A stretch of 64,000 bases of DNA, from NCBI GenBank assembly GCA_964472545.1, contig CAYYNP010000011.1, positions 1 through 64,000 on the forward strand, written 5' to 3'. Each line of letters starts with the position of its first letter. Positions within the stretch are counted from its first letter, which is position 1. This document shows, piece by piece, positions 1-64,000 of this stretch. The notes below the pieces were generated by a model. The model searched no databases and was not told where the DNA came from. It worked only from the letters and a program-made list of their open reading frames with translations. This stretch comes from an uncultured Planctomycetaceae bacterium. GTDB taxonomy: Bacteria; Planctomycetota; Planctomycetia; Pirellulales; Thermoguttaceae. Position numbers and translations under genes: made by a program.

Positions 1-165
1 GGAAAGCTGCCTCGTGGTGGAGTTATCGTGCCTCAAGCAGATACTCGTGAACTCGAAACTGACCGCTACGTTACCATCGCCGCAGCCGGTGGTCAACGAA
101 ATTCCGGGAGCGTGGGGCGGATTTCTGAAGAACGGCCCTAGCGGGGGGTGCGCCGTGAATCCCCG
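1..165. repeat. Copy A of a ~165-nt non-coding element that recurs at 22786..22950 (about 80 percent identical by eye). It runs off the window start and is a possible structured RNA or duplicated 5-prime leader.
   Basis: The first 34 nt are identical to 22786..22819, and there is a second conserved block, cgtggggcggatt(t)ctgaagaacggccct(a/g)gcggggg. Substitutions break any common reading frame. The ORFs at 14..199 and 22801..23013 share only their first 13 aa. Confidence 0.55.
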
Positions 166-725
166 TTTCCCGTGTGTCGCCACGGGTGCAAGCCTGTGAC
201 CGTCATGCTGCCGTCGCGGTGGAGGATGATCTCGCGGGTGGGGGCGGCGGCGAGGTCGTCGGCCGAGTGACGCGGCGTCAGGAGGTGGATCTGCTGGTTT
301 GTGGAACTCGCCAGACCGGCGTCCGCCTGCCGCGAGGCAACGTACCGGCCGGCGATCAGCACGTCGACCAGCGGGAGGATGCGCGGGCCCAGCGGGAGCT
401 CCTGGACTTCGTCGAGCGTGTAGCCGGTGAAGACCAAGCGGCCCAACGGTGCAGAATCGAGCCTCTCGAGCAGATCGAGCAGGGCGTCCGGTTGTTGGAA
501 GGGCTCGCCGCCGGAGACGCTGACGCCATCGATCTTGGGCCCGAGCGAGATGATCTCGCCGGCAAGCTGCTCGGTGTCGAACTCGACGCCGCCGCGCGGG
601 TCGTGCGTGGCCGGATTGAAACAGCCGGGGCAGCCGAGCGCGCAGCCTTGAAACCAGACGACCGCGCGGAGGCCCGGGCCGTTGGAACGGCTAGCCGGTT
701 CGAAGGCGTGCAGGCGGAACTTCAT
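138..725 (-). CDS. Radical SAM activating enzyme of the NrdG family (anaerobic ribonucleoside-triphosphate reductase activating protein family), 196 aa from the ATG at 725.
   Basis: SNGPGLRAVVWFQGCALGCPGCFNP matches the NrdG N-terminal NGPGxR..GC...CPGC(Y/F)N 4Fe-4S motif. VSVSGGEPF, LVFTGYTLDEV and STNQQIHLL match NrdG blocks. The ATG overlaps the upstream stop as ATGA. The upstream 157 codons of the track ORF overlap the FGE-like gene and are not used. Confidence 0.8.
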   Translation of the reverse strand: MKFRLHAFEPASRSNGPGLRAVVWFQGCALGCPGCFNPATHDPRGGVEFDTEQLAGEIISLGPKIDGVSVSGGEPFQQPDALLDLLERLDSAPLGRLVFTGYTLDEVQELPLGPRILPLVDVLIAGRYVASRQADAGLASSTNQQIHLLTPRHSADDLAAAPTREIILHRDGSMTVTGLHPWRHTGNGDSRRTPR

Positions 726-1507
726 GATTCGCGACGCCCTGGCGATTCGCCCGGCGATATCGCCACGCGAAACCCGGCCCCGTAGGCGTGGTACGTTGGC
801 CTGATCCGGTAGCGGCTCGTGCAGCGGAACGAGGGCGGGTGTCGGTTGTCGAACGAGCCGCCGCGTACGACACGGGCCTTCCCGCGTTCCGGAGAATCGA
901 AATCGCCGCCCCCGTATCGGGCCGAGACGTCGGGATGGTACCAGTCGGCACACCATTCCCACACATTGCCGCTCATCTGGTAATGCCCCCACCGGCTGCA
1001 GCCCTTGGCGAAGCTCCATACGCCGCACGTCGTCGCGCGGCGTTTGTTCTTGGCGTTGCGGCATCGGCTCCAGCGCCAGGTGTTGCCCCAAGGGTACTTG
1101 CGGCCGTCGAGGCCTCTGGCCGCTTTCTCCCACTCCAATTCGCTGGGCAATCGCAACCCGGCCCATTGGCAATAGGCCGCCGCGCCGTGCCAACTCACCT
1201 GCACCACGGGATGGTCGGCCTTGTCGCCGTCGGCCCGGTAGACGCCGTCCCTCTCATACACGAAGCAGTGTTGGTCCAAGAGGACCCACTGCTGAAGGGC
1301 ATCGTCGTTCGGGGCGGACTGTGTGAGAAACCGGGCATACTGTTCGTTCGTCACCGGGTGGATCGCCATGTAGAACGCCGCCGACTCCATCTCAAACCTC
1401 TCGTCGCCGGCCAGGAATCGCCCGCCGGGGACCAACAGCAAGAGGCTCCCGTCGGGGGCGTTCTCGATCAGCCAAGGCAGTGACGTCGTTGTCTGCGTGT
1501 TGGCCAT
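722..1507 (-). CDS. FGE-sulfatase (SUMF1/DUF323) domain protein, predicted catalytically inactive.
   Basis: [26 protein letters not shown] and GFRVA motifs of the FGE fold. The canonical Cys pair after GGSF (human FGE ..SFMCHRSYCY..) is replaced by FDNRHPPSF. The stop overlaps the start of the radical SAM gene. Confidence 0.85.
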   Translation of the reverse strand: MANTQTTTSLPWLIENAPDGSLLLLVPGGRFLAGDERFEMESAAFYMAIHPVTNEQYARFLTQSAPNDDALQQWVLLDQHCFVYERDGVYRADGDKADHPVVQVSWHGAAAYCQWAGLRLPSELEWEKAARGLDGRKYPWGNTWRWSRCRNAKNKRRATTCGVWSFAKGCSRWGHYQMSGNVWEWCADWYHPDVSARYGGGDFDSPERGKARVVRGGSFDNRHPPSFRCTSRYRIRPTYHAYGAGFRVAISPGESPGRRES

Positions 1508-1519
1508 GCGTGATCTGTC

Positions 1520-3091
1520 CTACGCATCGTCGGACTCGGCTGAGGCGAACCGCCATCTACCGCGGGCGTGACGTCGCAAGGCGGTGATCTTGTGCTCCAT
1601 CGACTCCGCCAACGGTACGGTCGTGGTAATAGATTGCTCGAGATGGCGGTCTTCCAGGGTGGTTGTTTCCCCTTCCGCGAAAGCTCCGTAGAGCGCCGAG
1701 ATCACGGCCTGCTCGAGCTCGGCCCCGGAGAAGCCGTCGCTCGCCCGCGCGTGCCGAGTGAGGTCGAAGGCGCGATGATCGCGCTGGTGTTTCTCTAGGT
1801 GGATGGCCAGGATATCGGTCCGCTCTTGAGGGCCCGGCAAATCGATGAAGAAGATCTCGTCGAAGCGGCCCTTGCGCAGCAACTCCGGCGGCAGGCCCTC
1901 GACGTCGTTGGCCGTGGCGATGGTGAAGACCTGCCTGGTGCTCTCCTCCATCCAGGTCAACAGCGTGCCGAACACGCGGGTCGACGTGCCCGAGTCGCCG
2001 CCGGGGCCGCGGCTTCCGGCCAGGCCCTTTTCGATCTCGTCGATCCACAGCACGCACGGGGCAACGGCTTCGGCCATCTTCAGCGCCCGACGGATGTTCT
2101 CTTCCGATTGACCCACCAAGGAACCGAAGACTCGGCCCAGGTCGAACCGCAGCAGCGGCATCTTCCACTCGGCCGATACGGCCTTGGCCGAGAGGCTCTT
2201 GCCGCAGCCGGGCACGCCGACCAGCAGGAGTCCTTTGGGGCTGGGCAGGCCGAACTGACGGGCAGCCTTGCTGAACGCTTTGCCCCGTTGGTGCAGCCAG
2301 GTCTTCAGATGCCCCAGCCCGCCGATGCTGCCGAACCGCTCCGGCGTCGAGTAGAACTCCAGGATGCCCGACTTGCGGATGATCTGCTCCTTCTCGGCCA
2401 ACAGCAGGTCGACGTCGGCGGCCGCCAGGCGGTGCCGGGTGACGACCACCTTGGCCAAGGCGTTTTCCGCTTCGGCCCGGGTCAACCCCAGCAGCGACTT
2501 GACGAGCTTCTCCCTCCCGTCGTCGGTCAGATCGATTTCGATCCGGCGATTGTCGCCGAGCTGTTCCACGGTGGCGTCGAGCACGCCGGCCAAGTCCCGT
2601 TCGTCGGGCATCGGCAAGTCGAGGACCGTGACGTCCTTCTCCAATTCCGTGGGCAGTTTCAACACGGGCGAGAGCAAGACGACCGTCTTTCGGCTGGCCT
2701 TGAACGGCGCGACCAGATCGCGAAGCTGGCGGACGGTCAACGCCGCGTTGCAGGCGCGCTCGTCGAGGAAGAAGTGAAAGTCCTCCAGCAGGAACACCCC
2801 CGGCTCCGCAAAGTCGAGCAGGTACGGCAAGATCCGTTGCGGGTCGGCCGTCTGGCGGTCGATCGCCTTGCCGTCGGCCGTGCAGAGCCCACGGGAGATC
2901 GACCAGACGTACGGCTGCCGCCCGCCGATCTCGCCGTCGGCCAGTGCTTCGGCCACCAGTTCGACCGCACGGTCTTCCTCGGGGGTGATCAGATAGAGCA
3001 GCGGGTAGCCGGCGCGAAGGTAGGTTCGCAGTTGCTCCTTGAACGGGCAGGGCGCCCGGGCGTCGTCCGATTGGCGGGGCTGACTCATCAT
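1520..3091 (-). CDS. AAA+ ATPase (paralog 1), 523 aa.
   Basis: Walker [17 protein letters not shown], Walker [11 protein letters not shown], then a sensor region. A ~270-aa N-terminal domain is paralogous to that of the ORF at 4537..6087. Confidence 0.85.
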
Positions 3092-3282
3092 TCGTACTCG
3101 CGATCGTACTCGGATTCCGATTCGGTCTGGTGGTACTCGGGCTTGAGTTCGCGCTCGTCGAGCGGGGTGCCCAGACGCTGTTCCAACTCGCGCGTGAACT
3201 CGACACAGTCTGGCCCGACGGCCCCCAGGACCTCGACCTTCTGGGTGCCGTTCTTGCGGAGGGTGATCTTGATCTTTCTCAT
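3088..3282 (-). CDS. DUF2997-like small protein, 64 aa.
   Basis: MRKIKITLRKNGTQKVEVLGAVGPDCVEFTRELEQRLG...ELKPEY fits the remembered DUF2997 pattern (I..kdG.v.veV.G..G..C...T..lE..LG....e.tpEy). The stop overlaps the AAA+ start as ATGA. Confidence 0.6.
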   Translation of the reverse strand: MRKIKITLRKNGTQKVEVLGAVGPDCVEFTRELEQRLGTPLDERELKPEYHQTESESEYDREYE

Positions 3283-3312
3283 CGCTGATGGTCCTTCTCG
3301 GGTTTCGCGTCG

Positions 3313-3723
3313 TCAGCCGCGTTCGGATAAGACGATCACCGTGTCGCCGTTTTCGAGCGTCTCTTCCGATTCGACGACCAGATCCTGCTCGCGAATCTGA
3401 TCCTGGATCACTTGGTAAGCGTAGCAGCGTTTCAACTCCGCAAGCAGCGCGCGGACTCGTTGACTTTGGCGATCGTACTCCGAAACGACCGCCTCGTATT
3501 CACCGGACGGCAGCCGCCGGAATCCCAGGTCGTTGCTCGCGTTGCCGACGAACTCCCTGCGGACGATCACCTCGGCGGTCTCCGGCCGGACGTCTCCCTC
3601 GAAGCCGTAGAGGTGCTGCGGCTTGTCGTACTGCTCCACGTGCGTGAAGCCCATCTCGTCAAGCGCCTGCAAGAGGAGCGGCAATTCACGGATCTGTGTG
3701 CGGACGAGCGTGTAATGGGACAT
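3313..3723 (-). CDS. DUF1257 (Ycf35-like) protein, 137 aa from the ATG at 3723.
   Basis: MSHYTLVRTQIRELPLLLQALDEMGFT resembles the Ycf35/DUF1257 N-terminus MSHFT.IKTQIRD...L..LGF. The upstream part of the 205-aa track ORF overlaps the FGE-like gene at 3764..4540 in another frame and is excluded. Confidence 0.65.
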   Translation of the reverse strand: MSHYTLVRTQIRELPLLLQALDEMGFTHVEQYDKPQHLYGFEGDVRPETAEVIVRREFVGNASNDLGFRRLPSGEYEAVVSEYDRQSQRVRALLAELKRCYAYQVIQDQIREQDLVVESEETLENGDTVIVLSERG

Positions 3724-3763
3724 GGCAAAGTCTCCTTGGCCCGCTGGGGCAGGTTGGTTGGAT

Positions 3764-4540
3764 TCACTCGTCGAGGCTTCTGGCCACCCGAAACCCGAAG
3801 CATCCGCGGTAGCCCGGCAGGATGCCGTGACGGCAAAGCGCGCAGCGGAAGAAGCCGGGAAAGTCGAGATAGAACGACCCGCCGCGCAACACGCGTCGTG
3901 TCGCCGCGTCACCGGAGCGTGCCGTTGCACGCTTCTCGTACAAGTCGGCGCACCACTCCCACACGTTGCCGCTCATCTGATAGTGCCCCCAAGGGCCACA
4001 CCCGTCGGGATACTCCCACACGCTGCACGTGGTCTGCTCACCCTTGTTTTTGTCGTTGCGGCATTTGCTCGGGTCCCACTCGTAGCCCCAGGGATACTCT
4101 CGGCCGTCGACGCCCCGGGCCGCCTTTTCCCACTCGAGCTCCGTCGGCAGCCGCAGCCCGGCCCAACGGCAATAGGCGTTGGCGTCGTCCCAGTCGACGC
4201 AGACGACCGGATGGTCCCGTCGGTCGGCCGGAAACCGCCTACCCCGCCAGACAGGGTCGCCATAATCGCTCCTGTCCGGCGGGCGGTGCCGGGTGGCGTC
4301 GACGAATCGCTTGTACTGCGCGTTGGTGACCGGCGTGATCCCCAGGTAGTACGGCGGCAACACGACCTCGGCCTTCTGCTGGCCGGCCAGGAACTTCCCG
4401 GCCGGAACCAACAGCAAGATACTCCCGTCGGCGTCGTTCGTCAGGAGCATCTGCCCGAACTGTTCGACGGACCGCTGGGGCATCAAATCCCACGGGCTAA
4501 GCGTGGGCCACCCGGCATAGGTTTGCAGCGACTGCTTCAC
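3764..4540 (-). CDS. FGE-sulfatase domain protein (paralog 2), predicted inactive. Start is assigned to the GTG at 4540.
   Basis: C-terminal 258 aa of the 560-aa track [41 protein letters not shown] and RVLRGGSF are present. Its N-terminus aligns with that of the gene at 6084..6932. GTGA overlaps the AAA+ stop. An alternative ATG at 4483 is possible. After GGSF the sequence is [13 protein letters not shown], so there is no canonical Cys pair. Confidence 0.8.
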
Positions 4541-6087
4541 GTTTCGATGATCCTCCCGGTCGGGCTGCGGCGGTCTTGTTCCTCTCTCGACGCCGGAGCC
4601 GCGCGGCCTTCGGTCTTCCAACGGCGCAGGCTTTCGATCTCCTCGGTGTGCGATTCGCTGATCGGCACGGTCTCCTGCAAGGCGGCCAGCAGGTCGCGTT
4701 GCTCGATCTCGCGATTTTCGTCGGCGAAGGCGGTGAATTGGGCCTCGCGCACCGCCCGCTCGATCTCGCGGCCCACCATGCCGCGGCTCTTGGCGACCAA
4801 TTCGTCGAGGTCGAACTCCCGTTCCGGGAATGCGGTGCCGGCGCCGCGCAGATGGATCAGGAAGATCGCCCGGCGTTCGTCGGCGTGGGGCAGGTCGAGA
4901 AAGAACGTGCGATCGAAACGGCCCATCAACTCCGGCGGCAGGGCGGTCACGTCGTTGGCCGTGGCCACCACGAAAACCGGCGTGCGGTGCTCCTGCATCC
5001 AGGTCAGAAACGTGCCGAAGACCCGCGTGGCGGCCCCGCTGTTGAGCGTGTTGGCCCCGGTGCCGGCGAAGGCCTTCTCGATCTCGTCGATCCAGAGGAT
5101 GCACGGGCTGACCGTTTCGGCGAGCATGATCGCCTTGCGCATGTTCTGTTCGCTTTCGCCCAACAGCGAGCCGAAGAGCGTGCCCACGTCCAATCGCAGA
5201 AGCGGCAACTTCCACAACCCGGAGAGCATCTTGGCCGAGAGGCTCTTGCCGGTGCCGGGGATGCCGATCAGGGCCACGCCGCGCGGGAAGGGCAACCCGG
5301 CCTCGCGGGCCTCGCCGCCGAATCCGGCCTCGCGCTTCTTCAGCCAGACCTTCATCAGGTCCAATCCGCCCACGTCCGCCTCGCCCGCGTCGGCCGGCCA
5401 GAACTCCAACGCCCCGCTCTGCCGGATCACTTCCCGCTTGGCCCAAGTGACCAACTCGATACCCCGCTCATCGAAGACGTGATGATGGGCCCAAACCCGC
5501 GAGAAGGCAAGCCGGGCCTGGTTGGTCGTCAGCCCCAGGGCCGATTGGACGAGCTTGTCTTGTACTTGGGGTTCGGGCAGCTTCGAACGGTCGAGCTTGG
5601 CGGTCACCTCCTCGAACAACCGCCGCAGCTCCTTCCGCCCGGGCAAGGGCACGTGCAACACGACCACGTCGTCGCGCAACTCCAGCGGCAGGTCGTGCTC
5701 CGGCGGCAGCGGCGGCGTGGTGAAGATCAGGTACTGACTCTGCGCACGCAGCCGCCGGGCCATGTTGCGCAGCTTACGGGTGATGATCGAACGCCGCTGA
5801 TTCCACGAGTGATGGAAGTCCTTCAGCACCAGCACGCAGCCGGGGGGCATCTTCTCGGCCACGTGCCGCAACACCGTCTCGGTGGTGCAGTCCTTCGGCG
5901 GAAACGGCTCCCGCCCGGCACGATGGTCGCGGAAGCCGTCGGCGACGTCCCAACTGGTGATCCCCAGTTCGCGGGCCGATTCGATCTCCCCCAACGTCCG
6001 CAGCACCCGGTCTTCCTCGTAAGTGACCAGATGGAGCATCGGCACGTGGGCCGCAAGCAGGGCGTTAAGTTCTTCTTTGAGGTTCAT
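4537..6087 (-). CDS. AAA+ ATPase (paralog 2), 516 aa.
   Basis: Walker [16 protein letters not shown] and Walker [11 protein letters not shown]. The N-terminal domain [15 protein letters not shown] is similar to paralog 1. ATGA overlap with the upstream FGE-like stop. Confidence 0.85.
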
Positions 6088-6932
6088 ATCAGGTCCTGCT
6101 TAGTGGAGCGTCGTCCGCCGTCGACGTGAACCGCCCTGGCTACGCGAAAACCGATCAGCGAGCGGCGATGCGGTGGAGCGTGGTCGCGATGGTCGCCGCG
6201 GAAGAGAGTCGGATTGCCGCGGGCGAACGACCCGCCGCGGACCACGCGAGACGTTCCCTCGTCCGGCGAGGCAAGGTCTCCTCGACGATAACGGTGGTAC
6301 GCCGCAGGGTCGTACCTGTCGGCACACCACTCCCACGCGTTGCCGCTGAGGCCGTAATGTCCCCACGTGCTGCAACCGGCCGGATAATCCCAGACGTCGC
6401 ACACCGCCTCGCCGTCGCGGTTCTGTTGGTTGCGGCATCGGGCGGCGTCCCATTGGTTTCCCCAAGGGTACTCTCGACCGTCGACGCCGCGGGCGGCCTT
6501 CTCCCACTCGAGTTCCGTCGGCAGCCGCAACTTGGCCCAACGGCAATACGCGACCGCGTCGGTCCAACCGACTTGCATCACCGGATGCCGGGCCTGCTGC
6601 TGCGGCAGATGCGTCCCCCGCCACGCCGCGTCGCCGACGTCGGCCCGGTTCGGACGGCGATGTCCGGTGGCCACGACGAATCGCTGGTACTGCAAGTTCG
6701 TCACCGGCGTGATCCCGAGATAATACGGCGGAAGTTCGACCTCAAACCTCTCCTTGCCCGCCAGAAACTTCCCGCCGGGCACCAGCACCAGCGTACTGCG
6801 GTCGATCGGGTTGACATAGAGCATCTGCTGATATCGCCGCGCAAAGTCGCCCGAAAGCACGTCCCAGGTCGTCAGCGTGGGCCAGTCGGTGTTCGTGGTT
6901 GGCAGTGTGCTCATCGGTTCGAGTTCGTTCAA
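6084..6932 (-). CDS. FGE-sulfatase domain protein (paralog 3), predicted inactive.
   Basis: [50 protein letters not shown] and IGFRVARA are present. There are no Cys residues at all after GGSF (ARGNPTLFRGDHRDH). Confidence 0.85.
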   Translation of the reverse strand: MNELEPMSTLPTTNTDWPTLTTWDVLSGDFARRYQQMLYVNPIDRSTLVLVPGGKFLAGKERFEVELPPYYLGITPVTNLQYQRFVVATGHRRPNRADVGDAAWRGTHLPQQQARHPVMQVGWTDAVAYCRWAKLRLPTELEWEKAARGVDGREYPWGNQWDAARCRNQQNRDGEAVCDVWDYPAGCSTWGHYGLSGNAWEWCADRYDPAAYHRYRRGDLASPDEGTSRVVRGGSFARGNPTLFRGDHRDHAPPHRRSLIGFRVARAVHVDGGRRSTKQDLI

Positions 6933-6945
6933 GTGCGGCCTTTCG

Positions 6946-8601
6946 TCACAGGCGAACGACCGGGTGTTCCTCCAGCAACGTCTTTCCGGAGAGATTATCC
7001 AACACCGTAACCAACAGCCGACGGTGGCCGTCGACCTGAAACGAGCAGAGGAAACGCTGGGCGTCTCGCGGCAGACTGACGGGCGGGTCGGCGACGATGA
7101 ACGTGGGATTCTCGCGATTCAAGCAGAAATGACCGAACTCCGTGACCACGTGGCTGTCGTCGTTGAGCACGCCGTCGGCGTCGACCAGATCGATCGTGGC
7201 ACGGCGGGGCTTCATCCGCGAGACCTCGAAGATCTTCAGACCGATCCGCGTCATTCCGTCATAGCTGCCGCGGGCCCAAAGCCGGACCGCGTCGGGCCCG
7301 GTGGGGTATTCGGTGCCGGTGGAGAACATCGGCTTGAACTCGTAGTCGCGCCGCTGGGCGTTGTAGCTCTCGATGGCGTAGTCGTGCTGCAAGATCGGTA
7401 CCACAACGCCGCGGCAGGCACCGCGAACCACGGCGTCGAACGGGTTGCCCAGCACGGCACGGCCGTCGAACGCGTCGATCAGCAACCGCCGCACGCAGGG
7501 CACCAGGCTGGTGCCGCCGGTGACCAGCACCTTGACCACGTCGTCGCGCCGCACGCCCGCTTTGATCGCCGCGTTCTCCAACGCCCGATCGATCGTTTGC
7601 CGGACCTGTTCGAGAAAGCCCGCCTTCGCCACCAAACAACCGAAGCAGGCCTCGTCCGACTGCGGGTGATCGCCCACAGAGCCTTGGCCACACTGCGGGC
7701 AGTTGCGTCGATACGTGGTTCGCATCAGCCGCCCGTGCGCGCCGGCGCCCTCGGACACGGAAACGTCGGCCTGCGTCTTGGCCGGATCGGAAAGCGTGAC
7801 TTTGGCCTCTTCCACCTGCCGCAGCACGACGGCCTGCAACCGGCGCCGTTGGCCGTCGTCGATGGCGTGCCGCCGGCAGAAATCGTCGGCCAGATAGCGG
7901 TCGAGGTCCATGCCGCCGAGGTCTTGGCCGGCCCGGCCGAGTTGAATCGCCTTGCGGTCCGACGCGGCCGCGAAATCAACGCGGACCACGGCCACGTCGA
8001 GCGATCCGCAGCCAAAGTCGAAGACCACGAAGCGATCTTCCTTGCGGGCGGCGCCGTGAAATCCCAGGATGCAAGCCGTCGGCTCGTCGAGCAGCCGCAG
8101 CCGGCGGATCCCCACCGCCTCGGCCACCCGGCGGATCCAGTCCTCGAAGTTCTCGAACGCCTCGGTCGGGGCCGTGAACGTGAACTCGTCGTCTTCCAGC
8201 GAAATCCGATCCGAAGCGTAGCGGAGCAGTAGGGTGAGGAAGTCCTCGCCCGCCTGCGCCGGGCTCTTGTGGCCCTGGGCAGTCTTCTTTCGCCGCGTGG
8301 CGCCGTGGGCAATCCCGCGTTTCATCCAGCGGAACGTGTCGCGATGTTCGGCCAGGCCGCGGGCGAGGACCTGATTGCCGATGAGCGTCTCGGTCTGCGA
8401 ATAGTGGATTAACGAGGGCGTTACCGGAACCAAGAGCCTCCGATCCGCTTGCTGCCGGTTCGGGATGAACTCCATCGCGGCCATGATGCCGGGAATCTCG
8501 ATCGTCTCGACACGCTCGGTCGTCTCGTCGAAGCGTGCCAGGACGGTGTTGGCGGTGCCGAAGTCGACGGCGACTTTACTCACGTTGCGGCTCCTCTGCA
8601 T
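6946..8601 (-). CDS. Hsp70-family ATPase (DnaK-like nucleotide-binding domain plus a beta-SBD-like C-terminus) with a 4-Cys insert, ~552 aa.
   Basis: VAVDFGTANTVLA (phosphate-1), LLDEPTACILGF (IINEPTAAA-like), VVFDFGCGSLDVAVV (DLGGGTFDVS-like) and VLVTGGTSLVPCVRRLL (adenosine motif). The C-terminal TIDLVDADGVLN resembles Hsp70 FDIDANGILN. CPQC..(14)..CFGC is inserted in the NBD. The ATG at 8601 overlaps the upstream gene, and a GTG at 8583 is an alternative start. Confidence 0.75.
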   Translation of the reverse strand: MQRSRNVSKVAVDFGTANTVLARFDETTERVETIEIPGIMAAMEFIPNRQQADRRLLVPVTPSLIHYSQTETLIGNQVLARGLAEHRDTFRWMKRGIAHGATRRKKTAQGHKSPAQAGEDFLTLLLRYASDRISLEDDEFTFTAPTEAFENFEDWIRRVAEAVGIRRLRLLDEPTACILGFHGAARKEDRFVVFDFGCGSLDVAVVRVDFAAASDRKAIQLGRAGQDLGGMDLDRYLADDFCRRHAIDDGQRRRLQAVVLRQVEEAKVTLSDPAKTQADVSVSEGAGAHGRLMRTTYRRNCPQCGQGSVGDHPQSDEACFGCLVAKAGFLEQVRQTIDRALENAAIKAGVRRDDVVKVLVTGGTSLVPCVRRLLIDAFDGRAVLGNPFDAVVRGACRGVVVPILQHDYAIESYNAQRRDYEFKPMFSTGTEYPTGPDAVRLWARGSYDGMTRIGLKIFEVSRMKPRRATIDLVDADGVLNDDSHVVTEFGHFCLNRENPTFIVADPPVSLPRDAQRFLCSFQVDGHRRLLVTVLDNLSGKTLLEEHPVVRL

Positions 8602-10114
8602 CGACGAATTCGGCTGTAAACTCGCCGGTCTCGACGACCATCTCCTCGAAGATCCCCGCCGTGACGCGATGGGATATGATCGTATGCAGCACTTTGCGGG
8701 CCGCCCCGAGTTTGCCTCTGAAGGCCTCGGCCGGGGCGTTGGCCAGCGTGTCCAGGTCGGCCGGCGTGGCGCGGCCCGGCCAGAGTTCCAACACACCGGA
8801 AGCCGTGGCCAACTCGGTGACCCAGTAGTTGGCGTCCTCGGTCGTGTCGGCCGTCAGTTCCAGCGACAGCCCGGCGATCTGGCCGGCGAGGCGGACCATC
8901 CAGTGCGGGCTTTGCCGCACCGCTTCGGCGGCCGCCGAGCCCGGCCGCGACTTGGCGGCCAGCGCGCCGACGATCACCACGCCCTGCGGCGGCGCCGCCG
9001 CGGCGAGTTGCTGCAACAACCCGGACTCGCTCACGGTGGTCAATTCACTCTGCCGGCCTCGGGCAAGCAACTGCTCGAACAGCGGGCTTTCGGCCTTTGG
9101 CCGCTTCGTCGTGGGAGTGATCTGACCGTCGCTATCAGCCAGAATCCGTCGATACACTTCACGCTCGTCGCCAGACTCCGGCTCCCAGGCCGACCCGCGC
9201 ATCGCCGGAAACGCCGCGAAGCTGTATTTCAAAGGCAACTCCAGACAGGCACGAAACAGCCGCGGCCAGTCCTCGTGGCTAATCCAGGAGTCGACGGCCA
9301 GCTTGATTTCCGACTCGCTGCACTCCGACAGCGGCCGGCTCTTGGTGCCGAAGAACGCGGCGCAACGGCGATCGCCCGAGCGGACCACGTCCATCACGTG
9401 GGCTCGAATCGTCGCGTCGGCCCGCTCGTACTCGAGTTTCAGATTCTGGAAGGCGTAGTCTTCCTCGAAATACTCGTCCAACTGCCGCGTGACGAAGAGG
9501 AACAGGCAAAGCCGTTCGGGGTCTTCGGGGCGGTGGCCGGCTTGCAGGCAGAGTTCCGCGGCCGGGCCAGCAGGCTCTCGAATGGCCTCGGTGCAGAGCG
9601 CTTCGCGTTGGGGCCCGACGGGAACGTCTCGGAGCGTTGCGTCGGCACCCAAGCGGACGACTTCGTCAGCATCGTCTAGCAGCGAGACGAAAAGCGGAAC
9701 CATGTCGGGCCGGTCGACGACCACCTGCCGGCCGGATTTCAGCGCGGAAAGGGCCTTCACCTTCAACGGGGCGGCGGCCACGTAACGCTGTTCGGCAAGG
9801 ATCGTCCCCAGCCGCTCCTGGCGCCCCTCGGCCCACAAGCCGCACAGCGCGTCGATCGCCGGTTGGGCCTCCAGATTGGCCAGCGCCCGGCGTGCTCCGG
9901 CGGCGATTTCCTCGTATGGCGAGGAGGATGCCTCGGCCAACAACGCCACGGCAGACGCGTCGTTACGGTTCTCGTGCAACGCTTCGAGCGCCGTGCGTCG
10001 CCACCGTGGCCCCAAGAACGGAATCGACGACCGCAGTCTCCGCCGCCACCTATTCAAGAGCCTTCGCGTGATCATCCGCGGTGCACCCGTTGGCTGTCGA
10101 CGATCGCCCTGCAA
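8576..10114 (-). CDS. Hypothetical alpha-helical protein (HEAT/ARM-like repeats plausible), first gene of the operon.
   Basis: 512-aa ORF with helical-repeat-like segments (AVALLAEASSSPYEEIAAGARRALANL..AIDALCGLW). Likely real start at the M at 10075 (MITRRLLNRW). There is 300 nt of non-coding sequence upstream. Confidence 0.5.
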   Translation of the reverse strand: MQGDRRQPTGAPRMITRRLLNRWRRRLRSSIPFLGPRWRRTALEALHENRNDASAVALLAEASSSPYEEIAAGARRALANLEAQPAIDALCGLWAEGRQERLGTILAEQRYVAAAPLKVKALSALKSGRQVVVDRPDMVPLFVSLLDDADEVVRLGADATLRDVPVGPQREALCTEAIREPAGPAAELCLQAGHRPEDPERLCLFLFVTRQLDEYFEEDYAFQNLKLEYERADATIRAHVMDVVRSGDRRCAAFFGTKSRPLSECSESEIKLAVDSWISHEDWPRLFRACLELPLKYSFAAFPAMRGSAWEPESGDEREVYRRILADSDGQITPTTKRPKAESPLFEQLLARGRQSELTTVSESGLLQQLAAAAPPQGVVIVGALAAKSRPGSAAAEAVRQSPHWMVRLAGQIAGLSLELTADTTEDANYWVTELATASGVLELWPGRATPADLDTLANAPAEAFRGKLGAARKVLHTIISHRVTAGIFEEMVVETGEFTAEFVDAEEPQRE

Positions 10115-10414
10115 ACGAGGCGGCCCGTCTCCTTTAGTTTACCCGGGTTCGGCGCCGGTGGCGAGGGGAGGGGCACTTCGTCAACGTCGCCGCGGCCGGA
10201 CCGGCGAACACAGATCGGGCCTCTGCGTACAACTTCAGTAGGGAAATCGCTCGTCTACCTTCGTCGCCGACAGCTCGACCGGGAAACTCCCAAACGCTCG
10301 ACCAGCGAAGACGACCATTGCCAATGTGTCGCCGTATGACAACTTCCGGTGGCCGGAAGCGTCGGAAGAAGTCGTTGCCGATAGCCCCGCGGTACAGCGC
10401 GCTTCTGCGAGGCG

Positions 10415-11107
10415 CTATCTTCTCCGCCGCCAGCCGTGCAACGCCAGCCCCAGCAGGCTGAAGGCAGCGAGGCCGACAATGGAGGGTTCGGGCACGAGGG
10501 TCAAAGAAGTCAACGGACCGCCGATCGTGAAGTAGGCGGCTGGGCCGAGACACGGGGTACACTCCCCTTTGATCGTCAGTTGGTTGCTGTCGAAAAGCAG
10601 CAGGTCCGGCGGCGTGAGCGGCAAGGCCGCGCTGTCGAGCGGGCTTTCGCGAAACGTCGACGCAAACCAACTGATATTCAGGCGGTCGACCGGCGCGCCG
10701 GGACGCAACCCGAGGGCTTCGTTGTTGCGGCTGAGGAAGCCATACTCGTCGGCGCCGGTGATCCCGACCTCATTGTTGACGATGACGTCGAAGTCCGGCG
10801 TGGCGGAGACCGTGCGAAAGATGTAATTGCCCACCTCGATCCGCACGCCGGCAGGTGGCGCGTCGTGGTGGTAGAGCCCGGGTTGCCCCTCGTCTTGCGG
10901 CTCGGCCGTGTTGGGTACGTCCGTGTGGAACGTGTAGTAGCCCGTGAACGTGGTCGTCCCCGGCACGACGGAATTGTCCAGCTCGTTGAGGCCGTCGAAG
11001 ACATCCTCCACGGTTCCCGTGAAGGCGAACGTGACCGATTCTGCGTTTACCCGGCCCACACTGGCCAGGACTACCAGGGCAGTGATACTCAGAATTGATG
11101 GTCTCAT
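10415..11107 (-). CDS. PEP-CTERM sorting-domain protein, secreted.
   Basis: N-terminal signal peptide MRPSILSITALVVLASVGRVNA. C-terminal VPEPSIVGLAAFSLLGLALHGWRRRR (PEP motif, TM helix, Arg cluster). Confidence 0.7.
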   Translation of the reverse strand: MRPSILSITALVVLASVGRVNAESVTFAFTGTVEDVFDGLNELDNSVVPGTTTFTGYYTFHTDVPNTAEPQDEGQPGLYHHDAPPAGVRIEVGNYIFRTVSATPDFDVIVNNEVGITGADEYGFLSRNNEALGLRPGAPVDRLNISWFASTFRESPLDSAALPLTPPDLLLFDSNQLTIKGECTPCLGPAAYFTIGGPLTSLTLVPEPSIVGLAAFSLLGLALHGWRRRR

Positions 11108-11184
11108 TTTGCTTCCCTCCTCGTTTCGTAAGGGGCTATGTTAGTCGGAACTCGACCGACGTGCACCACGGCCAGGTAGACACG

Positions 11185-12342
11185 TCAACGACGGCGGCGT
11201 TTGTGTCGAGCGTAGGCCAACGTCAGCGGCATCGCCATAGCGGCCAGCAGCGCAAAGCTGGAAGGTTCGGGGATCACGGCCTGCCAGGCTTCGGGGTGCC
11301 CCAACGGATTCACTCCGTGTCCGACGATCACCGTGCCGTCGGCCGAGATTCCCGTTGCCGACTGCAAATCCCAGCCGTCCAGTACCAGTCCGTAGTCGTT
11401 GGTCAACACGTCTTCGAGGTCGCGCATGCCGTGGGTCGCATCCCAGAGGAACGCTCCGCCGCCCGAACTGTACCCGACGATCTTGGAGCCATCGCCCGAG
11501 ACGCTCAGGGCTCGGCTCTGGTCTTCGCGTTCCGGGTTCGTGCCCAGCATTCCCAGTCCAACCATGCCCCCTTCAGGCGTCCAACGGAACGCTTCCATGT
11601 CGAAGAATGAACGGGCCCATCCTACGACTACCGAGCCGTCGGCAGTGACGGCCAGCGCCGTGCTGCGACCTAGATTGTCGGGCCGCAAGGTGCCCAAGCC
11701 AATCATCCCCTCGCCGACGGTCCAGTGAAAAGCCTCCACACCTCCATACTGCTCGGTGTGGGAGATGCTCCCTCCCACGATCACCGAGCCGTCGGCGGAG
11801 ACACCGCTGGCCTCGCTCTTGAACTCGTCGCCGGGCAAGTCGCCCAGACCGACCATCCCACTCTCGGCAGTCCAGCGGAACGCCTCCGTACCGTTGGCAG
11901 ACGGAGCGCTCCCTACGACCACGGAGCCGTCGGCAGAGACACCCCGGGCAAAGGTATTAAAGCGGTTGCCGCCGGGCAGGTTACCCAGGCCAATCGTTAC
12001 GTCGGCAGCCGTCCAACGAAACGCCTCGGGGAGCAGGAAGAAGCTGTTTCCCACGATCACCGAGCCGTCGGCCGACACGGCAAGAGCGTAGGTGGTGGTC
12101 TGGCCCACCGGCAGATCGTCCAGGCTCGTCATCCCACCGGCCTCGGTCCAGCGAAACGCCTGGCTGCCCCAATCAGACGTGCTCGATCCCACGACCACTC
12201 GGCCGTCCGCCGACACGGCATCAGCCGCGCTCGAGAATTCGCCGCCCGGCAAGTCCGCCAGGCCCCGGAAACTGGCTGCCCGGACGGGCGTCACGCCGAC
12301 CAGCAGCGCCAGTATCGCTACAGTCAAGATTGACAGTTTCAT
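11185..12342 (-). CDS. HAF-repeat extracellular protein with PEP-CTERM anchor.
   Basis: Signal peptide. At least seven repeats of the form (A/E)AFRWT...GM..LG.LPGG..S.A.GVSADGSV(V/I)VG, which is the HAF-repeat pattern. C-terminal VIPEPSSFALLAAMAMPLTLAYARHKRRRR. The ATG overlaps the upstream gene stop (ATGA). Confidence 0.75.
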   Translation of the reverse strand: MKLSILTVAILALLVGVTPVRAASFRGLADLPGGEFSSAADAVSADGRVVVGSSTSDWGSQAFRWTEAGGMTSLDDLPVGQTTTYALAVSADGSVIVGNSFFLLPEAFRWTAADVTIGLGNLPGGNRFNTFARGVSADGSVVVGSAPSANGTEAFRWTAESGMVGLGDLPGDEFKSEASGVSADGSVIVGGSISHTEQYGGVEAFHWTVGEGMIGLGTLRPDNLGRSTALAVTADGSVVVGWARSFFDMEAFRWTPEGGMVGLGMLGTNPEREDQSRALSVSGDGSKIVGYSSGGGAFLWDATHGMRDLEDVLTNDYGLVLDGWDLQSATGISADGTVIVGHGVNPLGHPEAWQAVIPEPSSFALLAAMAMPLTLAYARHKRRRR

Positions 12343-13394
12343 GCCACTCTCCTTTCACGGATCCAGACAAACGTCAGCAGTATCATCACGGCGGCCATCA
12401 GCAACGCCAGGCCGGACGGCTCGGGGATCACGGCCCGCCAGGCTTCCCACTGGCCGGACGGGTTCAACCCGGAACCGACGATCACCGTGCCGTCGTCCGA
12501 GACGCTGCCCGCGCCGGACAGCTCCCACCCCGTCAAATCGAGCCCGAAATCATTGGTCAGCACCTCCTTCAGATCGCGCATTCCGTGCGTTTGGTGCCAG
12601 ATAAACGCCCGCGTGTCGCCCGCCCCGCTATGCCCCACGATCACCGAGCCGTCGCCGGAGACGTCCCGCGCCCGGCTCTCACTATCGCCGGGCAAGGCGC
12701 CGAGACCGACGACGCCGGTCTCGTCGGTCCAGCGAAAGGCGATTCCGGGATCGGCAGGGCCGGGCGGCCCCGTGTAGGCTAGCCCCACGACGGTCGACCC
12801 ATCGGCGGAAATGGCTTGCGGCTCGACGGTCCAGCCAGGCGCGGTTACGAGGCTGACCCATCCGGTCCGGGCAGTCCAGCGTCCGGGCCATCCGACGATT
12901 GCCGAACCGTCGGCCGAGACGTCGTAGCACGAGTAGCCCATGTCGACCATGCCGGTCTCGGCGGTCCACCGGAAATCACTTCCCACGATCACCGATCCGT
13001 CGGTGGAGGCTCCCAAAGCGCGGCTGTCTTCGAGAGGTTCTGGTCCGTCGTCCAGTACGAGAGTCCCTTCGGCCGCCGTCCAGCGAGCCGCATTCCATTC
13101 GTACATCCCTTCCACTTCACCCACCAGCACGCGCCCGTCGCCGGAGACGGCGTTGACAAAGATCTCCGGCCTCCACTGCATCCCGGTTTCGGCCGTCCAG
13201 CGAAACGAGTGCATCGCGATCGAGTCGGAACGGCTGCTGAGGCCGACGATCACCGAGCCGTCGGCCGAAATGCCGCGAGGATAACTCGAATGTCCGTCGT
13301 CCAAGAAGCCCAGGCCCCGGAAACTGGCGGCCGGTGCCTGCCCCGCACCGAGCAGGTTCACCAACATCGCCATACTCAGAATTGATCGCTTCAT
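12339..13394 (-). CDS. HAF-repeat extracellular protein with PEP-CTERM anchor (tandem paralog).
   Basis: Signal peptide MKRSILSMAMLVNLLGAGQAPAASF. Repeats FRWTAETGM / AFRWTDETGVVGLGALPGD..DVSGDGSVIVG. C-terminal VIPEPSGLALLMAAVMILLTFVWIRERRVA. The start is taken at the ATG at 13394, preceding the signal peptide. Confidence 0.75.
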   Translation of the reverse strand: MKRSILSMAMLVNLLGAGQAPAASFRGLGFLDDGHSSYPRGISADGSVIVGLSSRSDSIAMHSFRWTAETGMQWRPEIFVNAVSGDGRVLVGEVEGMYEWNAARWTAAEGTLVLDDGPEPLEDSRALGASTDGSVIVGSDFRWTAETGMVDMGYSCYDVSADGSAIVGWPGRWTARTGWVSLVTAPGWTVEPQAISADGSTVVGLAYTGPPGPADPGIAFRWTDETGVVGLGALPGDSESRARDVSGDGSVIVGHSGAGDTRAFIWHQTHGMRDLKEVLTNDFGLDLTGWELSGAGSVSDDGTVIVGSGLNPSGQWEAWRAVIPEPSGLALLMAAVMILLTFVWIRERRVA

Positions 13395-13606
13395 ATCGCT
13401 CCTCCTCTCACGGTTCCGATGTGATTGGGAACACACAGCCGGCTCGAAACTAGATCGCACGCGCGTAAACGGTAGACAATCCGGCCGGTCCGGCGGTGCC
13501 TTCGCCGAACCCGCACTGCAAGAACACGGGTATCCGGCGACCGTGCCAAGTTGCCGTTGACGTCCGATTGATGAGTCGACGCTGCGTTTAGAGCCTCACG
13601 ACCGCC

Positions 13607-13647
13607 TCTGCTCTGTTCCGACCCCAATCTACTCTGTTCCGACCCCG
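13607..13647. repeat. Direct repeat, two copies of ctctgttccgacccc(a/g)at.
   Basis: Seen in sequence, 3-nt spacer, upstream of the HAF-repeat gene start at 13394. Confidence 0.6.
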
Positions 13648-13705
13648 ATGTGTCAAAGAAGACTCCGGGGCTCGTATCTCTGACCTCGCGAACTAGTCTC
13701 TTGCT

Positions 13706-13778
13706 GCCGGTCACGATTGCCGGTCACGATTGCCGGTCACGATTGCCGGTCACGATTGCCGGTCACGATTGCCGGTCA
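13706..13778. repeat. Tandem 13-bp repeat, gccggtcacgatt, 5.6 copies.
   Basis: Perfect copies at 13706, 13719, 13732, 13745 and 13758, plus a partial copy. The period of 13 is non-coding. The array abuts the stop codon of the kinase gene and lies ~300 nt upstream of the HAF-repeat gene. Confidence 0.9.
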
Positions 13779-16700
13779 GTCAGGTTGCTCATCCTCTTCT
13801 CTTTGTGTCGTCGCCGTCGCGCCCAACTCCCTAGCGGCCTCGTCTCGGAAGCGGCGGAGTTCTTCATCGTCGGGCCGATGCTCGTTCATCCACCGCACGG
13901 CCTTGTCGTACCAGCGGCGGGCCTCACGATCGTTGTGCTGCTTTGCATGGGCCATCGCCAGAAAGAACCACCCCGGGCCGTTGGAGCCGTAGAAGTCGAC
14001 GGCGTGATAGTCGAAGTCGCCGGCTCGCTCCAACGCCTCTTGGGCTTTGGCGTACTCGCCCACACGGTACCAGGCCGCCCCGAAGATCTTCCAGGCGGCT
14101 CCCGAATCGGGTACTTGTGTGGTCAGTTCCTCGGCCAACTCGACCGCTCGGGGGCCGTCCCGCAACGCAGGATACCGACACGTGGCCAGAAACCATGCCG
14201 CACGAAGCCGAGCTTCTAGAGAGCGGGTGCCGATGTTGCGGGCCCTGTTGGCGTCGGCCAAAGCGGCCTGCATCTCGTTCAGTTCGACCAGGACTTCTGC
14301 CCGGCAGTGATAGGTTTCAACGGAGTTCTCATGCAAACTGATCGCCTTGTCGAAGTCGTTGCGGGCTCGCGCAGCGTCGCCCTCGTATCCCCTGGCGACA
14401 TAGATCCTCCCGCGACTGGAATATGCCCAGGGGTTCTCGGCAGAGGATATCGCTACGTTGAGTTCGTCAAGGGCCAAATCGAACCTGTGCTGCTTGCCGT
14501 AGCCGATTCCCAGGCCCACGCGGCACGAAGACCGATGCGGGGACAAGGCGACTGCTTTCTCGAGGTCCTCGACGGCCCTATCGAGATCGCAGCCCCTGCA
14601 GAAGGCGAGTCCTCGCTGGAAGTAGGCACAGGAGAGTTCCGGATCCCGTCGAATCGCCTCGTCGAAGTCGGCAATGGCCTGCTCGAATCGACCTGCCTTG
14701 ATCTGGCTGACACCTCGGCCGACGTAGCTGAGGACGTACGTCGGATCGAGCCGGATCGCTTCGCTGAACGCGGCTACTGCTCGGTCAAGATCGTCGCTCT
14801 GCTCGTGTACCTTGCCTCGCCAGTAATACGCTAGCGTCCTCTTTGGGTCAACCCGGATTGCCTCGGACAGATCGGCCAACGCTCTGTCCGGCCTTCCCAA
14901 CTTGAAGCAGGCTCGTCCTCGATTCACGTAGTTCGTCGCCAGGTTTCGGATCGCCACGCCGGGGGAGAGACTCGGGGCGTCGGCATCCAGGTGAATTTCT
15001 ATTGCTTGGCTGTAGTCGGCAATGGCCTTGTCGATCTCACCTCTTCGCTCGTGGGCCAGACCGCGCTGGTTGCAGGCGTAGCTGCTTGCCGGGTTCAGTC
15101 TGATCGCTTCGGTGAAGTCGGCGATCGCCCGGTCATAGTCGCGTTTTTCCAGGTAGGCATTCCCCCGGTCCCAGTAGGCCTCCGCGTAGACCGGGGTCAG
15201 TCGCAGGGCTTCGCCGTAGTCGGAAAGAGCCTCTTCGAGTCGACCTTGCCTGACGTAAAGGTCTCCGCGACGGTCACGAGCCGCGGCTAACTTTTTCTGG
15301 TAATGACGGATCTCTGCGTCCAGCCCGTCCAAGCCGTCCTTGGTAGCCATTGGGTCGAGATCATCCCGTTCATCCCTGACGTGGTCCAGCCCACGGCGCG
15401 AGGACGCAGACCCCACGGAGCCGCCCTCGGCGACCCCGGACAGTTCCAAGACGCGGTCGTACGTGCGTGTTGCATCCTCGAACTTCCCCTGGCTTCGCAG
15501 CACGTCGTCCAGGTAGTAGTAACAGCGGGCCAGCAGCAGATTGTACCGATCGGGATCTTCGGCCGCGAGCTTCTCGTAGATGGCAATCGCCGCACGCAAC
15601 GACCGTTCGGCCGCTTCGTGCCTGCCCAACCTTGCACATCCCCAGCCGCGCTGGTATTGCATCGAAGCCAGGCGGGAACGATGCCGGGAACTGCCGCGGA
15701 CTTCATCGGGCAGCCTGGCGTCGAGTTCCGTCGCGTAGTCCACGAGTTGTCCGACTTCCGTCAGGCCGTTTCGGCGAGCCAGACCCTGGATCGCCTCTTC
15801 CATGTGGTCCAGCAGACTATCGACCGTGCGATCCGCCCTCTTGCGCTGTGCCGCCTCCGCCTCGTAGGCGCCGGCGATTAGCAACGTGCTGACGGACATC
15901 GCCACGACCGCCATTACCAATACCGCGATGGCCGACCAAACGGCCGGCCGATGTCGTCGGGACCACTTGGCGACCCTTGCGGCCAGCCGCGGCCGGCGAG
16001 CTCGGATCGGCTTGTCTTCGACAAACCGCCGCAGGTCGTCGGCCAACTCTGCGGCCGTGGCGTAACGGGCCTGTGGCTCTTTGGCGATGGCCTTCAGGAC
16101 GATCGTCTCCAGGTCCTTTGGGACTGCTCCGTTAAGTTGCCGCGGGGATGGAGGATCTTCCTCGATAATCTGCGACATGATTCGCTGCCGGTCGTCGCTC
16201 GCAAACGCAGGTTGCAACGTCAGCATTTCGCAGAGCGTAATGCCCAGCGAGTAAACGTCCGTGCGGTGATCCAACACACCATGTTTCGCCTGCACCTGCT
16301 CGGGGCTCATGTAGCGAAGCGTACCCAGCAGGTCGCCCGTCATGGTGAGATTCGTGTCGGTCTGTGTCATCGCCAGGCCGAAGTCGGCAATCCACAAGTG
16401 TCCTTCCGCGTCGGTCATCAGGTTCGACGGCTTGATGTCTCGATGCACCACGCCCATTTGATGTGCGTGCTCCAGCGCGCCGGCCGCCTGGATGCCCAGA
16501 TTGGCTACACAGCGGAAGAACTCTACCGTGCGGGTCGAAGCCTCCGTGGAAACGCCCTCTTGCGCCTGGCGCCGAGTCTCGGTCAACGCGGATACCAGAC
16601 CATGGGTCGAAGGAGGAGGTTCCGCAATGGGGGCATCCCCGTTGGCCGGCGACGGCCGAGGCGAATCCGAATCGCCCGCCGGGGAGTCCGGATCGTCAAC

Positions 16701-17285
16701 GCGCCGCAGTTCCTCGATCACCTGGGCCAACGTCTGTCCTTCGACGTATTGCATCGCGTAGAAGTGGACGGCCCGCTCGCAGCCTACCGAATAGACGTGA
16801 ACGATGTTCGGATGATCCAGTGCCGCCGCCGCTTGGGCCTCGTTCTTGAACCGCTGAAGCTGCCGCTGGTCCAACACGGCGGCAAACGGCAGCACCTTCA
16901 GCGCTACCCGCCGTTTCAAGGAGATCTGCTCCGCCTCGTAAACGACCCCCATCCCGCCACGGCCGATTTCCCGAACGATTCGGAAATCTCCCAGCATACC
17001 GCCCACGGGGCCGGCCGCGGTCTGCGTCCTCTCTTCCCCGGCCGTATCGGTTGCTTGTGGACGCCTGCGGAGTCCAATCTTGGGCAGGTCGGTCAAAAAC
17101 TCCAGCGCCGGGATGATTTCCTGTAATTGGTCCGCGCAATCCGGGTGGCTGGCCGCAAAGGCCTGCAAGTCGACCTGATCGCCCGCTTGAAGCCGGCCGA
17201 TGAGTTCGTCCACGATCGAGGCGAGCCTCTGGTCGCCGGTTGCCGCTCTGCTAACTGAGACAGACATCGTCGGGCCCTCGATCAC
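13776..17285 (-). CDS. Ser/Thr protein kinase with a C-terminal TPR-repeat domain and a single TM segment.
   Basis: GxGxxG loop IGRGGMGVVYEA, VALKVL, HRDIKPSNLM, DFGLA and SPEQ kinase subdomains. A TM helix (VWSAIAVLVMAVVAMSVSTLLIAGAY) is followed by more than ten TPR-like repeats. GTG at 17285 overlaps the sigma factor stop, or ATG at 17267. Confidence 0.85.
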   Translation of the reverse strand: MIEGPTMSVSVSRAATGDQRLASIVDELIGRLQAGDQVDLQAFAASHPDCADQLQEIIPALEFLTDLPKIGLRRRPQATDTAGEERTQTAAGPVGGMLGDFRIVREIGRGGMGVVYEAEQISLKRRVALKVLPFAAVLDQRQLQRFKNEAQAAAALDHPNIVHVYSVGCERAVHFYAMQYVEGQTLAQVIEELRRVDDPDSPAGDSDSPRPSPANGDAPIAEPPPSTHGLVSALTETRRQAQEGVSTEASTRTVEFFRCVANLGIQAAGALEHAHQMGVVHRDIKPSNLMTDAEGHLWIADFGLAMTQTDTNLTMTGDLLGTLRYMSPEQVQAKHGVLDHRTDVYSLGITLCEMLTLQPAFASDDRQRIMSQIIEEDPPSPRQLNGAVPKDLETIVLKAIAKEPQARYATAAELADDLRRFVEDKPIRARRPRLAARVAKWSRRHRPAVWSAIAVLVMAVVAMSVSTLLIAGAYEAEAAQRKRADRTVDSLLDHMEEAIQGLARRNGLTEVGQLVDYATELDARLPDEVRGSSRHRSRLASMQYQRGWGCARLGRHEAAERSLRAAIAIYEKLAAEDPDRYNLLLARCYYYLDDVLRSQGKFEDATRTYDRVLELSGVAEGGSVGSASSRRGLDHVRDERDDLDPMATKDGLDGLDAEIRHYQKKLAAARDRRGDLYVRQGRLEEALSDYGEALRLTPVYAEAYWDRGNAYLEKRDYDRAIADFTEAIRLNPASSYACNQRGLAHERRGEIDKAIADYSQAIEIHLDADAPSLSPGVAIRNLATNYVNRGRACFKLGRPDRALADLSEAIRVDPKRTLAYYWRGKVHEQSDDLDRAVAAFSEAIRLDPTYVLSYVGRGVSQIKAGRFEQAIADFDEAIRRDPELSCAYFQRGLAFCRGCDLDRAVEDLEKAVALSPHRSSCRVGLGIGYGKQHRFDLALDELNVAISSAENPWAYSSRGRIYVARGYEGDAARARNDFDKAISLHENSVETYHCRAEVLVELNEMQAALADANRARNIGTRSLEARLRAAWFLATCRYPALRDGPRAVELAEELTTQVPDSGAAWKIFGAAWYRVGEYAKAQEALERAGDFDYHAVDFYGSNGPGWFFLAMAHAKQHNDREARRWYDKAVRWMNEHRPDDEELRRFRDEAARELGATATTQREEDEQPD

Positions 17286-17890
17286 TCAGTTTCCAGCAAC
17301 CGGCGCAAGCGCAGTAGGGCGCGGAGTTGGCGCTGCGTGGCCGCGGTTTCGCTAATCCCCATGATCTCAGCACACTCGCCCATGGTGAGCTGCTCCAGAT
17401 GTCGTAGAAGTAGGAGTTCCCGATCCTGCTCGGATAGTTGCCCCAGCACGGCTCGCACGCGCGTACGCAACTCTTCTCTCAGCAGGCTGCCTAGCGGGCC
17501 GGTCTCGCTGGTTAGCAGGTGGTCGACCAGTCGGGCCGCCGATGTCTCGGAAATGCCCAGATGCCGATCTCGATCCACGGCACGCCTGCCGGCCAAGATG
17601 TGACGGCGGTGAAGATCGACAAGACAATTCCACGCGATCTGGCGCAGCCAAGGGTAGAAAGCTATCGGTTGTTTGCCGACGTACTGAGCAAGCCTCCGCG
17701 AAGCCACCATGAGGGTCTCCTGTACCACGTCTGAGGGGTCAACCCGCGCAGCTAACCGCTCGTCCATGCGTACCGCCACCATCTGCCGCAGCCGCCCGCG
17801 ATGGCGATCCAGCAGCTTGCCTGCCGCCGACGCGCTACCTTGGCGCACCCGGTCGATCAGCCTGGCCGTGTCCGGGTCGCTTGGGACCAT
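17282..17890 (-). CDS. ECF-type RNA polymerase sigma factor (sigma-70 regions 2 and 4).
   Basis: 202 aa. Region 2 DVVQETLMVASRRLAQY..FYPWLRQIAWNCLVDLHRR. Region 4 LSEQDRELLLLRHLEQLTMGECAEIMGISETAATQRQLRAL. Confidence 0.85.
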   Translation of the reverse strand: MVPSDPDTARLIDRVRQGSASAAGKLLDRHRGRLRQMVAVRMDERLAARVDPSDVVQETLMVASRRLAQYVGKQPIAFYPWLRQIAWNCLVDLHRRHILAGRRAVDRDRHLGISETSAARLVDHLLTSETGPLGSLLREELRTRVRAVLGQLSEQDRELLLLRHLEQLTMGECAEIMGISETAATQRQLRALLRLRRLLETE

Positions 17891-18368
17891 GTCCGGATTC
17901 CTCTCTAGACACTAGCCACGCAGAAGCCGCAAGAATCTGACGGGAAATCTGCGGGAATTCTGCAGGGTTACTCCTGACTGAGAACGCCAGGGCCTCGTCT
18001 TAACCCATTTTGGCAAAGCCCGGAGCCTCGGGCAAGCTGTCGAAACTCCGGCAAACGTCGCTCGAAACTGCTCGGAGCCGAGCGCCCGAGGTTCGGGTGT
18101 GTGATTAGGCTGCTCGGGGCCTTTGCCGCGATTCTAGGTGGCTGTGGGCGTCGTGAGTGAAGGCGTCTGCACCAAGCCACCAGCCGCGAGCCGTCAAAAT
18201 CGATGCTTGAGGGTGGGAGGCACCGGCGGCTGGGCTTGGCCTCTCGTACCGGGACGCAGAATACCACGTCGCTCGAGCCGGGGCTGAGGCCAGGCCGTGG
18301 GCGTCGGCGCCTTCGTCGGCAGGCACGTGCCACCGTTCGATCGACCTCCGCTCGCTTGACTTGCTTGC

Positions 18369-19640
18369 TTACTCCGCCGGAACTTGGGCACAACGGAAAC
18401 CAATGCTGCCGACCCGGCTGTCGGGCCCGCCGCGGGAGCGGTTCGCCGAACGTGCGGGCCGCGCGTAGCCGCGCCAGGTCCCGCCACGCAACACCCGGTT
18501 GCCGCCCGTAGAAGGTCCCGTGGGATCAACTGTCGGAGAATTCGCATAGTAATCTCGATCATACCAGTCGGCACACCATTCCCACATGTTTCCGTGCATT
18601 TCGTAAAGCCCCCAGCCGTTTGGCTTCTTCCGACCAACACGATGCGCAAATTGCCCCGCGGGCCATTCGTCATACCAAGCGTAGTTGCCCGAGGCCAATG
18701 GATCGTCGCCAAAGCAAAAGCGCGTAGTGCTTCCCGCACGGCAGGCATACTCCCACTCTGCCTCCGTTGGCAAACGATAGGTACAGCCCTCGCTGGCCGA
18801 CAGGTTCTCGCAGAACGCCACCGCATCCTCCCAACTCACCATCGTTGCCGGGTAATCCGGTCCCTCGTTTCCCCGCAGCTTACCCTTCCACGGGCAAACG
18901 CCCATCACCGCCGCGTACTGCTCCTGCGTCACCTCATGGACGCCCAGATAGAACGGCTTCGTGATCCGCACACGATGCTGTGGCCTCTCGTTGGCGCCGG
19001 CCTCTAAGTCCGAATCGGGCGAGCCCATCATAAACTCGCCCGCCGGGATTAACACGAACCGCATCCCGATCGAGTTGGTCTGCTCCTGAAGCCGCCAGAC
19101 CTTACAGTTGGGCAGCGTTGATTCCAACTGCCGTACGCCCTGGTCGGTCACCTGCGTATGCGTCAGGTACAACTGCTGAAGTTCCTCAAGGTTCTCAAGA
19201 TGCCTGACACCTTCGTCGCCGACGCTCGTTCCGCTGAGGCCGACGGTCTTGAGCTTCCGCAACCCGGCGAGATGTTCTATGCCCGTGTCGGTGACCTCCT
19301 CGCCCGAAACGAAGACGCGCTCCAACCGCGGCATGCGGCCGAGAAGCGCCACCGCATCGTCCGAAGCCCCCGGCGGCGAATCGACGGCCACGGCATTGAG
19401 GAACATCTCGTCGCCAAAGAGTCTCCGCTGCCAAGCGGCGCCGGAGGGCGTAGGATCACACGTTACCACCCATCCCAGTTCGCGGAGCGTCTCGATCGCC
19501 GCCCGCTGTTGCCTTGCTCGATGGACGGGAACCACCAACACGCCCATCACAACGCACGCCAGCGTTACAACAACAATCAGCGTCCGCAGGCTGAACTGAT
19601 ACCAGCGGCGTCTCGGTCTCGGCGGGCGGAAATCGCTCAT
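18369..19640 (-). CDS. Membrane-anchored leucine-rich-repeat protein fused to a C-terminal FGE-sulfatase domain.
   Basis: N-terminal TM anchor LRTLIVVVTLACVVMGVLVV. LRR-like segments (LERVFVSGEEVTDTGIEHLAGLRKLKTVGLSGTSVGDEGVRHLENLEELQQLYLTHTQVTD). The FGE fold has RLPTEAEWEYACRAG, GNMWEWCADWY and VLRGGTW, with no Cys pair after it. Confidence 0.8.
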   Translation of the reverse strand: MSDFRPPRPRRRWYQFSLRTLIVVVTLACVVMGVLVVPVHRARQQRAAIETLRELGWVVTCDPTPSGAAWQRRLFGDEMFLNAVAVDSPPGASDDAVALLGRMPRLERVFVSGEEVTDTGIEHLAGLRKLKTVGLSGTSVGDEGVRHLENLEELQQLYLTHTQVTDQGVRQLESTLPNCKVWRLQEQTNSIGMRFVLIPAGEFMMGSPDSDLEAGANERPQHRVRITKPFYLGVHEVTQEQYAAVMGVCPWKGKLRGNEGPDYPATMVSWEDAVAFCENLSASEGCTYRLPTEAEWEYACRAGSTTRFCFGDDPLASGNYAWYDEWPAGQFAHRVGRKKPNGWGLYEMHGNMWEWCADWYDRDYYANSPTVDPTGPSTGGNRVLRGGTWRGYARPARSANRSRGGPDSRVGSIGFRCAQVPAE

Positions 19641-19661
19641 CGTCGTCCGACCTGCACTTAC

Positions 19662-20666
19662 CTACTTGCCCTGGCTGGCTGGAACTGCGGCCACACGAAA
19701 GCCCAGGTCGTTGTCCCGGCCCTCAGGCACGGACCCGTAACGAAACGCCGAGCGGCAGTACCTGGCGTAGCGGTTCCAGCAACCGCCCCGGAACACCCGG
19801 CCGGAGGCCGTAGTCGGCCCGGGCGGATCGTTCATTGGCGACTTCCCATAGTACTCCTCGTCGTACCAGTCCTGGCACCACTCCCACACGTTGCCGTGCA
19901 TGTCGTACAGACCGAGATCATTGGGGCGGAAACTGCCAACCGGAGACGTGAACACGTAGCCGTCATTCGAGGTGATCGCGAAATCCGCCGTTGGCAGTCT
20001 CTGCTTCAGCGAAGCGTCCGCCACGTTCCCGACCGCCGCCAGGTCTTCTGTGCCGTCCCCGTGGTAGAAGCGTGTCGTCGTTCCCGCTCGACACGCATAC
20101 TCCCACTCCGCTTCCGTGGGCAAACGATACGCCCGACCCTCGTTCTTGCTCAGCCAAGCGCAAAAAGCCACCGCATCGTTCCAACTCACGTTCACCACGG
20201 GGTGGTTATCTGCCTGGGCAAAGCCGAGATTCCGCCACGTGTACTCTGGGCCAGAGTCAAGCTCACCCTCCGCGTCATTCCATCCGTAGCCGCCCTCTCC
20301 GTCCTTCTCGGCCTCGGTCTTGTAGTCGGTATCGTCAACGAATCGCCGGAACTCGCTCACCGTCACTTCGTACATGCCCAGGTAGAACGGTTTCGTGATC
20401 CGTACCTGGTGTTGCGTCTCATCATCGAAGCGTTCTTCTTCCGATGCCGGCGACCCCATCATGAACTCTCCTGCCGGGATGAGCACGAACTTCATGCCGA
20501 TCGAGTTGGTGAAGACCTTCTCCGTGGGGAAGGCTGCCTGTTTCTTTGCGGGAGGCACATTCCCGCCCGTGGCGGCTGCCTCTCCCGTCGGCCCCGTCGC
20601 GTCGGTCCCATCACCGCATCCCCCGGCAAGAACAGCCACCGCCAACCAGACTGCGAATAACCGCAT
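19662..20666 (-). CDS. Lipoprotein with FGE-sulfatase domain.
   Basis: Signal peptide plus lipobox MRLFAVWLAVAVLAGGC. RLPTEAEWEYACRAG, GNVWEWCQDWY, VFRGGCWNRYARYCRSAFRYG. Real start at the ATG at 20666; the upstream 28 codons of the track ORF are ignored. Confidence 0.8.
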   Translation of the reverse strand: MRLFAVWLAVAVLAGGCGDGTDATGPTGEAAATGGNVPPAKKQAAFPTEKVFTNSIGMKFVLIPAGEFMMGSPASEEERFDDETQHQVRITKPFYLGMYEVTVSEFRRFVDDTDYKTEAEKDGEGGYGWNDAEGELDSGPEYTWRNLGFAQADNHPVVNVSWNDAVAFCAWLSKNEGRAYRLPTEAEWEYACRAGTTTRFYHGDGTEDLAAVGNVADASLKQRLPTADFAITSNDGYVFTSPVGSFRPNDLGLYDMHGNVWEWCQDWYDEEYYGKSPMNDPPGPTTASGRVFRGGCWNRYARYCRSAFRYGSVPEGRDNDLGFRVAAVPASQGK

Positions 20667-20757
20667 GATGAACCTCCCACCCGAAAGCACCCTTGGCCAC
20701 GCCGGCCAGTCTACCACACCTCGCGGCCGCGGGAGAAGGACCTTGGGCATGTGGCCG

Positions 20758-21750
20758 TCAACGCCGGCGACGATACCAGATCAGGCCGGCCAGGGTGGCG
20801 AAGGGCAGGAGGGCGAGGGTGCCGGGCTCGGGGATGCTGGCGACGCGGAAGCCTATGCCGCGGTTCTCGTCCGTCGGGGTGCCGGCGTAGCCGCGGGAGT
20901 AGGCGCGCAAGATGCTGGAACTGTAGGCCCAAAGGCCGCCACGCAAGCCACGCGACGAACCGGCGGCGTAGCCGGGGTCGTCGTACGGACTCTCCGTCCA
21001 CTCCTGGTTGTTGCCCATCATGTCGAACGTACCGTTGAGTTCTTCACTGCCGCTGCCGACATCCCATGAGCTACCCGGATCGGTGGCGTATCCACCGTGC
21101 CTGTAGTTCCAGCCCGTACCGTTCGTCCCGTCACCCTGATGCAGCGTGTCACCAGGCTTCGTCGCGTACCCCTGAATTTCAGACCCGTTCCAGTACGCCG
21201 CCTTGAACCATTCGTCGTCCGTCGGCAGGAAGTAGAAGGCGTCCTTGTGCCGATACAGATTCGTGCCCCCGGCGGCCTCGGCGGCGCTCCAAGTGGCCAG
21301 AGCGTAGTCCGGCCCTCCCTGCGTGCCGGTGAACTTGTATGCGGGCAGATGACCCTCACTCGTGTTCAGCCAGTTGACCATCTGTGCCGCTTCGTACCAA
21401 CTCACATTGTTGGTCGGAACGTTCGTGCCCGTGTGAGTGGCACTCGAATTATACGCGATTGACGGATTGCCCTTCGGTGTGCCGTCGATGGCGACGAACT
21501 TGTTCCACTGGTCGTTTGTGATTTCGTACACGCCCATGCGATAGCTGTTGTTGACGATGCCGAAACCATCAAGACCGCCCTCGTTCGTCTGTGCAACCGT
21601 CGGGTTCGTGCTGGCGGAGATGTCCACGAAGTCGATCGTGAACTGATTCACCCCCGTGCCGAAGGTATCGGCCTGGGCAGGCGAGGTGAGGGCCATCACG
21701 GCTATTGCGGCCACGACAACGCCGGACCGATGTGAACGCCTCTTGAGCAT
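20758..21750 (-). CDS. Divergent FGE-sulfatase-like domain protein with a PEP-CTERM anchor.
   Basis: Signal peptide VVVAAIAVMALTSPAQA. Degenerate FGE-like blocks (NVSWYEAAQMVNWL, LPTDDEWFKAAYW, GNNQEWTESPY, GLRGGLWAY, GIGFRVASIPEPGTLALLPFATLAGLIWYRRRR). Confidence 0.65.
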   Translation of the reverse strand: MLKRRSHRSGVVVAAIAVMALTSPAQADTFGTGVNQFTIDFVDISASTNPTVAQTNEGGLDGFGIVNNSYRMGVYEITNDQWNKFVAIDGTPKGNPSIAYNSSATHTGTNVPTNNVSWYEAAQMVNWLNTSEGHLPAYKFTGTQGGPDYALATWSAAEAAGGTNLYRHKDAFYFLPTDDEWFKAAYWNGSEIQGYATKPGDTLHQGDGTNGTGWNYRHGGYATDPGSSWDVGSGSEELNGTFDMMGNNQEWTESPYDDPGYAAGSSRGLRGGLWAYSSSILRAYSRGYAGTPTDENRGIGFRVASIPEPGTLALLPFATLAGLIWYRRRR

Positions 21751-21788
21751 GCTTATGCCTCATCGAAAACCATTGATTGCGAAATACC

Positions 21789-22619
21789 CTAACGCAACGA
21801 CCGCTTACGTCTGCGCCAGCCGTAAGTGGCCAGGCCGATGGCGCCGACGGCGGCGAGGAGGGCGAGGGTGGAGGGCTCGGGGATGGCGGCAACACGAATC
21901 CCGTCAATCCAGACCTGTTGGTTGCTCAGGTAGTTCAGGTGATTGATGGACGCCATGTTGCTGCGGAAACGTAGCGGGGTAGGAGAACTGAAACGCTGGT
22001 CATCGACGTAGAACTCGTAGGTGCGCGTCGTGGGGTCGATCAGCAAGCTGACCTTCTGCCACTCCATGGGCGTCACGGCGAATCCCGTATCGAGCGAAGT
22101 GCCCCCGCCGGCGCCGTTCCCGTCCAGGGCGCGGAAGTGGCCACCTCCGACCGCCCAGGCAACCGCCGTGCTCGCCACAGTCCCACCGGTCCCGATACGC
22201 CCTCCAAAGGGCGTCGACCCGCTGGTGATCTTCACGTACTGCTCGACCCAGAAGGGCGTGGTCTGGTTGACGTCCCAGTAGCGCCACGCACCGACTTGAC
22301 CGGACGCAGTCCCCCGCAGGCGCAAATCACCGTCGCCCTTGTGAGCGTCGAGATCGGCAATTGCCTGCACGGTACCCGTGCTTACCGCCCAGCCGTTGTC
22401 CTTCCACGAGCCCCAAGTATTCGTGCCCCACCCCGGTTCGCTCTGACCCTGGCCCCAGAGATTCGCGTTGAGTTGGTAGTAGTCCGAATCGAAATCGGCG
22501 GCCGCGATGGTCTCTCCCGTTGTCAATGGGACACCCAACGCCGTATTCCATGCGGGCAGGAGTAGCGTCACCGTTGCCGTTGCGACGAACGTGCCAAGCT
22601 TACAGATTGGCGGATACAT
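21789..22619 (-). CDS. PEP-CTERM sorting-domain secreted protein.
   Basis: N-terminal signal peptide. C-terminal AAIPEPSTLALLAAVGAIGLATYGWRRRKRSLR. Confidence 0.65.
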   Translation of the reverse strand: MYPPICKLGTFVATATVTLLLPAWNTALGVPLTTGETIAAADFDSDYYQLNANLWGQGQSEPGWGTNTWGSWKDNGWAVSTGTVQAIADLDAHKGDGDLRLRGTASGQVGAWRYWDVNQTTPFWVEQYVKITSGSTPFGGRIGTGGTVASTAVAWAVGGGHFRALDGNGAGGGTSLDTGFAVTPMEWQKVSLLIDPTTRTYEFYVDDQRFSSPTPLRFRSNMASINHLNYLSNQQVWIDGIRVAAIPEPSTLALLAAVGAIGLATYGWRRRKRSLR

Positions 22620-22785
22620 TGCGTGCCTCCTTTGAACTTACAGGTGACTTCTCGCCTTGGAATGAAGTACAGACGGACAATCTCCGCGCTGGGAAGACTC
22701 AAGGAAACTTGACCCGCAGCCGCACGGATCACTTCGACACGCCAGACGATCATCACGGACAAAACCGCAACGTCAGATTGCGTGT

Positions 22786-22950
22786 CGGGAAAGCTGCCTC
22801 GTGGTGGAGTTATCGTGCCTCGGGCAGATACTCGTGAACTCGGAACGCCTGTTACGCTACCACGGCCGTGGACCGTGGTCAACGAAGTTCTTTGGGCGTG
22901 GGGCGGATTCTCGAAGAACGGCCCTGGCGGGGGGGCTGCTGGCATCCACG
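22786..22950. repeat. Copy B of the ~165-nt element seen at 1..165. It lies ~165 nt upstream of the minus-strand PEP-CTERM gene start at 22619.
   Basis: Alignment by eye. Identical 34-mer ggaaagctgcctcgtggtggagttatcgtgcctc, then blocks with substitutions. A palindrome ccacggccgtgg is present in copy B only. Confidence 0.55.
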
Positions 22951-23284
22951 ATTCTGGGCCGCGTTTCAAGAGACAGCCGATTCTGGCTCGGACCAGTGGA
23001 TGCTGGCCCTTGAGGTTCGACATGTAAGGAACGGCGATTCCGGCAGGCGGTTCAGCTTGCCTCCGGCCAATGTCGGGCAGGGCGTTTTTCTCGAAGCCAA
23101 GGAGCCGGTCGGATGGCCGCCCAGCCGCGAATGGAATCCAGAGTGAACTGGCCCAAGCTGATCACGAAGAGGATCGCCGACCTGCCCACAGCAGGCCAAC
23201 CACGGCCGGCCAACGACGGGAGAGCTCTTACCTGCTGGAACAACGGACCTTGACACGGCGCACCTCGGCCAGCGCACAAAGCAC

Positions 23285-23300
23285 AAAGTGGTATGTGGTA
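23285..23300 (+). promoter_or_regulatory. Candidate extended -10 promoter element (tggtataat) upstream of ggt.
   Basis: A TGnTATAAT-like sequence stands out in an otherwise GC-rich region, ~90 nt upstream of the ggt ATG at 23392. No well-spaced -35 was found (ttgaca lies 43 nt upstream). Confidence 0.25.
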
Positions 23301-23391
23301 TAATGCCGTCGGGCAGTCTATCCTGGCACCGAGACAACCGGACGACGGCGTGTCGAGAGGAACCTGGCGAACTCTTGCGGAGTGACAAAAG

Positions 23392-25137
23392 ATGAAACGA
23401 CGTTCGTTCCTGAAGATCACCGGAAGCGCCTGTGCATCGGCCCTGATGGCATCGCCGGCCACCCCGGCCGGTGGCCGCGAGAGTCGTTCCGGCCGGCGCG
23501 AGGTGCCTTTGGAACGCGGGATGGTGGAATCCAGAAACCAGAACCGGTCGACCGTGGTTTCTCGCGGCGGAATGGTGTGTGCCAGCCAGCCGTTGGCCGC
23601 AATGGCAGGAGTCGACGTGCTCAAGGCCGGCGGCACCGCGGTCGACGCGGCCGTGTGTGCCAATGCCGTGCTCAGCGTAGTCGAACCGATGATGTGCGGG
23701 CCCGGCGGCGATCTGTTCGCGATCGTGTGGAGTGAAAAGGACAAGAGGTCGTACGGCCTGAACGCCAGCGGCCGCTCGCCGTACGGCTGGTCTCTGGAAG
23801 ACGCGGCGAAACTCGCCCTGAAGGAGATTCCCACGCTCAGCCCGCTCTCCTGGAGCGTGCCGGGCTGCGTTAGCGGCTGGGAGGCCCTGTTGAAACGCTT
23901 CGGCAAGTTCACGCTGGGCAAAGTCCTTCAGCCGGCGATCGCCTATGCTCGCGACGGATTTGCCGTTTCGCCGGTCATCGCTCGTGACTGGTCGATCGAT
24001 CCCCAGAAGGACCGCCTTCTGGCCCCGACGTATCTCCCGGACGGGAAGCCGGTCCGCTTCGGCGACGTCTTCAAGAACCCCGACATGGCGGGCTTCTTCG
24101 AGATCCTTGCCGCCGGCGGGGAAGGGGCCTTCTATCGGGGCGAAATCGCCGAGCGAATCGTCAAGTTCTCCCAGGCGCATGGCGGCCGGTTCTCGATGCG
24201 CGACTTTCGCGATCACCGCGCCGACTGGGTCGAACCGGTCAGCACCGATTACCGCGGCTACGACGTCTTCGAGTTGCCTCCCAACGGCCAGGGAATCGCC
24301 ACGCTGCAAATCTTGAACCTGCTCGAGCACTTCGACGTCAAAGAACTCGAGCCCAACGGAGCCGAGCATCTGCATCTGCTGATCGAGGCGAAGAAGCTGG
24401 CCTTCGAGGATCGGGCCGTCTACTACGCCGACATGGACTTCGCCCGAGTGCCGGTCGAAGAACTGATCTCGAAGGAGTACGCTCGAGAGCGGGTCAAACT
24501 GATCGATCCGCGGCGTGCCGCCCAGTCGGTGGCCCCGGGGCGGCTGCGAAGCGAGGCCGACACGACCTACCTGACGACGGCCGACCGGTACGGCAACATG
24601 GTGTCGCTCATCCAGAGCGTCTATTACGGCTGGGGCTCGCGCTACGTGCCCGACGGACTGGGCTTCTGCCTGCAGAACCGGGGACGGCTCTTCTCGCTGG
24701 ATCCGCACGCGCCGAATCGGCTCGAGCCACACAAACGGCCGTTCCACACGATCATTCCGGCGCTGGTGACCCGCGGTGGCAGGCCCGTCTTGTCTTTCGG
24801 CGTGATGGGCGGCGACTTCCAGCCGCAGGGGCAGTCTCAGGTCCTGATGAACTTGATCGATTTCGGCATGTCGGTCCAGCAGGCGGGCGAACAGCCTCGG
24901 GTGGCCCATTTCGAGAGTTCGACACCCACCGGGGGGAAGATGGCCGGGCCGGGCAGCATCGGCCTGGAACGCCATCATCGCGACGCCGTCCGCGCGCGGC
25001 TTGCGGCCATGGGCCACACGGTTCGGGCCGGCGTGGGCGTCTTCGGCGGCTACCAGGGTATCTGGCGCGAGGAAGACCCGCGACGCTACTTCGGCGGTTC
25101 CGATCCCCGCAAGGACGGCTGCGCGTTGGGATACTGA
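23392..25137 (+). CDS. ggt: Gamma-glutamyltransferase with a Tat-type signal peptide.
   Basis: MKRRSFLKITGSACASAL (twin-arginine). GGT family blocks CGPGGDLFAIV, the catalytic-threonine region TTYLTTADRYGNMVSLIQS, and GGDFQPQGQSQVLMNL. Confidence 0.9.
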   Translation: MKRRSFLKITGSACASALMASPATPAGGRESRSGRREVPLERGMVESRNQNRSTVVSRGGMVCASQPLAAMAGVDVLKAGGTAVDAAVCANAVLSVVEPMMCGPGGDLFAIVWSEKDKRSYGLNASGRSPYGWSLEDAAKLALKEIPTLSPLSWSVPGCVSGWEALLKRFGKFTLGKVLQPAIAYARDGFAVSPVIARDWSIDPQKDRLLAPTYLPDGKPVRFGDVFKNPDMAGFFEILAAGGEGAFYRGEIAERIVKFSQAHGGRFSMRDFRDHRADWVEPVSTDYRGYDVFELPPNGQGIATLQILNLLEHFDVKELEPNGAEHLHLLIEAKKLAFEDRAVYYADMDFARVPVEELISKEYARERVKLIDPRRAAQSVAPGRLRSEADTTYLTTADRYGNMVSLIQSVYYGWGSRYVPDGLGFCLQNRGRLFSLDPHAPNRLEPHKRPFHTIIPALVTRGGRPVLSFGVMGGDFQPQGQSQVLMNLIDFGMSVQQAGEQPRVAHFESSTPTGGKMAGPGSIGLERHHRDAVRARLAAMGHTVRAGVGVFGGYQGIWREEDPRRYFGGSDPRKDGCALGY

Positions 25138-25330
25138 CCGGCGGGCGTGGTAGGGCAGGGATGAGGATGATCCTACCGGCGCGAAGCTGTCCTTCCAAGA
25201 ATGCAATCTTCTTACGACACCGAGTGGACTGGCGTGGACGAGGGCATCGAATAGGTCGTCGCGTTTCTTCTCTGAGCGCGCTCGACGGTTCGGTAGTACC
25301 TCATTGCGGCTAATCTTGGCAGTTGGGGTG

Positions 25331-25418
25331 GCTGGGGCAAAGCGCAGCGGTGCCCCAGGTTGGCAGCCCTTTCGCAGCCCGTGAGTCACTGGGGCACCGC
25401 TGCGCTTTGCCCCAGCTA
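25331..25418. terminator. 28-bp perfect inverted repeat (gctggggcaaagcgcagcggtgccccag / ctggggcaccgctgcgctttgccccagc) with a 32-nt spacer. Likely a bidirectional terminator or REP-like element.
   Basis: Seen in sequence. Lies between convergent ggt (ends 25137) and the minus-strand ORF ending at 25445. Shares the gggtggctgggg / ccccagc(c/t)accc core with the hairpin at 59521..59645. Confidence 0.6.
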
Positions 25419-25444
25419 CCCACAAGATAAGCTGCAAGGCGGCA

Positions 25445-25825
25445 CTAGCCCTCACCCTCCTCCAGTTGTCGCATGTGGTCTTCGGGAGACGCGGGCCGTT
25501 TTCGCCGGCGTTTGGGTCGGACACATTCCGGGGCGAGCTTGCCGTCTTCGACGCCGTCGACCAGATCGACCTTCTTCACCATCCGGGCGATCTCTTCCTG
25601 AGTCAGCACGCCCTTGGCCATACAGGCCTCGGCGAGTGCCTGGATGAAGAGCAACGCCCGACCCAGATCGTCCTCGAGTTGACGCACGCGGTCGACGAGC
25701 TGAATCCCGGGATCGTTCGCCCGGCGGCGGCGGTATCGTTCGATCTTCTCGTCGATCGTCTCGCGGTAACGATCTCCAAAGTACTTGCTCATGGCATACC
25801 CGGTCCACATGGCTCTCCCTTTCAT
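25445..25825 (-). CDS. Hypothetical protein, 126 aa, charged and helical.
   Basis: Balanced composition (KIERYRRRRANDPGIQLVDRVRQLEDDLGRALLFIQALAEA) unlike the surrounding Arg/Pro-rich antisense ORFs. Followed by the 28-bp hairpin. Confidence 0.4.
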   Translation of the reverse strand: MKGRAMWTGYAMSKYFGDRYRETIDEKIERYRRRRANDPGIQLVDRVRQLEDDLGRALLFIQALAEACMAKGVLTQEEIARMVKKVDLVDGVEDGKLAPECVRPKRRRKRPASPEDHMRQLEEGEG

Positions 25826-26033
25826 CGAAGGTTCTGCGGGATGTCCCGGTCTGGGGGCACGGGCCGCTGCGCGGCGAGCCAGCCGGCCGGCAGTCCATGC
25901 CTCCCCGATGACCTCATGATACCAATCGAGCGGATGGTACAGTAGCGCAATAGCGAAGCCCGCCGGCGGTGGCCGACGGGCTTCTGCGGTGTGGGAGGTC
26001 TGCTGCGGTGCGCCGTGGTGCCGCCGGCAGAGC

Positions 26034-26843
26034 CTAGTTCGTGCTCACCTTGTCCTCTTCGCCGGGGCTGGCCTTGCGTTGCTCGGCCAGGGTGTTGGCC
26101 ATGGTCGTCAGTTGCATGCCGGCTTGCAGTTCCATGGGCGAGAAGAAGGGGTACGAGACGCCGTTGGCGCGGTTGATCCTCTTGGCGGCCAGTTCCTCGA
26201 AGCTCATGTCGTTGTTCAAATTCCAGGCAGCAACCTGGGCCGCCCGTTGGTCGATCCGGCCGGTGCCCAACATCCGCAGCAGTTCGTGAACCGGTTCACG
26301 ATCGGTGAACTCATCGACGGGGATGATCTTGTACTTCATCGCCGGCCGGGGCTCGGGCTTGCCGTGCTCGAGGCAAACCGTGGCGACTTGCAAGCGGCCG
26401 ACCTTCTCGGGCGGGATGTTCATCATCCCCATTCCCATGCCGCCCATGCCGCCCATCATTCCTCCGCCGCCCATCATTCCCCCGCCCATGCCCTGGCCGC
26501 CACCCATACCACCACGCCGACCGCCGCCACCACCCACGCCGCCTATGGGCTGGGCCAACACGGGCACACCGGCAAACGCCTCGGGCAGTTTGATGTTCAG
26601 CGGCTTCTTCGTCTTGTTCTCGATCAGCACGCGGGCTTGCTTCGAGTCGCGGGGGATCAACTTCACGTCGATCTGGTCCTGCTCGATTGCCGAGAAGAGC
26701 TCGACCGTTTCGTGATCGGGGTTGTATTGGCCCGGTTTGGGCGGCTTGGTCGGACGGTCACCCGCCACGGCAAGCGCCGGCAACACGATCAGCACCACGG
26801 CCAACAAAAGCCCCAACGATCGCCAACGCAGAGTCATCTTCAT
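26034..26843 (-). CDS. Secreted hypothetical protein with a Gly/Met-rich low-complexity segment.
   Basis: Signal peptide MKMTLRWRSLGLLLAVVLIVLPALAVAG from the ATG at 26843. Internal GGGGGRRGGMGGGQGMGGGMMGGGGMMGGMGGMGMGMM. Confidence 0.55.
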   Translation of the reverse strand: MKMTLRWRSLGLLLAVVLIVLPALAVAGDRPTKPPKPGQYNPDHETVELFSAIEQDQIDVKLIPRDSKQARVLIENKTKKPLNIKLPEAFAGVPVLAQPIGGVGGGGGRRGGMGGGQGMGGGMMGGGGMMGGMGGMGMGMMNIPPEKVGRLQVATVCLEHGKPEPRPAMKYKIIPVDEFTDREPVHELLRMLGTGRIDQRAAQVAAWNLNNDMSFEELAAKRINRANGVSYPFFSPMELQAGMQLTTMANTLAEQRKASPGEEDKVSTN

Positions 26844-27180
26844 ATTCCTCCGATAGGGAATCTCTGTCCGTGCGCAGCAGGAGCCTCCCGCCACTTCTCC
26901 ACACTCCTTCTAGAGTAACCGGCCAAGGCAAGAAAGCCAAGTAGAAAACGCCAGGGGAATGTGGGTGTGCTTCGGGGGCCTGGTTCATGCGTAATCTGGG
27001 GGGTGTCTGTGTAATACTATAGAGTGTTTTCTCGGGCACGTTTCCACGAAGACGTGCATTGCATTGTTCCGCGCGAAGAGCCGTGTTGGCTTGCCGAAAG
27101 AGACGCCTGCCGTGGGAGATAGGACAACCCCCTCTTTCGGGCTGATAGCCGTGAGGCCGCGGGCGGTGGGCATGCTATGG

Positions 27181-27209
27181 TTGACAAACTGCCCGGCGAA
27201 TCCTTACAT
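27181..27209 (+). promoter_or_regulatory. Candidate sigma70-like promoter for the pyrophosphatase gene (ttgaca, 17 nt, ttacat).
   Basis: Near-consensus -35 with 17-nt spacing to a weak -10. A purine-rich agaagg sits 8 nt before the ATG at 27274. Confidence 0.25.
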
Positions 27210-27273
27210 TGGCGGGTTTATATGATTTGGAAATCGCCGGTTCTAGGCCCCAGGAAAAAGAGAAGGTTGCACG

Positions 27274-29943
27274 ATGGAGTTCTTTCGAGTTGTATTGGAT
27301 CGCAAACCGCGCCGCGCATTGCTCGGCACGCTTGGCACACTCGTTGTGCTGCTGCTCTCGGCCAGCCCCTGCCTGGCCGCCGAGGAAGACGCCTCGACGA
27401 TGACAGATGAGTTGATGCGTTTTGGCCCCTATTGGCTGCTGGCCTTTGCGGCGTCGATCGTGGCGTTGGTATTCGCCTGGCGGTTTTTCAAGTCGGTGAT
27501 GGCAGCCGACGAGGGCAACGAGGAGATGATCGAGATCGCCGAGCACGTCCGCACCGGCGCCGACGCCTACCTCTGGCAGCAATACAAGATCGTCTTCTGC
27601 TTCTTCGTGGTGATCTTCGCACTACTTCTGTACCTGGCCTTCGGCCTGCACGTGCAGAACCCGATGGTCCCGTTCGCGTTTATTACCGGCGGGTTCTTCT
27701 CCGGCCTGGCCGGTTGGTTCGGTATGAAGACGGCCACCTGGGCCAGCAGCCGCACGGCCGCCGGGGCCGAGAAGTCGTTGAACCAAGGCTTGCAGGTCGC
27801 GTTTCGCAGCGGGGCGGTGATGGGGTTGACGGTCGTCGGCCTGGGGCTGCTGGATATTACGCTTTGGTTTGCCGCCTTGAAGTGGCTTTCGCCTGCCCTG
27901 TTCGGCATCGAATGGACGCTGGTCGAAATCACCGTCACGATGCTCTGCTTCGGTATGGGTGCCAGCAGCCAAGCGCTGTTCGCGCGTGTCGGCGGCGGCA
28001 TCTTCACCAAGGCGGCCGACGTGGGGGCCGACCTGGTCGGCAAAGTCGAAGCCGGCATTCCCGAAGACGACAAGCGTAACCCGGCCACCATCGCCGACAA
28101 CGTGGGCGACAACGTGGGCGACGTGGCCGGCATGGGAGCCGACCTCTACGAGTCATATTGCGGCTCGATCCTGGCCACCGCCGCGTTGGGCGTGGCCGCG
28201 TTTGCCGGGCCGGGGCTGATGAGCCAGGTAACCGGAGACATCAGCAACACCGAGATGCAGATGCGGGCGCTGTTCCTGCCGATGGTGATGGCCGGCGTGG
28301 GCATCGTGCTCTCGATCTTGGGAATCTACCTGGTCCGCACCGAAGAGCAGGCCGACCAGAAGACGCTGCTGAAGGCGCTGGCGCGGGGCGTAAACGTCTC
28401 GAGCCTGGCGATTATCGCCGCCGCTTTTGGCTTTACCTATATCCTCCTGCCGGACTTCATGAACGTGGCGTACAGCGTGATCGTGGGCCTGGCGGCCGGC
28501 TGGCTGATCGGCAAGTGGACCGAGTATTGCACCAGCGATGAGTTTGGTCCCACGAAGAAACTGGCCGACCAGGCGCTGACCGGGCCGGCCACGATCATCA
28601 TCATCGGGATCGCCGACGGCATGAAGAGCGTCTGGTTCCCCGTGATTGTCGTCGGTGCGGCCACCTTGCTCTCGTTCGGCTTCGCCGCCAACTGGCACTA
28701 CGGCGACGTAAACTACTTCGCCATGGGGCTCTACGGCGTGGGCATCGCCGCGGTGGGTATGCTCAGCACGCTGGGCATCACCCTGGCCACCGACGCCTAC
28801 GGCCCGATCGCCGACAACGCCGGCGGCAACGCCGAGATGGCCGGCCTGGAGCCGATCGTCCGCGAGCGGACCGATGCACTCGACTCGCTGGGCAACACTA
28901 CGGCCGCCACCGGCAAGGGATTCGCCATCGGCTCGGCCGCGCTGACGGCCCTTGCCCTGCTGGCAGCCTACGTCGAAGAAGTCCGCATGGGATTCGTCCA
29001 CTGGGGCGATTCGGCGCTGGAATCGGTCGAGCCGGGCCTCTACAAGCTCAACGACCAGTTTGTCGCGTCGGTCGTCAAGGACGAGGACGGTGAGAACGAA
29101 GTCACCGGCTATTTGGCGATGCCGTTGCAGCTTCGTGAATTGGCCGAAAAGGAACAAGACGCGATCAATGCCGCCACGGACGCAGAGGCCGAAACGCTCC
29201 GTGCCGACACGTGGGGTGCGTTGGACTTCAGCGGCGGGCCGGTTGCGGCCGGCGATCTGCTGGAACTGGGGAAGGATGGCACGCCTCAATTCGACCGCAC
29301 CGACGCCGAGTTGGTTCCGGTCACCACCGCCACGATGTTCGACTGGATGGGCTACTACCGTTGCGACTTGATGAACCCGAAAGTGCTGGTCGGTGTCTTT
29401 CTCGGGGCGATGGCCACGTTCGTCTTCTGTGCGATGACGATGAAGGCGGTGGGACGGGCGGCGTTCGGGATGGTCGAGGAGGTGCGGCGGCAGTTCCGCG
29501 AGAAGCCGGGCATCATGGACTACAAGGACAAGCCCGACTATGCCGCCCCGGTTGCCATCAGCACCAAGGCCGCCCAAAAGGAGATGATCATACCGTCATT
29601 GCTGGGGCTGCTGACGCCGATTGCCGGCGGGCTATTGCTGGGCGTGGCCGGCGTGATGGGCCTGTTGGTCGGCGCGCTCTGCTGCGGTTTCTGTGTGGCC
29701 GTCTTCATGGCCAACGCCGGCGGTTCCTGGGACAACGCCAAGAAGTACATTGAGGGCGGCGCCCACGGCGGCAAGGGCACCGACGCCCACAAGGCGGCCG
29801 TCGTCGGCGATACGGTCGGCGACCCGTTCAAAGACACCAGCGGCCCCAGCCTGAACATCCTCATCAAGCTGATGAGTATGGTCAGCGTGGTCGTGGCCGG
29901 GCTGATCGTCCGCTACAGCCTCACGGGGCTGGGGATTTTCTAG
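27274..29943 (+). CDS. hppA: Membrane-bound proton (or sodium)-translocating pyrophosphatase.
   Basis: [19 protein letters not shown] and [31 protein letters not shown] are diagnostic H+-PPase motifs. Multiple TM helices. The N-terminal ~70 aa is an extension and the start could be later. Confidence 0.9.
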
Positions 29944-29977
29944 CGGGCCGGCGGAAACGCGTGTGCCGCTGCCAATC

Positions 29978-30007
29978 CTGGTTCCCAAACTTCAGTTTGG
30001 GAACCAG
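29978..30007. terminator. Perfect 13-bp stem hairpin (ctggttcccaaac ttca gtttgggaaccag) between convergent genes.
   Basis: Seen in sequence, 35 nt after the pyrophosphatase stop. A second inverted repeat, cgtagccgaa..ttcggctacg, lies at 30034..30100. Confidence 0.65.
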
Positions 30008-30115
30008 CGTAGGCGGCCGACGGCACGCCCCGTAGCCGAAGTCGCCAGACTTTGGATGGCACCACGGAAAACGCCAGATTCTGGCGAATTCGGCTACGGT
30101 TGGTAGAAATGTGAC

Positions 30116-31504
30116 CTAATACTCGTCCCCGCCCACCAACTGCTGCTCCACTTTATCCGCCTGCCAGGCCACGGCCGAGAGCACGCGGCTGACCGCCAAC
30201 GGGTCTAGCGTCTCGGCGAGTTGGTTGGCCTGGATGCAGACCACCTCGGAGCCGTCGACTTGGCGGACCGCGAACGCGCCGTGGAGCATCTTGGTGTTGT
30301 AGCGGAGCAACGTCATGGCGTTTTTCTCGGTCACCGGGCCGCAGATCGACCAGTAGTTGACCATCGAATGGCCCGACTTGTCGGTCTGGCCGAACTCGAC
30401 GCTGACGAGTTGCTTCCTTAGCGAGCCGACGGGCACCGTGATCCGCAATACTTCGCCGGCCTCTTCGATCTTGTGTCCGGCGGCCTCCGAGACCGAGCGG
30501 ACCAATGCCTTGGGGTCTTTGGCCACCGGCGCGGCCGGGGCCAATTCGCCGAAATCGGGGCCCGCCGGCCCGGCTGCGGCAGCGGCGGCTCCCGCGGCGG
30601 CTGCGGCCGGAGCGCCGGGTGGCTGCTGCGGCGCGGCGGGGGGCGCTTGTCCGCCGGGCTGCATCGACTGCTGGATCATGCCCGGCATCATCATGCCGAA
30701 TCCGGCGCCCATGCCCATGCCCATCGCGCTGCCACCCATCGCCCCGCCGCCCTGTTCGGCCAGCTTGGCCATGCTGTTGGCGGCCTGAAACTTCATGAAG
30801 GCGTCGAGATCGCCCACGGCGGCCATCGAACTGCGGGCGTCGATCTTCTCCTCGACGTCCTTCGGCGGAGTGATGGCGTTGATGAAGAAGTCGACCAGTT
30901 CCAGGCCGTATTTGCCGAACTCCTCAGCAACCTTTGCCCGGGTGCCCGCGGCCACCTCGTCGTACTTGGCCACCAGATCCAAGAGGCTGATACCCAGCGT
31001 ACCCAGCAGGTCTTGCAGCCGGGAGACGATCAGGTCCTTCAAGAAGGAGGTGACTTCGTCGGTGGTGTATTTGCCCTGAGTGCCGACCAGCGTGCTCATC
31101 AACAGCTTGGCGTCGACCACGCGGAACGAGTACTTGCCGAAACTTCGCAGCCGCACCATGCCGAACTCGCTGTCGCGGAAGGGGATCGGCTGCCGGGTGC
31201 CCCACTTCTGATCGAGGAAGGTCTGCTTGCCGATGAAGTAGACCTGGGCCTGGAAGGGCGACTTCTGCCAGGGGATGGTCAGAATCCGCGTGAGGATCGG
31301 CACGTTGGCCGTGGTCAGCGTATGGCGGCCGGCGCCGAAGGAGTCCATCGCCTTGCCGTCGCGGAAGAAGATCGCCTCCTGGTTCTCCTGCACGATCAAC
31401 TGGGCTCCGATCTTGATATCGGCCGATCCTTGCGGCGGCTCGCGGTGGACCAGCGAGTTGTTCGATTCGTCGAAATACTGGATGACTTCCAAGCGAATGG
31501 CCAT
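30116..31504 (-). CDS. SPFH/band-7-like domain protein with a Gly/Ala/Met-rich linker and a C-terminal domain of unknown function.
   Basis: From the ATG at 31504. [68 protein letters not shown] resembles the COG4260-type SPFH (virion-core-like) family. The linker is [52 protein letters not shown]. Confidence 0.7.
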
Positions 31505-31623
31505 CTTCAATCCCTTCGTGTTCGGTCGTCTTGTCGGTCGTAGGGTGCGTGAAACGCACCGACGCAAACCATCTGCCCAGCAAACTACTTGCCCGGCGGT
31601 GCGTTGCACGCACCCTACGAGGC

Positions 31624-32133
31624 CTACTCCAATCCCTTGAGCATGTCTTCCCGCGTGTCCCAATGCTCTTCCAGTTCCTCGGTCTGCCGCAGCAAATCGG
31701 GCACCAGCGTGGCCACTTCGTCCTGCTTCTGCGGCAGGTCTTCGACGGCCTCGGCGAGCTTCTCGACGTGCTGCATCAGCGCCGCGTCGTGTTCGTAGAC
31801 CCGATCCAGCAGGTCCTCTTTGACCTGCACCAGATCGAAGAAGCCGCTGTAGCCTTGCATGGCCCCGCGGATCCGGCCGATCAGCTTGTCGAGCCGGCCG
31901 CGAATGCGGTCGATCTGCGGCAGCAGGTCGATCTGGCCCGCCTCGGCCAGCGGTCGGGTGAGGTTATCGACCCCCCGCTTGCTCCGCTCGAGCCGATCGG
32001 CCAGCCAGTCGCGTTGCAGGTCGTCGGCTTCGCGGCGGTATTCCTTCTCCAGATACCCCCGAAAGCCGGGAATGTAGCGCAAAATGGTCTCGATCCAACC
32101 GCGGCGTTCGGTATGGTCTCTGGGCTCGATCAT
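31624..32133 (-). CDS. Hypothetical protein, 170 aa, immediately upstream of the SPFH gene.
   Basis: From the ATG at 32133 ([39 protein letters not shown]). The upstream part of the track ORF is Arg/Cys-rich and unlikely to be coding. Confidence 0.45.
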
Positions 32134-32540
32134 GGTCGAATCCTCTGTGCAGTTTCTGGTGGAGAAAAGCCGCCCTACAGAGCAGCCCATACTATGCCAC
32201 CCATTCCGGCGGATCGAATGCGTATCTACCTTGGCCCGACCAGCCAAACGCATGATAGCCTGAGGCGGTCTGCCGCGGAAGCCGGCCGACCGAACGCTGC
32301 GGGGGAACGACAGACACCGCAGCCCCGGCGGCCGGTCCCAGTCGCCAGTTACTGTGCAGTGCTATTCGCTGCGGGCGCGGCAATCTTGCGAAGGCGCCGG
32401 AAGATGCCTTCCTGTTCCCCCTAAAGCCCCGACTTTCACGTGCCCTCCAATCCGATTCCTATTGGCACGCCCAACCCTCCCTGTTATAGTCCCCCCGCGA
32501 TTTTCCTCGCTCCTTGCACCCGCTTTCTCAAGGTCTCTCG

Positions 32541-33242
32541 ATGGATGGAAGTCAAGTCAAACGCATCTTGGCCGTGGCGGCCTGTCTGATTCTGGTGACG
32601 TCGGGCGGATGCGCCGATTTCTTCTCGGCGCCGTCGTGGATGCCGTTCGCAAAGCGGTCGTCGCCCAGCATTCCGGGCATCACCCCGCCGGATGAGAGGA
32701 TTGCGGAATTGAAGAAGATCGCCACACGGGCCGGGTCGAAGACCCCGCAGCAGAAGCAGGAGACGGTGATTCAATTGGCCACGGCCATCCGCGGTGAAGG
32801 CGACCCGTCGATCCGTGCCGAGATCGTGCGTACGCTCGGCTTCTATCCCGGCGACGTGGCCGACGGTGTGCTTCACGCGGCCGTGGGCGATCCCAGCACC
32901 GACGTGCAGCAAGCGGCCTGCGAAGCCTGGGGACGCCGCGGCAACGGCCAGGCGGCGTTGGTCCTGCAACGGGTGGTCGAAGACGAGGAGGCCTACTCTC
33001 AGGTCCGCATTGGCGCCGCCCGGGCACTGGGACGGATCAAGGACCAGTCGGCCGTCCATGCGTTGGGCAGCGCCTTGGAAGACAGAAACCCGGCCCTGCA
33101 ATACCAGGCCGTGTTGTCGTTGCGCGAACTCACCGGCGAAGACCTCGGCAACGACGTCAATCGCTGGCGGCAATACGTTCGCGGCGAGTTGCCGGGGTCC
33201 GGGGGCTCTTCGATTGCGGGGCGCGGCCGCGGCGTGTTTTAG
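32541..33242 (+). CDS. HEAT-repeat (PBS-lyase-like) lipoprotein.
   Basis: Lipoprotein signal VKRILAVAACLILVTSGGC. Repeats DPSIRAEIVRTLGFY, DVQQAACEAWGRRGN, SQVRIGAARALGRI, NPALQYQAVLSLREL. Confidence 0.6.
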   Translation: MDGSQVKRILAVAACLILVTSGGCADFFSAPSWMPFAKRSSPSIPGITPPDERIAELKKIATRAGSKTPQQKQETVIQLATAIRGEGDPSIRAEIVRTLGFYPGDVADGVLHAAVGDPSTDVQQAACEAWGRRGNGQAALVLQRVVEDEEAYSQVRIGAARALGRIKDQSAVHALGSALEDRNPALQYQAVLSLRELTGEDLGNDVNRWRQYVRGELPGSGGSSIAGRGRGVF

Positions 33243-33515
33243 AGTCCTGTTGAAGATGCGTGTGCCACTGCTTCGCAGAAGCAGTGCCGCTTCGATTCGC
33301 TACAAGAAGCACTGCTTCTGCGAAGCCGTGGCACACACGACCAAACACAGTTGGCCCTGTTTCGTCAGGCTGCCGTTGCCCTTTCAGACAGAAGCCCTTA
33401 AGATGGGGTGGTATCGGTGGGAAAGCGCTGGCACAAATCGCATCGCAGCGGCCGGCAGCCTTCGGGGCATCTCGCCGCGAAGCACGACTCCCGACAGCAG
33501 GCCGGAACCACGGGA

Positions 33516-34502
33516 ATGCAGCCGTTACGTTTCACCGAGCAATTTAAGACGCTCTATGACCTGGCGCTTCAGTTGAACGAATCGTCGGGTGCCGATGCGA
33601 TTCTGCTGCTGTTGGAAGGGTCTGCCGATTGGCAGCGGCTGAAAAAGATGGCCGGCGACGAGAAGATCGTGATCGCCGCCGACACGGCCGAGCAGGCCGA
33701 CGAGGCCAAAGAGGCCGGGCTCGAATCGGTGCGGATCGATATGCCCGACAGCCCGGTCTACGAACGGCTTACCCAGGCCGTGCTCGAGGCCGTGGCCGAC
33801 GACGTGCTGGCCCCCGGTTCGAGCGTCGTCTCGCTCTACAGCGGCTTCGACGCCGACACGCTCGACTCGGTCAGCCTGATCAACCTCGACGAACATCTCA
33901 ACCGGCTCACCGGTCGCGATCTGCGGCAGTTGGAGACTCGGGTGCCGCTGGACACGCTGAAGGTGGTCGTCGACCTGGCCGTCGAGATCGGCCGCGAGGG
34001 CCGCGAGGGCAAGCGGATGGGCACGTTGTTCGTCGTCGGCGACGCCCGCAAGGTGCTGGCGTGCAGCCGTCCGGCCGGTTTCGACCCGGTCAAAGGCTAC
34101 AACCGCCGCGAGCGGAATCTGGGCGATCACCGGGTACGCGAGGGCGTCAAAGAATTCTCGCAGATGGACGGCGCCGTGGTCGTCTCGGCCGACGGTACGG
34201 TCGAGGCAGCCTGCCGCTACCTCGATTGCTCGGCGGCCGACGTCACGCTCTCGAAGGGGCTCGGCGCCCGTCACTGGGCCGCAGCCGCGGTCAGCCGGGC
34301 AACCAACGCCGTGGCAGTCACGGTTAGCGAGACCAACGGCACCGTCCGCATCTTTCAAAACGGCGAGGTCGTGCTGCGGATCGAACCGCAACTCCGCCGG
34401 CCGATGGTCTGGAAAGAGTTCGAGTACGAGCCGCCCCACGTCGAGCCGAAGGGCAAGGCCAAGGGCGAGGGCAAATCGAAGGGCGAAAGCAAGACCGGCT
34501 GA
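33516..34502 (+). CDS. DAC (diadenylate cyclase, DisA_N) domain protein. Predicted c-di-AMP synthase with a soluble N-terminal domain and a Lys/Gly-rich tail.
   Basis: DAC blocks GTLFVVGD, KGYNRRE, MDGAVVVSADG and GLGARHWAAAAVSRATNAVAVTVSETNGTVRIF (compare canonical GTRHRAA..ivVSEetG.i). The start is taken at the M at 33516; the Arg/His-rich upstream 36 codons are doubtful. Confidence 0.75.
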   Translation: MQPLRFTEQFKTLYDLALQLNESSGADAILLLLEGSADWQRLKKMAGDEKIVIAADTAEQADEAKEAGLESVRIDMPDSPVYERLTQAVLEAVADDVLAPGSSVVSLYSGFDADTLDSVSLINLDEHLNRLTGRDLRQLETRVPLDTLKVVVDLAVEIGREGREGKRMGTLFVVGDARKVLACSRPAGFDPVKGYNRRERNLGDHRVREGVKEFSQMDGAVVVSADGTVEAACRYLDCSAADVTLSKGLGARHWAAAAVSRATNAVAVTVSETNGTVRIFQNGEVVLRIEPQLRRPMVWKEFEYEPPHVEPKGKAKGEGKSKGESKTG

Positions 34503-34539
34503 CGATCGCTTGCGCAACGGCAGGAGCAACTAGCCGGGG

Positions 34540-34760
34540 GCGGAAGCCCCCGGACGGTCAGCGCCTGTGAGCCCCACGCGGCAGCCGAGACGTCCACCTT
34601 CCGACGGCTTCTGCCCGCGGCTGGTCTGACAATCCTCTATGGCAGCGACCATTTCTGTCGCCCCTTCGGGGCTCACGCGACAAGACGACGATCCCGTTTC
34701 CAGGGGCTAACGCCCCTGGCTATTGACTACCGTCCCTTTGGGACTCGAAAAACCTGGCAC
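34540..34760. terminator. Cluster of short GC hairpins downstream of the DAC gene (gccccttcggggc, caggggctaacgcccctg, gtccctttgggac).
   Basis: Seen in sequence within the 375-nt intergenic region. Includes a UUCG-type tetraloop hairpin. Confidence 0.45.
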
Positions 34761-34877
34761 GTTTTCGACAGGTCAGGGATCGCCACAGAATCCGGCAGAC
34801 CCCCGCGGCTGGCCCCGCGATCGTCGGTCGGGTAGAATCTACGCTGTGCCATCCCACTCTGCTTAAGGAGACGTCCC

Positions 34878-37121
34878 ATGCGAAGTGTGCTTCTTGTGCG
34901 TGTTGTTCGTTTGGCTGTGGTCCCGACGATCCTGGCTGCGGCGTGGCTCGGCCCGCCGGCAGTCGCATCTTCAGAAGCCGCCGGGCTGGAGGACACGTCC
35001 CTGGTGCTGCCGCCGGCCGACGCGGCGTTCTATAGCGCGGGGCTGCGAAACCGCGAGCAGATCGAGGCCGTTATCAACAGCCGGGCGTGGGCCAAGATCA
35101 TGGCGATGCCGGTAGTTCAGATGGGGCTGGACGCCCTGAAGGCCGAAGCGTCCGATCCGCGCAGCGTTCCCGGCCAGGTGCTGGCGGCCGTGCAGGACCC
35201 GGCCGGCCGGCCGGTGGTCGACACCGTGCTGGATATGCTCTCGCAGGAAGTCTTCGTCTACGGCGACGCAAGTTGCGTGGACGCCCTGGAGCTATTCCAG
35301 GGGTTGCTCGGCTCGGCCCAATACGGTCCGGCCATGATGCAGTTGGGCAACGCGGCCGAGGGCATGCCGATCGGCGACCAACAGGCAATGTTGCTTTTTA
35401 CCACGCTGGCCGACAACCTCGATCGGCTGAAAGTGCCCGGCGTGACGGTCGGCTTCAAGCTGACCGACAAGCGCCGGGCGGCCGACCTGCTCGATCAGTT
35501 GTACGAGATCGCGTCGGCCGCGCTGGAAGAGGAACCGAAGCTGAGCGGCCGCCTGAAGCGGCAGACGGTCGACGGCCACGAGTATCTCACCTTCACGCTC
35601 AACGGCCGGATGATCCCCTGGCGTCAGACGGACATCTTCCGGCTGGCCGATCGGCCTTGGAACGAGGGGCAGGTCGAGAAGGTCGTGGCCCACATCCGGA
35701 ACATGAAGTTGGTCGTCGCCCTGGGCATTCGCGAGGACTACCTGCTGTTGTCGATCGGCCCTTCGACCAAGTCCCTGGCACGGCTGGGCAAGGGCAGACT
35801 GCTGGTCGACCGGCCGGAACTCGCGCCACTGAAGCCGTTCGCCCAGCAGCGGCTGACCTCGATCAACTACGTCAGCGAGGCACTGATGGCTCAATTGAGC
35901 TACGCGCCGGAGGACATCGACAGCATATGCGGCTACGTCGACATGCTGTTGCCGGCGACCGGGCTTCCGGAGGCTGAGATGGACCGCATTCGAGGCGACG
36001 CCGCCGCGTTGGCCGACGACATCAAGACCCTTCTCTCCGAGCCCGGCGCGATCACCTCCTTCGGCTTCCTCACCGACCGCGGTCTGGAAGGATATACGTA
36101 CGACTGGCGCGAACACGCTTCGCTGGACGGTTCGAAGCCGCTCGACGTGCTCAACCACGTCGGCGGCGACCCGCTGCTGGTGTTTGCCAGCCGCTCGAAG
36201 CCCCAGCCGCAGCGCTACGAGATGCTGGTGAAGTGGCTGAAGGTGGGCTACGGCTACTTCGAGCGCTACGGCCTGCCCAACACGCCGCCGCCACAGCGCG
36301 AGGAGTTCGATCGGGGGGTGGAGCTGTTCCTGCCGCTGCTGGCGCGCCTCGACAAGGCCACGCGCGAGATGCTGCTGCCGTCGCTCGAGGACGGCCAGGC
36401 GGCGCTGGTCATCGACGCCAAGCTCACCAGCCGGCAGTTCCTCCAGGCGCTGCCGCCGACGCCCGAGCCGATGCCGATGCTCGAACCGGCGGCGGTGGTC
36501 GGTGTCAGCGACGCGGATCTGCTCCGCCGGGCGTTCGGCGAATATCGGGACGTGCTCGACGCCGCGCTGGATGCCGTCCGGCAACTTGCCCCCGGCGAGA
36601 TTCCCGAGAGCTTCCGCTTCTACGATCCGGAGATGACCGAGGACGAATCGGGCACAATCTGGGGCTGGGCGTTGCCGGAGGCGGCGGGCGTCGATCCGCG
36701 GATCGTGCCCAACATCGGGCTGTCCGACTCGATGGGCGTGGCCTCCGCATCGCGGGAGCACACCCGCCGGCTGCTGAAACCCACGCCGCTGGCCGCCAAA
36801 GGCGTATTGCAGGATCTTGCCAGGCCGCGAACCTCGGCAACGCTGTTCGATTGGGCCGGTCTGGTCGACGCGGCGACGCCCTGGGCGAGGTTCGCGGCGT
36901 GGCAGATCATGGCCGATTCACCGGGCGCCTCCGGCGACGCGGACGACCCGGCCGAAGTGGCTGGCATACTCGACCAGGTCGACACCGTGCTCGAGGTGCT
37001 CAAGGTCGTGCGGAGCTACACCAGCGAGAGTTACTTCGACGACGAGAACGCCGCCGGCGGCCTGAAACGTCCCGCCCTGGTGACCCATCGCATGTGGGAG
37101 TTCCAGGATTTGCCGGAGTAG
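34878..37121 (+). CDS. Secreted hypothetical protein, 747 aa.
   Basis: Signal peptide MRSVLLVRVVRLAVVPTILAAAWLGPPAVASS. Coding-like composition throughout. No recognised motifs. Confidence 0.6.
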   Translation: MRSVLLVRVVRLAVVPTILAAAWLGPPAVASSEAAGLEDTSLVLPPADAAFYSAGLRNREQIEAVINSRAWAKIMAMPVVQMGLDALKAEASDPRSVPGQVLAAVQDPAGRPVVDTVLDMLSQEVFVYGDASCVDALELFQGLLGSAQYGPAMMQLGNAAEGMPIGDQQAMLLFTTLADNLDRLKVPGVTVGFKLTDKRRAADLLDQLYEIASAALEEEPKLSGRLKRQTVDGHEYLTFTLNGRMIPWRQTDIFRLADRPWNEGQVEKVVAHIRNMKLVVALGIREDYLLLSIGPSTKSLARLGKGRLLVDRPELAPLKPFAQQRLTSINYVSEALMAQLSYAPEDIDSICGYVDMLLPATGLPEAEMDRIRGDAAALADDIKTLLSEPGAITSFGFLTDRGLEGYTYDWREHASLDGSKPLDVLNHVGGDPLLVFASRSKPQPQRYEMLVKWLKVGYGYFERYGLPNTPPPQREEFDRGVELFLPLLARLDKATREMLLPSLEDGQAALVIDAKLTSRQFLQALPPTPEPMPMLEPAAVVGVSDADLLRRAFGEYRDVLDAALDAVRQLAPGEIPESFRFYDPEMTEDESGTIWGWALPEAAGVDPRIVPNIGLSDSMGVASASREHTRRLLKPTPLAAKGVLQDLARPRTSATLFDWAGLVDAATPWARFAAWQIMADSPGASGDADDPAEVAGILDQVDTVLEVLKVVRSYTSESYFDDENAAGGLKRPALVTHRMWEFQDLPE

Positions 37122-37181
37122 TGTCGTCGAGTTCGTCGGGTGGGTGATTCGTCGGGTGGCTGGGGGTCGAAGTGGCCGGCA

Positions 37182-39815
37182 TCAGGATGCCGATCGACGA
37201 CGGCAGCCGAAGGCCAGCGCCAGCACTCCCAGAGCCAGCAGGGCGAGCGTGGAGGGCTCGGGCACCGTTCGCAACAGCAGTGCAGTGTCGGTCCACTCCG
37301 GCTCGAAGTACAATCCGCCGGGCAAGTCCAGCCCGTCGTAGCTGTCGAAATCGCCGGAGCGGGAGCCAAACGTCAGGACCGAGAACTGCTGGTCGAAAGT
37401 GGGCACGAAGCCGTCGAGCAGTCGTACCTCGAGCGTGCCGCCGAAGGCTGCGTTTCCCTCGATATCGAGCACGTCGTAGTTGTCCGGCCCGCCCAATTCG
37501 ATCTCGATGGCTCCCGAGCGCATCGTCAGCGTGCCGTCGACCAGCGTCGTGCCCAGGGGATTGCCCGGCGCGATCGTGCCTCCGTTGTCGACCACGTCGA
37601 AGTCAAACTCCTCCGCGCTGATTCGGCCACCTTGGAAGTCCAACACACCGCCGTCGCTTCGAGACAGTCTCTTTGCCGTGATCGTTCCATCCAGCAAGTG
37701 GAGCGTTCCCTGCGATGCGATGCCTACGTTCCAGGCCGCCTCCAAAGTGCCTCCCCCGGAGATCGTCAGCGTGCCTTTCCCCCTCGAGCCGACGTTGAAG
37801 TTACCGCTGCTTACCCAGGTCGATCCCGGGCCGTCGATGGTCACGCTCCCCACGGAATCCGTCTGATCGCCGACGATCACCTTACCGGTGGCGACCGTCG
37901 CGCCGTCGAGCAGGAACAGTTCTCCGTCATCCCATAGGCCGACTTTGAGTGAGTCGTGGATTTCGAGGCGGGAGTCGGCCCCCGTAACGCGGACCTCGGC
38001 CGGTGGATGGGGCCGCGTGTTATCGATGTGGGCGCGATCGGCCACCACGCGTGCCCCGTTCTGAACGGTCAATAGCCCCGTGCTGCCGCTGCCGACACTG
38101 AGCGACTCGGTGCTCTTCCAGAGCGTTCCGGGACCGTCCACGACGGCCGTCGTCCCATACCAAATGCCGCCGTAATCGTCCAACAGCATACTGCCGCCGT
38201 CGATCCTCAGGTTACTGTGTTGCACCAGGAAGTTGTCGCCCACGATCATCTTCAAGCCGCGGATCGTCAGGTCACTGCCGACGTCGCCCCGATAATCCGA
38301 CCAGTAGATCGCGTCGGGCGTGGAAGCCGTGAACGTCACGGCCCCGGCCGACACGTTGAACGCCTGGGTCTCGATCATGCGGTCGAAGGTGACCGTATAC
38401 TCCGCGGGCAGATCGAATCGTGCTTCGTCGGTCTCCCCGGGGATTTGGTCGGCGTTCCAGTTGGCCGCTTCGGTAAACGCCCCGCCGGGTGAAGCGGCAC
38501 CGTCACCGTCCCAGGAGATAACGTCCGCCTCGGCCGCCTGCGACAGGAGTGCGGCCAAGACGATGATCGGCAGGCAGGCTCGTCGGCACACGGATCGGGC
38601 GCGCCGAGGCCGCAGCCGAAACGCCAACGCCGTCGCGCCGAGTATCAGCAACGCGACGGTCGAAGGTTCGGGAATGGGAGTCGCCAAGACGATTCCCATT
38701 TGGTCGCCAAAGCGTCCGGTAAACACCACCTGTCCCCGGTTGTTGATGTCCGGCGGCCGGCCCGTATGTTTGAGGACGAAGTCGGTCAGGGTCCTACCGT
38801 CGATGGTGTCGCCAACCTCTGCGATCAGGTGGTGTTGCGAGAAGAGGCCTTTGCCGTCGCTGAAATCGTCCAAGCGAACGAACTCCGAGAAATAGACGAT
38901 TTCACCAGCGTCATTCTGGCTGGCTCCCCCGTGAATGTCCGTGATGATCCGTCCGTCGATTAGGTCGCCGTCGTCGACCAGCAGTTTGTTGAAGTTGAAG
39001 ATCCGGTGCGGATTCAACGTGGCGAAGACGACGTCGCCGTGGTTGTTGATCGCCGGAGGCGTACTCGAATCGAGGTCGTAGATGGTGACCCCGTCGATCA
39101 CTTCGTTGCGGTCGAGCAAGACCTCGGTCGGCGAGAAGAGGGCCATGAAATTGGAGGAGGTAGGATGCCATCTGGCGACGAAGGCGGTTTCGCCGGAGTC
39201 GTTGATCGTGGGCGGTGCGCCGAGCGACCTGATCGACTTGCCGTCGACCTCGTCGCCCTTCTTGACGAGCAGTCTATCTTGAGTGAAGAAGCCCCAGTCC
39301 TCGCTCTCGCCGGGCAAGAACCTCGCTTGGAACGCGACCTGTCCGGACGCGTTCATGGAGAAACCGCCCCACAGGCGGTCCAGCGTCTTGCCGTCGATAA
39401 CGCTGCCCGGCCCAGCAACAAGACCGGATGGCGTGTAGATACCGTAGTCGGGATCTCCCTCCAGTAAGCCCATGAAGGCGACGTCTCCGGCGTTGTTCAA
39501 TTCGATCTGATACTGCATCGAATCCAGTGTCCCACCGCCGAGCGTTTGCCCAGTTTCCACGACGATTCCGTCGTCCGTGAGGATGAACCAACTCGCTTCT
39601 CCTGAACTGCCCTCATCTGAACTGCCCTTGACGGCAACTTCTCCGAGGTCGTTGATGGCCGGGCCACGCCCCACGCCCGTTAGCGTTCGGCCGTGGACCG
39701 TATCGCCCGGGAAGTAGAGCAGTTCCAGCTTGTACGCCAACGACTCGGCGTTTGCCCAATGTCCGGTGGAACCCAACGCAACAGCGATTGTGATCAGAAT
39801 GATGGGTCGCAGCAT
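37182..39815 (-). CDS. In-frame fusion of two PEP-CTERM proteins: an N-terminal repeat protein ending in PEP-CTERM, then a signal-peptide-like segment, then an autotransporter-associated beta-strand-repeat protein ending in a second PEP-CTERM.
   Basis: Single 888-aa ORF. First signal peptide MLRPIILITIAVALGSTGHWANA. Internal ATPIPEPSTVALLILGATALAFRLRPRRARS is followed directly by VCRRACLPIIVLAALLSQAAEA. Second-half repeats GKGTLTISGGGTLEAAWNVG. C-terminal TVPEPSTLALLALGVLALAFGCRRRSAS. Confidence 0.6.
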   Translation of the reverse strand: MLRPIILITIAVALGSTGHWANAESLAYKLELLYFPGDTVHGRTLTGVGRGPAINDLGEVAVKGSSDEGSSGEASWFILTDDGIVVETGQTLGGGTLDSMQYQIELNNAGDVAFMGLLEGDPDYGIYTPSGLVAGPGSVIDGKTLDRLWGGFSMNASGQVAFQARFLPGESEDWGFFTQDRLLVKKGDEVDGKSIRSLGAPPTINDSGETAFVARWHPTSSNFMALFSPTEVLLDRNEVIDGVTIYDLDSSTPPAINNHGDVVFATLNPHRIFNFNKLLVDDGDLIDGRIITDIHGGASQNDAGEIVYFSEFVRLDDFSDGKGLFSQHHLIAEVGDTIDGRTLTDFVLKHTGRPPDINNRGQVVFTGRFGDQMGIVLATPIPEPSTVALLILGATALAFRLRPRRARSVCRRACLPIIVLAALLSQAAEADVISWDGDGAASPGGAFTEAANWNADQIPGETDEARFDLPAEYTVTFDRMIETQAFNVSAGAVTFTASTPDAIYWSDYRGDVGSDLTIRGLKMIVGDNFLVQHSNLRIDGGSMLLDDYGGIWYGTTAVVDGPGTLWKSTESLSVGSGSTGLLTVQNGARVVADRAHIDNTRPHPPAEVRVTGADSRLEIHDSLKVGLWDDGELFLLDGATVATGKVIVGDQTDSVGSVTIDGPGSTWVSSGNFNVGSRGKGTLTISGGGTLEAAWNVGIASQGTLHLLDGTITAKRLSRSDGGVLDFQGGRISAEEFDFDVVDNGGTIAPGNPLGTTLVDGTLTMRSGAIEIELGGPDNYDVLDIEGNAAFGGTLEVRLLDGFVPTFDQQFSVLTFGSRSGDFDSYDGLDLPGGLYFEPEWTDTALLLRTVPEPSTLALLALGVLALAFGCRRRSAS

Positions 39816-40234
39816 GACTTGCCTCGTGTCTGATTGTCCAATGCCCAAACGGTCGTTGCATGAAGAGATCGTTCAAACGCCGGCGACAGGGCGATTCGCA
39901 AATGAAAATCGACGCGCAGCCGTCCCCCCGCCGGCAAGACCAAAGGAAGACCGCGTCTGGTGACCAAGCGGCCGAAAGAAGGCGGGCCAAGCGAGAGAAA
40001 TCCACCGTGCTTGGATGGTAACTCAGATTGGCCGCCGCGCTGCCTCGGGCGATGTAACCCTTAGAATCACACGTTCATCGCCACTAAGTGTACTAGGATC
40101 GCCCCATGAATGTCAAATTCTGCCTCGAATTCTCCGAGATCGTGGGCGATGCGACAAGAAACGCACGCAGCGCTCCCGTTGGGAATCATCCCCAACGGGT
40201 AGCGCGGCATGTCTCGCGGGCCGGGGCGGGTCGC

Positions 40235-40750
40235 TCAGACGCTGCCCATGGCCGAGGCAATCGCGGCCGTCTCTTCATGGCCGAAGATCTTGTCGACGTC
40301 CAAGAGGATCAGCAGCCGGTCGTCGAGCTTGACCAGGCCGGTGAGGTACTCGTGGCCGAGGCCCGTAACGGTCGGCGGCGGCGGGGCGATCTGGTCTTGC
40401 GAGATACGCAGCACCTCGCTGACCGCGTCAACGATGATCCCGATCGTCTTGTTCGCCACGTTGAGCACCATGATCCGGCTCTCGTCGGTCAGGTCCCGCT
40501 CGGGCAGGTCGAAGCGGATCCGCAGATCGATCACCGGGATGACCGTGCTGCGAAGGTTGATCAGTCCTTTCACGAAGGCCGGCGTCTGGGGGATCTGGGT
40601 GATCTCACCCATCAGGATGATCTCCCGGATCTTGGTGATCTCCATGCCGTATTCTTCCTCGCCAAGGCGGAAGCTGACCAGTTGCATGGTCCCGGTGGCT
40701 TCGGCGAGCGTACTTTCCTGGACGGTGGTTTCTTCGGTCGCGGTAGACAT
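40235..40750 (-). CDS. cheW: Chemotaxis coupling protein CheW.
   Basis: 171 aa. CheW domain blocks QLVSFRLGEEEYGMEITKIREI, PQTPAFVKGLINLRSTVIPVIDLR, KTIGIIVDAVSEVL and LLILLDVDKIF. Confidence 0.85.
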   Translation of the reverse strand: MSTATEETTVQESTLAEATGTMQLVSFRLGEEEYGMEITKIREIILMGEITQIPQTPAFVKGLINLRSTVIPVIDLRIRFDLPERDLTDESRIMVLNVANKTIGIIVDAVSEVLRISQDQIAPPPPTVTGLGHEYLTGLVKLDDRLLILLDVDKIFGHEETAAIASAMGSV

Positions 40751-41099
40751 CGAGTGCCTCCTAAATCTATCTCTCGTAGAAGTGATCCGATCGGTTATGC
40801 ACGATTACGGTATATTAAGCCCTCGCGGCCGGCGGCGAACCCGCCGGATGCACGTGGCGCGGTCCGCACGCGGCGGCGGGGCTTAGGTTCGACAGTCACG
40901 CATGCCCCACGGAGTAGCCGCCTTCCACGGCCTCGCCAGTAGTCACCACATCTAGATAGGTCGCCGAAGGGCCAACGCAAGGGAAAACCTCGGTGATGTG
41001 GAAGACCAACTCCATTGGCATCGTGGGACCTGCTCGTTCTCATAATCGTGGCGACCAATTCCGTCACAGTGGGGGGCACGCCAACGCGCCCGCCGTCGG

Positions 41100-43607
41100 C
41101 TATCCTACGGCTACCGTGTTGTCGGTCTTGAACCGGGCGACCAGATCGCGCAGCGCGGTGGCCTGGGCGCCGAGTTCTTCGCTGCTGGAGGCCATCTCCT
41201 CGCTGCCGGCGGTCGATTGCTCGGTGACGTCGGCAATGCCCTGCATCGCCTCGCCGACCTGTTGGGCGTTGGAGGCCTGCTCGACCGTTGCCGTGGCGAT
41301 TTCGGAGATCTTCGTGACGGTCTCCTCGACCCCGGTGATGATCTCCTTCAGCGCGTTGCCGGTCTCGTCGCTCAGTTGGGCCCCTTCCTGCACGCGGTTG
41401 CTCGATTCCTTGATCAACGAGGTGATTTCGCCGGCCGCCTGGTTCGACCGTTCGGCCAGCTTGCGGACCTCGTCGGCCACGACGGCGAATCCCATGCCGT
41501 GTTCGCCGGCCCGGGCGGCTTCGATGGCGGCGTTCAGCGCGAGCAGATTCGTCTGACTGGCGATCTCGGAGATCACCTGGATGATCTCGGCGATCTGGTC
41601 GGAACTGGTACGGATCAGCTCCATGGCCTCGATCGACTTCTGCACCGCCTGACCGCCCCGTTCGGCCAGTTGGTTGGTCTTCTTGGCCACGGAGTCGGCC
41701 TCGTAGGAGTTGCTCTTCACGCCGTCGATCGACGCGGTCAACTCCTCGACCGACGCACTGACTTCCTCGACGGTCGAACTCTGGGTTTGCGCACCGGAGG
41801 CCAACGACTGGGAACTCTCGGCGATAACGCGCGAGCCCTCGGTGAACTGAGCGGCGCTTTCGGTGACCTGTCCGATGATGTTGGAGAGGTCTCCGAGCAT
41901 CCGCTTGATGCCGGCGGCCAACTCGTCGATGGCTTCCTCGCCTTCGACCGTCACCTGCCGGGTCAGGTCGCCTTCGGCCGCCGCGTTGACGACCTCCAGC
42001 AACTTGTCGACCTTGCCGCGGAGGATTTCCGCCTTGCGCTGCTCTTCTTCGGCCGCCAGGCGTTCCCGCTCGGCCTCCTCTTCCCGACGCTTCCGTTCGG
42101 CCTCGGCCGCCTCGCGTTCTCGGGCCGCCTCCTCGTCCTTGCGCCTCTGTTCGGTCTCGGCCTGCTGCCGTTCGGCCTTGGCCCGTTCCTCCTGGGCCTG
42201 CTTCTCGCGTTCGGCCGTGTCTTCGACGTCCCGAATCGTCTTTTGCAGGCTGTCGGCCATGTCGTTGACGGCGCGGGCCAGTTCGCCCACTTCGTCCCGT
42301 TGGTCGATTTCCGCCCGCTGGTTCAGGTCGCCGGCGGCGATCGCCTTGGCGGCTTCCCCACACTTCTTCAGTGGCCCGGTAATCGATCGCGGCAATACGA
42401 GGATGAACACTACCGCGACGACCAGCGCCGCAATTTCCACAAACACGGTGATGCCGGTCCAACGATTGGCCGTCTCGCTGGTGGTCTGCGAGTTTGCCGT
42501 GCTGTCGGACGTCGCTTGCCGGCGGATCTGCTCGACAATCGGCTCGATCTCGTGCACGGCGCCGCGGAGCGTCGCCGTGAGCGCAGCGATCTGGGCGTCC
42601 TTGGCCACCAGCGCGTCGAACGCCTCTCTGTAGGCCGTGATTTGTGGGGTCACTACCTCGACGTGTTCATCGGAAACGCCGGCGGCCTTGAAGGCCTCGA
42701 TCAGTTCGGCCGCGGTCCGGCGCGTCGCCTCGACGTATTTCTCGCTCCCCCGAAGCAGATAGTCCTTCTCGTGCTTGCGGATCGTCAGCAGAAGTGCTTC
42801 AACTCCGGCGACGTTCACCGAGGCGAGCGCACCCTCCATGTCGTGGGCATGGGCGCGCATCTGCTCGTAGATCGTGCCCAGAACGTCCTCCGGATTGTCC
42901 GGATTCACGAACGCGACGGCCGCCTTGGCGTAGGCTTCCAACGCCTTCTCTTGAGCCGCCTTGGCCGTGGCGTTGCAGGTCGTCTGTGCCAGCAGCGAGC
43001 GGTAGTTCTCGATGGCGTCCGTGAACTTCTTCCTATACTTGTCCGACTTGGTACGCGAATAGTCCTTCTCATAGCGGCGGAGTTCCAACAGAGCAATCCG
43101 CAGGTCGTTGACTTCGTACTCCGGCATGGCTTCGGCGAGAGTATGGGCCGCGGCGCGGAACTGGCTCTGCAATCCCGACTCGTGATCCAGCCCCTTGTCC
43201 TGCCACGCAACGACGAGTGCTTCGAACGCGTCTCGATACTCGCCCGCCAGGCGGACGATCTCTTCGGCCTGCCGGCGATTCTCTTCGTTGCCATCGGCTT
43301 CGGCCAATCCGGCAAGGGCGAGGGCGTCGTCGGTCAGCGCGGTGCAGTTTGAGTTGAGCGACTGAAGATACTTGACGTCGCGACGCAGCAAGAAGTCCTT
43401 TTCGTTTCTGCGGCACTGGAGCATTGAGGATTCGATCTTGCCGGCATGAGTCGCGACGGCCACGTCGTTATCGAGCAGTTCGTTGAACGATACCGTAGTG
43501 GACTGCAGCGACCAGAGGGCCAGCGCTCCGGCACCAGCCAACAAAACAGCGACGAATCCGAAACAGACGCCCAACTTCTTCCCAAGCTTCACGTTCTTCC
43601 AGGACAT
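41100..43607 (-). CDS. Methyl-accepting chemotaxis protein with a periplasmic/4HB-type N-domain, HAMP, a KE-rich coiled-coil insert and an MCP signalling domain.
   Basis: From the ATG at 43607 ([31 protein letters not shown]). [30 protein letters not shown]. Charged repeat [31 protein letters not shown]. Highly conserved MCP core [37 protein letters not shown]. Confidence 0.85.
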
Positions 43608-43970
43608 GACAGGACCTTCCTCCCGATTCGAGTGTTGTGAATCCACTTTGCCGCAGACCAGGCACCTCTGCCGAGGGCTATCGGCAGTGTGATCGGTCGG
43701 CTCCCCACGGTCTTTCCGGTAGTCTCCACAGGTAGATAGGTTGTCGCAGGTACGCCACAAAAGAAAAATGGGGATTTCTGAACGATCTGGCCGGTGGCCG
43801 GCCCCAATACCTGTCCATCGTACTAATCATAACGACAACGGTCGTCTATCGGGGGGGCCCGTTGGATGTCGGCGTTATACGGTGTCGGGAGATTGACGCG
43901 CTTGTCAGGGACGGCTAGACTCGCCCGGGCCGATTTCGCCGGCCCTGCCACACTTAAGAAGGAGAGGCCC

Positions 43971-45332
43971 ATGCACAATACGACGGCGCCGATGTCTATC
44001 CGATGCGTTCTAACGTGGTTATCCGTATTGGTGGTTGCTCTGCCGTTAGCAGCCCGCAGCGTATCGGCTCAGGAACAGGCAGACGCAGTGCCGTTCGACT
44101 TCGCTGCGGCCTCGCGCGACGTGCCCAAGCCTCGCGAGATCTGGCCGCACGTAGCCAAACACCTCATTCCCGCCGAGTTCAGAATCCTCTCCGACGAGAT
44201 CGTCACCAGCGACACCGACCCCACCAAGAAGCTCCGCCGGGTCGAGACCCATTTCTACAGCCAGGAATTGGCCGGCAAGAAATGGGGCCACCCGTGCGTG
44301 ATCTTCCTGCCGGAAGACAACCGGGCGAACCTCACGCCCGAGCGTAAGGGCAAGGTGGTGATCGTCGGCACGCCGCCGCGCGACTACTTCTCCGTACACG
44401 TCGACAAGTACGGCGAGCCGATCGCCACGCGGACCGGCTATCCGACGATGGTGCTCTCGAACCCCGGCCGATACCCCGACGGCACCGACATCGAACGCGA
44501 CATCGGCATCCTCAATACGCTACGTCGAGAAACCGGCAAGAACTACTACAACATGAACTGCCAGTTGGCCGTGGTCTACATCCGGGCGCTCGACGTCTTC
44601 CAGGAATTTCTCGGACTGGACAATCTGCACGCGGTCGTCGGCGGACACTCCAAGCGGGGACGCAGCGCGACGGTGGCCGCCGCGATCGATCCCCGCGTGG
44701 CCTCGGTGATCGTGATGGGCAACGAGGGGATCTACGCCACCGACCGCATCCAATGGCACCTCTCGTTCCACCACGCCTTCTTTCAGGAACAAGTCAACGT
44801 GCCGGTCTTCTATCTGGGCGCCACCAACGAAGACGGCTACACGATGTTCAACGTCAACGTCATGCAAGAGCGTCTGAAGCGGCCGATGACCGTCGAGTTG
44901 ATCCCCAACTACTGCCACTCCAACTTCAGCGAGATCCAATACACGGATTTCATGATGTGGGTGGCCCACGTTTTCGACGGCCGGCCGCTGACGCAAATCA
45001 CCGAGGTCGAACACCGCCGCGAGAACAACCGCAGCGTGTTTCGGGCGAAGATCGACGGCGACGCCAAAGTCCAATCCGTCAAAGCCTGGTACGTCTACAG
45101 CGACGACGACGCCTGGCGCGACCTGATGTGGTATCACCTGCTGATGCGCCGCAACGGCGACCACTACGAGGCGGTGCTCTACGGCAAGACGCCCGACGCC
45201 TTCATGGTCGAGGTGGGCGATATCGCGCAGGGTTTCCCCGGCTACGTTTCCAGCCTGCCGCAGAAGCTCACCGACGCCCCGTTGATCGAGCGCCGCTCGC
45301 GGGGGTCGCGTCCGCGGTTGTGGGAGCCGTAG
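43971..45332 (+). CDS. Secreted hypothetical protein, possibly alpha/beta-hydrolase-like.
   Basis: Signal peptide MHNTTAPMSIRCVLTWLSVLVVALPLAARSVSA. AVVGGHSKRGRSA resembles a nucleophile-elbow region but is not a canonical GxSxG. Followed by the inverted repeat gcgtgggcatg..catgcccacgc at 45383..45435. Confidence 0.5.
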   Translation: MHNTTAPMSIRCVLTWLSVLVVALPLAARSVSAQEQADAVPFDFAAASRDVPKPREIWPHVAKHLIPAEFRILSDEIVTSDTDPTKKLRRVETHFYSQELAGKKWGHPCVIFLPEDNRANLTPERKGKVVIVGTPPRDYFSVHVDKYGEPIATRTGYPTMVLSNPGRYPDGTDIERDIGILNTLRRETGKNYYNMNCQLAVVYIRALDVFQEFLGLDNLHAVVGGHSKRGRSATVAAAIDPRVASVIVMGNEGIYATDRIQWHLSFHHAFFQEQVNVPVFYLGATNEDGYTMFNVNVMQERLKRPMTVELIPNYCHSNFSEIQYTDFMMWVAHVFDGRPLTQITEVEHRRENNRSVFRAKIDGDAKVQSVKAWYVYSDDDAWRDLMWYHLLMRRNGDHYEAVLYGKTPDAFMVEVGDIAQGFPGYVSSLPQKLTDAPLIERRSRGSRPRLWEP

Positions 45333-45875
45333 CGAGCATTGGATTGCGGGTGACATGCCCTCGTTTGCGTGGGCATGATGCCTGAGTTTCCCGGCATGCC
45401 CACGCAAGCGTGGGCATGGCACCCGGGTCGCGACGACGTTAGATGCCCCCGCTAAAGGTGGGCGTGCATGTGAACGCCGCTGAACTCGCAGGAGTTCAGA
45501 GACCCTCTCCTGCCGGCCTCGGTGCTGAATTCTGGCGAATCCAGCTACCTCCTCCCCGTCGTTACGCAAGACGGCCGAGTCTCCGTATAGCTTAGGCAAG
45601 ACGTGCCGATCAGCCAAGCCCGGGGAAGCATGACGTCTGAGCCGAAGGAATCGAGCCACAACGGTCGATGACGGGATAGACGAACGGCCACCGGCCGACT
45701 AAGCTGGAAGGGTGTTTGGAGTCTGAACATCTCCCGAGGCGTCGGCAACGGCCCCCGCCAGCCCGCTCGTTGACCGAATCGCCTTGGATTACCTTACCGT
45801 TGTCCGGGAAACCCCGTGCCGGTGCCGCGTCGGCGGCCCGGTTCCCGCCCGTTAGCCCGGCAAGCCGGCCGAACT

Positions 45876-48443
45876 ATGAAGCCATCGTTCTTCGCCCGCC
45901 GTAGCTTTACGATCCTGTTGGTCGTGACGTTCTTGCTCTCGTTCATCTGGGCCGGCACGCGCCGTTCGCTGCTGAAGAACCAGAACGACGTGACCAAGTG
46001 GCTGCCGGAAGGCATGCAGGAAACCGAGGACCATCGCTGGTTCCAGAAGCACTTCCCCCACGAGCAATTCGTGCTGATGAGCTGGGAAGGTTGCACGCTG
46101 AACGACAAAGACTCCCGGCTGCAGATGCTCACCAAGAAGCTGATGCCGAAGCCGGGAGAGGTGGCCACCGAGGAGAACCCGCTGTACTTCAAGTCGGTGA
46201 TCACCGGCAGCACGCTGCTGGATGAACTCCTAACCCGCTATCCGGACCTCTCGCGCGACGAGGCCATCAAGCGGCTCAAGGGCTCGCTGATCGGCACCAA
46301 GCTCGGCGACGACGACTACAACACGTGTCTGGTCGTAACGCTCAACGACACCTACCGCGGCAAGGAACTGCAAGCCGTCTTGGAGAAAATCCGCAGCACG
46401 GCCAAGGAGTGCGCCGTCGACGCCGACGAGATCCGCCTCGGCGGGCCGCCGGTCGACAACGCGGCCATCGACTACGAAGGCCAGCGCACGCTGATCCGGT
46501 TGGCCGTGTTGTCGCTGATCGTCGGCCTGGGCATTTCCTGGTTCTGCTTCCGCAGCATCCGCTTGACCTACATCGTCTTCTCCTGCGCGTTGCTTTCCGC
46601 CGGCACGGCGATGGCGATCGTCTATTTCACCGACGGCATCGTCGACGCCATCCTGTTGACGATGCCCTCGCTGGTCTACGTGCTGGCGATCTCGGGCGCG
46701 ATCCATATCGTCAACTACTACCACGACGCCGTCCGCGAGGGTGGACTGCACGCCGCCCCCGACCGCGCGCTGGGCCACGGCTGGAAGCCCTGCACCATCG
46801 CCACGATCACCACGGCCATCGGCCTGGGGTCGTTGTTGGCCAGCGGGCTGGTCCCGATCCGCAACTTCGGGCTCTACTCGGCCCTGGGCGTGTTGGCCAC
46901 GCTGGGGATGATCTTCCTGCTGCTGCCGGCGCTGTTGCACTACTACGGCAAGATGGGCCAGTTGATGCGGGGGTTTGTCGTCCGGGTCGTTCGCGCCCCG
47001 GCACTGATTCGCTACGCCGACGCCCGCGTGGCCGCCACGCCCGGCGCCGGTGGCGGCAACGGCAACGCCGCCAAGGATCTCGGCGACACGATCTTCCTCC
47101 GCTTCTGGCGCCGCATGGGCCACTTCGTCACCCGCCACAACGGCCTGGTTACCGTCGGCTGCCTGCTGATGATGGGCTTCTTCGTCCTGGGCATCACCGG
47201 CTCGAAGCGCTTGGGTATCCCGCAGATTCAGACTTCCGTGAAGCTGATGAAGCTCTTCTCGCCAGAGGCCGAGATCATCGGCCACTACACCTGGCTGGAA
47301 GAGCGCCTCGGGCCGCTGGTGCCGATGGAAGTCGTGGTGCGGGTCGACAACGAGAAGTGCCAACTGAGCATGGTCGACCGCATGCGGCTGACGATGGACG
47401 TGGAGGCTGTGGTCGAGAGCCTCGACGACGTCGGCGGGGCGCTGTCGGCCGCCACCTATGCTCCCCAAGTGCAACGGCGAGGACGCGGCGGCATATTCGG
47501 CCCGTTGGAAGATGCCGAAACCAACAGAATACTGGAAGCGCACCGCCACGAAATGGCCGAGTTCCTAGCCGTAGACAAAGAGGCCAACGAGGAACTCTGG
47601 CGCGTCAGCGCCCGGGTCGAGGCCCTGGGCGACCTCGACTACGGAGAGTTCGTCGACGAGATCAAGGCCAAGGTCGACCCGGTGATCGCGGCCTACAAGG
47701 CACACGGCATCGATGGGATCTCGGTTACCTACACGGGCCTCGTGCCCTTGATCTACAAGGCCCAGCACCAGTTGCTCGCCGGGCTGTTCGATAGCCTGAA
47801 ACTGGCCTTCGTGCTGATCGCCATCGTGATGATCCTGGTGCTGCGCAGCGTTTCGGCGGGCCTGCTGGCGATGATCCCCAACGCCTTTCCCGTGGTGATC
47901 ATCTTCGGCATGATGAGTTGGCTGGGGATCCTGGTCGACGTGGGCTCGATGATGACCGCCAGCGTGGCCCTGGGCGTGGCCGTCGACGACACGATCCACT
48001 ATCTGACCTGGTTCCGCAAGGGGCTGGACGACGGCCTCGACCGCAAGGGGGCCGTGATGTGGGCCTACGAACGCTGCGCCACGGCGATGTCGCAGACCAC
48101 GATCATCGGCGGGCTGGGCCTGGCCATGTTCGCCTTCAGCACGTTCACGCCCACGCAGCGTTTCGGCTACCTGATGCTCACGCTGTTGGCTGCCGCGTTG
48201 GTCGGCGACCTGATCTTCCTGCCGGCGGTCCTCTCCAGCCCCATCGGCCGCTTCTTCCGCACCCGGCGGAAGCCGCCGAAGTCCCGCGATCGGCAAACGC
48301 CGGACGAAACGACGCAGCAAGTGCTCGACGACGCTTTCCAGAGCGAACCGTCGACCGAAACCGACGCCACCGCCCGCCGCGGCACCCCGGTGATCCACGG
48401 CCCCCACCACAGCCCCGCGCGCAGGTCGACGCCAACGCGCTAG
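45876..48443 (+). CDS. MMPL/RND-superfamily membrane transporter (HpnN-like, two SSD-type 6-TM bundles).
   Basis: From the ATG at 45876 (MKPSFFARRSFTILLVVTFLLSFIWAG). Two TM clusters separated by a large periplasmic loop. GLAMFAFSTFTPTQRFGYLMLTLLAAALVGDLIFLPAVL is an RND/MMPL C-terminal signature. Confidence 0.8.
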   Translation: MKPSFFARRSFTILLVVTFLLSFIWAGTRRSLLKNQNDVTKWLPEGMQETEDHRWFQKHFPHEQFVLMSWEGCTLNDKDSRLQMLTKKLMPKPGEVATEENPLYFKSVITGSTLLDELLTRYPDLSRDEAIKRLKGSLIGTKLGDDDYNTCLVVTLNDTYRGKELQAVLEKIRSTAKECAVDADEIRLGGPPVDNAAIDYEGQRTLIRLAVLSLIVGLGISWFCFRSIRLTYIVFSCALLSAGTAMAIVYFTDGIVDAILLTMPSLVYVLAISGAIHIVNYYHDAVREGGLHAAPDRALGHGWKPCTIATITTAIGLGSLLASGLVPIRNFGLYSALGVLATLGMIFLLLPALLHYYGKMGQLMRGFVVRVVRAPALIRYADARVAATPGAGGGNGNAAKDLGDTIFLRFWRRMGHFVTRHNGLVTVGCLLMMGFFVLGITGSKRLGIPQIQTSVKLMKLFSPEAEIIGHYTWLEERLGPLVPMEVVVRVDNEKCQLSMVDRMRLTMDVEAVVESLDDVGGALSAATYAPQVQRRGRGGIFGPLEDAETNRILEAHRHEMAEFLAVDKEANEELWRVSARVEALGDLDYGEFVDEIKAKVDPVIAAYKAHGIDGISVTYTGLVPLIYKAQHQLLAGLFDSLKLAFVLIAIVMILVLRSVSAGLLAMIPNAFPVVIIFGMMSWLGILVDVGSMMTASVALGVAVDDTIHYLTWFRKGLDDGLDRKGAVMWAYERCATAMSQTTIIGGLGLAMFAFSTFTPTQRFGYLMLTLLAAALVGDLIFLPAVLSSPIGRFFRTRRKPPKSRDRQTPDETTQQVLDDAFQSEPSTETDATARRGTPVIHGPHHSPARRSTPTR

Positions 48444-49918
48444 CGCTGCGCCTCAAACCCCGTCCGCGGACGATCCCCCACGTCGGCCGGGTCGTCCCTC
48501 AACTCGCGCTGTAACCGAAGCAGTTCCGCCTTCAACTCCGTCACCACTTCACGATACGCCGGATCCGCGTAGACGTTGTTCAACTCATTCGGGTCCTTCG
48601 TCAGGTCGAACAACTCCCACTGATCGATGCCGTCGAAGTGGATCAACTTGTGCGTCATCGTCCGCACGCCTAAGTGCCGCGGCAATTGGAAGTGGGAGAA
48701 GTAGTAGCGATAGTACATCGCACGCCGCCAGTCGCCCGGCGTGTTGCCCTCCAAAAGCGGCAAGAAGCTACGCCCTTGCATCACCTCGGGCACCTTCTGC
48801 CCGACCGCCGCCAAAAGCGTAGCGGCGAAGTCGAGATTTAGCACCATGTCGTGGTTGACGGTGCCCGACGCGACGCGCGAAGGCCAGCGCACCAACAGCG
48901 GCATCCGCAACGCTTCTTCGTACATCAACCGCTTGTCGTAGAGACCGTGCTCGCCGAGAAAGAAACCCTGGTCGGCCGTATAGACGACGATCGTGTTTTC
49001 GGCCAGTCCGGCGGAGTCGAGATAGTCGAGAATCCGCCCCACGTTGTCGTCCACGCCCCGCACGCAACGCAGATAATTCTTGATGTAAAGCTGATACTGG
49101 GCCTTCTTCCGCGCGGCGCCTTGAAGGTGGCCCGTCTCGCGGACGTAGTCGGTGTGATGGCCCCAGCGGCTGCCGATGTATTGCAGTGTGGTACGCAGCG
49201 CATCGCAGCGCGTGGCGTAGTCGTCGAACAGCGTCGCCGGCTCCGGCATCTCGACGTCGGCAAACAACGCATCGTATCGCTCGGCGTGGTCAAACGGGTC
49301 GTGCGGGGCCTTGAAGTGGCAGAACAGCATAAACGGCTTGTCGGCCGGGCGGACGTTCTTCAGGTAGTGCAGCGCCCTGCCCGCCACCACGTCGGACGAG
49401 TGGCCGCGATACGCGGTCGTCTTGCCCCGGCGCACCTGGCCGCTGGGATCTTCGTCGCCGATTTCGACCAGCACCGGGTCGTGATAACGCCCCTGGCCTG
49501 GCAAGATCGAAAAGAAATCAAAGCCTACCGGATTCGAGTGCAGGTGATACTTGCCCACGATCGCCGTGTGATAACCGGCGCTCTGTATGATCTTCGGCAA
49601 CGTCGGCTGGCGTTGATCGAGCGCGGTGAACTTGTAGACGCCGTTGACGTGGGAATACGTGCCGGTGAAGATCACCGCCCGGCTGGGCGTGCAGATCGAG
49701 TTCGTACAGAAGCAGTTGCGAAACAGCATGCCTTCCTTGGCGAGCCGGTCGATCTGCGGCGTCGGGGCCGCGTCGGCGAGGAAACCACGATACGCGCTGA
49801 TCGCCGGAGCCGCGTGATCGTCCGACATGATGAACAGCACGTTCGGCGGCCGCTCGGCCGCGCGGGCGGCGCTCGCGATGAGGGTGCAGAAGAGAAGCAG
49901 CGGGAGGATGCGATACAT
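48440..49918 (-). CDS. Cys-type sulfatase (arylsulfatase family) with signal peptide.
   Basis: PNVLFIMSDDHA, then CTNSICTPSRAVIFTG (C-x-P-x-R formylglycine motif), GKYHLH, and the sulfatase C-terminal blocks. Signal peptide MYRILPLLLFCTLIASAARA. Confidence 0.9.
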   Translation of the reverse strand: MYRILPLLLFCTLIASAARAAERPPNVLFIMSDDHAAPAISAYRGFLADAAPTPQIDRLAKEGMLFRNCFCTNSICTPSRAVIFTGTYSHVNGVYKFTALDQRQPTLPKIIQSAGYHTAIVGKYHLHSNPVGFDFFSILPGQGRYHDPVLVEIGDEDPSGQVRRGKTTAYRGHSSDVVAGRALHYLKNVRPADKPFMLFCHFKAPHDPFDHAERYDALFADVEMPEPATLFDDYATRCDALRTTLQYIGSRWGHHTDYVRETGHLQGAARKKAQYQLYIKNYLRCVRGVDDNVGRILDYLDSAGLAENTIVVYTADQGFFLGEHGLYDKRLMYEEALRMPLLVRWPSRVASGTVNHDMVLNLDFAATLLAAVGQKVPEVMQGRSFLPLLEGNTPGDWRRAMYYRYYFSHFQLPRHLGVRTMTHKLIHFDGIDQWELFDLTKDPNELNNVYADPAYREVVTELKAELLRLQRELRDDPADVGDRPRTGFEAQR

Positions 49919-50052
49919 GGAGATTCTCCTGGGGTCTGGGGAATCCTCGCATCATAGCCGATTCTCACGAAGGAAGCACGCTATTAGCCGACGGGCTTCG
50001 CGTGAGTGCGTTGCCGAACCGGCGTCTGGAAACACGATGACCATTCGACATG

Positions 50053-50074
50053 AGAAATGCTCCCAAACCGGAGT
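50053..50074. terminator. Hairpin ctcccaaac cgga gtttgggag downstream of the SurA-like gene.
   Basis: Seen in sequence, 50 nt past the minus-strand stop at 50124. Shares the CCCAAAC/GTTTGGG stem motif with the hairpin at 29978. Confidence 0.5.
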
Positions 50075-50123
50075 TTGGGAGCAAGGTTGACGAGATAAGA
50101 CGCGGGTAGCGATCCGTCGGCAA

Positions 50124-52034
50124 CTACCGCGGCGTCGCCGGCACGGCAGCCGGGCGGGCGGCGGCCGCCTGTGGCCGGTGGCTGGTGCCGGCCAGATGGT
50201 TGTCGATGCGGGCCGTGTCGAAAAGCTGCTCGAAGAGCTTGGCCATCTCGAGTCGCTGTTTCTTCTCGTAGATGTCTTCGTAGATCTCGCGATAGACCTC
50301 TTCGAGCTTCACGTCGATCGGCTTGGTGTGGCCCAGGCAATAGAGCACGACGAAGCGTTCCTCGATTTGGATCACGCCCGACAGGTCGCCCAGTTTGAGC
50401 GAGAAGGCCTCTTTCTCCAACAGCGGCTCGCCGGCGTGGCGGCGGATCGGCGGGACTTCGCCCCGCAGCGCGCGGACGTTCGGCTCGATCGAATAGCGCT
50501 CGGAAAGCTCGCCGAAGTACTCCGCCGTACGATTGTCGCGGGCCATTTCCCAGACCTCTTGGGCGCGGCGGAAGTTGTTGGTCACCACGGCCAGGCAGCG
50601 CACCCGGGGGCCGTAGTTCGACTCGAACCCCTTGTTGATGTCTTCCTGGGTGACCGTCACGCCGTTGCCCACCAGTTTCTTTAACGCCACCGTCGGCCAG
50701 ACCGAATCGTGGCGGTAGTTCGCGACCGACACGCCCTGACGCTCGGTGACCATGTCGATCCAACCGGCCACGTCCGGCTTGCCGTCTATAAGCGGCAGAG
50801 AGACGGAGGCCGCCCGGGCGATCTCGGCGTCGAGATCTTCGTCGGTGATCGCGATCTTGGCCCGCGCGCAGGCCAGCTCGATCAGCGTGCGGTTGATGGT
50901 CCCTTCGAGCACTTCTTGACCGTGCCGCTTGACGCACTCTTCGGCAAGCTGCGGGAAGTAGATCGGCTGGCCGTTGACCACTGCGGCGATGGGCGGCGAG
51001 CGTTGTGCCAAGGTCGGGTCTTCGTAGTAGGTCCGCACGTTGGATTGCGTCTTGAGTTGCTGGAAGATCTCGGTCCCGGTACGCCGCAGCTTGCCGGCCC
51101 GGATAACTTCCTCGAGCTGCCCTTTGACCTCCGCGAGCTTCACGCCCCGAACGGCCGGCATTTCCGCTTCGCGCTTGAGGATCACGCACTGGCCGCCGGC
51201 TTGAATTACCTGGGAGACTTCGCCGTCCTGCATGTTGAAGGCGGCCAGTTCAATCTGCTGGTAGCGGCTGTGGCGGCGGATCGGCTCGATCAGCCCCTTG
51301 GTGGCGGCGCTGGCGTCTTCGGAATGCTCTTTGGCCAATTCGCCGAAGCTTTCCGGAGCGGCGGCCGCCTGGGCACGAACCGCTGCAGCCTTCTGCGGGT
51401 CCTTCATCAGAATGGCCCGGGCGCGAATCGCCGGTCCGTATTGCGTCTCGTACGCCTCGTTGAGTTCCTGCGGCGTTACCTCCAACTGGGTGCCGGCCAG
51501 CCGGCGCAGCGCCAGCAGCGGCCAGATGATGTCGTGGGCATATTGCGAGGGCGTGATACCGCGTTCCTCTCTCAATAGCTTCTGCCATTGATCGAGCGGC
51601 AGCTTGAACCGTTCGGCCTTGCGTTTGATCTCGGCGTCGACTTCCTCCTGGCTGACGGTGATGTTGTAGCGCTGGCACTCGTGTTCGATCAGCAGCCGAT
51701 TCAGATACAGATCGAGCACCTCCTCGCCATAGTGGTTGAGGCACTCTTGGGCCAGTTGGTTGGCGGAAACCTTATGGCCGTTGACCGTGGCGACGACTTC
51801 GAGCCGCCTGGTCGTGGTCTGCTGGGAAGCCGGAGCCGTCGCAGAGCGGCCGGCCTCAGGGGCCGGCTGGGAAACCTCTTTGCCAAACCCATCGGCGGCT
51901 GCCGGCTGGCTGCCGAAGTAGCTCCGAAGCGCCAAGCTCGCGGCGACCACCGCCACGCCGCCGACGATCATGCCGAGGTATGCCCTGCGCCCTTTGACGC
52001 GAGAAATCAAGCCCGTCCATCGCTTCCCGTTCAT
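50124..52034 (-). CDS. SurA/PrsA-family periplasmic peptidyl-prolyl isomerase/chaperone (duplicated SurA-N-like domains).
   Basis: N-terminal TM/signal anchor. Two similar halves (VATVNGHKVSANQLAQECLNHYGEEVLDLYLNRLLIEHECQRYNITVSQEEVDAEI and AAVVNGQPIYFPQLAEECVKRHGQEVLEGTINRTLIELACARAKIAITDEDLDAEI), each followed by PPIC-type-like regions. Confidence 0.7.
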   Translation of the reverse strand: MNGKRWTGLISRVKGRRAYLGMIVGGVAVVAASLALRSYFGSQPAAADGFGKEVSQPAPEAGRSATAPASQQTTTRRLEVVATVNGHKVSANQLAQECLNHYGEEVLDLYLNRLLIEHECQRYNITVSQEEVDAEIKRKAERFKLPLDQWQKLLREERGITPSQYAHDIIWPLLALRRLAGTQLEVTPQELNEAYETQYGPAIRARAILMKDPQKAAAVRAQAAAAPESFGELAKEHSEDASAATKGLIEPIRRHSRYQQIELAAFNMQDGEVSQVIQAGGQCVILKREAEMPAVRGVKLAEVKGQLEEVIRAGKLRRTGTEIFQQLKTQSNVRTYYEDPTLAQRSPPIAAVVNGQPIYFPQLAEECVKRHGQEVLEGTINRTLIELACARAKIAITDEDLDAEIARAASVSLPLIDGKPDVAGWIDMVTERQGVSVANYRHDSVWPTVALKKLVGNGVTVTQEDINKGFESNYGPRVRCLAVVTNNFRRAQEVWEMARDNRTAEYFGELSERYSIEPNVRALRGEVPPIRRHAGEPLLEKEAFSLKLGDLSGVIQIEERFVVLYCLGHTKPIDVKLEEVYREIYEDIYEKKQRLEMAKLFEQLFDTARIDNHLAGTSHRPQAAAARPAAVPATPR

Positions 52035-52236
52035 CGCGGTTCCTCCGTAAACCGTTGGTTATCAGTCGCTTGCGCACATACGGGTGGCATCCATGCACCG
52101 TAGAGGCGGGGCAAGTATAGGCAGCCACCTTGGCTGGGGCAAGAGCGATTGGGCAGACCGCAGAGTATGAGACGAGTGTGTGCCACTGCTCCGCAGAAGC
52201 AGTGGGACCCAGTCTTGCCATTCTCTGAACGAACCG

Positions 52237-53277
52237 CTAGCGACCGCACTCCTCGCGGAGGATCTCGATCGCACGCTCGACGTCGTCGGCGTCGACGTTC
52301 AGGTGGGTCACCGCGCGGATGGCCGACCTGCCGAGAGCCAGCACGTGTAAACCGTGACGCGCCAGCCGCTCGGCGAACGTTTCGGCGGTGGCCCATTGCG
52401 GATCGACACGGAAGAAGAGCAAGTTGGTGTCGGGCATGCCGCGATCGAGGGCAAGATGGTCGATCTTGGTGATCGCCTCGGCCAGACGGCGGGCGTTGGC
52501 GTGGTCCTCGGCCAGACGCTCGACGTGGTTCTCCAAGGCGTATAGGGCGCCTGCGGCGGCGATCCCGGCCTGGCGCATCCCCCCACCGAGTACCTTGCGA
52601 TGACGGCGGGCCTCGTCGATCAACTCTTGGGATCCCACCAGTGCAGAGCCGATCGGCGCTCCGAGCCCCTTGCTGAAGCAGACGCTGACCGTGTCGAAAT
52701 GCCGTGCCCAGCGCGACGCCTCGATACCGCTGGCTATCGCCGCGTTGAACAGCCGGGCACCGTCGAGATGGGTCCGCAGGCCGTTGTCGTGGGCCCAAGC
52801 GCAGATGTCTTCCACGGTTTCGTAGGGCAGCACCCGGCCGCCGCCCCGGTTGTGGGTGTTTTCGAGGCAGACCAGCCGCGTGCGGGGAAAATGGACGTCG
52901 TCCGGGCGGATTAGCCCGTCGAGTTGTTCCGGGCGCAACACGCCACCCTCTCCCTCGATCGGCCTGGGGGCTACCCCGCTGAGTTGCGCATAACCCGCCT
53001 GCTCGTAATAGACGATGTGGCAGTTCGCGTCGCAGATCAACTCGTCGCCCGGCCGACAATGCAGTCGCACACCGATCAGATTCGACATCGTGCCGGAGGC
53101 CACATAGATTGCCGCCTCTTTGCCGAGCATCTCGGCCACGCGCTGTTGAAGGCGATTGACCGTCGGATCGTCGCCAAAGACGTCGTCGCCCACCTCGGCC
53201 TCGGCGATGGCGGCCCGCATGGCAGGGGTGGGCCTGGTGACCGTGTCGCTGCGGAAGTCGAGAAACTGGCGGGGCAT
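52237..53277 (-). CDS. ltaE: Low-specificity L-threonine aldolase (PLP-dependent).
   Basis: From the ATG at 53277. [11 protein letters not shown] and SGTMSNL, the PLP-lysine region [15 protein letters not shown], and [16 protein letters not shown], all typical of LtaE/GLY1. Confidence 0.85.
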
Positions 53278-53561
53278 TACATAGTCCTTCGTGGGGAGTA
53301 AGAGCAACGGTGGATGCCAATTATCCCGCGGCGAGTTGCGCGTCGCAAGGTCTTACGGATCGGGCATCGCCGGAGTGCATTTTCGCCGAACACTGGCTCC
53401 GCGGGCGACTCGATCGGCGAATTCGGCCGTCGAGTTTGCGCAACCCGCAAAGTCGCGCGGAAACTTGCGTACAACCGGAATAATCGATCAATGGCGTGGA
53501 ATTCGACGGTCCGATACATAGGAAAGGATCGATACGATCGATACTGTTCGGGGTAAGTCGA

Positions 53562-55712
53562 ATGAACCTTGCGGAGCCGTCGACGATGGCCGTCCGATCG
53601 AAACTTGGGGCAATGTGCGGCTTCTGCTTTGCCCTGTGGTGGACGTCTGCCACGTTGGCCCAGCCGGCGACGCCGTTTGAGGAGGAGCGATCCGCCGGCG
53701 CCGTCGCACCGATGCCGCCTCGTGGCGACACTCCCGACGGCTCCGAAACGTCTGAAGCGTCCGACTCGGACGATATCCTCGAGATGGATATCGAGCAACT
53801 CAGCCGTCTGGACGTGGTCGTACCGGCGATGGACGTGGAGGTCACGTCGGTCACGCGGACCGAGAGCACGGTGGGCCGGTCGGCGGCGGCGGTCTTTGTA
53901 ATCGACCAGGAGATGATCCGCCGCAGCGGCGCCCGCTGTATTCCCGAGGCGTTGCAGATGGCGCCGGGCTTGGAGGTCGCCCGGATCGATTCCAGCCGTT
54001 GGGCCGTCAGTGCGCGGGGCTTCAACAGTCGATTTGCCAACAAGCTGCTGGTGCAGATCGACGGTCGCTCGGTCTATACGCCGAATTTCTCCGGCGTGTT
54101 TTGGGAAGCGTTGGACGTAATGCTCGAGGACATCGAACGGATCGAAGTGATCCGCGGCCCCGGCGCCACGGTTTGGGGTTCCAACGCGGTCAACGGTGTG
54201 ATCAACATCATCACGAAGAAGGCCAAAGACACGCAGGGCTTGTTGCTCAGCGGCGGTGCGGGCAACGAGGAGCGGGGATTCACCGGGCTGCGCTACGGCG
54301 GCCGGCGCTCGAATGACCTGCAATGGCGCGTCTACACGAAGCAGTACGACCGGGATCGAGGCACCGTGCCCGGGGCCACGGCCGCGGACGATCATCGACT
54401 GGTGCAAAGCGGTTTTCGGGCCGATTGGACGCCCAACTGCTGCGATACGATCACCGTGCAGGGCGACTACTTCGTCGGCGATCAGGGGATGCGATATCCC
54501 GAGCAGCTTGGCGTCGCGCCCTATTCGCGCGTGGTGGACGAAGACGTGAGGCTCTCCGGCGGCAACGTCCTGATGCGTTGGGATCGCGACCAGGGCGACG
54601 GCCGGAGTTGGGCGTTGCAGTGCTACTACAATCGGTTCTCGCGAGAACTCAGCGTGCTGGAGGAAAGCCTCGACACGATCGACGTCGATTTCCAGCAGCA
54701 GATTCCCGTGGCCGCCCGCCACAAACTGATCTACGGCGGCGGCTACCGCTACCATACGGATCACTTACCCGGCGGGTTTTCGGTCCGCTTCGACCCCGAC
54801 CGCCGCGACACGAATCTGTTCAGCTACTTCGTACAGGACGAAATCACGCTCAGCGAAGAGCGGCTGTTTCTCACCGTAGGCTCGAAGTTCGAGCATAGCA
54901 GCTACACGCCGTTCGAGTACCAGCCCAGCGCCCGGCTGTTGTTCAGTCCCGATCCGCGCCGTGCGGTCTGGGGGGCCGTTTCGCGGGCCGTGCGGTCGCC
55001 AGCTCGGGCGGACGACGATATGCGCAACCGCATCCGCAACATCCCACTCGGGCCTCCGCCGGCTCCGCCGATGTACGTGCAACTGACCGGCGACCGCTCG
55101 ATCGAATCGGAAGACATGCTGGCCTTCGAGGCCGGCTATCGGGCCCAGCCCACCGACCGCTTCTCTTGGGACGTGGCCTTGTTCTTCAATCGTTACGAGG
55201 ACCTCGTGGTCTTCGTCCCCAACGCGGTCTTTCCTACGCCGCCTCCGCCGCTGATCTGGACGTGGGACGCGATGAATGCCATGAGGGGCGACACTTACGG
55301 CGGGGAGCTTACGGCCACGTTGGCGATCAACCCTTGTTGGCGAGTGACCGGATCGTACAGCTTTCTGCGAATGGCGCTCCAGACCGATCCGGGGATCGAT
55401 CCGGCGCTGGAGGCGCCCGAAGAGGCCAGCCCTCGCAATCGGGTCTATCTCCGTTCGTCTTGGGATCTGGTCCATAATCTGGAGTTTGACCTGACGCTAC
55501 GCTACGTCGACAGCATCGTCGTCCAGCGCAACCCCTTCGCCAGCTACATCACGATGGACGTACGGCTGGGATGGCGCCCCAGCGACCACTTCGAGATGGC
55601 CGTGGTCGGACAGAACCTTCTTGACGGCCACCACTACGAGTTCTTCGGCCAGGACGCGCTCGCCACACAGGTCGATCGTGGGGCGTACGGGATGGTCACC
55701 TGGCGCTATTGA
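53562..55712 (+). CDS. TonB-dependent outer-membrane receptor.
   Basis: Signal peptide, plug domain (RSGARCIPEALQMAPGLEVARID, LLVQIDGRSVYTP, IERIEVIRGPGATVWGSNAVNGVINIITK), a long beta-barrel, and a C-terminal aromatic residue (..MVTWRY). Confidence 0.8.
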   Translation: MNLAEPSTMAVRSKLGAMCGFCFALWWTSATLAQPATPFEEERSAGAVAPMPPRGDTPDGSETSEASDSDDILEMDIEQLSRLDVVVPAMDVEVTSVTRTESTVGRSAAAVFVIDQEMIRRSGARCIPEALQMAPGLEVARIDSSRWAVSARGFNSRFANKLLVQIDGRSVYTPNFSGVFWEALDVMLEDIERIEVIRGPGATVWGSNAVNGVINIITKKAKDTQGLLLSGGAGNEERGFTGLRYGGRRSNDLQWRVYTKQYDRDRGTVPGATAADDHRLVQSGFRADWTPNCCDTITVQGDYFVGDQGMRYPEQLGVAPYSRVVDEDVRLSGGNVLMRWDRDQGDGRSWALQCYYNRFSRELSVLEESLDTIDVDFQQQIPVAARHKLIYGGGYRYHTDHLPGGFSVRFDPDRRDTNLFSYFVQDEITLSEERLFLTVGSKFEHSSYTPFEYQPSARLLFSPDPRRAVWGAVSRAVRSPARADDDMRNRIRNIPLGPPPAPPMYVQLTGDRSIESEDMLAFEAGYRAQPTDRFSWDVALFFNRYEDLVVFVPNAVFPTPPPPLIWTWDAMNAMRGDTYGGELTATLAINPCWRVTGSYSFLRMALQTDPGIDPALEAPEEASPRNRVYLRSSWDLVHNLEFDLTLRYVDSIVVQRNPFASYITMDVRLGWRPSDHFEMAVVGQNLLDGHHYEFFGQDALATQVDRGAYGMVTWRY

Positions 55713-55826
55713 GGCCAAGCGGGAGTTGATAGTGCTTGCACGGCGCATAGTAGGCGTCTCGCTCCGCGAGACGGGCCACATCTCGCGGAGCGAGATGGCT
55801 ACTGTGCAAGTACCACGCTCTTCCGT

Positions 55827-56384
55827 CTAATCGATAGGCTCGAGCATGAAATCGTCGATCGCCACCGACGCGCCTTGCTGCAGGAAGTTCACCGCGACCA
55901 ACAACCGGCAGTCGCCGCGACGCGAGAGCACCGTCCCTTCCAGGCCGATCATCGATCCCCCTTTGACGCGAACCCGCCGGCCCGGCTGAAGCCGGCGCTC
56001 GACCGTCAACGGCGCATCGGCGACAATCAGACGGCGAATCTGCCCGAGATCGTGTACCAACGCGTCTTGGGCCTCGACCGGCAGAATGCGGGAGATCCGG
56101 TTGGTCTTCAGCGCCCGCAGCCGTTCCTCCTCCGACCCGAAGAGGAACACGTAGCCGGCGAACAGCGGGATGTGCGACTGGACCCGCTTGCCCCGGATCA
56201 GGTGGTCTCGGGGGATCAACGGCAAGAAGAACGGGACCTCGAACTTCACCAGTTCCCTCGCCAATGCCTTCTCCTGCCGCGCCTTGGTGTAGATCACCTG
56301 CCACGACCGCTGCGATGGCCCCAAGGGCGGCTCTTCGAGCAGGTCTGCGGGGAACACGCTCGTTTCGGCGGGGTGGATCGGCAT
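55827..56384 (-). CDS. NusG-paralog transcription antiterminator (NGN plus KOW, UpxY/LoaP-like).
   Basis: From the ATG at 56384. NGN domain WQVIYTKARQEKALARELVKFEVPFFLPL and KOW GRRVRVKGGSMIGLEGTVL. The upstream 36 codons of the track ORF would overlap the purF 3-prime end. Confidence 0.6.
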   Translation of the reverse strand: MPIHPAETSVFPADLLEEPPLGPSQRSWQVIYTKARQEKALARELVKFEVPFFLPLIPRDHLIRGKRVQSHIPLFAGYVFLFGSEEERLRALKTNRISRILPVEAQDALVHDLGQIRRLIVADAPLTVERRLQPGRRVRVKGGSMIGLEGTVLSRRGDCRLLVAVNFLQQGASVAIDDFMLEPID

Positions 56385-56424
56385 CGCGGAATCCTTTCGG
56401 CGCGGCAGGCAACTTCTCGGGTGT

Positions 56425-58002
56425 CTACTGCCCGCTGCGGGCGGCTTCGTACGTCCGGCCGTCGACCTGATTGCGGTAGTTTTCCGCGGCAATCTCGGCC
56501 AATTTCCGACCGCAGGGAGTAGGATATTGCCCGGTGATGCAAGCCCGGCAGAGACTCTCCGGCTCGAACCCGATCGCCCGAGCGACCGATTCGACCGGCA
56601 GATAGCGGAGCGAGTCGGCCTCCAGCGCCGTGGCCATCTCGCGCTCGGTCTGTTCGGTCGGCGTTTGGCCTTTGAGGAACTGTGGGGCGAAGAGTTCGCC
56701 GATGGTCGACATATCGATGCCGTAGAAGCAGGGCGAGACGATCGGCGGGCACGCCACCCGAACGTGGATCTCCTTCGGCATGCCGAGATGGCGGATGCGC
56801 TGCACCAACGCCCGCAACGTGGTGCCGCGAACGATCGAATCCTCGACCAGCAGGACTCGCTTGCCTTCGAGAACTTCTCCCAGCGGCGTGTACTTCGTCT
56901 CGGCCTTGCGTTTGCGATTTCCGCTGCCTTCGATAAACGTTCGCCCCGTGTAGCGGTTGCGAATCAGGCCCTCGACGCTGGGGATCTTCAACGCGAAGGC
57001 CATCGCATCGGCGGCCGCCTTGCTGGTGTCGGGGACGGGCACCACGACGGTGTCTTCGTCGATCGGCACGGTTTCCAGCCGGGCCAGTTCCTCGCCCAAC
57101 GCCTTGCGGGAAAGGTAAACGCTACGTCCGTCCAGCGTGCTGGCGACGTTCGAGAAGTAGACCCACTCGAAGAAACAGTGGGCCCTGCCCGACGTGGGGG
57201 CGAAACTGCGAAACTCCAGCCGCCCGTCGGTGACGATCGCCGCCTGGCCCGGCGGCAACGACTTGATGCTCTCCGGCGCGAACCCCAGGTTCAACAAGGC
57301 CACGCTCTCGCTGGCCGCGGCAAACAGCGGCCCCTCGAGCGCGTAGCTCAGCGGCTTGATGCCCAGCGGATCTCGGGCGACGAGCATATCGCCCAGCGCG
57401 TCGAGAAACACCAGGCTATAGGCTCCGTCGAACGACTCGCCCAACTCGCGGCAGACGTCCAACAGCGGCCGGCGGCGGTCGACCGACAGAGCCCTGCACA
57501 GTTCGTGCATGATGATCTCGGTGTCGGTCTCTCGCGAGAGGTAATTGTCGTTGTCGCCGAGAAGCCGCTTTCGCAAGTCGACGTAGTTGGCCAACTGGCC
57601 GTTGAAGCCGAAGCTGAACCACTTGTGCTTCTTGATATGGTGCCGCTCGAACGGCTGGGCGTAGCTGCGGTCGTCCCGGCCACAGGTGGCATAGCGGACG
57701 TGGCCGATCGCCGCCCGGCCCGTATACTCCTGCATCAACGCCTCGCACTTCGCCCTATGGCTCAGCCGAAACACGGCGTTGACGCTGCCGATATCCTTAT
57801 GCGTATCGATCAACTGCCGCCGGGCCGGGTCGTAGCTGGTCATGCCGGCCGAAAGCTGGCCGCGGTTCTGGATGTCCAGCAGCATCCGCGGCATCAACCG
57901 CGACACCTCTTCCGGCCCCTGCGCGGGGCACAAAGGGCTGGTCCCCCGATTGGGCAGGTGGTAGATCGCCGCTACGCCGCATTCGTCTCGGATTTCGCTC
58001 AT
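56425..58002 (-). CDS. purF: Amidophosphoribosyltransferase (glutamine PRPP amidotransferase) with a short propeptide.
   Basis: [14 protein letters not shown] (N-terminal nucleophile Cys after a propeptide). The PRTase-domain PRPP-binding loop [15 protein letters not shown]-terminal Cys cluster [23 protein letters not shown] is consistent with the 4Fe-4S type. Confidence 0.9.
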
Positions 58003-58343
58003 AGGTCACGGGCGCTGACGTAGTGGAAGCCGGAACTTCAAGGAGGCAACGGGCGCGGCCGCCGGCAGGAACCGCCCGAAGTGCGCGGTAGCGACCGCAA
58101 CACCTCCGTGCGGCGGCTCATTCGCGACAACTCTATCCATTCTAGATCCCCACGTGGGTTCCGACAACGGGGCACCGCGGCCGGCACCTTTTCGGCCGCC
58201 ACAGCTTGCGTTATCATCGAGTCTTGCCCACCGCAGAAGACTCGTGTGCCCCCCCGCGATGATGGGCAACTCGGCAACCTTCGGCCCACAACGCTGCCCA
58301 CCGCGTACTGCCTACTGTCTACTGCTTACCGCCCACTCCTCCC

Positions 58344-59498
58344 ATGCCTGATCTCCTCCGCCAAGAAATCGCCGCCACCGCCACCACGATCGTGGTGAAA
58401 GTCGGCACGCGCGTGCTCGCCCACGACGACGGACGGCTCGACCCGGTGCAGATCGAGCGGCTGGCCGAACAGGTCCATCGAGTGTTGGCCAGCGGCCGGA
58501 AAGTCGTGCTGGTCAGTTCCGGTGCGGTCGGAGCGGGCATGGGCCGGCTGGGACTTTCGCACCGGCCGGACGACCTGGCGACGCTTCAGGCGGTGGCGGC
58601 CGTCGGCCAAAGCGCGTTGGTCGAAGCCTACGAGCGGACGCTGCGAACGCACGGCCACCACGTTGCCCAGGTGTTGTTGACCGCCGACGGTCTCGAACAT
58701 CGCACGCAGTATCTCAACGCGCGAAACACGCTGCTGGCGCTTCTGGAACTCCCGGCCGTGCCGGTGATCAACGAAAATGACACGGTGGCGGTCGACGAGC
58801 TGCAGACCACCTTCGGCGATAACGACCGGCTGGCGGCGATCGTCACCAACCTGATTCAGGCCCCGCTGCTGGTGTTGCTTTCCGACGTCGAAGGACTCTA
58901 CGACGGCGACCCGGCCGAGCCCGACAGCCGCCTGGTGCCGGTGGTGCATCGCGTGGACGACTCGATTCTCGCTCTGGCCGAGGTCGACAACGGCGGCATC
59001 GAGCCGGGGGGCCTCAGCAAAGGGGGCATGGCCAGCAAGCTGGGGGCGGCGCGGTTGGCCGCCGCGGCCGGCGAGAACGTGATCATCGCCGGCGGCCACG
59101 TCCCCAACGTGCTGGGGAAGATCGTCGCCGGGGAGCCCGTCGGCACGTTGGTTCTTGCCGAAGGACAGACGGTTGCCGCACGCAAGCGATGGATCGGCCT
59201 GACCGTGCAACCCCGCGGCCGGCTGCTGTTGGACGCCGGCGCCCGCCGGGCCGTCGAGCACGACGGCCGCAGCCTGTTGCCGATCGGCATCACGGCCGCC
59301 GAAGGCGATTTCAGCAAAGGCGACGTGCTCGCGCTGTGCGACGCCGACGGTAACGAGTTCGCCCGCGGGTTGACCAACTACGCCTCGGCCGACGTGCAGC
59401 GGATCATCGGCCTGCGGACCGACCGCATTGCCGCCGCGTTGGGGCACTGCCCTTACGACGAAGTGATCCATCGCGACAATCTGCTGGTGACGCGGTAG
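58344..59498 (+). CDS. proB: Glutamate 5-kinase with a C-terminal PUA domain.
   Basis: VVKVGTRVL, VVLVSSGAVGAG, PVINENDTVAVDEL and DNDRLAA blocks. C-terminal PUA region LLLDAGARRAVEHDGRSLLPIGI. Confidence 0.9.
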   Translation: MPDLLRQEIAATATTIVVKVGTRVLAHDDGRLDPVQIERLAEQVHRVLASGRKVVLVSSGAVGAGMGRLGLSHRPDDLATLQAVAAVGQSALVEAYERTLRTHGHHVAQVLLTADGLEHRTQYLNARNTLLALLELPAVPVINENDTVAVDELQTTFGDNDRLAAIVTNLIQAPLLVLLSDVEGLYDGDPAEPDSRLVPVVHRVDDSILALAEVDNGGIEPGGLSKGGMASKLGAARLAAAAGENVIIAGGHVPNVLGKIVAGEPVGTLVLAEGQTVAARKRWIGLTVQPRGRLLLDAGARRAVEHDGRSLLPIGITAAEGDFSKGDVLALCDADGNEFARGLTNYASADVQRIIGLRTDRIAAALGHCPYDEVIHRDNLLVTR

Positions 59499-59520
59499 AA
59501 CGGCCAGAGTTGGCTACAAT

Positions 59521-59645
59521 CGATGGGTGGCTGGGGTCGGAGCACGAGGAACGAGTGCGGAGCCCCCAGATGCTTCACGTCTTCAACGACACAACCTGGG
59601 GGCTCGGTGCTCGTCCCTCGCACCTCGACCCCAGCCACCCGTCGC
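59521..59645. terminator. Long imperfect hairpin (gggtggctggggtcg...gagcccccag / ctgggggctc...cgaccccagccaccc) between convergent genes. A REP-like palindromic element.
   Basis: The outer 15 bp and inner 10 bp pair perfectly, ~125 nt in total. Begins 23 nt after the proB stop. Shares its termini with the 25331..25418 hairpin. Confidence 0.55.
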
Positions 59646-59677
59646 TGTGTGCGTGCCATTCGATGCCGATACGCCGA

Positions 59678-60084
59678 CTAGAACCCAAACCACCGCCGCG
59701 GCTTTGGTGGCGGGAGGGCAATCCGCCGGCAGATCTCCATCAACTGCGATAGGGGCAGCGTGGGAATCGCGTCTCGTGAATGGCCTATCGTGTCGCGCAC
59801 CGAGGCTTCAGCCCGCCCTGAGCGGCCGACAAACCACCCATGGAACCAATGCACCAGCAAGCCGCGCAGTTCCTCTTGGTGTGACGGCACTTCCTCGCTT
59901 GCCTGAAACGTGATTCCGTGCTCGTGGTCGCAAGCGATAGTCAGCAGTCGTCCTTCTCCGTCGTAGTACTTGTCGGCGGGGCCAAGGTAGTCTGCTTCCA
60001 GATGATATGCCGCCGCTTCGACCGAGGCGTAGATCTCCACGCCGCAACCGTCGGTCTCGTAGAGGATGATCGGTGGCGTGATCA
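59678..60084 (-). CDS. Possible small hypothetical protein (~135 aa, GTG start).
   Basis: C-terminal segment of an Arg-rich artefactual 504-aa ORF. This part has ordinary composition (LYETDGCGVEIYASVEAAAYHLEADYLGPADKYYDGEGRLLTIACDHEHGITF) and lies 46 nt downstream of the isomerase gene. Confidence 0.3.
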
Positions 60085-60129
60085 CGGTGTGCGCACTCCG
60101 ATGACGGCGCGTGCGTGTCCGCGTTTTCC

Positions 60130-60957
60130 CTACGACTCGGCCAACTCCGCCAAACACCGCTGCATATACTCGATACTCTCGCGGGCCAGCCGCTCGATGC
60201 CGGGGGTGTAGTCGAAAACCTCGACCGAGACCCAGCCCGGGTAGTCGGCCTCGCCGAGCGCGCGAAGGATCGGGCGGAAGTCCAACTCGCCGAAGCCGGG
60301 GCCTTGCAGGTTGGCGTCGTTGGCGTGGAAGTGGGCCAGCATGGCGTGGTTCGCGGCGATCAACTCGGGGATCGACGCCGTTTCGGTGACCATCGCCTTG
60401 CAATCGAGGTGCAGCCGGACCTGCGGCGAGGCGATCATCTCGGCCAACTCGACCGCGTCGTCGGTGGTCACCATGAACGTCGTTTCGGCCGGCCCCAGCG
60501 GCTCCAGGGCAACCACCACGTCCGTCTGTTCCAGCGCCGGCACGGCCGCTTGGAAGACCTCGGCCGCGTAGCGCATCGCTTCGTCGCGACTTACGCCCGG
60601 CAGCAGGTTCCGCTGCTGGGGCGAGCCGCAGACCATCACCTTGCCGCCCAAGTCGGCACACAGCCGGGCCAACTCGCCGAGGTAGTCGACCGTCTGCTTT
60701 CGCACGTCGGCCTCGGGGCTGGTCAGATAGAATCCTTCGGTTTTGGCCAGCAGCCAGTGCAGCCCCACGACCTCCAGCCCGGCCGCGTCGGCTTGGCGGC
60801 GAACCTCGGCCCGTTTCGCCGCGGAGATATCGGTGGCGTAGTCGGAGATCGTAAACGGGGCGATTTCGATCCCCGTATATCCGCACTCCGCCGCAGAGGC
60901 GAACGCCCGATCGAACGGCCAATCTTGGAAGGTCTCGTTGCAGACGGCGAATTTCAT
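60130..60957 (-). CDS. Sugar phosphate isomerase/epimerase (xylose-isomerase-like TIM barrel).
   Basis: 275 aa. MKFAVCNETFQDWPFDRAFASAAECGYTGIEIAPF, and metal-ligand-type positions VALEPLGPAETTF, HLDCKAMV, HFHANDAN, typical of the AP endonuclease 2 / xylose isomerase-like fold. Confidence 0.75.
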   Translation of the reverse strand: MKFAVCNETFQDWPFDRAFASAAECGYTGIEIAPFTISDYATDISAAKRAEVRRQADAAGLEVVGLHWLLAKTEGFYLTSPEADVRKQTVDYLGELARLCADLGGKVMVCGSPQQRNLLPGVSRDEAMRYAAEVFQAAVPALEQTDVVVALEPLGPAETTFMVTTDDAVELAEMIASPQVRLHLDCKAMVTETASIPELIAANHAMLAHFHANDANLQGPGFGELDFRPILRALGEADYPGWVSVEVFDYTPGIERLARESIEYMQRCLAELAES

Positions 60958-60977
60958 CGTTTCTCTCTCCCTGGCGG

Positions 60978-61922
60978 TCAGTGAAGCGGCAACTCCTGCT
61001 GCCCACGGGCGGGGGCGCGCTTCGAGCGTTTGCGTTTAGGGGTCTTATGGCGGTTGTCGAGTCGGCGGCCGTTGGCGGTGGTCGGCGCGCTGACCAGCGG
61101 CTCCGGGGCGCCGTCGAGCGGATCGCCCGGCGTGATCCCCCCCAGCCGCTTGCGAACTTGCTGGGCGTACTGCTTGGACAACTCGAACCCAAGATACCGC
61201 CGCTGGAGCTTCTTGGCCACGGTCAGCGTCGTGCCGCTGCCGGCAAACGGATCGAGGACCGCCTCGCCCTCGTTGCTGCACGCGCGGACAATCCGCCCCA
61301 GCAGTTGCTCGGGCATCTGGCAGCCATGCCAGCCTTTGCGCTCCTTGAACGTGCCGCAGACACGGGGGAAATACCACGTATCCTCATCGGCCGCAAACCC
61401 TTTGGGCAAATCCTGCGGTCGCAGGATCCACGTGTCGTCGGGCAGGCGGCCTTTGGGATTGGCCCGTTTGTCGCCGTAGACCAACTGCCGGGCCGACGGC
61501 ACGCGGATGGCGTCGAGATTGAATGTGAACGCCTCCGGATCTTTCACCATATGGAACAGGTGGGCGTGCGACCGGCTGAACTTCGCTTTGCAGTTGACCC
61601 CGAACGTGTAATACCACACGACCCAACTGCGGCACGTCAAGCCGTGCTCCTGCTGCAACATCACCTTCAGTTCGGCCGCGTACTCGTCGCCGATCGCCAG
61701 CCAAAAGGTCCCGTCCGGCTTCAGCACGCGAACCACCTGGGCGGTCCATTCGCGACTCCAATCGAGGTACTTCTCCGCCTCGATCCGGTCGTCGTACTCG
61801 TCGTATTCGTAGCCGATGTTGAACGGCGGATCGGCAAAAACCAGATCGATCGCCCCGTCGTCGATCTTCTTCATCCCGGCGATGCAGTCTTTGTTCTGTA
61901 GTGTGTCGATGCGAGGTGGCAC
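60978..61922 (-). CDS. Beta-class (N6-adenine or N4-cytosine) DNA methyltransferase with a basic C-terminal tail, apparently orphan.
   Basis: Motif [12 protein letters not shown] precedes motif [12 protein letters not shown] (beta-class order). KDCIAGM N-terminal block. Tail [19 protein letters not shown] start at 61922, or ATG at 61874. No restriction-enzyme-like neighbour. Confidence 0.7.
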
Positions 61923-62048
61923 GGTGTGGTCACTCCTTGGCGGCCGTTGCCGCCGGTCTTCCGTGGTCGCAGAGTTCCGATTCCATTGGTGCGGTCCTGG
62001 TGGCCGCAGCCGTTCGCAGTATACTGGTGATGGGGCCTTGGAGAAACC

Positions 62049-63215
62049 ATGCCCGATCGCCCCAAATTCCTGTTCGCCACCTGCCAGCGTGGCGCAGAGC
62101 GGGCCGTCAAGGGGGAGTTGACGCGGCGATGGCCGGAGTTTCGCTTTGCCTTCTCGCGGCCGGGGTTCTTGACGTTTCGGCTGCCGGAAGATCATCACCT
62201 GCCGGCGGCGTTCGATCTGCGGAGCGTGTTCGCCCGGACGTTCGGCTTCTCGCTGGGCAAGGCCGACGGCAACGACGCCCAGCAGCGCGCCCGTCAGGTT
62301 TGGCAGATCGTCGGCGAGGTGCCCGTGCAGCGGATTCACGTCTGGCAACGGGAGGGGAACTCGGTCGGACCATCCACAGAACCGACCGGTGAGGACGTCG
62401 CAACGGCCACGCCCAGTCTCGCAGCGGAGGCCGAAGCCGCGATCCGGCGGCAATGTCCCCGGCCGGACGACCTGGCAGCGGACACCGGAGACGAACCCCC
62501 GCCCCCCGATCCCTCGCCCCCCGATCCCTCGCCCGCCGAACGCGGCGACTTGGTCTTGGATTGCATCCTCGTCGAGCCCGACCAGTGGTGGGTGGGCTAT
62601 CATCGGGCCGTGTCCGTGCCGTCGCGATGGCCCGGCGGGACGTTCCCTCTCGAGTTGCCCGAACACGCCGTCAGCCGGGCGTGGTTGAAGATGGAAGAGG
62701 CCCTGCGGTGGTCGCAACTGCCGATCCGCGCCGACGCCCGCGTGGCCGAGATCGGCAGCGCACCCGGCGGAGCCAGCCAGGCCTTGTTGGACCGCCGGCT
62801 GAGGGTCACCGGCATCGATCCGGCCGAGATGCACGCCGACGTGCTGGCCCATCCGGAATTCACGCACCTGCGTCGCCGGGTCAAGGAGGTCCGCCGCCGG
62901 GAGTTCCGCAAGATCCGCTGGCTGACGGCCGACATGAACGTCGCGCCGTCGTACACGCTCGACGCCGTCGGGCGGATTGTGACCCATCGTGAGATCAGCA
63001 TCCGCGGGCTTCTGCTGACGTTGAAGCTTCCCGAGTGGAAGTTGGCCGAACAGGTGCCCGAGTTTCTCGAACGGGTTCGCGGGTGGGGCTACAACGTGGT
63101 GCGGGCGCGTCAACTGGTGCATAACCGCCAGGAGCTTTGCGTGGCCGCGCTGCAACGCCCCTTCCGCCGCAAGCCCACCGGCAAACGGCGGGAGAAGCGA
63201 GCCGGTACTGTCTAG
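62049..63215 (+). CDS. RlmM-like SAM-dependent RNA 2-prime-O-methyltransferase (THUMP-like N-domain plus FtsJ-like MTase).
   Basis: N-terminal [18 protein letters not shown]. MTase motif [26 protein letters not shown] (compare RlmM DLGAAPGGWT). A Pro/Asp-rich low-complexity insert [18 protein letters not shown]. The artefactual minus-strand ORF at 60978..63155 covers the same DNA. Confidence 0.65.
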
Positions 63216-63559
63216 CCAAGTTGCCTAGTCATGTTTACCTGACGGCTTCACATGCAGTTTCACTATTGTGCGGCAGATAGGCGCTTTTACGACTCAAGGC
63301 AAGGCACGTGTTGCGCCGATCCACGCCCTATGATCGGTACTCCACGTGCAGCCCGTTGGCGGATTGACCGTGACGTAGCCCCTCCCTAGAATGGTCATAG
63401 CCCGGCCGGCCACGCCGGGTCTTGCGTCGAAGCCGACCTTCGGCATCCCCCCGAACGTTACCCACCTGTAAATCGCCAGCCATTCCAGTCCGGCCGCGTG
63501 CGGCGTCGCGTGAGGGCGGCGCCGATACAGCGATGTGAGCAACACCAGAGGAGACTTGC

Positions 63560-64000
63560 AATGAGAGCAGGTTGTGCATCGTGGTCCCGGTCTCTGCGCA
63601 TTCTTGTCGTGCTGGCCGCGTCCGCGTTGGCCGTGGTGCTGGTGTCCGGCACGCTGGCGGCCGTCTCCGGGGAAGATGCGGTGACCTCGAGTGGCGACGC
63701 TCCGGCGGATCCGACGCCGGATAGGGACCTGCGTCCCGAGATCTCCGAAGACCCCGAAATCTCCGAGAGATCTGAAGACGCACGCGGCGAGTCGGAGCCG
63801 CAAGGTACGGCGGGGTCGGGCGAAACGTCGGAGTCGCCGGGCGAGACGGAGGCCGATGACGATGCGGCCGATGACGATGCGGCCGATGACGATGCGGCGG
63901 CTGGCGATTCGGCGGCTGGCGAGGAAGCCGCCGCAGACCAGGTGCCCGAGTGGGTCGGCGAGCGGCTGGCCGCGGCGATGGTCGACTTGCTGACCAAGGA
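63560..64000 (+). CDS. Secreted acidic low-complexity protein, 5-prime partial (runs off the window end).
   Basis: ATG at 63560, then signal peptide MRAGCASWSRSLRILVVLAASALAVVLVSGTLAAVSG, then a Glu/Asp/Ser/Pro-rich sequence with three tandem 15-nt repeats gccgatgacgatgcggc(c/g) encoding (ADDDA)3. Not in the supplied track because it is truncated. Confidence 0.45.

Follow-up and report, generated by a model that had tools for sequence, protein, structure and literature searches.

The locus described here raises the question of why nearly the same non-coding DNA occurs twice in a window of 64,000 nucleotides (the whole stretch that was analysed), once at its left edge (copy A) and once in its interior (copy B), and what this DNA might do for the genes beside it. 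The answer that we consider probable is that the repeat is a copied cassette of promoter plus leader, placed on the minus strand before two unrelated genes for exported proteins.

The existence and extent of the repeat were established by alignment. In a blastn comparison of the 64-kb window, positions 22788-22934 (plus strand) matched window positions 1-148 with 84.5% identity over 148 nt (E = 8e-42). The similarity noticed in the initial annotation was thus real, but the alignment set its limits at 148 and 22934 instead of 165 and 22950; the 34-mer described as identical was recovered exactly (1-34 and 22788-22821). Since homology ended at position 148, copy A shares 11 nt with the minus-strand radical SAM gene (138-725), and not the 28 nt previously given. 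Neither blastn nor the whole-window self-comparison revealed a third copy in the 64-kb window, and in the latter the copy A/copy B pair was the sole non-coding repeat. Paralogous coding pairs of the window were less alike than the repeat (68-78%, or 85% over one 53-nt stretch). An 18-nt exact match at 49026-49043 lay inside a coding region and was for this reason attributed to chance rather than to a further copy.

Copy A had been taken to be cut by the window edge, and its continuation was indeed found after leftward extension. Exact-protein look-up with the radical SAM protein as the query gave exact matches on metagenome contigs and retrieved contig L001 (JGI 3300009128), whose first 10,725 nt correspond to window positions 10725-1 at 100% identity and which reaches 1.9 kb further left than the window. 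With this extension, the full strong repeat comprised window 22934-22669 and L001 10578-10842 (268 nt, 85% identity, E = 2e-80). Past the left end of the window the homology was strong for about 120 nt and weak for about 190 nt, with patchy similarity up to both ATGs and the Shine-Dalgarno sequences aligned, and it stopped at the start codons. Copy A accordingly extends beyond the left edge as far as the start codon of a pentapeptide-repeat gene (ATG at L001 10899). The coordinates of the features are collected in Table 1.

Table 1. Positions of the repeat, its predicted parts, the neighbouring genes and the other long leaders (window numbering, except for the contig L005 modules).
Feature	Position	Strand	Remarks
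Copy A, visible part	1..148	-	Upstream region (97-148), promoter and first ~61 nt of leader, as predicted
Copy A, predicted -35 TTGACC	91..96	-	Top position-weight site of copy A region
Copy A, 17-nt spacer	74-90	-	Between predicted hexamers
Copy A, predicted -10 TAACGT	68..73	-	TGG before it (extended -10); position-weight scan
Copy A, GAGGCAGC box	6-13	-	+54 from predicted -10
Copy B, strongly repeated module	22702..22935	-	Upstream region, predicted promoter and leader core
Copy B, region upstream of -35	22883..22935	-	81% identical to copy A
Copy B, predicted -35 TTGACC	22877..22882	-	Position-weight scan
Copy B, 17-nt spacer	22860..22876	-	Most variable segment (65% identity); contains palindrome 22860-22871
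Copy B, predicted -10 TAGCGT	22854..22859	-	Extended -10 TG at 22862-22861; position-weight scan
Leader core, 137 nt	22706..22842	-	Seven differences between copies (94.9% identity), transitions only
Predicted hairpin H1	22807..22833	-	Minimum-energy folds of both copies
Copy B, GAGGCAGC box	22793..22800	-	About +54 from predicted -10
Predicted two-tier hairpin H2	22735..22787	-	Minimum-energy folds of both copies
Predicted hairpin H3	22710..22731	-	Followed by AAGTTTCC (22702-22709); 3' edge of high-identity module
Proximal leader	22620..22705	-	46% identical to copy A, ~76% to L005 ortholog; GGAGG Shine-Dalgarno at 22626-22630
Radical SAM (Fer4_12) gene, 195 aa	138..725	-	Pfam, translation; last 11 nt overlap 5' edge of copy A
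PEP-CTERM protein gene after copy B, 276 aa	21789..22619	-	Pfam, ORF coordinates
Three FGE-sulfatase-domain genes 3' of PEP-CTERM gene	20758-21750, 19662-20750, 18369-19640	-	Pfam
Third long leader (X)	39816..40116	-	Before PEP-CTERM gene 37182-39815 (DUF7453 + PEP-CTERM)
Contig L005 module copies	4466-4740, 5392-5733, 6807-7172		One precedes ortholog of copy B gene

The genes that follow the two copies were clearly different. The pentapeptide-repeat protein encoded after copy A presented a signal-peptide-like N-terminus, and several of its homologues carry PEP-CTERM tags. After copy B, the PEP-CTERM gene and the three FGE-sulfatase-domain genes stand in a row with gaps of 38, 7, and 21 nt, and probably constitute one operon. 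No BLASTP similarity was found between the pentapeptide-repeat and the PEP-CTERM proteins (best E = 1.6), and the +50 to +150 fragments of the two downstream genes gave no blastn match. The earlier proposal of a leader of paralogous minus-strand genes holds as regards its position in a minus-strand upstream or leader region, but the genes themselves are not paralogous by BLASTP. The homology did not continue into paralogous coding sequence, as a segmental gene duplication would demand, but ended at the start codons; as the two downstream coding sequences are unrelated, this explanation was ruled out. The upstream neighbours were also unrelated (the radical SAM gene for copy A and a divergent gamma-glutamyltranspeptidase gene for copy B), and window self-blast gave no other similarity at them. 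A minus-strand ORF of 852 aa (22966-25524) turned out to be the shadow of this plus-strand gamma-glutamyltranspeptidase gene (23392-25137; GC3 0.82, Pfam E = 7e-142). Since the ORF is spurious, copy B sits in a divergent intergenic region of 772 nt (22620-23391), which is not the context that had been assumed earlier. Within the part of the PEP-CTERM gene coding for the signal peptide, at window 22581-22596 (minus strand), we also noticed TGGCACGTTCGTCGCA, a near-consensus sigma-54-like sequence with one mismatch, which is probably a chance match.

The repeated DNA is non-coding, as the initial annotation had maintained from the loss of a shared reading frame: the copies are separated by a 1-nt indel, no frame showed mainly synonymous changes, and the seven differences of the 137-nt core did not favour synonymous changes, whichever of the six frames was read. 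No called protein matched a chimeric six-frame query compared with 5.8 billion proteins. The frame shift caused by the indel, the absent synonymous bias and the absent protein matches ruled out a coding sequence or small ORF. Identity between the copies varied considerably along the element, from 81% in the 53 nt upstream, with 6/6 positions kept in the -35 and 5/6 in the -10 hexamer and 65% identity in the spacer, to 58% around the inferred transcription start and 94.9% in the core, the latter in contrast with 76.6% for upstream region and promoter taken together (Fisher P = 7e-5). With two copies only, this unevenness may stem from a gene-conversion tract of recent origin and not from selection.

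When the region was examined by a position-weight scan, the best sigma-70-like site of both copies appeared at the identical aligned position on the minus strand. The predicted promoter consists of TTGACC, a 17-nt spacer, the extended -10 element TGG and then TA[A/G]CGT. Sites reaching at least 10 bits were scarce, only nine being present in 128 kb (both strands of the 64-kb window), two of which are the copies. All the other seven lay 78-301 nt upstream of an ATG opening an ORF of high GC3, with a Shine-Dalgarno-like sequence before six of these ATGs; the position of the seven sites before such ATGs indicated that the promoter score is predictive in this genome. A stricter consensus scan called no promoter at the site, since the -10 hexamer fits TATAAT at only three of its six positions. 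Judging from the position of the hexamers, transcription of copy B would start near 22847, and its leader would measure about 228 nt. The palindrome ccacggccgtgg was present in copy B at 22860-22871, exactly as annotated. Its replacement in copy A by a different GC-rich segment had been read as a hint of stem covariation; as the segment falls within the 17-nt spacer between the -35 and the extended -10, a promoter spacer is the simpler reading.

Further copies were sought in sequence collections and in relatives. Genome and metagenome contigs other than the source contigs themselves were scanned by exact patterns: among genome contigs TCTGGCGTGTCGAAGTGATC gave one chance match (Paraburkholderia), and among metagenome contigs ATAACTCCACCACGAGGCAG gave none and GAGTTCACGAGTATCTGC gave seven chance matches, aligned over only about 20 nt. 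Plasmid and phage collections contained no copy of the repeat. The PEP-CTERM protein after copy B had only four homologues, including a 70%-identical ortholog on contig L005 (NCBI GCA_004196315.1), from a related organism. L005 5641-6480 was 80% identical to window 22713-21864, and what the two loci have in common is limited to the coding sequence and ~95 nt of proximal leader; the element is absent from this orthologous locus, which goes partly against the conservation in relatives expected of the element. In its place, the distal part of the L005 leader is a different promoter-leader module of about 250 nt, 82-88% identical before three neighbouring genes (hereafter, L-type leaders), with a clear promoter (TTGACA-17-TGA-TATCCT or TATATT). 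The 3' boundary of the repeated module was the same in both organisms, directly after a hairpin followed by AAGTT, and homology to the L005 ortholog starts at this H3/AAGTTTCC edge. The presence of a different repeated module before the L005 ortholog indicated that swapping of promoter-leader modules recurs in the clade, where such modules seem to be exchanged as units. The best pentapeptide homologue (42% identity) had no element upstream, and two more distant loci showed neither the element nor the GAGGCAGC box considered below.

This box, an 8-mer, links the repeat with other long leaders. Leader X (Table 1) starts with the promoter TTGACA-18-TACACT (40116-40087), continues with the hairpin GGGUUACAUCGCCC and then carries the box as CGAGGCAGCG at 40038-40047, at +41. 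A second CGAGGCAG just upstream of its -35 (40120-40127) and a third CGAGGCA in its Shine-Dalgarno region were also observed. In the window, the 8-mer GAGGCAGC was found five times against 3.3 expected, three of the five in leaders (copy A, copy B and X) at similar offsets from a predicted -10; on L005, the three L-type leaders account for three of its four occurrences, with an offset of +46 in the measured cases. An 8-mer common to the three leader types was obtained in 1.3% of shuffles, before counting the similar position. Against the H3-AAGTTTCC segment of copy B, leader X aligned at 18 of 22 positions, and 13 of 1000 shuffles scored as high; a small hairpin directly before the box is common to X and the L-type leaders. 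Leader X may belong with the repeat to a loose family, to judge from these matches. Homology between the leaders of the repeat (W) and the L-type leaders was not shown by nhmmer, by shuffled local alignments or by a covariance model of the W pair, which was run on contigs L005, L007, L008, and L001; W and L leaders have only the short box and the H3/AAGTT segment in common.

A more ambitious interpretation, which we regard as rather doubtful, would unite W, X and the three L-type leaders in a single lineage-specific family of leaders that control the exported PEP-CTERM proteins of this planctomycete-like clade. Its members would follow a plan of sigma-70 promoter, small hairpin, GAGGCAGC box at +41 to +54, long two-tier hairpin, last hairpin and AAGUU; they would act after initiation via the leader and spread between genes as a cassette. 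If this were true, the family would be a non-proteobacterial counterpart of the PrsR/sigma-54 regulatory region. The box is a real lead, and the common architecture, as read from sequence, unproven.

The well conserved core could itself be a structured cis-regulatory RNA (a riboswitch, a protein-binding leader or an attenuator) whose three hairpins explain its conservation, a reading that we hold to be possible but of low probability. The three hairpins are predicted identically in both copies, and the minus strand folded with lower energies than the plus strand (-54/-52 vs. -46/-43 kcal/mol). The four single substitutions falling in predicted stems are all G-U compatible, and on the minus strand only; the core is much better conserved than the promoter; the GAGGCAGC box appears at a similar offset in three otherwise unlike leader types, and the L-type and X leaders also fold into small hairpin, box, long hairpin and last hairpin. 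However, the folding z-scores were only -1.7 and -1.0, and the four wobble-compatible changes out of four reach P ~ 0.06 with a structure fitted to the same two sequences. Apart from these changes, the two near-identical sequences offer a single double change, located in a long-range pair that is itself doubtful, and an alignment of two sequences cannot show covariation. The covariance model built from the copies missed the L-type copies of L005, there was no significant sequence similarity between W and L leaders, and in a manual pairing the substitutions between two L-type copies mostly broke the predicted stems. The Rfam scan of both copies gave nothing credible: nothing reached the gathering threshold, and at E values up to 10 copy A had no match and copy B matched only Esr41 (E = 8.6; 14 bits against a gathering score of 102), which is noise. 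With weak z-scores, no credible Rfam match and the element absent at the L005 ortholog, the RNA motif suggested at the outset was not established. Two terminator-like hairpins were flagged in copy B and none in the leader of copy A; no intrinsic terminator is thus conserved between the copies, and on this ground a transcription attenuator was rejected.

It is unlikely that the repeat is a neutral by-product, namely a recent segmental duplication or gene-conversion tract between upstream regions whose core has no function of its own; this would accord with two copies only in one genome, with seven out of seven core differences being transitions, as expected of very recent divergence, with the many recent duplications around PEP-CTERM genes in the clade, and with the orthologous locus lacking the element, but not with an identity profile that is sharply uneven and matches functional landmarks (hexamers kept, spacer free), with the same module boundary after H3/AAGTT in both organisms or with the shared GAGGCAGC box. 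Another possibility, which we consider very improbable, is a separate gene for a small RNA that spans the ~140 nt between the start and H3 and merely happens to precede the two genes. The core has a predicted promoter of its own, and in copy B a hairpin then AAGUUUCCUU was flagged as terminator-like; this U-tract is however poor and lost in copy A, the position-weight scan found no second conserved promoter between H3 and either ATG, and in one L-type copy (e1) the leader runs directly into the Shine-Dalgarno, leaving no space for a separate promoter. From the unrelated contexts of the copies one might suspect a mobile element (a MITE or an insertion sequence), of which the repeat would be a fragment or an end, and from the ATG-initiated ORF that begins inside the core (MIVWRVEVIRA...) a gene for a small protein, both highly improbable: by eye, the alignment boundaries presented neither terminal inverted repeats nor target duplications, and plasmid and phage collections were without match, while the ORF lacks a Shine-Dalgarno, is unequal in length in the two copies and covers only part of the core, and no called ORF among the 5.8 billion proteins matched the six frames. 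Finally, the long stretch of non-coding DNA before a PEP-CTERM gene, an arrangement described by Haft et al. 2006 (PMC1569441), together with AGGCACGATAACTCCA, which loosely resembles a -24/-12 site, could point to a regulatory region of the proteobacterial type, with a PrsR enhancer site and a sigma-54 promoter. This is extremely improbable, as AGGCACGATAACTCCA has three mismatches including the -12 GC, such matches occur at chance level (90 found, 97 expected), TTTACA is on neither strand of either copy and the organism looks planctomycete-like, not proteobacterial. With its best sites at chance level and no TTTACA, the sigma-54/PrsR region was discarded.

According to the cassette reading that we prefer, the copied unit would contain about 55 nt of upstream DNA, the sigma-70-type promoter TTGACC-17-TGG-TA[A/G]CGT and a leader of about 230 nt, the first ~140 nt of it almost identical, ending in a gene-specific proximal part with the Shine-Dalgarno. 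Copy A would drive the pentapeptide-repeat gene left of the window and copy B the PEP-CTERM gene, probably together with the three FGE-sulfatase-domain genes downstream. Recombination or gene conversion from one upstream region to another would have spread the cassette within the genome, so that two unrelated exported-protein genes now share their transcription signals and their leader. We infer that the core is kept because it acts in cis, either at the level of the mRNA or through the DNA immediately after the start. Its role might be that of a stabilising or translation-loading 5' structure, or that of a target for a trans-acting regulator recognising repeated GAGGCA boxes.

Among known systems, the pair most resembles the putative mobile promoters (Matus-Garcia, Nijveen and van Passel 2012, PMC3488235), in which the -150 to -50 fragments of two genes show at least 80% identity in an alignment longer than 50 nt and neither the downstream nor the upstream coding sequences align. 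Here, these fragments aligned over 93 nt with 85% identity (E = 2e-25), and the pair corresponds to that definition (PMC3488235) in every sequence respect, its role as a promoter being predicted from the consensus match. As in putative mobile promoters, highly similar non-coding DNA of the promoter region stands before non-homologous genes with unrelated upstream neighbours. In the survey of PMC3488235, two-member families were the commonest (68% of families), with a mean identity of 92% and a mean length of 66 nt. Unlike them, the repeat extends over 268 nt (against the mean of 66 nt) and its best-conserved part is downstream of the predicted promoter, in the leader.

With regard to PEP-CTERM genes, Haft et al. 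2006 (PMC1569441) reported that the non-coding DNA upstream of them usually exceeds 200 nt, and stated that other, undescribed motifs must exist outside Proteobacteria; in the proteobacterial regulatory region, motif 1 is a 17-mer ending in TTTACA and motif 2 a sigma-54 site (-24 GG/-12 GC) about 71 nt before the start codon. The predicted leader of ~228 nt fits these long upstream regions (PMC1569441), and the locus shares with proteobacterial PEP-CTERM genes the more than 200 nt of non-coding DNA and the use of common DNA before unrelated genes of one genome. It differs from them in having a sigma-70-like promoter, without a sigma-54 -24/-12 site or the TTTACA motif 1, in that the common sequence is mainly predicted leader, and in that one of the genes encodes a pentapeptide-repeat protein, whose C-terminus lies beyond the sequence.

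Comparison can also be made with leader RNAs. The position in a 5' leader, the length of ~140 nt and the multiple hairpins recall the riboswitches and cis-regulatory leader RNAs of Rfam, from which the element differs in having no credible family match, demonstrable covariation, conserved terminator or sequestering helix. Long stabilising 5' leaders are known from abundant mRNAs for envelope proteins, such as the ompA 5' UTR, the leaders of S-layer genes and the STAB-SD of cryIIIA. The likeness to these is one of architecture only: a strong promoter, as predicted here, a long leader with 5' hairpins before genes for exported or surface proteins, and a Shine-Dalgarno-like GAGGCA far upstream of the real ribosome-binding site.

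If the cassette reading is right, the locus would be a clear and unusually long case of promoter-leader reuse, with two unrelated exported-protein genes wired to the same signals; given the replacement cassette of L005, the clade would be exchanging the regulatory modules of its surface-protein genes as units. With the core and the GAGGCAGC box, the repeat would then offer a first concrete candidate for the cis signals of PEP-CTERM genes outside Proteobacteria, the question left by Haft 2006. By itself, the repeat reveals no new mechanism.

Other features of the window were also observed. The minus-strand gene block at 138-8796 contains, besides the small radical SAM (Fer4_12) gene, three FGE-sulfatase-domain genes, two AAA ATPase genes, one or two DUF1257/DUF2997 pairs and an Hsp70-like gene, with paralogous coding sequences 68-74% identical. 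An ECF sigma factor gene of the planctomycete-type PF07638 (17282-17890, minus strand) is directly followed by one for a Ser/Thr kinase of 1169 aa with TPR repeats, the pair spanning 13776-17890; the pairing of an ECF sigma factor with a Ser/Thr kinase-TPR gene is typical of Planctomycetota. The ECF sigma factor domain and the names of homologues point to a member of the Planctomycetota, perhaps of the Phycisphaerae. About six tandem copies of the 13-nt unit TGCCGGTCACGAT (13705-13791) mark the place where this Ser/Thr kinase-TPR gene (minus strand, 13776-17285) meets the DNA upstream of gene 12339-13460, whose 3' end resembles a PEP-CTERM-coding repeat, with no Pfam match for the gene. A second tandem repeat, with a 15-nt unit (GGCCGATGACGATGC), occupies 63836-63925, probably in a coding region running off the window. 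GC-rich palindromic elements with the arm GTGTGCCACTGCTTCGCAGAAGCAGTG occur at window 33260-33336 and 52176-52204 and at L005 12868-12987 (94% identity over 32 nt), and resemble REP-like elements or terminator hairpins; long perfect hairpins were also seen at 25326-25421, 59521-59644, 45347-45425, and 31538-31620. Between a diadenylate-cyclase-like gene (33408-34502) and an unannotated gene of 747 aa (34878-37121), an Acido-Lenti-1 RNA (Rfam RF01687) was detected at window 34700-34745 on the plus strand (50.9 bits, E = 1.5e-8).

Follow-up and report, generated by a model that had tools for sequence, protein, structure and literature searches.

Three standalone proteins with the fold of formylglycine-generating enzymes (FGEs) are encoded among ATPase genes in the DNA analysed here, a stretch of 64,000 nucleotides from an uncultured Planctomycetaceae bacterium (the window). 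Do they mature sulfatases, catalyse another reaction, or, as the earlier note proposed, serve as non-enzymatic binding or sensor modules? The three genes are the following.

FGE1, 722..1507, minus strand: standalone FGE-sulfatase-fold protein, 261 aa (PF03781, E=2.5e-51)
FGE2, 3764..4540, minus strand: 258 aa, GTG start (PF03781, E=1e-47)
FGE3, 6084..6932, minus strand: FGE-fold protein, 282 aa (PF03781, E=7.2e-48)

The PF03781 (FGE-sulfatase) domain is full-length in all three (Pfam), and their fold signature is as well kept as had been claimed, with WEKAARG, GN[VA]WEWCAD and GFRVA present in each. For FGE2, JGI makes an identical gene call in L001. An AF2 model of FGE1 (pLDDT 77, pTM 0.81; residues 131–180 of low confidence) found FGE structures as its best Foldseek matches, with tcFGE at a TM of ~0.64. 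The human SUMF1, T. curvata and S. coelicolor FGEs share this fold at 24–30% identity, together with the WEKAARG-type, GNxWEW and GFR motifs and the O2-pocket Ser and Trp. No signal peptide is visible by inspection in the three N-termini. Membership of the EgtB, OvoA and SenA families was rejected, the proteins consisting of the FGE domain only (258–282 aa) without the DinB-like His-triad domain and scoring below cutoff; PvdO, GldJ and GldK-PorK were likewise rejected, at 18–68 bits against cutoffs of 350–500 (NCBIfam) and with no signal peptide visible.

The copper site of FGE comprises two cysteines plus the substrate Cys, the two ligands being Cys269 and Cys274 in tcFGE (PMC6676471), equivalent to C336 and C341 in the human enzyme; Cys-to-Ser variants of tcFGE show neither activity nor copper binding (PMC5324649). 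Alignment to solved FGEs, made with HMMER, pairs tcFGE GGSFLCHESYCNRYRV with GGSF--DNRHPPSFRC of FGE1. Cys269 lies within a two-residue gap of FGE1, and Cys274 corresponds to Pro224. Arg276 corresponds to Ser226, and to Ser, Phe or Leu across the three proteins, while the O2 pocket retains both Ser266 (S218) and Trp228 (W183). The ligand-bearing loop is equally short in FGE2 and FGE3, which also have Pro at the Cys274 position. The absence of the catalytic Cys pair from all three domains is therefore borne out, with some correction of detail: the human motif, which had been quoted with F, is GGSYMCHRSYCYRYRC, with Y there; the statement that FGE1 and FGE2 keep only the Cys of RC overlooked a second Cys in the quoted FGE2 segment (FRCALC); and the description of FGE3 as having no Cys at all holds for the quoted segment, five Cys lying elsewhere in the protein. 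The second Cys of FRCALC, at a position that varies within the family, is not conserved.

CxxxxC at the position that it takes in FGE is absent from all of the 120 nearest homologues, indicating that the loss is a family trait rather than chance decay. With both Cu(I) ligands missing and both cysteines indispensable in the literature, FGE chemistry would, on present knowledge and judged from sequence, be ruled out for FGE1, FGE2 and FGE3. Planctomycete-like genomes are rich in sulfatases, and this, with the retained O2-pocket residues, is what could be said for true sulfatase-maturing FGEs whose thiols would come from another part of the chain or in trans. We consider that idea highly improbable, because beyond the lost ligands, the shorter loop and the substituted Arg276, the operon contains no sulfatase gene (Pfam search), and the equivalent residues are randomized in orthologues by diversity-generating retroelements (DGRs; see below).

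The genes around the three form a cluster on the same strand.

NrdG/PflA-like radical-SAM protein, 138..725, minus strand: 195 aa, CxxxCxxC (PF13353, E=1.5e-28)
AAA1, 1520..3091, minus strand: tandem AAA+ protein (PF00004, E=1e-31)
DUF2997 small protein, 3088..3282, minus strand: 64 aa (PF11211, E=6.6e-10)
DUF1257 (Ycf35-like) protein, 3313..3723, minus strand: 136 aa (PF06868, E=1.1e-13)
AAA2, 4537..6087, minus strand: AAA+ ATPase, AAA1 paralogue, 39% identical (PF00004, E=2.4e-27)
Hsp70-like protein, 6946..8601, minus strand: divergent actin-fold ATPase, 551 aa (PF00012, E=9e-18)
HEAT-repeat-like protein, 8576..9979, minus strand: first cluster gene, 467 aa, weak PF13646 match

Stop and start codons overlap between FGE3 and AAA2 (ATGA), between AAA2 and FGE2 (GTGA) and between FGE1 and the radical-SAM gene (ATGA); AAA1 and FGE1 lie close together, 12 nt apart, without overlap. 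The coupling to an ATPase claimed for each FGE-like gene is thus seen as an overlap for FGE2 and FGE3 and as close spacing for FGE1. It is gene order that suggests a functional link between the FGE-like proteins and the ATPases.

In AAA1 a degenerate AAA-like N-terminal half without a P-loop (model pLDDT 86; structural matches to RuvBL, RFC, Pex1/6 and TRIP13 folds) precedes an active-looking Cdc48-D2-like module (p97 D2, E~1e-52). Walker A and B motifs are intact in AAA1 and AAA2; AAA2 has a shortened second region of homology (PPELMGRFD) with one arginine fewer, a motif kept in its orthologues. The pore loops are non-aromatic in both (GSLVGQSE and GSLLGESE), which is atypical and would count against a processive unfoldase. 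The Hsp70-like protein matches Hsp70 nucleotide-binding domains at E~1e-14, and the radical-SAM protein scores 94 bits against NrdG TIGR02491, under the cutoff of 126, and E=6.5e-11 against PflA.

This core (HEAT-like, Hsp70-like, two or three tandem AAA+, DUF1257, DUF2997 and NrdG-like radical-SAM) is conserved around FGE-like genes in at least six phyla, occurring in Planctomycetota, Acidobacteriota, Hydrogenedentota, Verrucomicrobiota, Myxococcota/Deltaproteobacteria and others. Of the loci fetched, 19 have at least two core genes, and the number of FGE copies per locus ranges from one to eight. An FGE gene comes next after AAA 11 times, the radical-SAM gene comes next after FGE nine times, and a HEAT-like gene stands at the matching position in 17 related loci. 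AAA1 orthologues are 64–78% identical and FGE-like homologues 50–61%; the far better conservation of the ATPase core is in keeping with a constant engine whose receptors vary. Ycf46 (AAA+), Ycf35 (DUF1257) and DUF2997, which represent three of the same families, form a triad of co-occurring genes in cyanobacteria and plastids; JGI names AAA1 orthologues ‘SpoVK/Ycf46/Vps4 family’, and a DUF2997-DUF1257-fed7 cluster has been noted (PMC4284462). FGE-like, Hsp70-like and radical-SAM partners of the triad are not reported in the searchable literature, and the conserved core around FGE-fold modules appears to be undescribed so far. Such conservation already refutes functionless decay. Lost catalytic residues are what decaying pseudo-enzymes would display, but the ORFs are unbroken and tightly coupled, 43 columns are invariant in an alignment of 22 family members, more than 7000 homologues are found at E<1e-10, and synteny extends across phyla, so that decay is scarcely credible.

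What has become of the former active site is indicated by the last ~35 residues, the copper-site region in true FGEs. Their scaffold is RGGS[FW]-x4-P-x2-FRC-x2-R-x4-P-x2-R-x4-GFRVA, its RGGSW...GFR frame being common to the whole family, and each protein has here a segment resembling a DGR variable region (VR).

FGE1 VR-like segment, 761..865, minus strand: RGGSFDNRHPPSFRCTSRYRIRPTYHAYGAGFRVA, predicted specificity surface
FGE2 VR-like segment, 3782..3886, minus strand: collinear with a template repeat (TR)
FGE3 VR-like segment, 6138..6239, minus strand: RGGSFARGNPTLFRGDHRDHAPPHRRSLIGFRVA, without Cys

In a 119-sequence family alignment the FGE1 segment coincides with the highest-entropy columns, variability peaking at FGE1 residues 220–226, 231, 233–236, 238–239 and 241–244, flanked by invariant anchors. 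Three homologous clusters, from Thermoguttaceae (L004), Acidobacteriia (L005) and Planctomycetota (L006), contain a canonical DGR, with reverse transcriptase (RT; RVT_1, E=2e-24), bAvd (E=9e-22) and a TR that serves up to four VRs, one per FGE-like gene. The FGE1 segment is collinear with the TR/VR of all three loci, and the C-terminal segments of FGE1, FGE2 and FGE3 with the TR-encoded peptide of L004. The closest homologue of FGE1 in a named genome, P0003 (61% identity), is a DGR target in L004, and in L005 the VR-bearing genes sit in the slots of window FGE1, after AAA1, after a third AAA gene and before the radical-SAM gene. Overall, TR adenines account for 136 of the 157 TR/VR mismatches (14/16, 13/14, 22/27, 22/26, 24/28, 19/23 and 22/23 for individual VRs), and 86 of 87 variable VR codons are NNY. 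Adenine-specific mutagenesis hits exactly the C-terminal segment of the FGE-like orthologues, the diversified codons coinciding with the family's highest-entropy columns and with the former catalytic loop. The conserved O2-pocket Ser and Trp have A-free codons in the TRs and so belong to the constant scaffold. The randomized surface is the known ligand-binding face of DGR C-type-lectin/FGE-fold proteins (PMC5758913), and its deliberate randomization rules out a fixed active site there. The loss of the Cu ligands, together with DGR diversification of the former catalytic loop in orthologues, supports the proposed non-enzymatic binding or sensor role.

The 64-kb window itself contains no RT and no TR, so that FGE1, FGE2 and FGE3 look like fixed receptors; their VR-like segments are unequal in length, indicating that they are not currently co-diversified. 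NNY codons occupy 28 of 34 TR-equivalent positions as against a 52% background (p=3.5e-4), but the excess is gone when degenerate amino acids only are counted (8/14), and past DGR action on the window copies is therefore not established.

Binding modules with a Cys-less FGE (C-type-lectin) fold are in themselves well known; examples are TvpA, the ‘category b’ targets of DGRs and the ‘FGS’ sensors of conflict systems. The DGR FGE-sulfatase/CLec1 class (‘category b’ of Wu et al. 2018; Treponema denticola TvpA, PDB 2Y3C) shares with the window proteins a standalone PF03781 domain, no FGly activity and the C-terminal scaffold, on which exposed positions set binding; its TvpA-type members bind and do not catalyse (PMC5758913). 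The L004, L005 and L006 orthologues belong to the class in full, RT, bAvd, TR and A-specific VR changes all being present. In the window, by contrast, neither RT nor TR occurs within the 64 kb, and indels and non-NNY codons are found in the VR-like segments. TvpA-type proteins are, moreover, surface proteins or lipoproteins, unlike the window proteins, which have no signal peptide and lie inside an ATPase operon. Non-catalytic pFGE/SUMF2 (PDB 1Y4J), an FGE paralogue by fold, also lacks the catalytic cysteines, but it belongs to the eukaryotic ER, has FGE and sulfatases as interaction partners, and shows neither a variable surface nor any ATPase context.

For FGS domains, a role as sensors of invaders inside the cell, coupled to NTPases and DGRs, has been proposed (PMC7159879, PMC8195603). 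Those systems (Kaur, Burroughs, Iyer, Aravind 2020, 2021) share a Cys-less FGE fold, often in several copies and DGR-linked, with regulatory NTPases; their cores, however, are MoxR-vWA-VMAP, iSTAND, STAND or GTPase, with FGS usually fused, whereas the window proteins are standalone beside two to three classical-clade tandem AAA+ proteins and the Hsp70-like, HEAT-like, DUF1257, DUF2997 and radical-SAM partners. In the window cluster Pfam and NCBIfam detect no vWA, MoxR, STAND or EAD, and AAA domains of the classical clade only (PF00004, Cdc48/FtsH-like). CLec-AAA ATPase fusions are described as the commonest DGR targets in CPR/DPANN (10.1101/2023.09.22.558884). By the description available (Paul et al. 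2017, cited in Dore et al. 2024), they share a DGR-type lectin-fold receptor and an AAA-type ATPase, but in one polypeptide and in other lineages and RT clades, whereas the window has separate coupled genes.

Could the proteins be enzymes of another kind, with a conserved site outside the old loop, for instance a Cys-rich metal site, or acting with the radical-SAM partner? Non-FGE chemistry has precedent in the PF03781 members EgtB, OvoA and PvdO, and there is weak NCBIfam similarity to EgtB, SenA and PvdO; seven non-catalytic Cys positions are 77–98% conserved, C161 and C170 being family-specific; and the radical-SAM gene directly follows an FGE-like gene in nine loci, with the overlap noted above in the window. 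We nevertheless regard this as unlikely. The N-terminal DinB-like iron domain that EgtB, OvoA and SenA need is absent, and their profiles reach 68–98 bits against cutoffs of 360–420, over C-terminal halves only. The best-conserved Cys pair, C149 (RCRN) and C186 (EWC), aligns with tcFGE cysteines (RCN, EWC) that are not its Cu ligands (PMC6676471), and C161 and C170 are replaced in 14–23% of members without strict co-variation. Orthologues are, furthermore, DGR targets, which has until now been associated with binding proteins.

The chaperone-type genes always found alongside (Hsp70-like and AAA+, with GrpE-like genes in L010, L019 and L021) raise a different point, namely that the FGE-like proteins may be clients or building blocks, which the Hsp70-like and AAA+ proteins fold, assemble or recycle into a larger structure. 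Folding help is plausible for hypermutated proteins, yet the C-type-lectin/FGE scaffold tolerates massive VR variation without helpers (TvpA, Mtd; PMC5758913), and most DGR targets of FGE fold elsewhere lack such chaperones (PMC5758913, PMC8144416). Two or three conserved tandem AAA+ proteins, DUF1257, DUF2997 and a radical-SAM protein also exceed what folding needs, making a client role improbable.

We think it rather likely, taking the explanation as a whole, that FGE1, FGE2 and FGE3 are FGE-fold binding subunits with a variable C-terminus that serve an AAA+/Hsp70 machine. They would be cytoplasmic, standalone C-type-lectin/FGE-fold proteins rather than formylglycine-generating enzymes, with specificity residing in the last ~35 residues, and would act as the variable, target-recognition part of a machine encoded by a conserved set of genes. 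The parts that stay constant would be the HEAT-like protein, the Hsp70-like ATPase, DUF1257, DUF2997, the NrdG-like radical-SAM protein and two non-equivalent ATPases, AAA1 and AAA2, each with an inactive D1-like half and an active Cdc48-D2-like half. Each FGE-like protein most likely recognizes a different macromolecular ligand, and may either hand this ligand over to the neighbouring AAA+/Hsp70 remodelling machine or signal to that machine that it is present, in the manner of adaptors of AAA+ unfoldases or of the FGS lectin-fold sensors of NTPases in conflict systems; the roles of sensor and adaptor fit alike. Points that we infer are the cytoplasmic location, a physical link to the ATPases, the kind of ligand, a defensive role and the part of the radical-SAM protein. 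In sister genomes the built-in DGR would renew the receptor repertoire, whereas the three old, diverged paralogues of the window, without a DGR, would constitute a fixed one.

A more far-reaching idea, which we put forward tentatively as possible rather than probable, is that the cluster represents an undescribed, widespread intracellular surveillance system, in which arrays of lectin-fold receptors pass foreign proteins to a double-ring AAA+/Hsp70 machine. The cluster has no gene for an obvious toxic effector or protease, and no evident defence island is seen around it; PADLOC-DB v2 gives only generic IetA/TRIP13-like AAA matches there, and none for the FGE-like, Hsp70-like, HEAT-like, DUF or radical-SAM proteins. 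If the idea is true, the surveillance receptors would be fixed in the window genome and hypermutated by DGRs in sister genomes, with the radical-SAM protein as output or effector of the system. That a variable cytosolic receptor might act as adaptor to ATP-dependent machinery has been raised without a candidate (PMC10053308); the cluster described here would then be a concrete case.

The first 10 kb of the window hold ten tightly packed genes, all on the minus strand, in which three genes for proteins of the FGE-sulfatase family (PF03781; FGE1, FGE2 and FGE3) lie among those for two AAA+ ATPases (AAA1 and AAA2), chaperone-like proteins and a radical-SAM protein (rSAM).

Genes of the cluster in the window
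138–725, minus strand: NrdG/PflA-like radical-SAM protein (rSAM)
722–1507, minus strand: FGE1
1520–3091, minus strand: AAA1
3088–3282, minus strand: DUF2997
3313–3723, minus strand: DUF1257
3764–4540, minus strand: FGE2
4537–6087, minus strand: AAA2
6084–6932, minus strand: FGE3
6946–8601, minus strand: Hsp70-like
8576–9979, minus strand: HEAT-like

The same ten genes appear in an independent JGI gene call on the identical metagenome contig (L001); the pentapeptide-repeat gene that comes next on the contig lies outside the conserved set. Stop and start overlap by 4 nt at four junctions: FGE3/AAA2, AAA2/FGE2, FGE1/rSAM and, as read from the gene coordinates, DUF2997/AAA1. The earlier note had proposed that each FGE-like gene is translationally coupled to an ATPase. 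FGE2 and FGE3 both overlap AAA2; FGE1 starts 12 nt past the AAA1 stop, close to it but with no overlap.

PF03781 is matched over its full length in all three FGE-like ORFs (E = 2.5e-51, 1e-47 and 7.2e-48 in a Pfam search). The trigonal Cu(I) site of FGE is made up of Cys269, Cys274 and the substrate cysteine (PMC6676471), and the C269S and C274S variants of Thermomonospora curvata FGE (tcFGE) are inactive and do not bind Cu(I) (PMC5324649). When FGE1 was aligned to solved FGEs with HMMER, '...KGGSFLCHESYCNRYRVAAR' of tcFGE lay opposite '...RGGSF--DNRHPPSFRCTSR' of FGE1; Cys269 is lost to a two-residue deletion, Pro224 stands in for Cys274 and Ser226 for Arg276, and Ser266 and Trp228 are kept as S218 and W183. 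FGE2 and FGE3 (GGSFARGNPTLFRG) share the shortened loop and likewise carry Pro where tcFGE has Cys274. CxxxxC at the FGE position is absent from all 120 of the closest homologues, so the original observation that the catalytic Cys pair is missing from all three proteins stands, and we conclude that FGE1, FGE2 and FGE3 cannot be copper FGEs.

Some details of that observation needed adjustment. The human motif used for comparison is corrected to GGSYMC; FGE2, thought like FGE1 to keep only the 'RC' cysteine, has a further Cys, not conserved, three residues past it; and the description of FGE3 as having no Cys at all is true of the segment then quoted and not beyond it. The 'RC' cysteine of FGE1 and FGE2 is the counterpart of human C346, and the human C235 position is Ala here in the alignment to solved FGEs; C235–C346 is a structural disulfide in human FGE. 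The most conserved cysteines in the family, C149 (98%) and C186 (97%), align with the tcFGE 'RCN' and 'EWC' cysteines, which are not copper ligands of that enzyme, and C81, C113, C161, C170 and C229 are substituted in 9–23% of family members.

Loss of these ligands has left the FGE fold in place. FGE1 was modelled with AlphaFold2 on the basis of a 22-sequence alignment, which gave a mean pLDDT of 77 and a pTM of 0.81, with a weak stretch at residues 131–180 (pLDDT ∼50). In a Foldseek search with this model, bacterial and human FGE structures came first (TM 0.60–0.66), followed by pFGE, ToxD, CalU17, OvsA and EgtB. Three further PF03781 genes of the window, on the minus strand at 18369–19640, 19662–20750 and 20758–21750, also lack the FGE CxxxxC pair, and cysteine-less FGE folds are therefore common in this genome; of their products, one combines leucine-rich repeats with a hydrophobic N-terminus, one is apparently secreted and one has a PEP-CTERM end.

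Scanning a single genome for each species gave 78 loci, onto which the ten window proteins were mapped by tblastn. At least two other cluster genes were present in 19 fetched loci, of which 18 are independent and one, L001, is the metagenome contig of the window itself. By MAG label they come from Planctomycetota (Thermoguttaceae, Phycisphaerae), Acidobacteriota (Acidobacteriia, Bryobacterales, Vicinamibacterales), Hydrogenedentota, Verrucomicrobiota, Deltaproteobacteria and Polyangiaceae, a Burkholderiales bin and UBP9. The loci share a constant set of ATPase and chaperone genes, and FGE-like genes occur in one to eight copies per locus, at several junctions: AAA then FGE 11 times, Hsp70-like then FGE nine times, FGE then rSAM nine times and FGE then HEAT-like eight times. 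These counts come from the tblastn mapping, because greedy ORF clustering was misled by antisense ORFs in DNA of such high GC. The FGE-like proteins are thus embedded in a conserved ATPase/chaperone cluster.

Clustering of the ORFs of the related loci also exposed clusters of reverse transcriptases (RT), GrpE-like proteins and RHH proteins. The gene for a small RHH/HicB-like protein immediately precedes an FGE-like gene at L004:2065–2382 and L006:507–701 and DUF1257 at L061:6452–6706, and has no counterpart in the window. In the deltaproteobacterial locus L019, the intergenic spaces (4670–5030, 7480–7760, 9350–9450 and 10800–11020) are packed with many copies of a REP/MITE-like repeat of ∼110 nt that contains inverted repeats.

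FGE1–3 are members of a large family of standalone proteins ∼250 aa in length; matches at E<1e-10 number more than 7000 and lie chiefly in Planctomycetota-like metagenome bins, and the common pattern is RGGSW-x4-P-x2-FRCA-x-R-x4-P-x2-R-x4-GFRVAR. An IMG/VR scan gave a single weak relative (32% identity), and we therefore regard the family as cellular rather than phage-borne. In an alignment of 119 sequences, column entropy within the domain peaks at FGE1 positions 220–226, 231, 233–236, 238–239 and 241–244, that is, in the former catalytic loop and the stretch beyond it, flanked by invariant anchors. The motif 'WPTLxxWD', considered as a general AAA-docking motif, is N-terminal in FGE2 and FGE3 and occurs in no other fetched locus, and was rejected in that role.

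An RT is encoded in seven of the related clusters (L004, L005, L006, L019, L025, L028 and L031). It matches RVT_1 at E=1.8e-24 and adjoins an accessory bAvd gene (PF22296, E=9e-22) and a template repeat (TR) of ∼127–135 nt. When the TR was compared with the 3′ ends of neighbouring FGE-like genes, the variable regions (VRs), the differences were nearly all at template adenines, adenine being only 25–29% of the template.

Cassettes (bAvd, TR, RT) and VR mismatches that fall at TR adenines
L004:3211–6151: DGR cassette; 14/16 and 13/14
L005:6747–9634: DGR cassette; 22/27, 22/26, 24/28 and 19/23 (four VRs, one template)
L006:2125–4583: DGR cassette; 22/23

Complete cassettes are also present in L019, L025, L028 and L031, the position being directly upstream of the HEAT-like gene. 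One TR per cassette serves two to four FGE-like genes, and 86 of 87 diversified VR codons are NNY. The elements in L004, L005 and L006 are canonical diversity-generating retroelements (DGRs). The proteins they target are closely related to those of the window: P0003 and P0015, the FGE1 homologues targeted in L004, are 61% and 59% identical to FGE1, more than FGE1 is to FGE2 or FGE3 (∼50%), and the L005 targets occupy the same slots as FGE1 does in the window, right after AAA1, right after a third AAA and right before rSAM. The FGE-like family therefore varies at one C-terminal surface, which is diversified by DGRs in orthologues; the segment that once formed the copper site is now a surface under deliberate evolutionary diversification, which a dedicated retroelement carries out in some genomes.

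The copies in the window are in a different state. A blastn search with the three 3′ ends and a tblastn search with the L004 RT found no TR and no RT in all 64 kb. Single-residue indels separate the VR-like segments of FGE1–3, in which six of 34 template-equivalent positions have non-NNY codons. Given the lack of TR and RT, the indels and the non-NNY codons, one template cannot be rewriting FGE1–3 at present. NNY codons are nevertheless in excess, at 28 of 34 positions equivalent to AAY in the TR as compared with a 52% background (Fisher p=3.5e-4). This excess comes from residues with NNY codons only (Tyr, His, Asp, Asn, Phe, Cys and Ile); among four- and sixfold degenerate residues the count is 8 of 14, so the signal is one of amino-acid composition and not a synonymous footprint. 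The three proteins are 49–57% identical in pairwise comparison and look like old, fixed paralogues. The sole 90%-cluster variant of FGE1 carries F60L, which, in this one variant, lies outside the VR-like segment.

The partners are more uniform. AAA1 orthologues are 64–78% identical over more than 100 clusters, and are far more conserved than the FGE-like genes. The C-terminal half of AAA1 is a classical AAA module resembling Cdc48/p97 D2 (E∼1e-52); its Walker A and B motifs are intact, and it retains both arginines of the second region of homology (SRH). The first 271 residues of AAA1 (window 2278–3091) were modelled at pLDDT 86 as an AAA+-like domain that lacks a P-loop (Walker A) and resembles RuvBL, RFC, Pex1/6 and TRIP13 (TM 0.45–0.53); with this degenerate N-terminal half, AAA1 is a tandem (type-II-like) AAA+ protein. 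AAA2 is a paralogue with 39% identity to AAA1. Its type of SRH, 'PPELMGRFD', is two residues shorter than that of AAA1 and has one arginine fewer, as seen in orthologues in L004, L020, L061 and L066. The sequences suggest that AAA1 and AAA2 are two non-equivalent subunits, perhaps of a hetero-hexamer with asymmetric ATPase sites.

The Hsp70-like protein matches Hsp70 nucleotide-binding domains. In three loci a GrpE-like gene (PF01025, E=3e-6) lies between the HEAT-like and Hsp70-like genes (L010:1648–2178, L019:4999–5574 and L021:4559–5284); it is absent from the window, where these two genes overlap. FGE-like genes have rSAM as their most constant neighbour; it lies directly 3′ of one in the window (ATGA overlap) and in nine related loci. 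The protein has a CxxxCxxC motif and resembles NrdG/PflA activases with scores under the family cutoffs, and no glycyl-radical enzyme is encoded near its gene. Cyanobacterial DUF2997 and DUF1257 (ycf35) genes cluster with the ferredoxin gene fed7 (PMC4284462). The full-length DUF1257 proteins examined (window 3313–3723; L011, L021 and L027) end in ...LSERG-COOH or ...YSERG-COOH, with the glycine conserved.

Beyond the cluster, the window encodes three exported proteins with PEP-CTERM-like ends on the minus strand (10415–11107, 11185–12342 and 12339–13460), two of which have many 'AFRWT...GM..LG' repeats; a Pfam scan of the first two products gave no confident domain. The gene at 13776–17285 (minus) encodes a Ser/Thr kinase of 1169 aa that carries a long TPR array, and it overlaps the stop of the gene for an ECF sigma factor (17282–17890, minus).

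Because the former copper-site segment is a deliberately diversified surface, the proposal in the earlier note that these domains are non-enzymatic binding or sensor modules gains support. The diversification matches a known target class: FGE-sulfatase/C-type-lectin-fold proteins are the largest class of DGR targets (Wu et al., PMC5758913), and orthologues of the window genes show the same C-terminal surface diversification as these variable proteins. TvpA, the prototype of the FGE-sulfatase DGR class, lacks FGly activity and is believed to bind ligands (PMC5758913), and Kaur et al. (PMC7159879, PMC8195603) describe 'FGS' domains as modules for binding invaders inside the cell, operating together with regulatory NTPases and DGRs. 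A binding role for a Cys-less FGE fold is thus already known in kind, such folds forming a large, documented class of binding modules.

We infer that each FGE-like protein would bind a distinct macromolecular ligand through its C-terminal surface and may deliver or report it to the adjacent tandem-AAA+/Hsp70 machine, a hand-over analogous to those of FGS–NTPase conflict systems and AAA+ adaptors. The idea that variable proteins in the cytosol might steer targets to ATP-dependent machinery was raised, with no candidate named, in a review on DGRs and immunity (PMC10053308); the cluster would be a candidate for such receptors. A firm claim of defence is disfavoured, because PADLOC returned nothing except generic IetA/TRIP13-like AAA matches, the AAA proteins have non-aromatic pore loops, and the cluster has no recognisable toxic effector or protease and no evident defence-island context.

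In the literature searched, where absence is no proof, no paper joins classical tandem AAA+, Hsp70-like, HEAT-like, DUF1257, DUF2997 and rSAM proteins with FGE-fold or DGR receptors, and the conserved ATPase/chaperone machine around the FGE-like receptors is apparently undescribed. The importance of the finding lies in this context: the same receptors are tied, gene by gene, to conserved ATPases and chaperones in at least six phyla, with a DGR embedded in some of the clusters. Cytosolic variable receptors coupled at translation to Cdc48-like AAA+ ATPases and an Hsp70 would offer a testable mechanism for cellular, non-phage DGR targets, and a compact operon in which to test how such targets act, as well as a functional lead for the long-orphan trio of Ycf46-type AAA, DUF1257 (Ycf35) and DUF2997 proteins.
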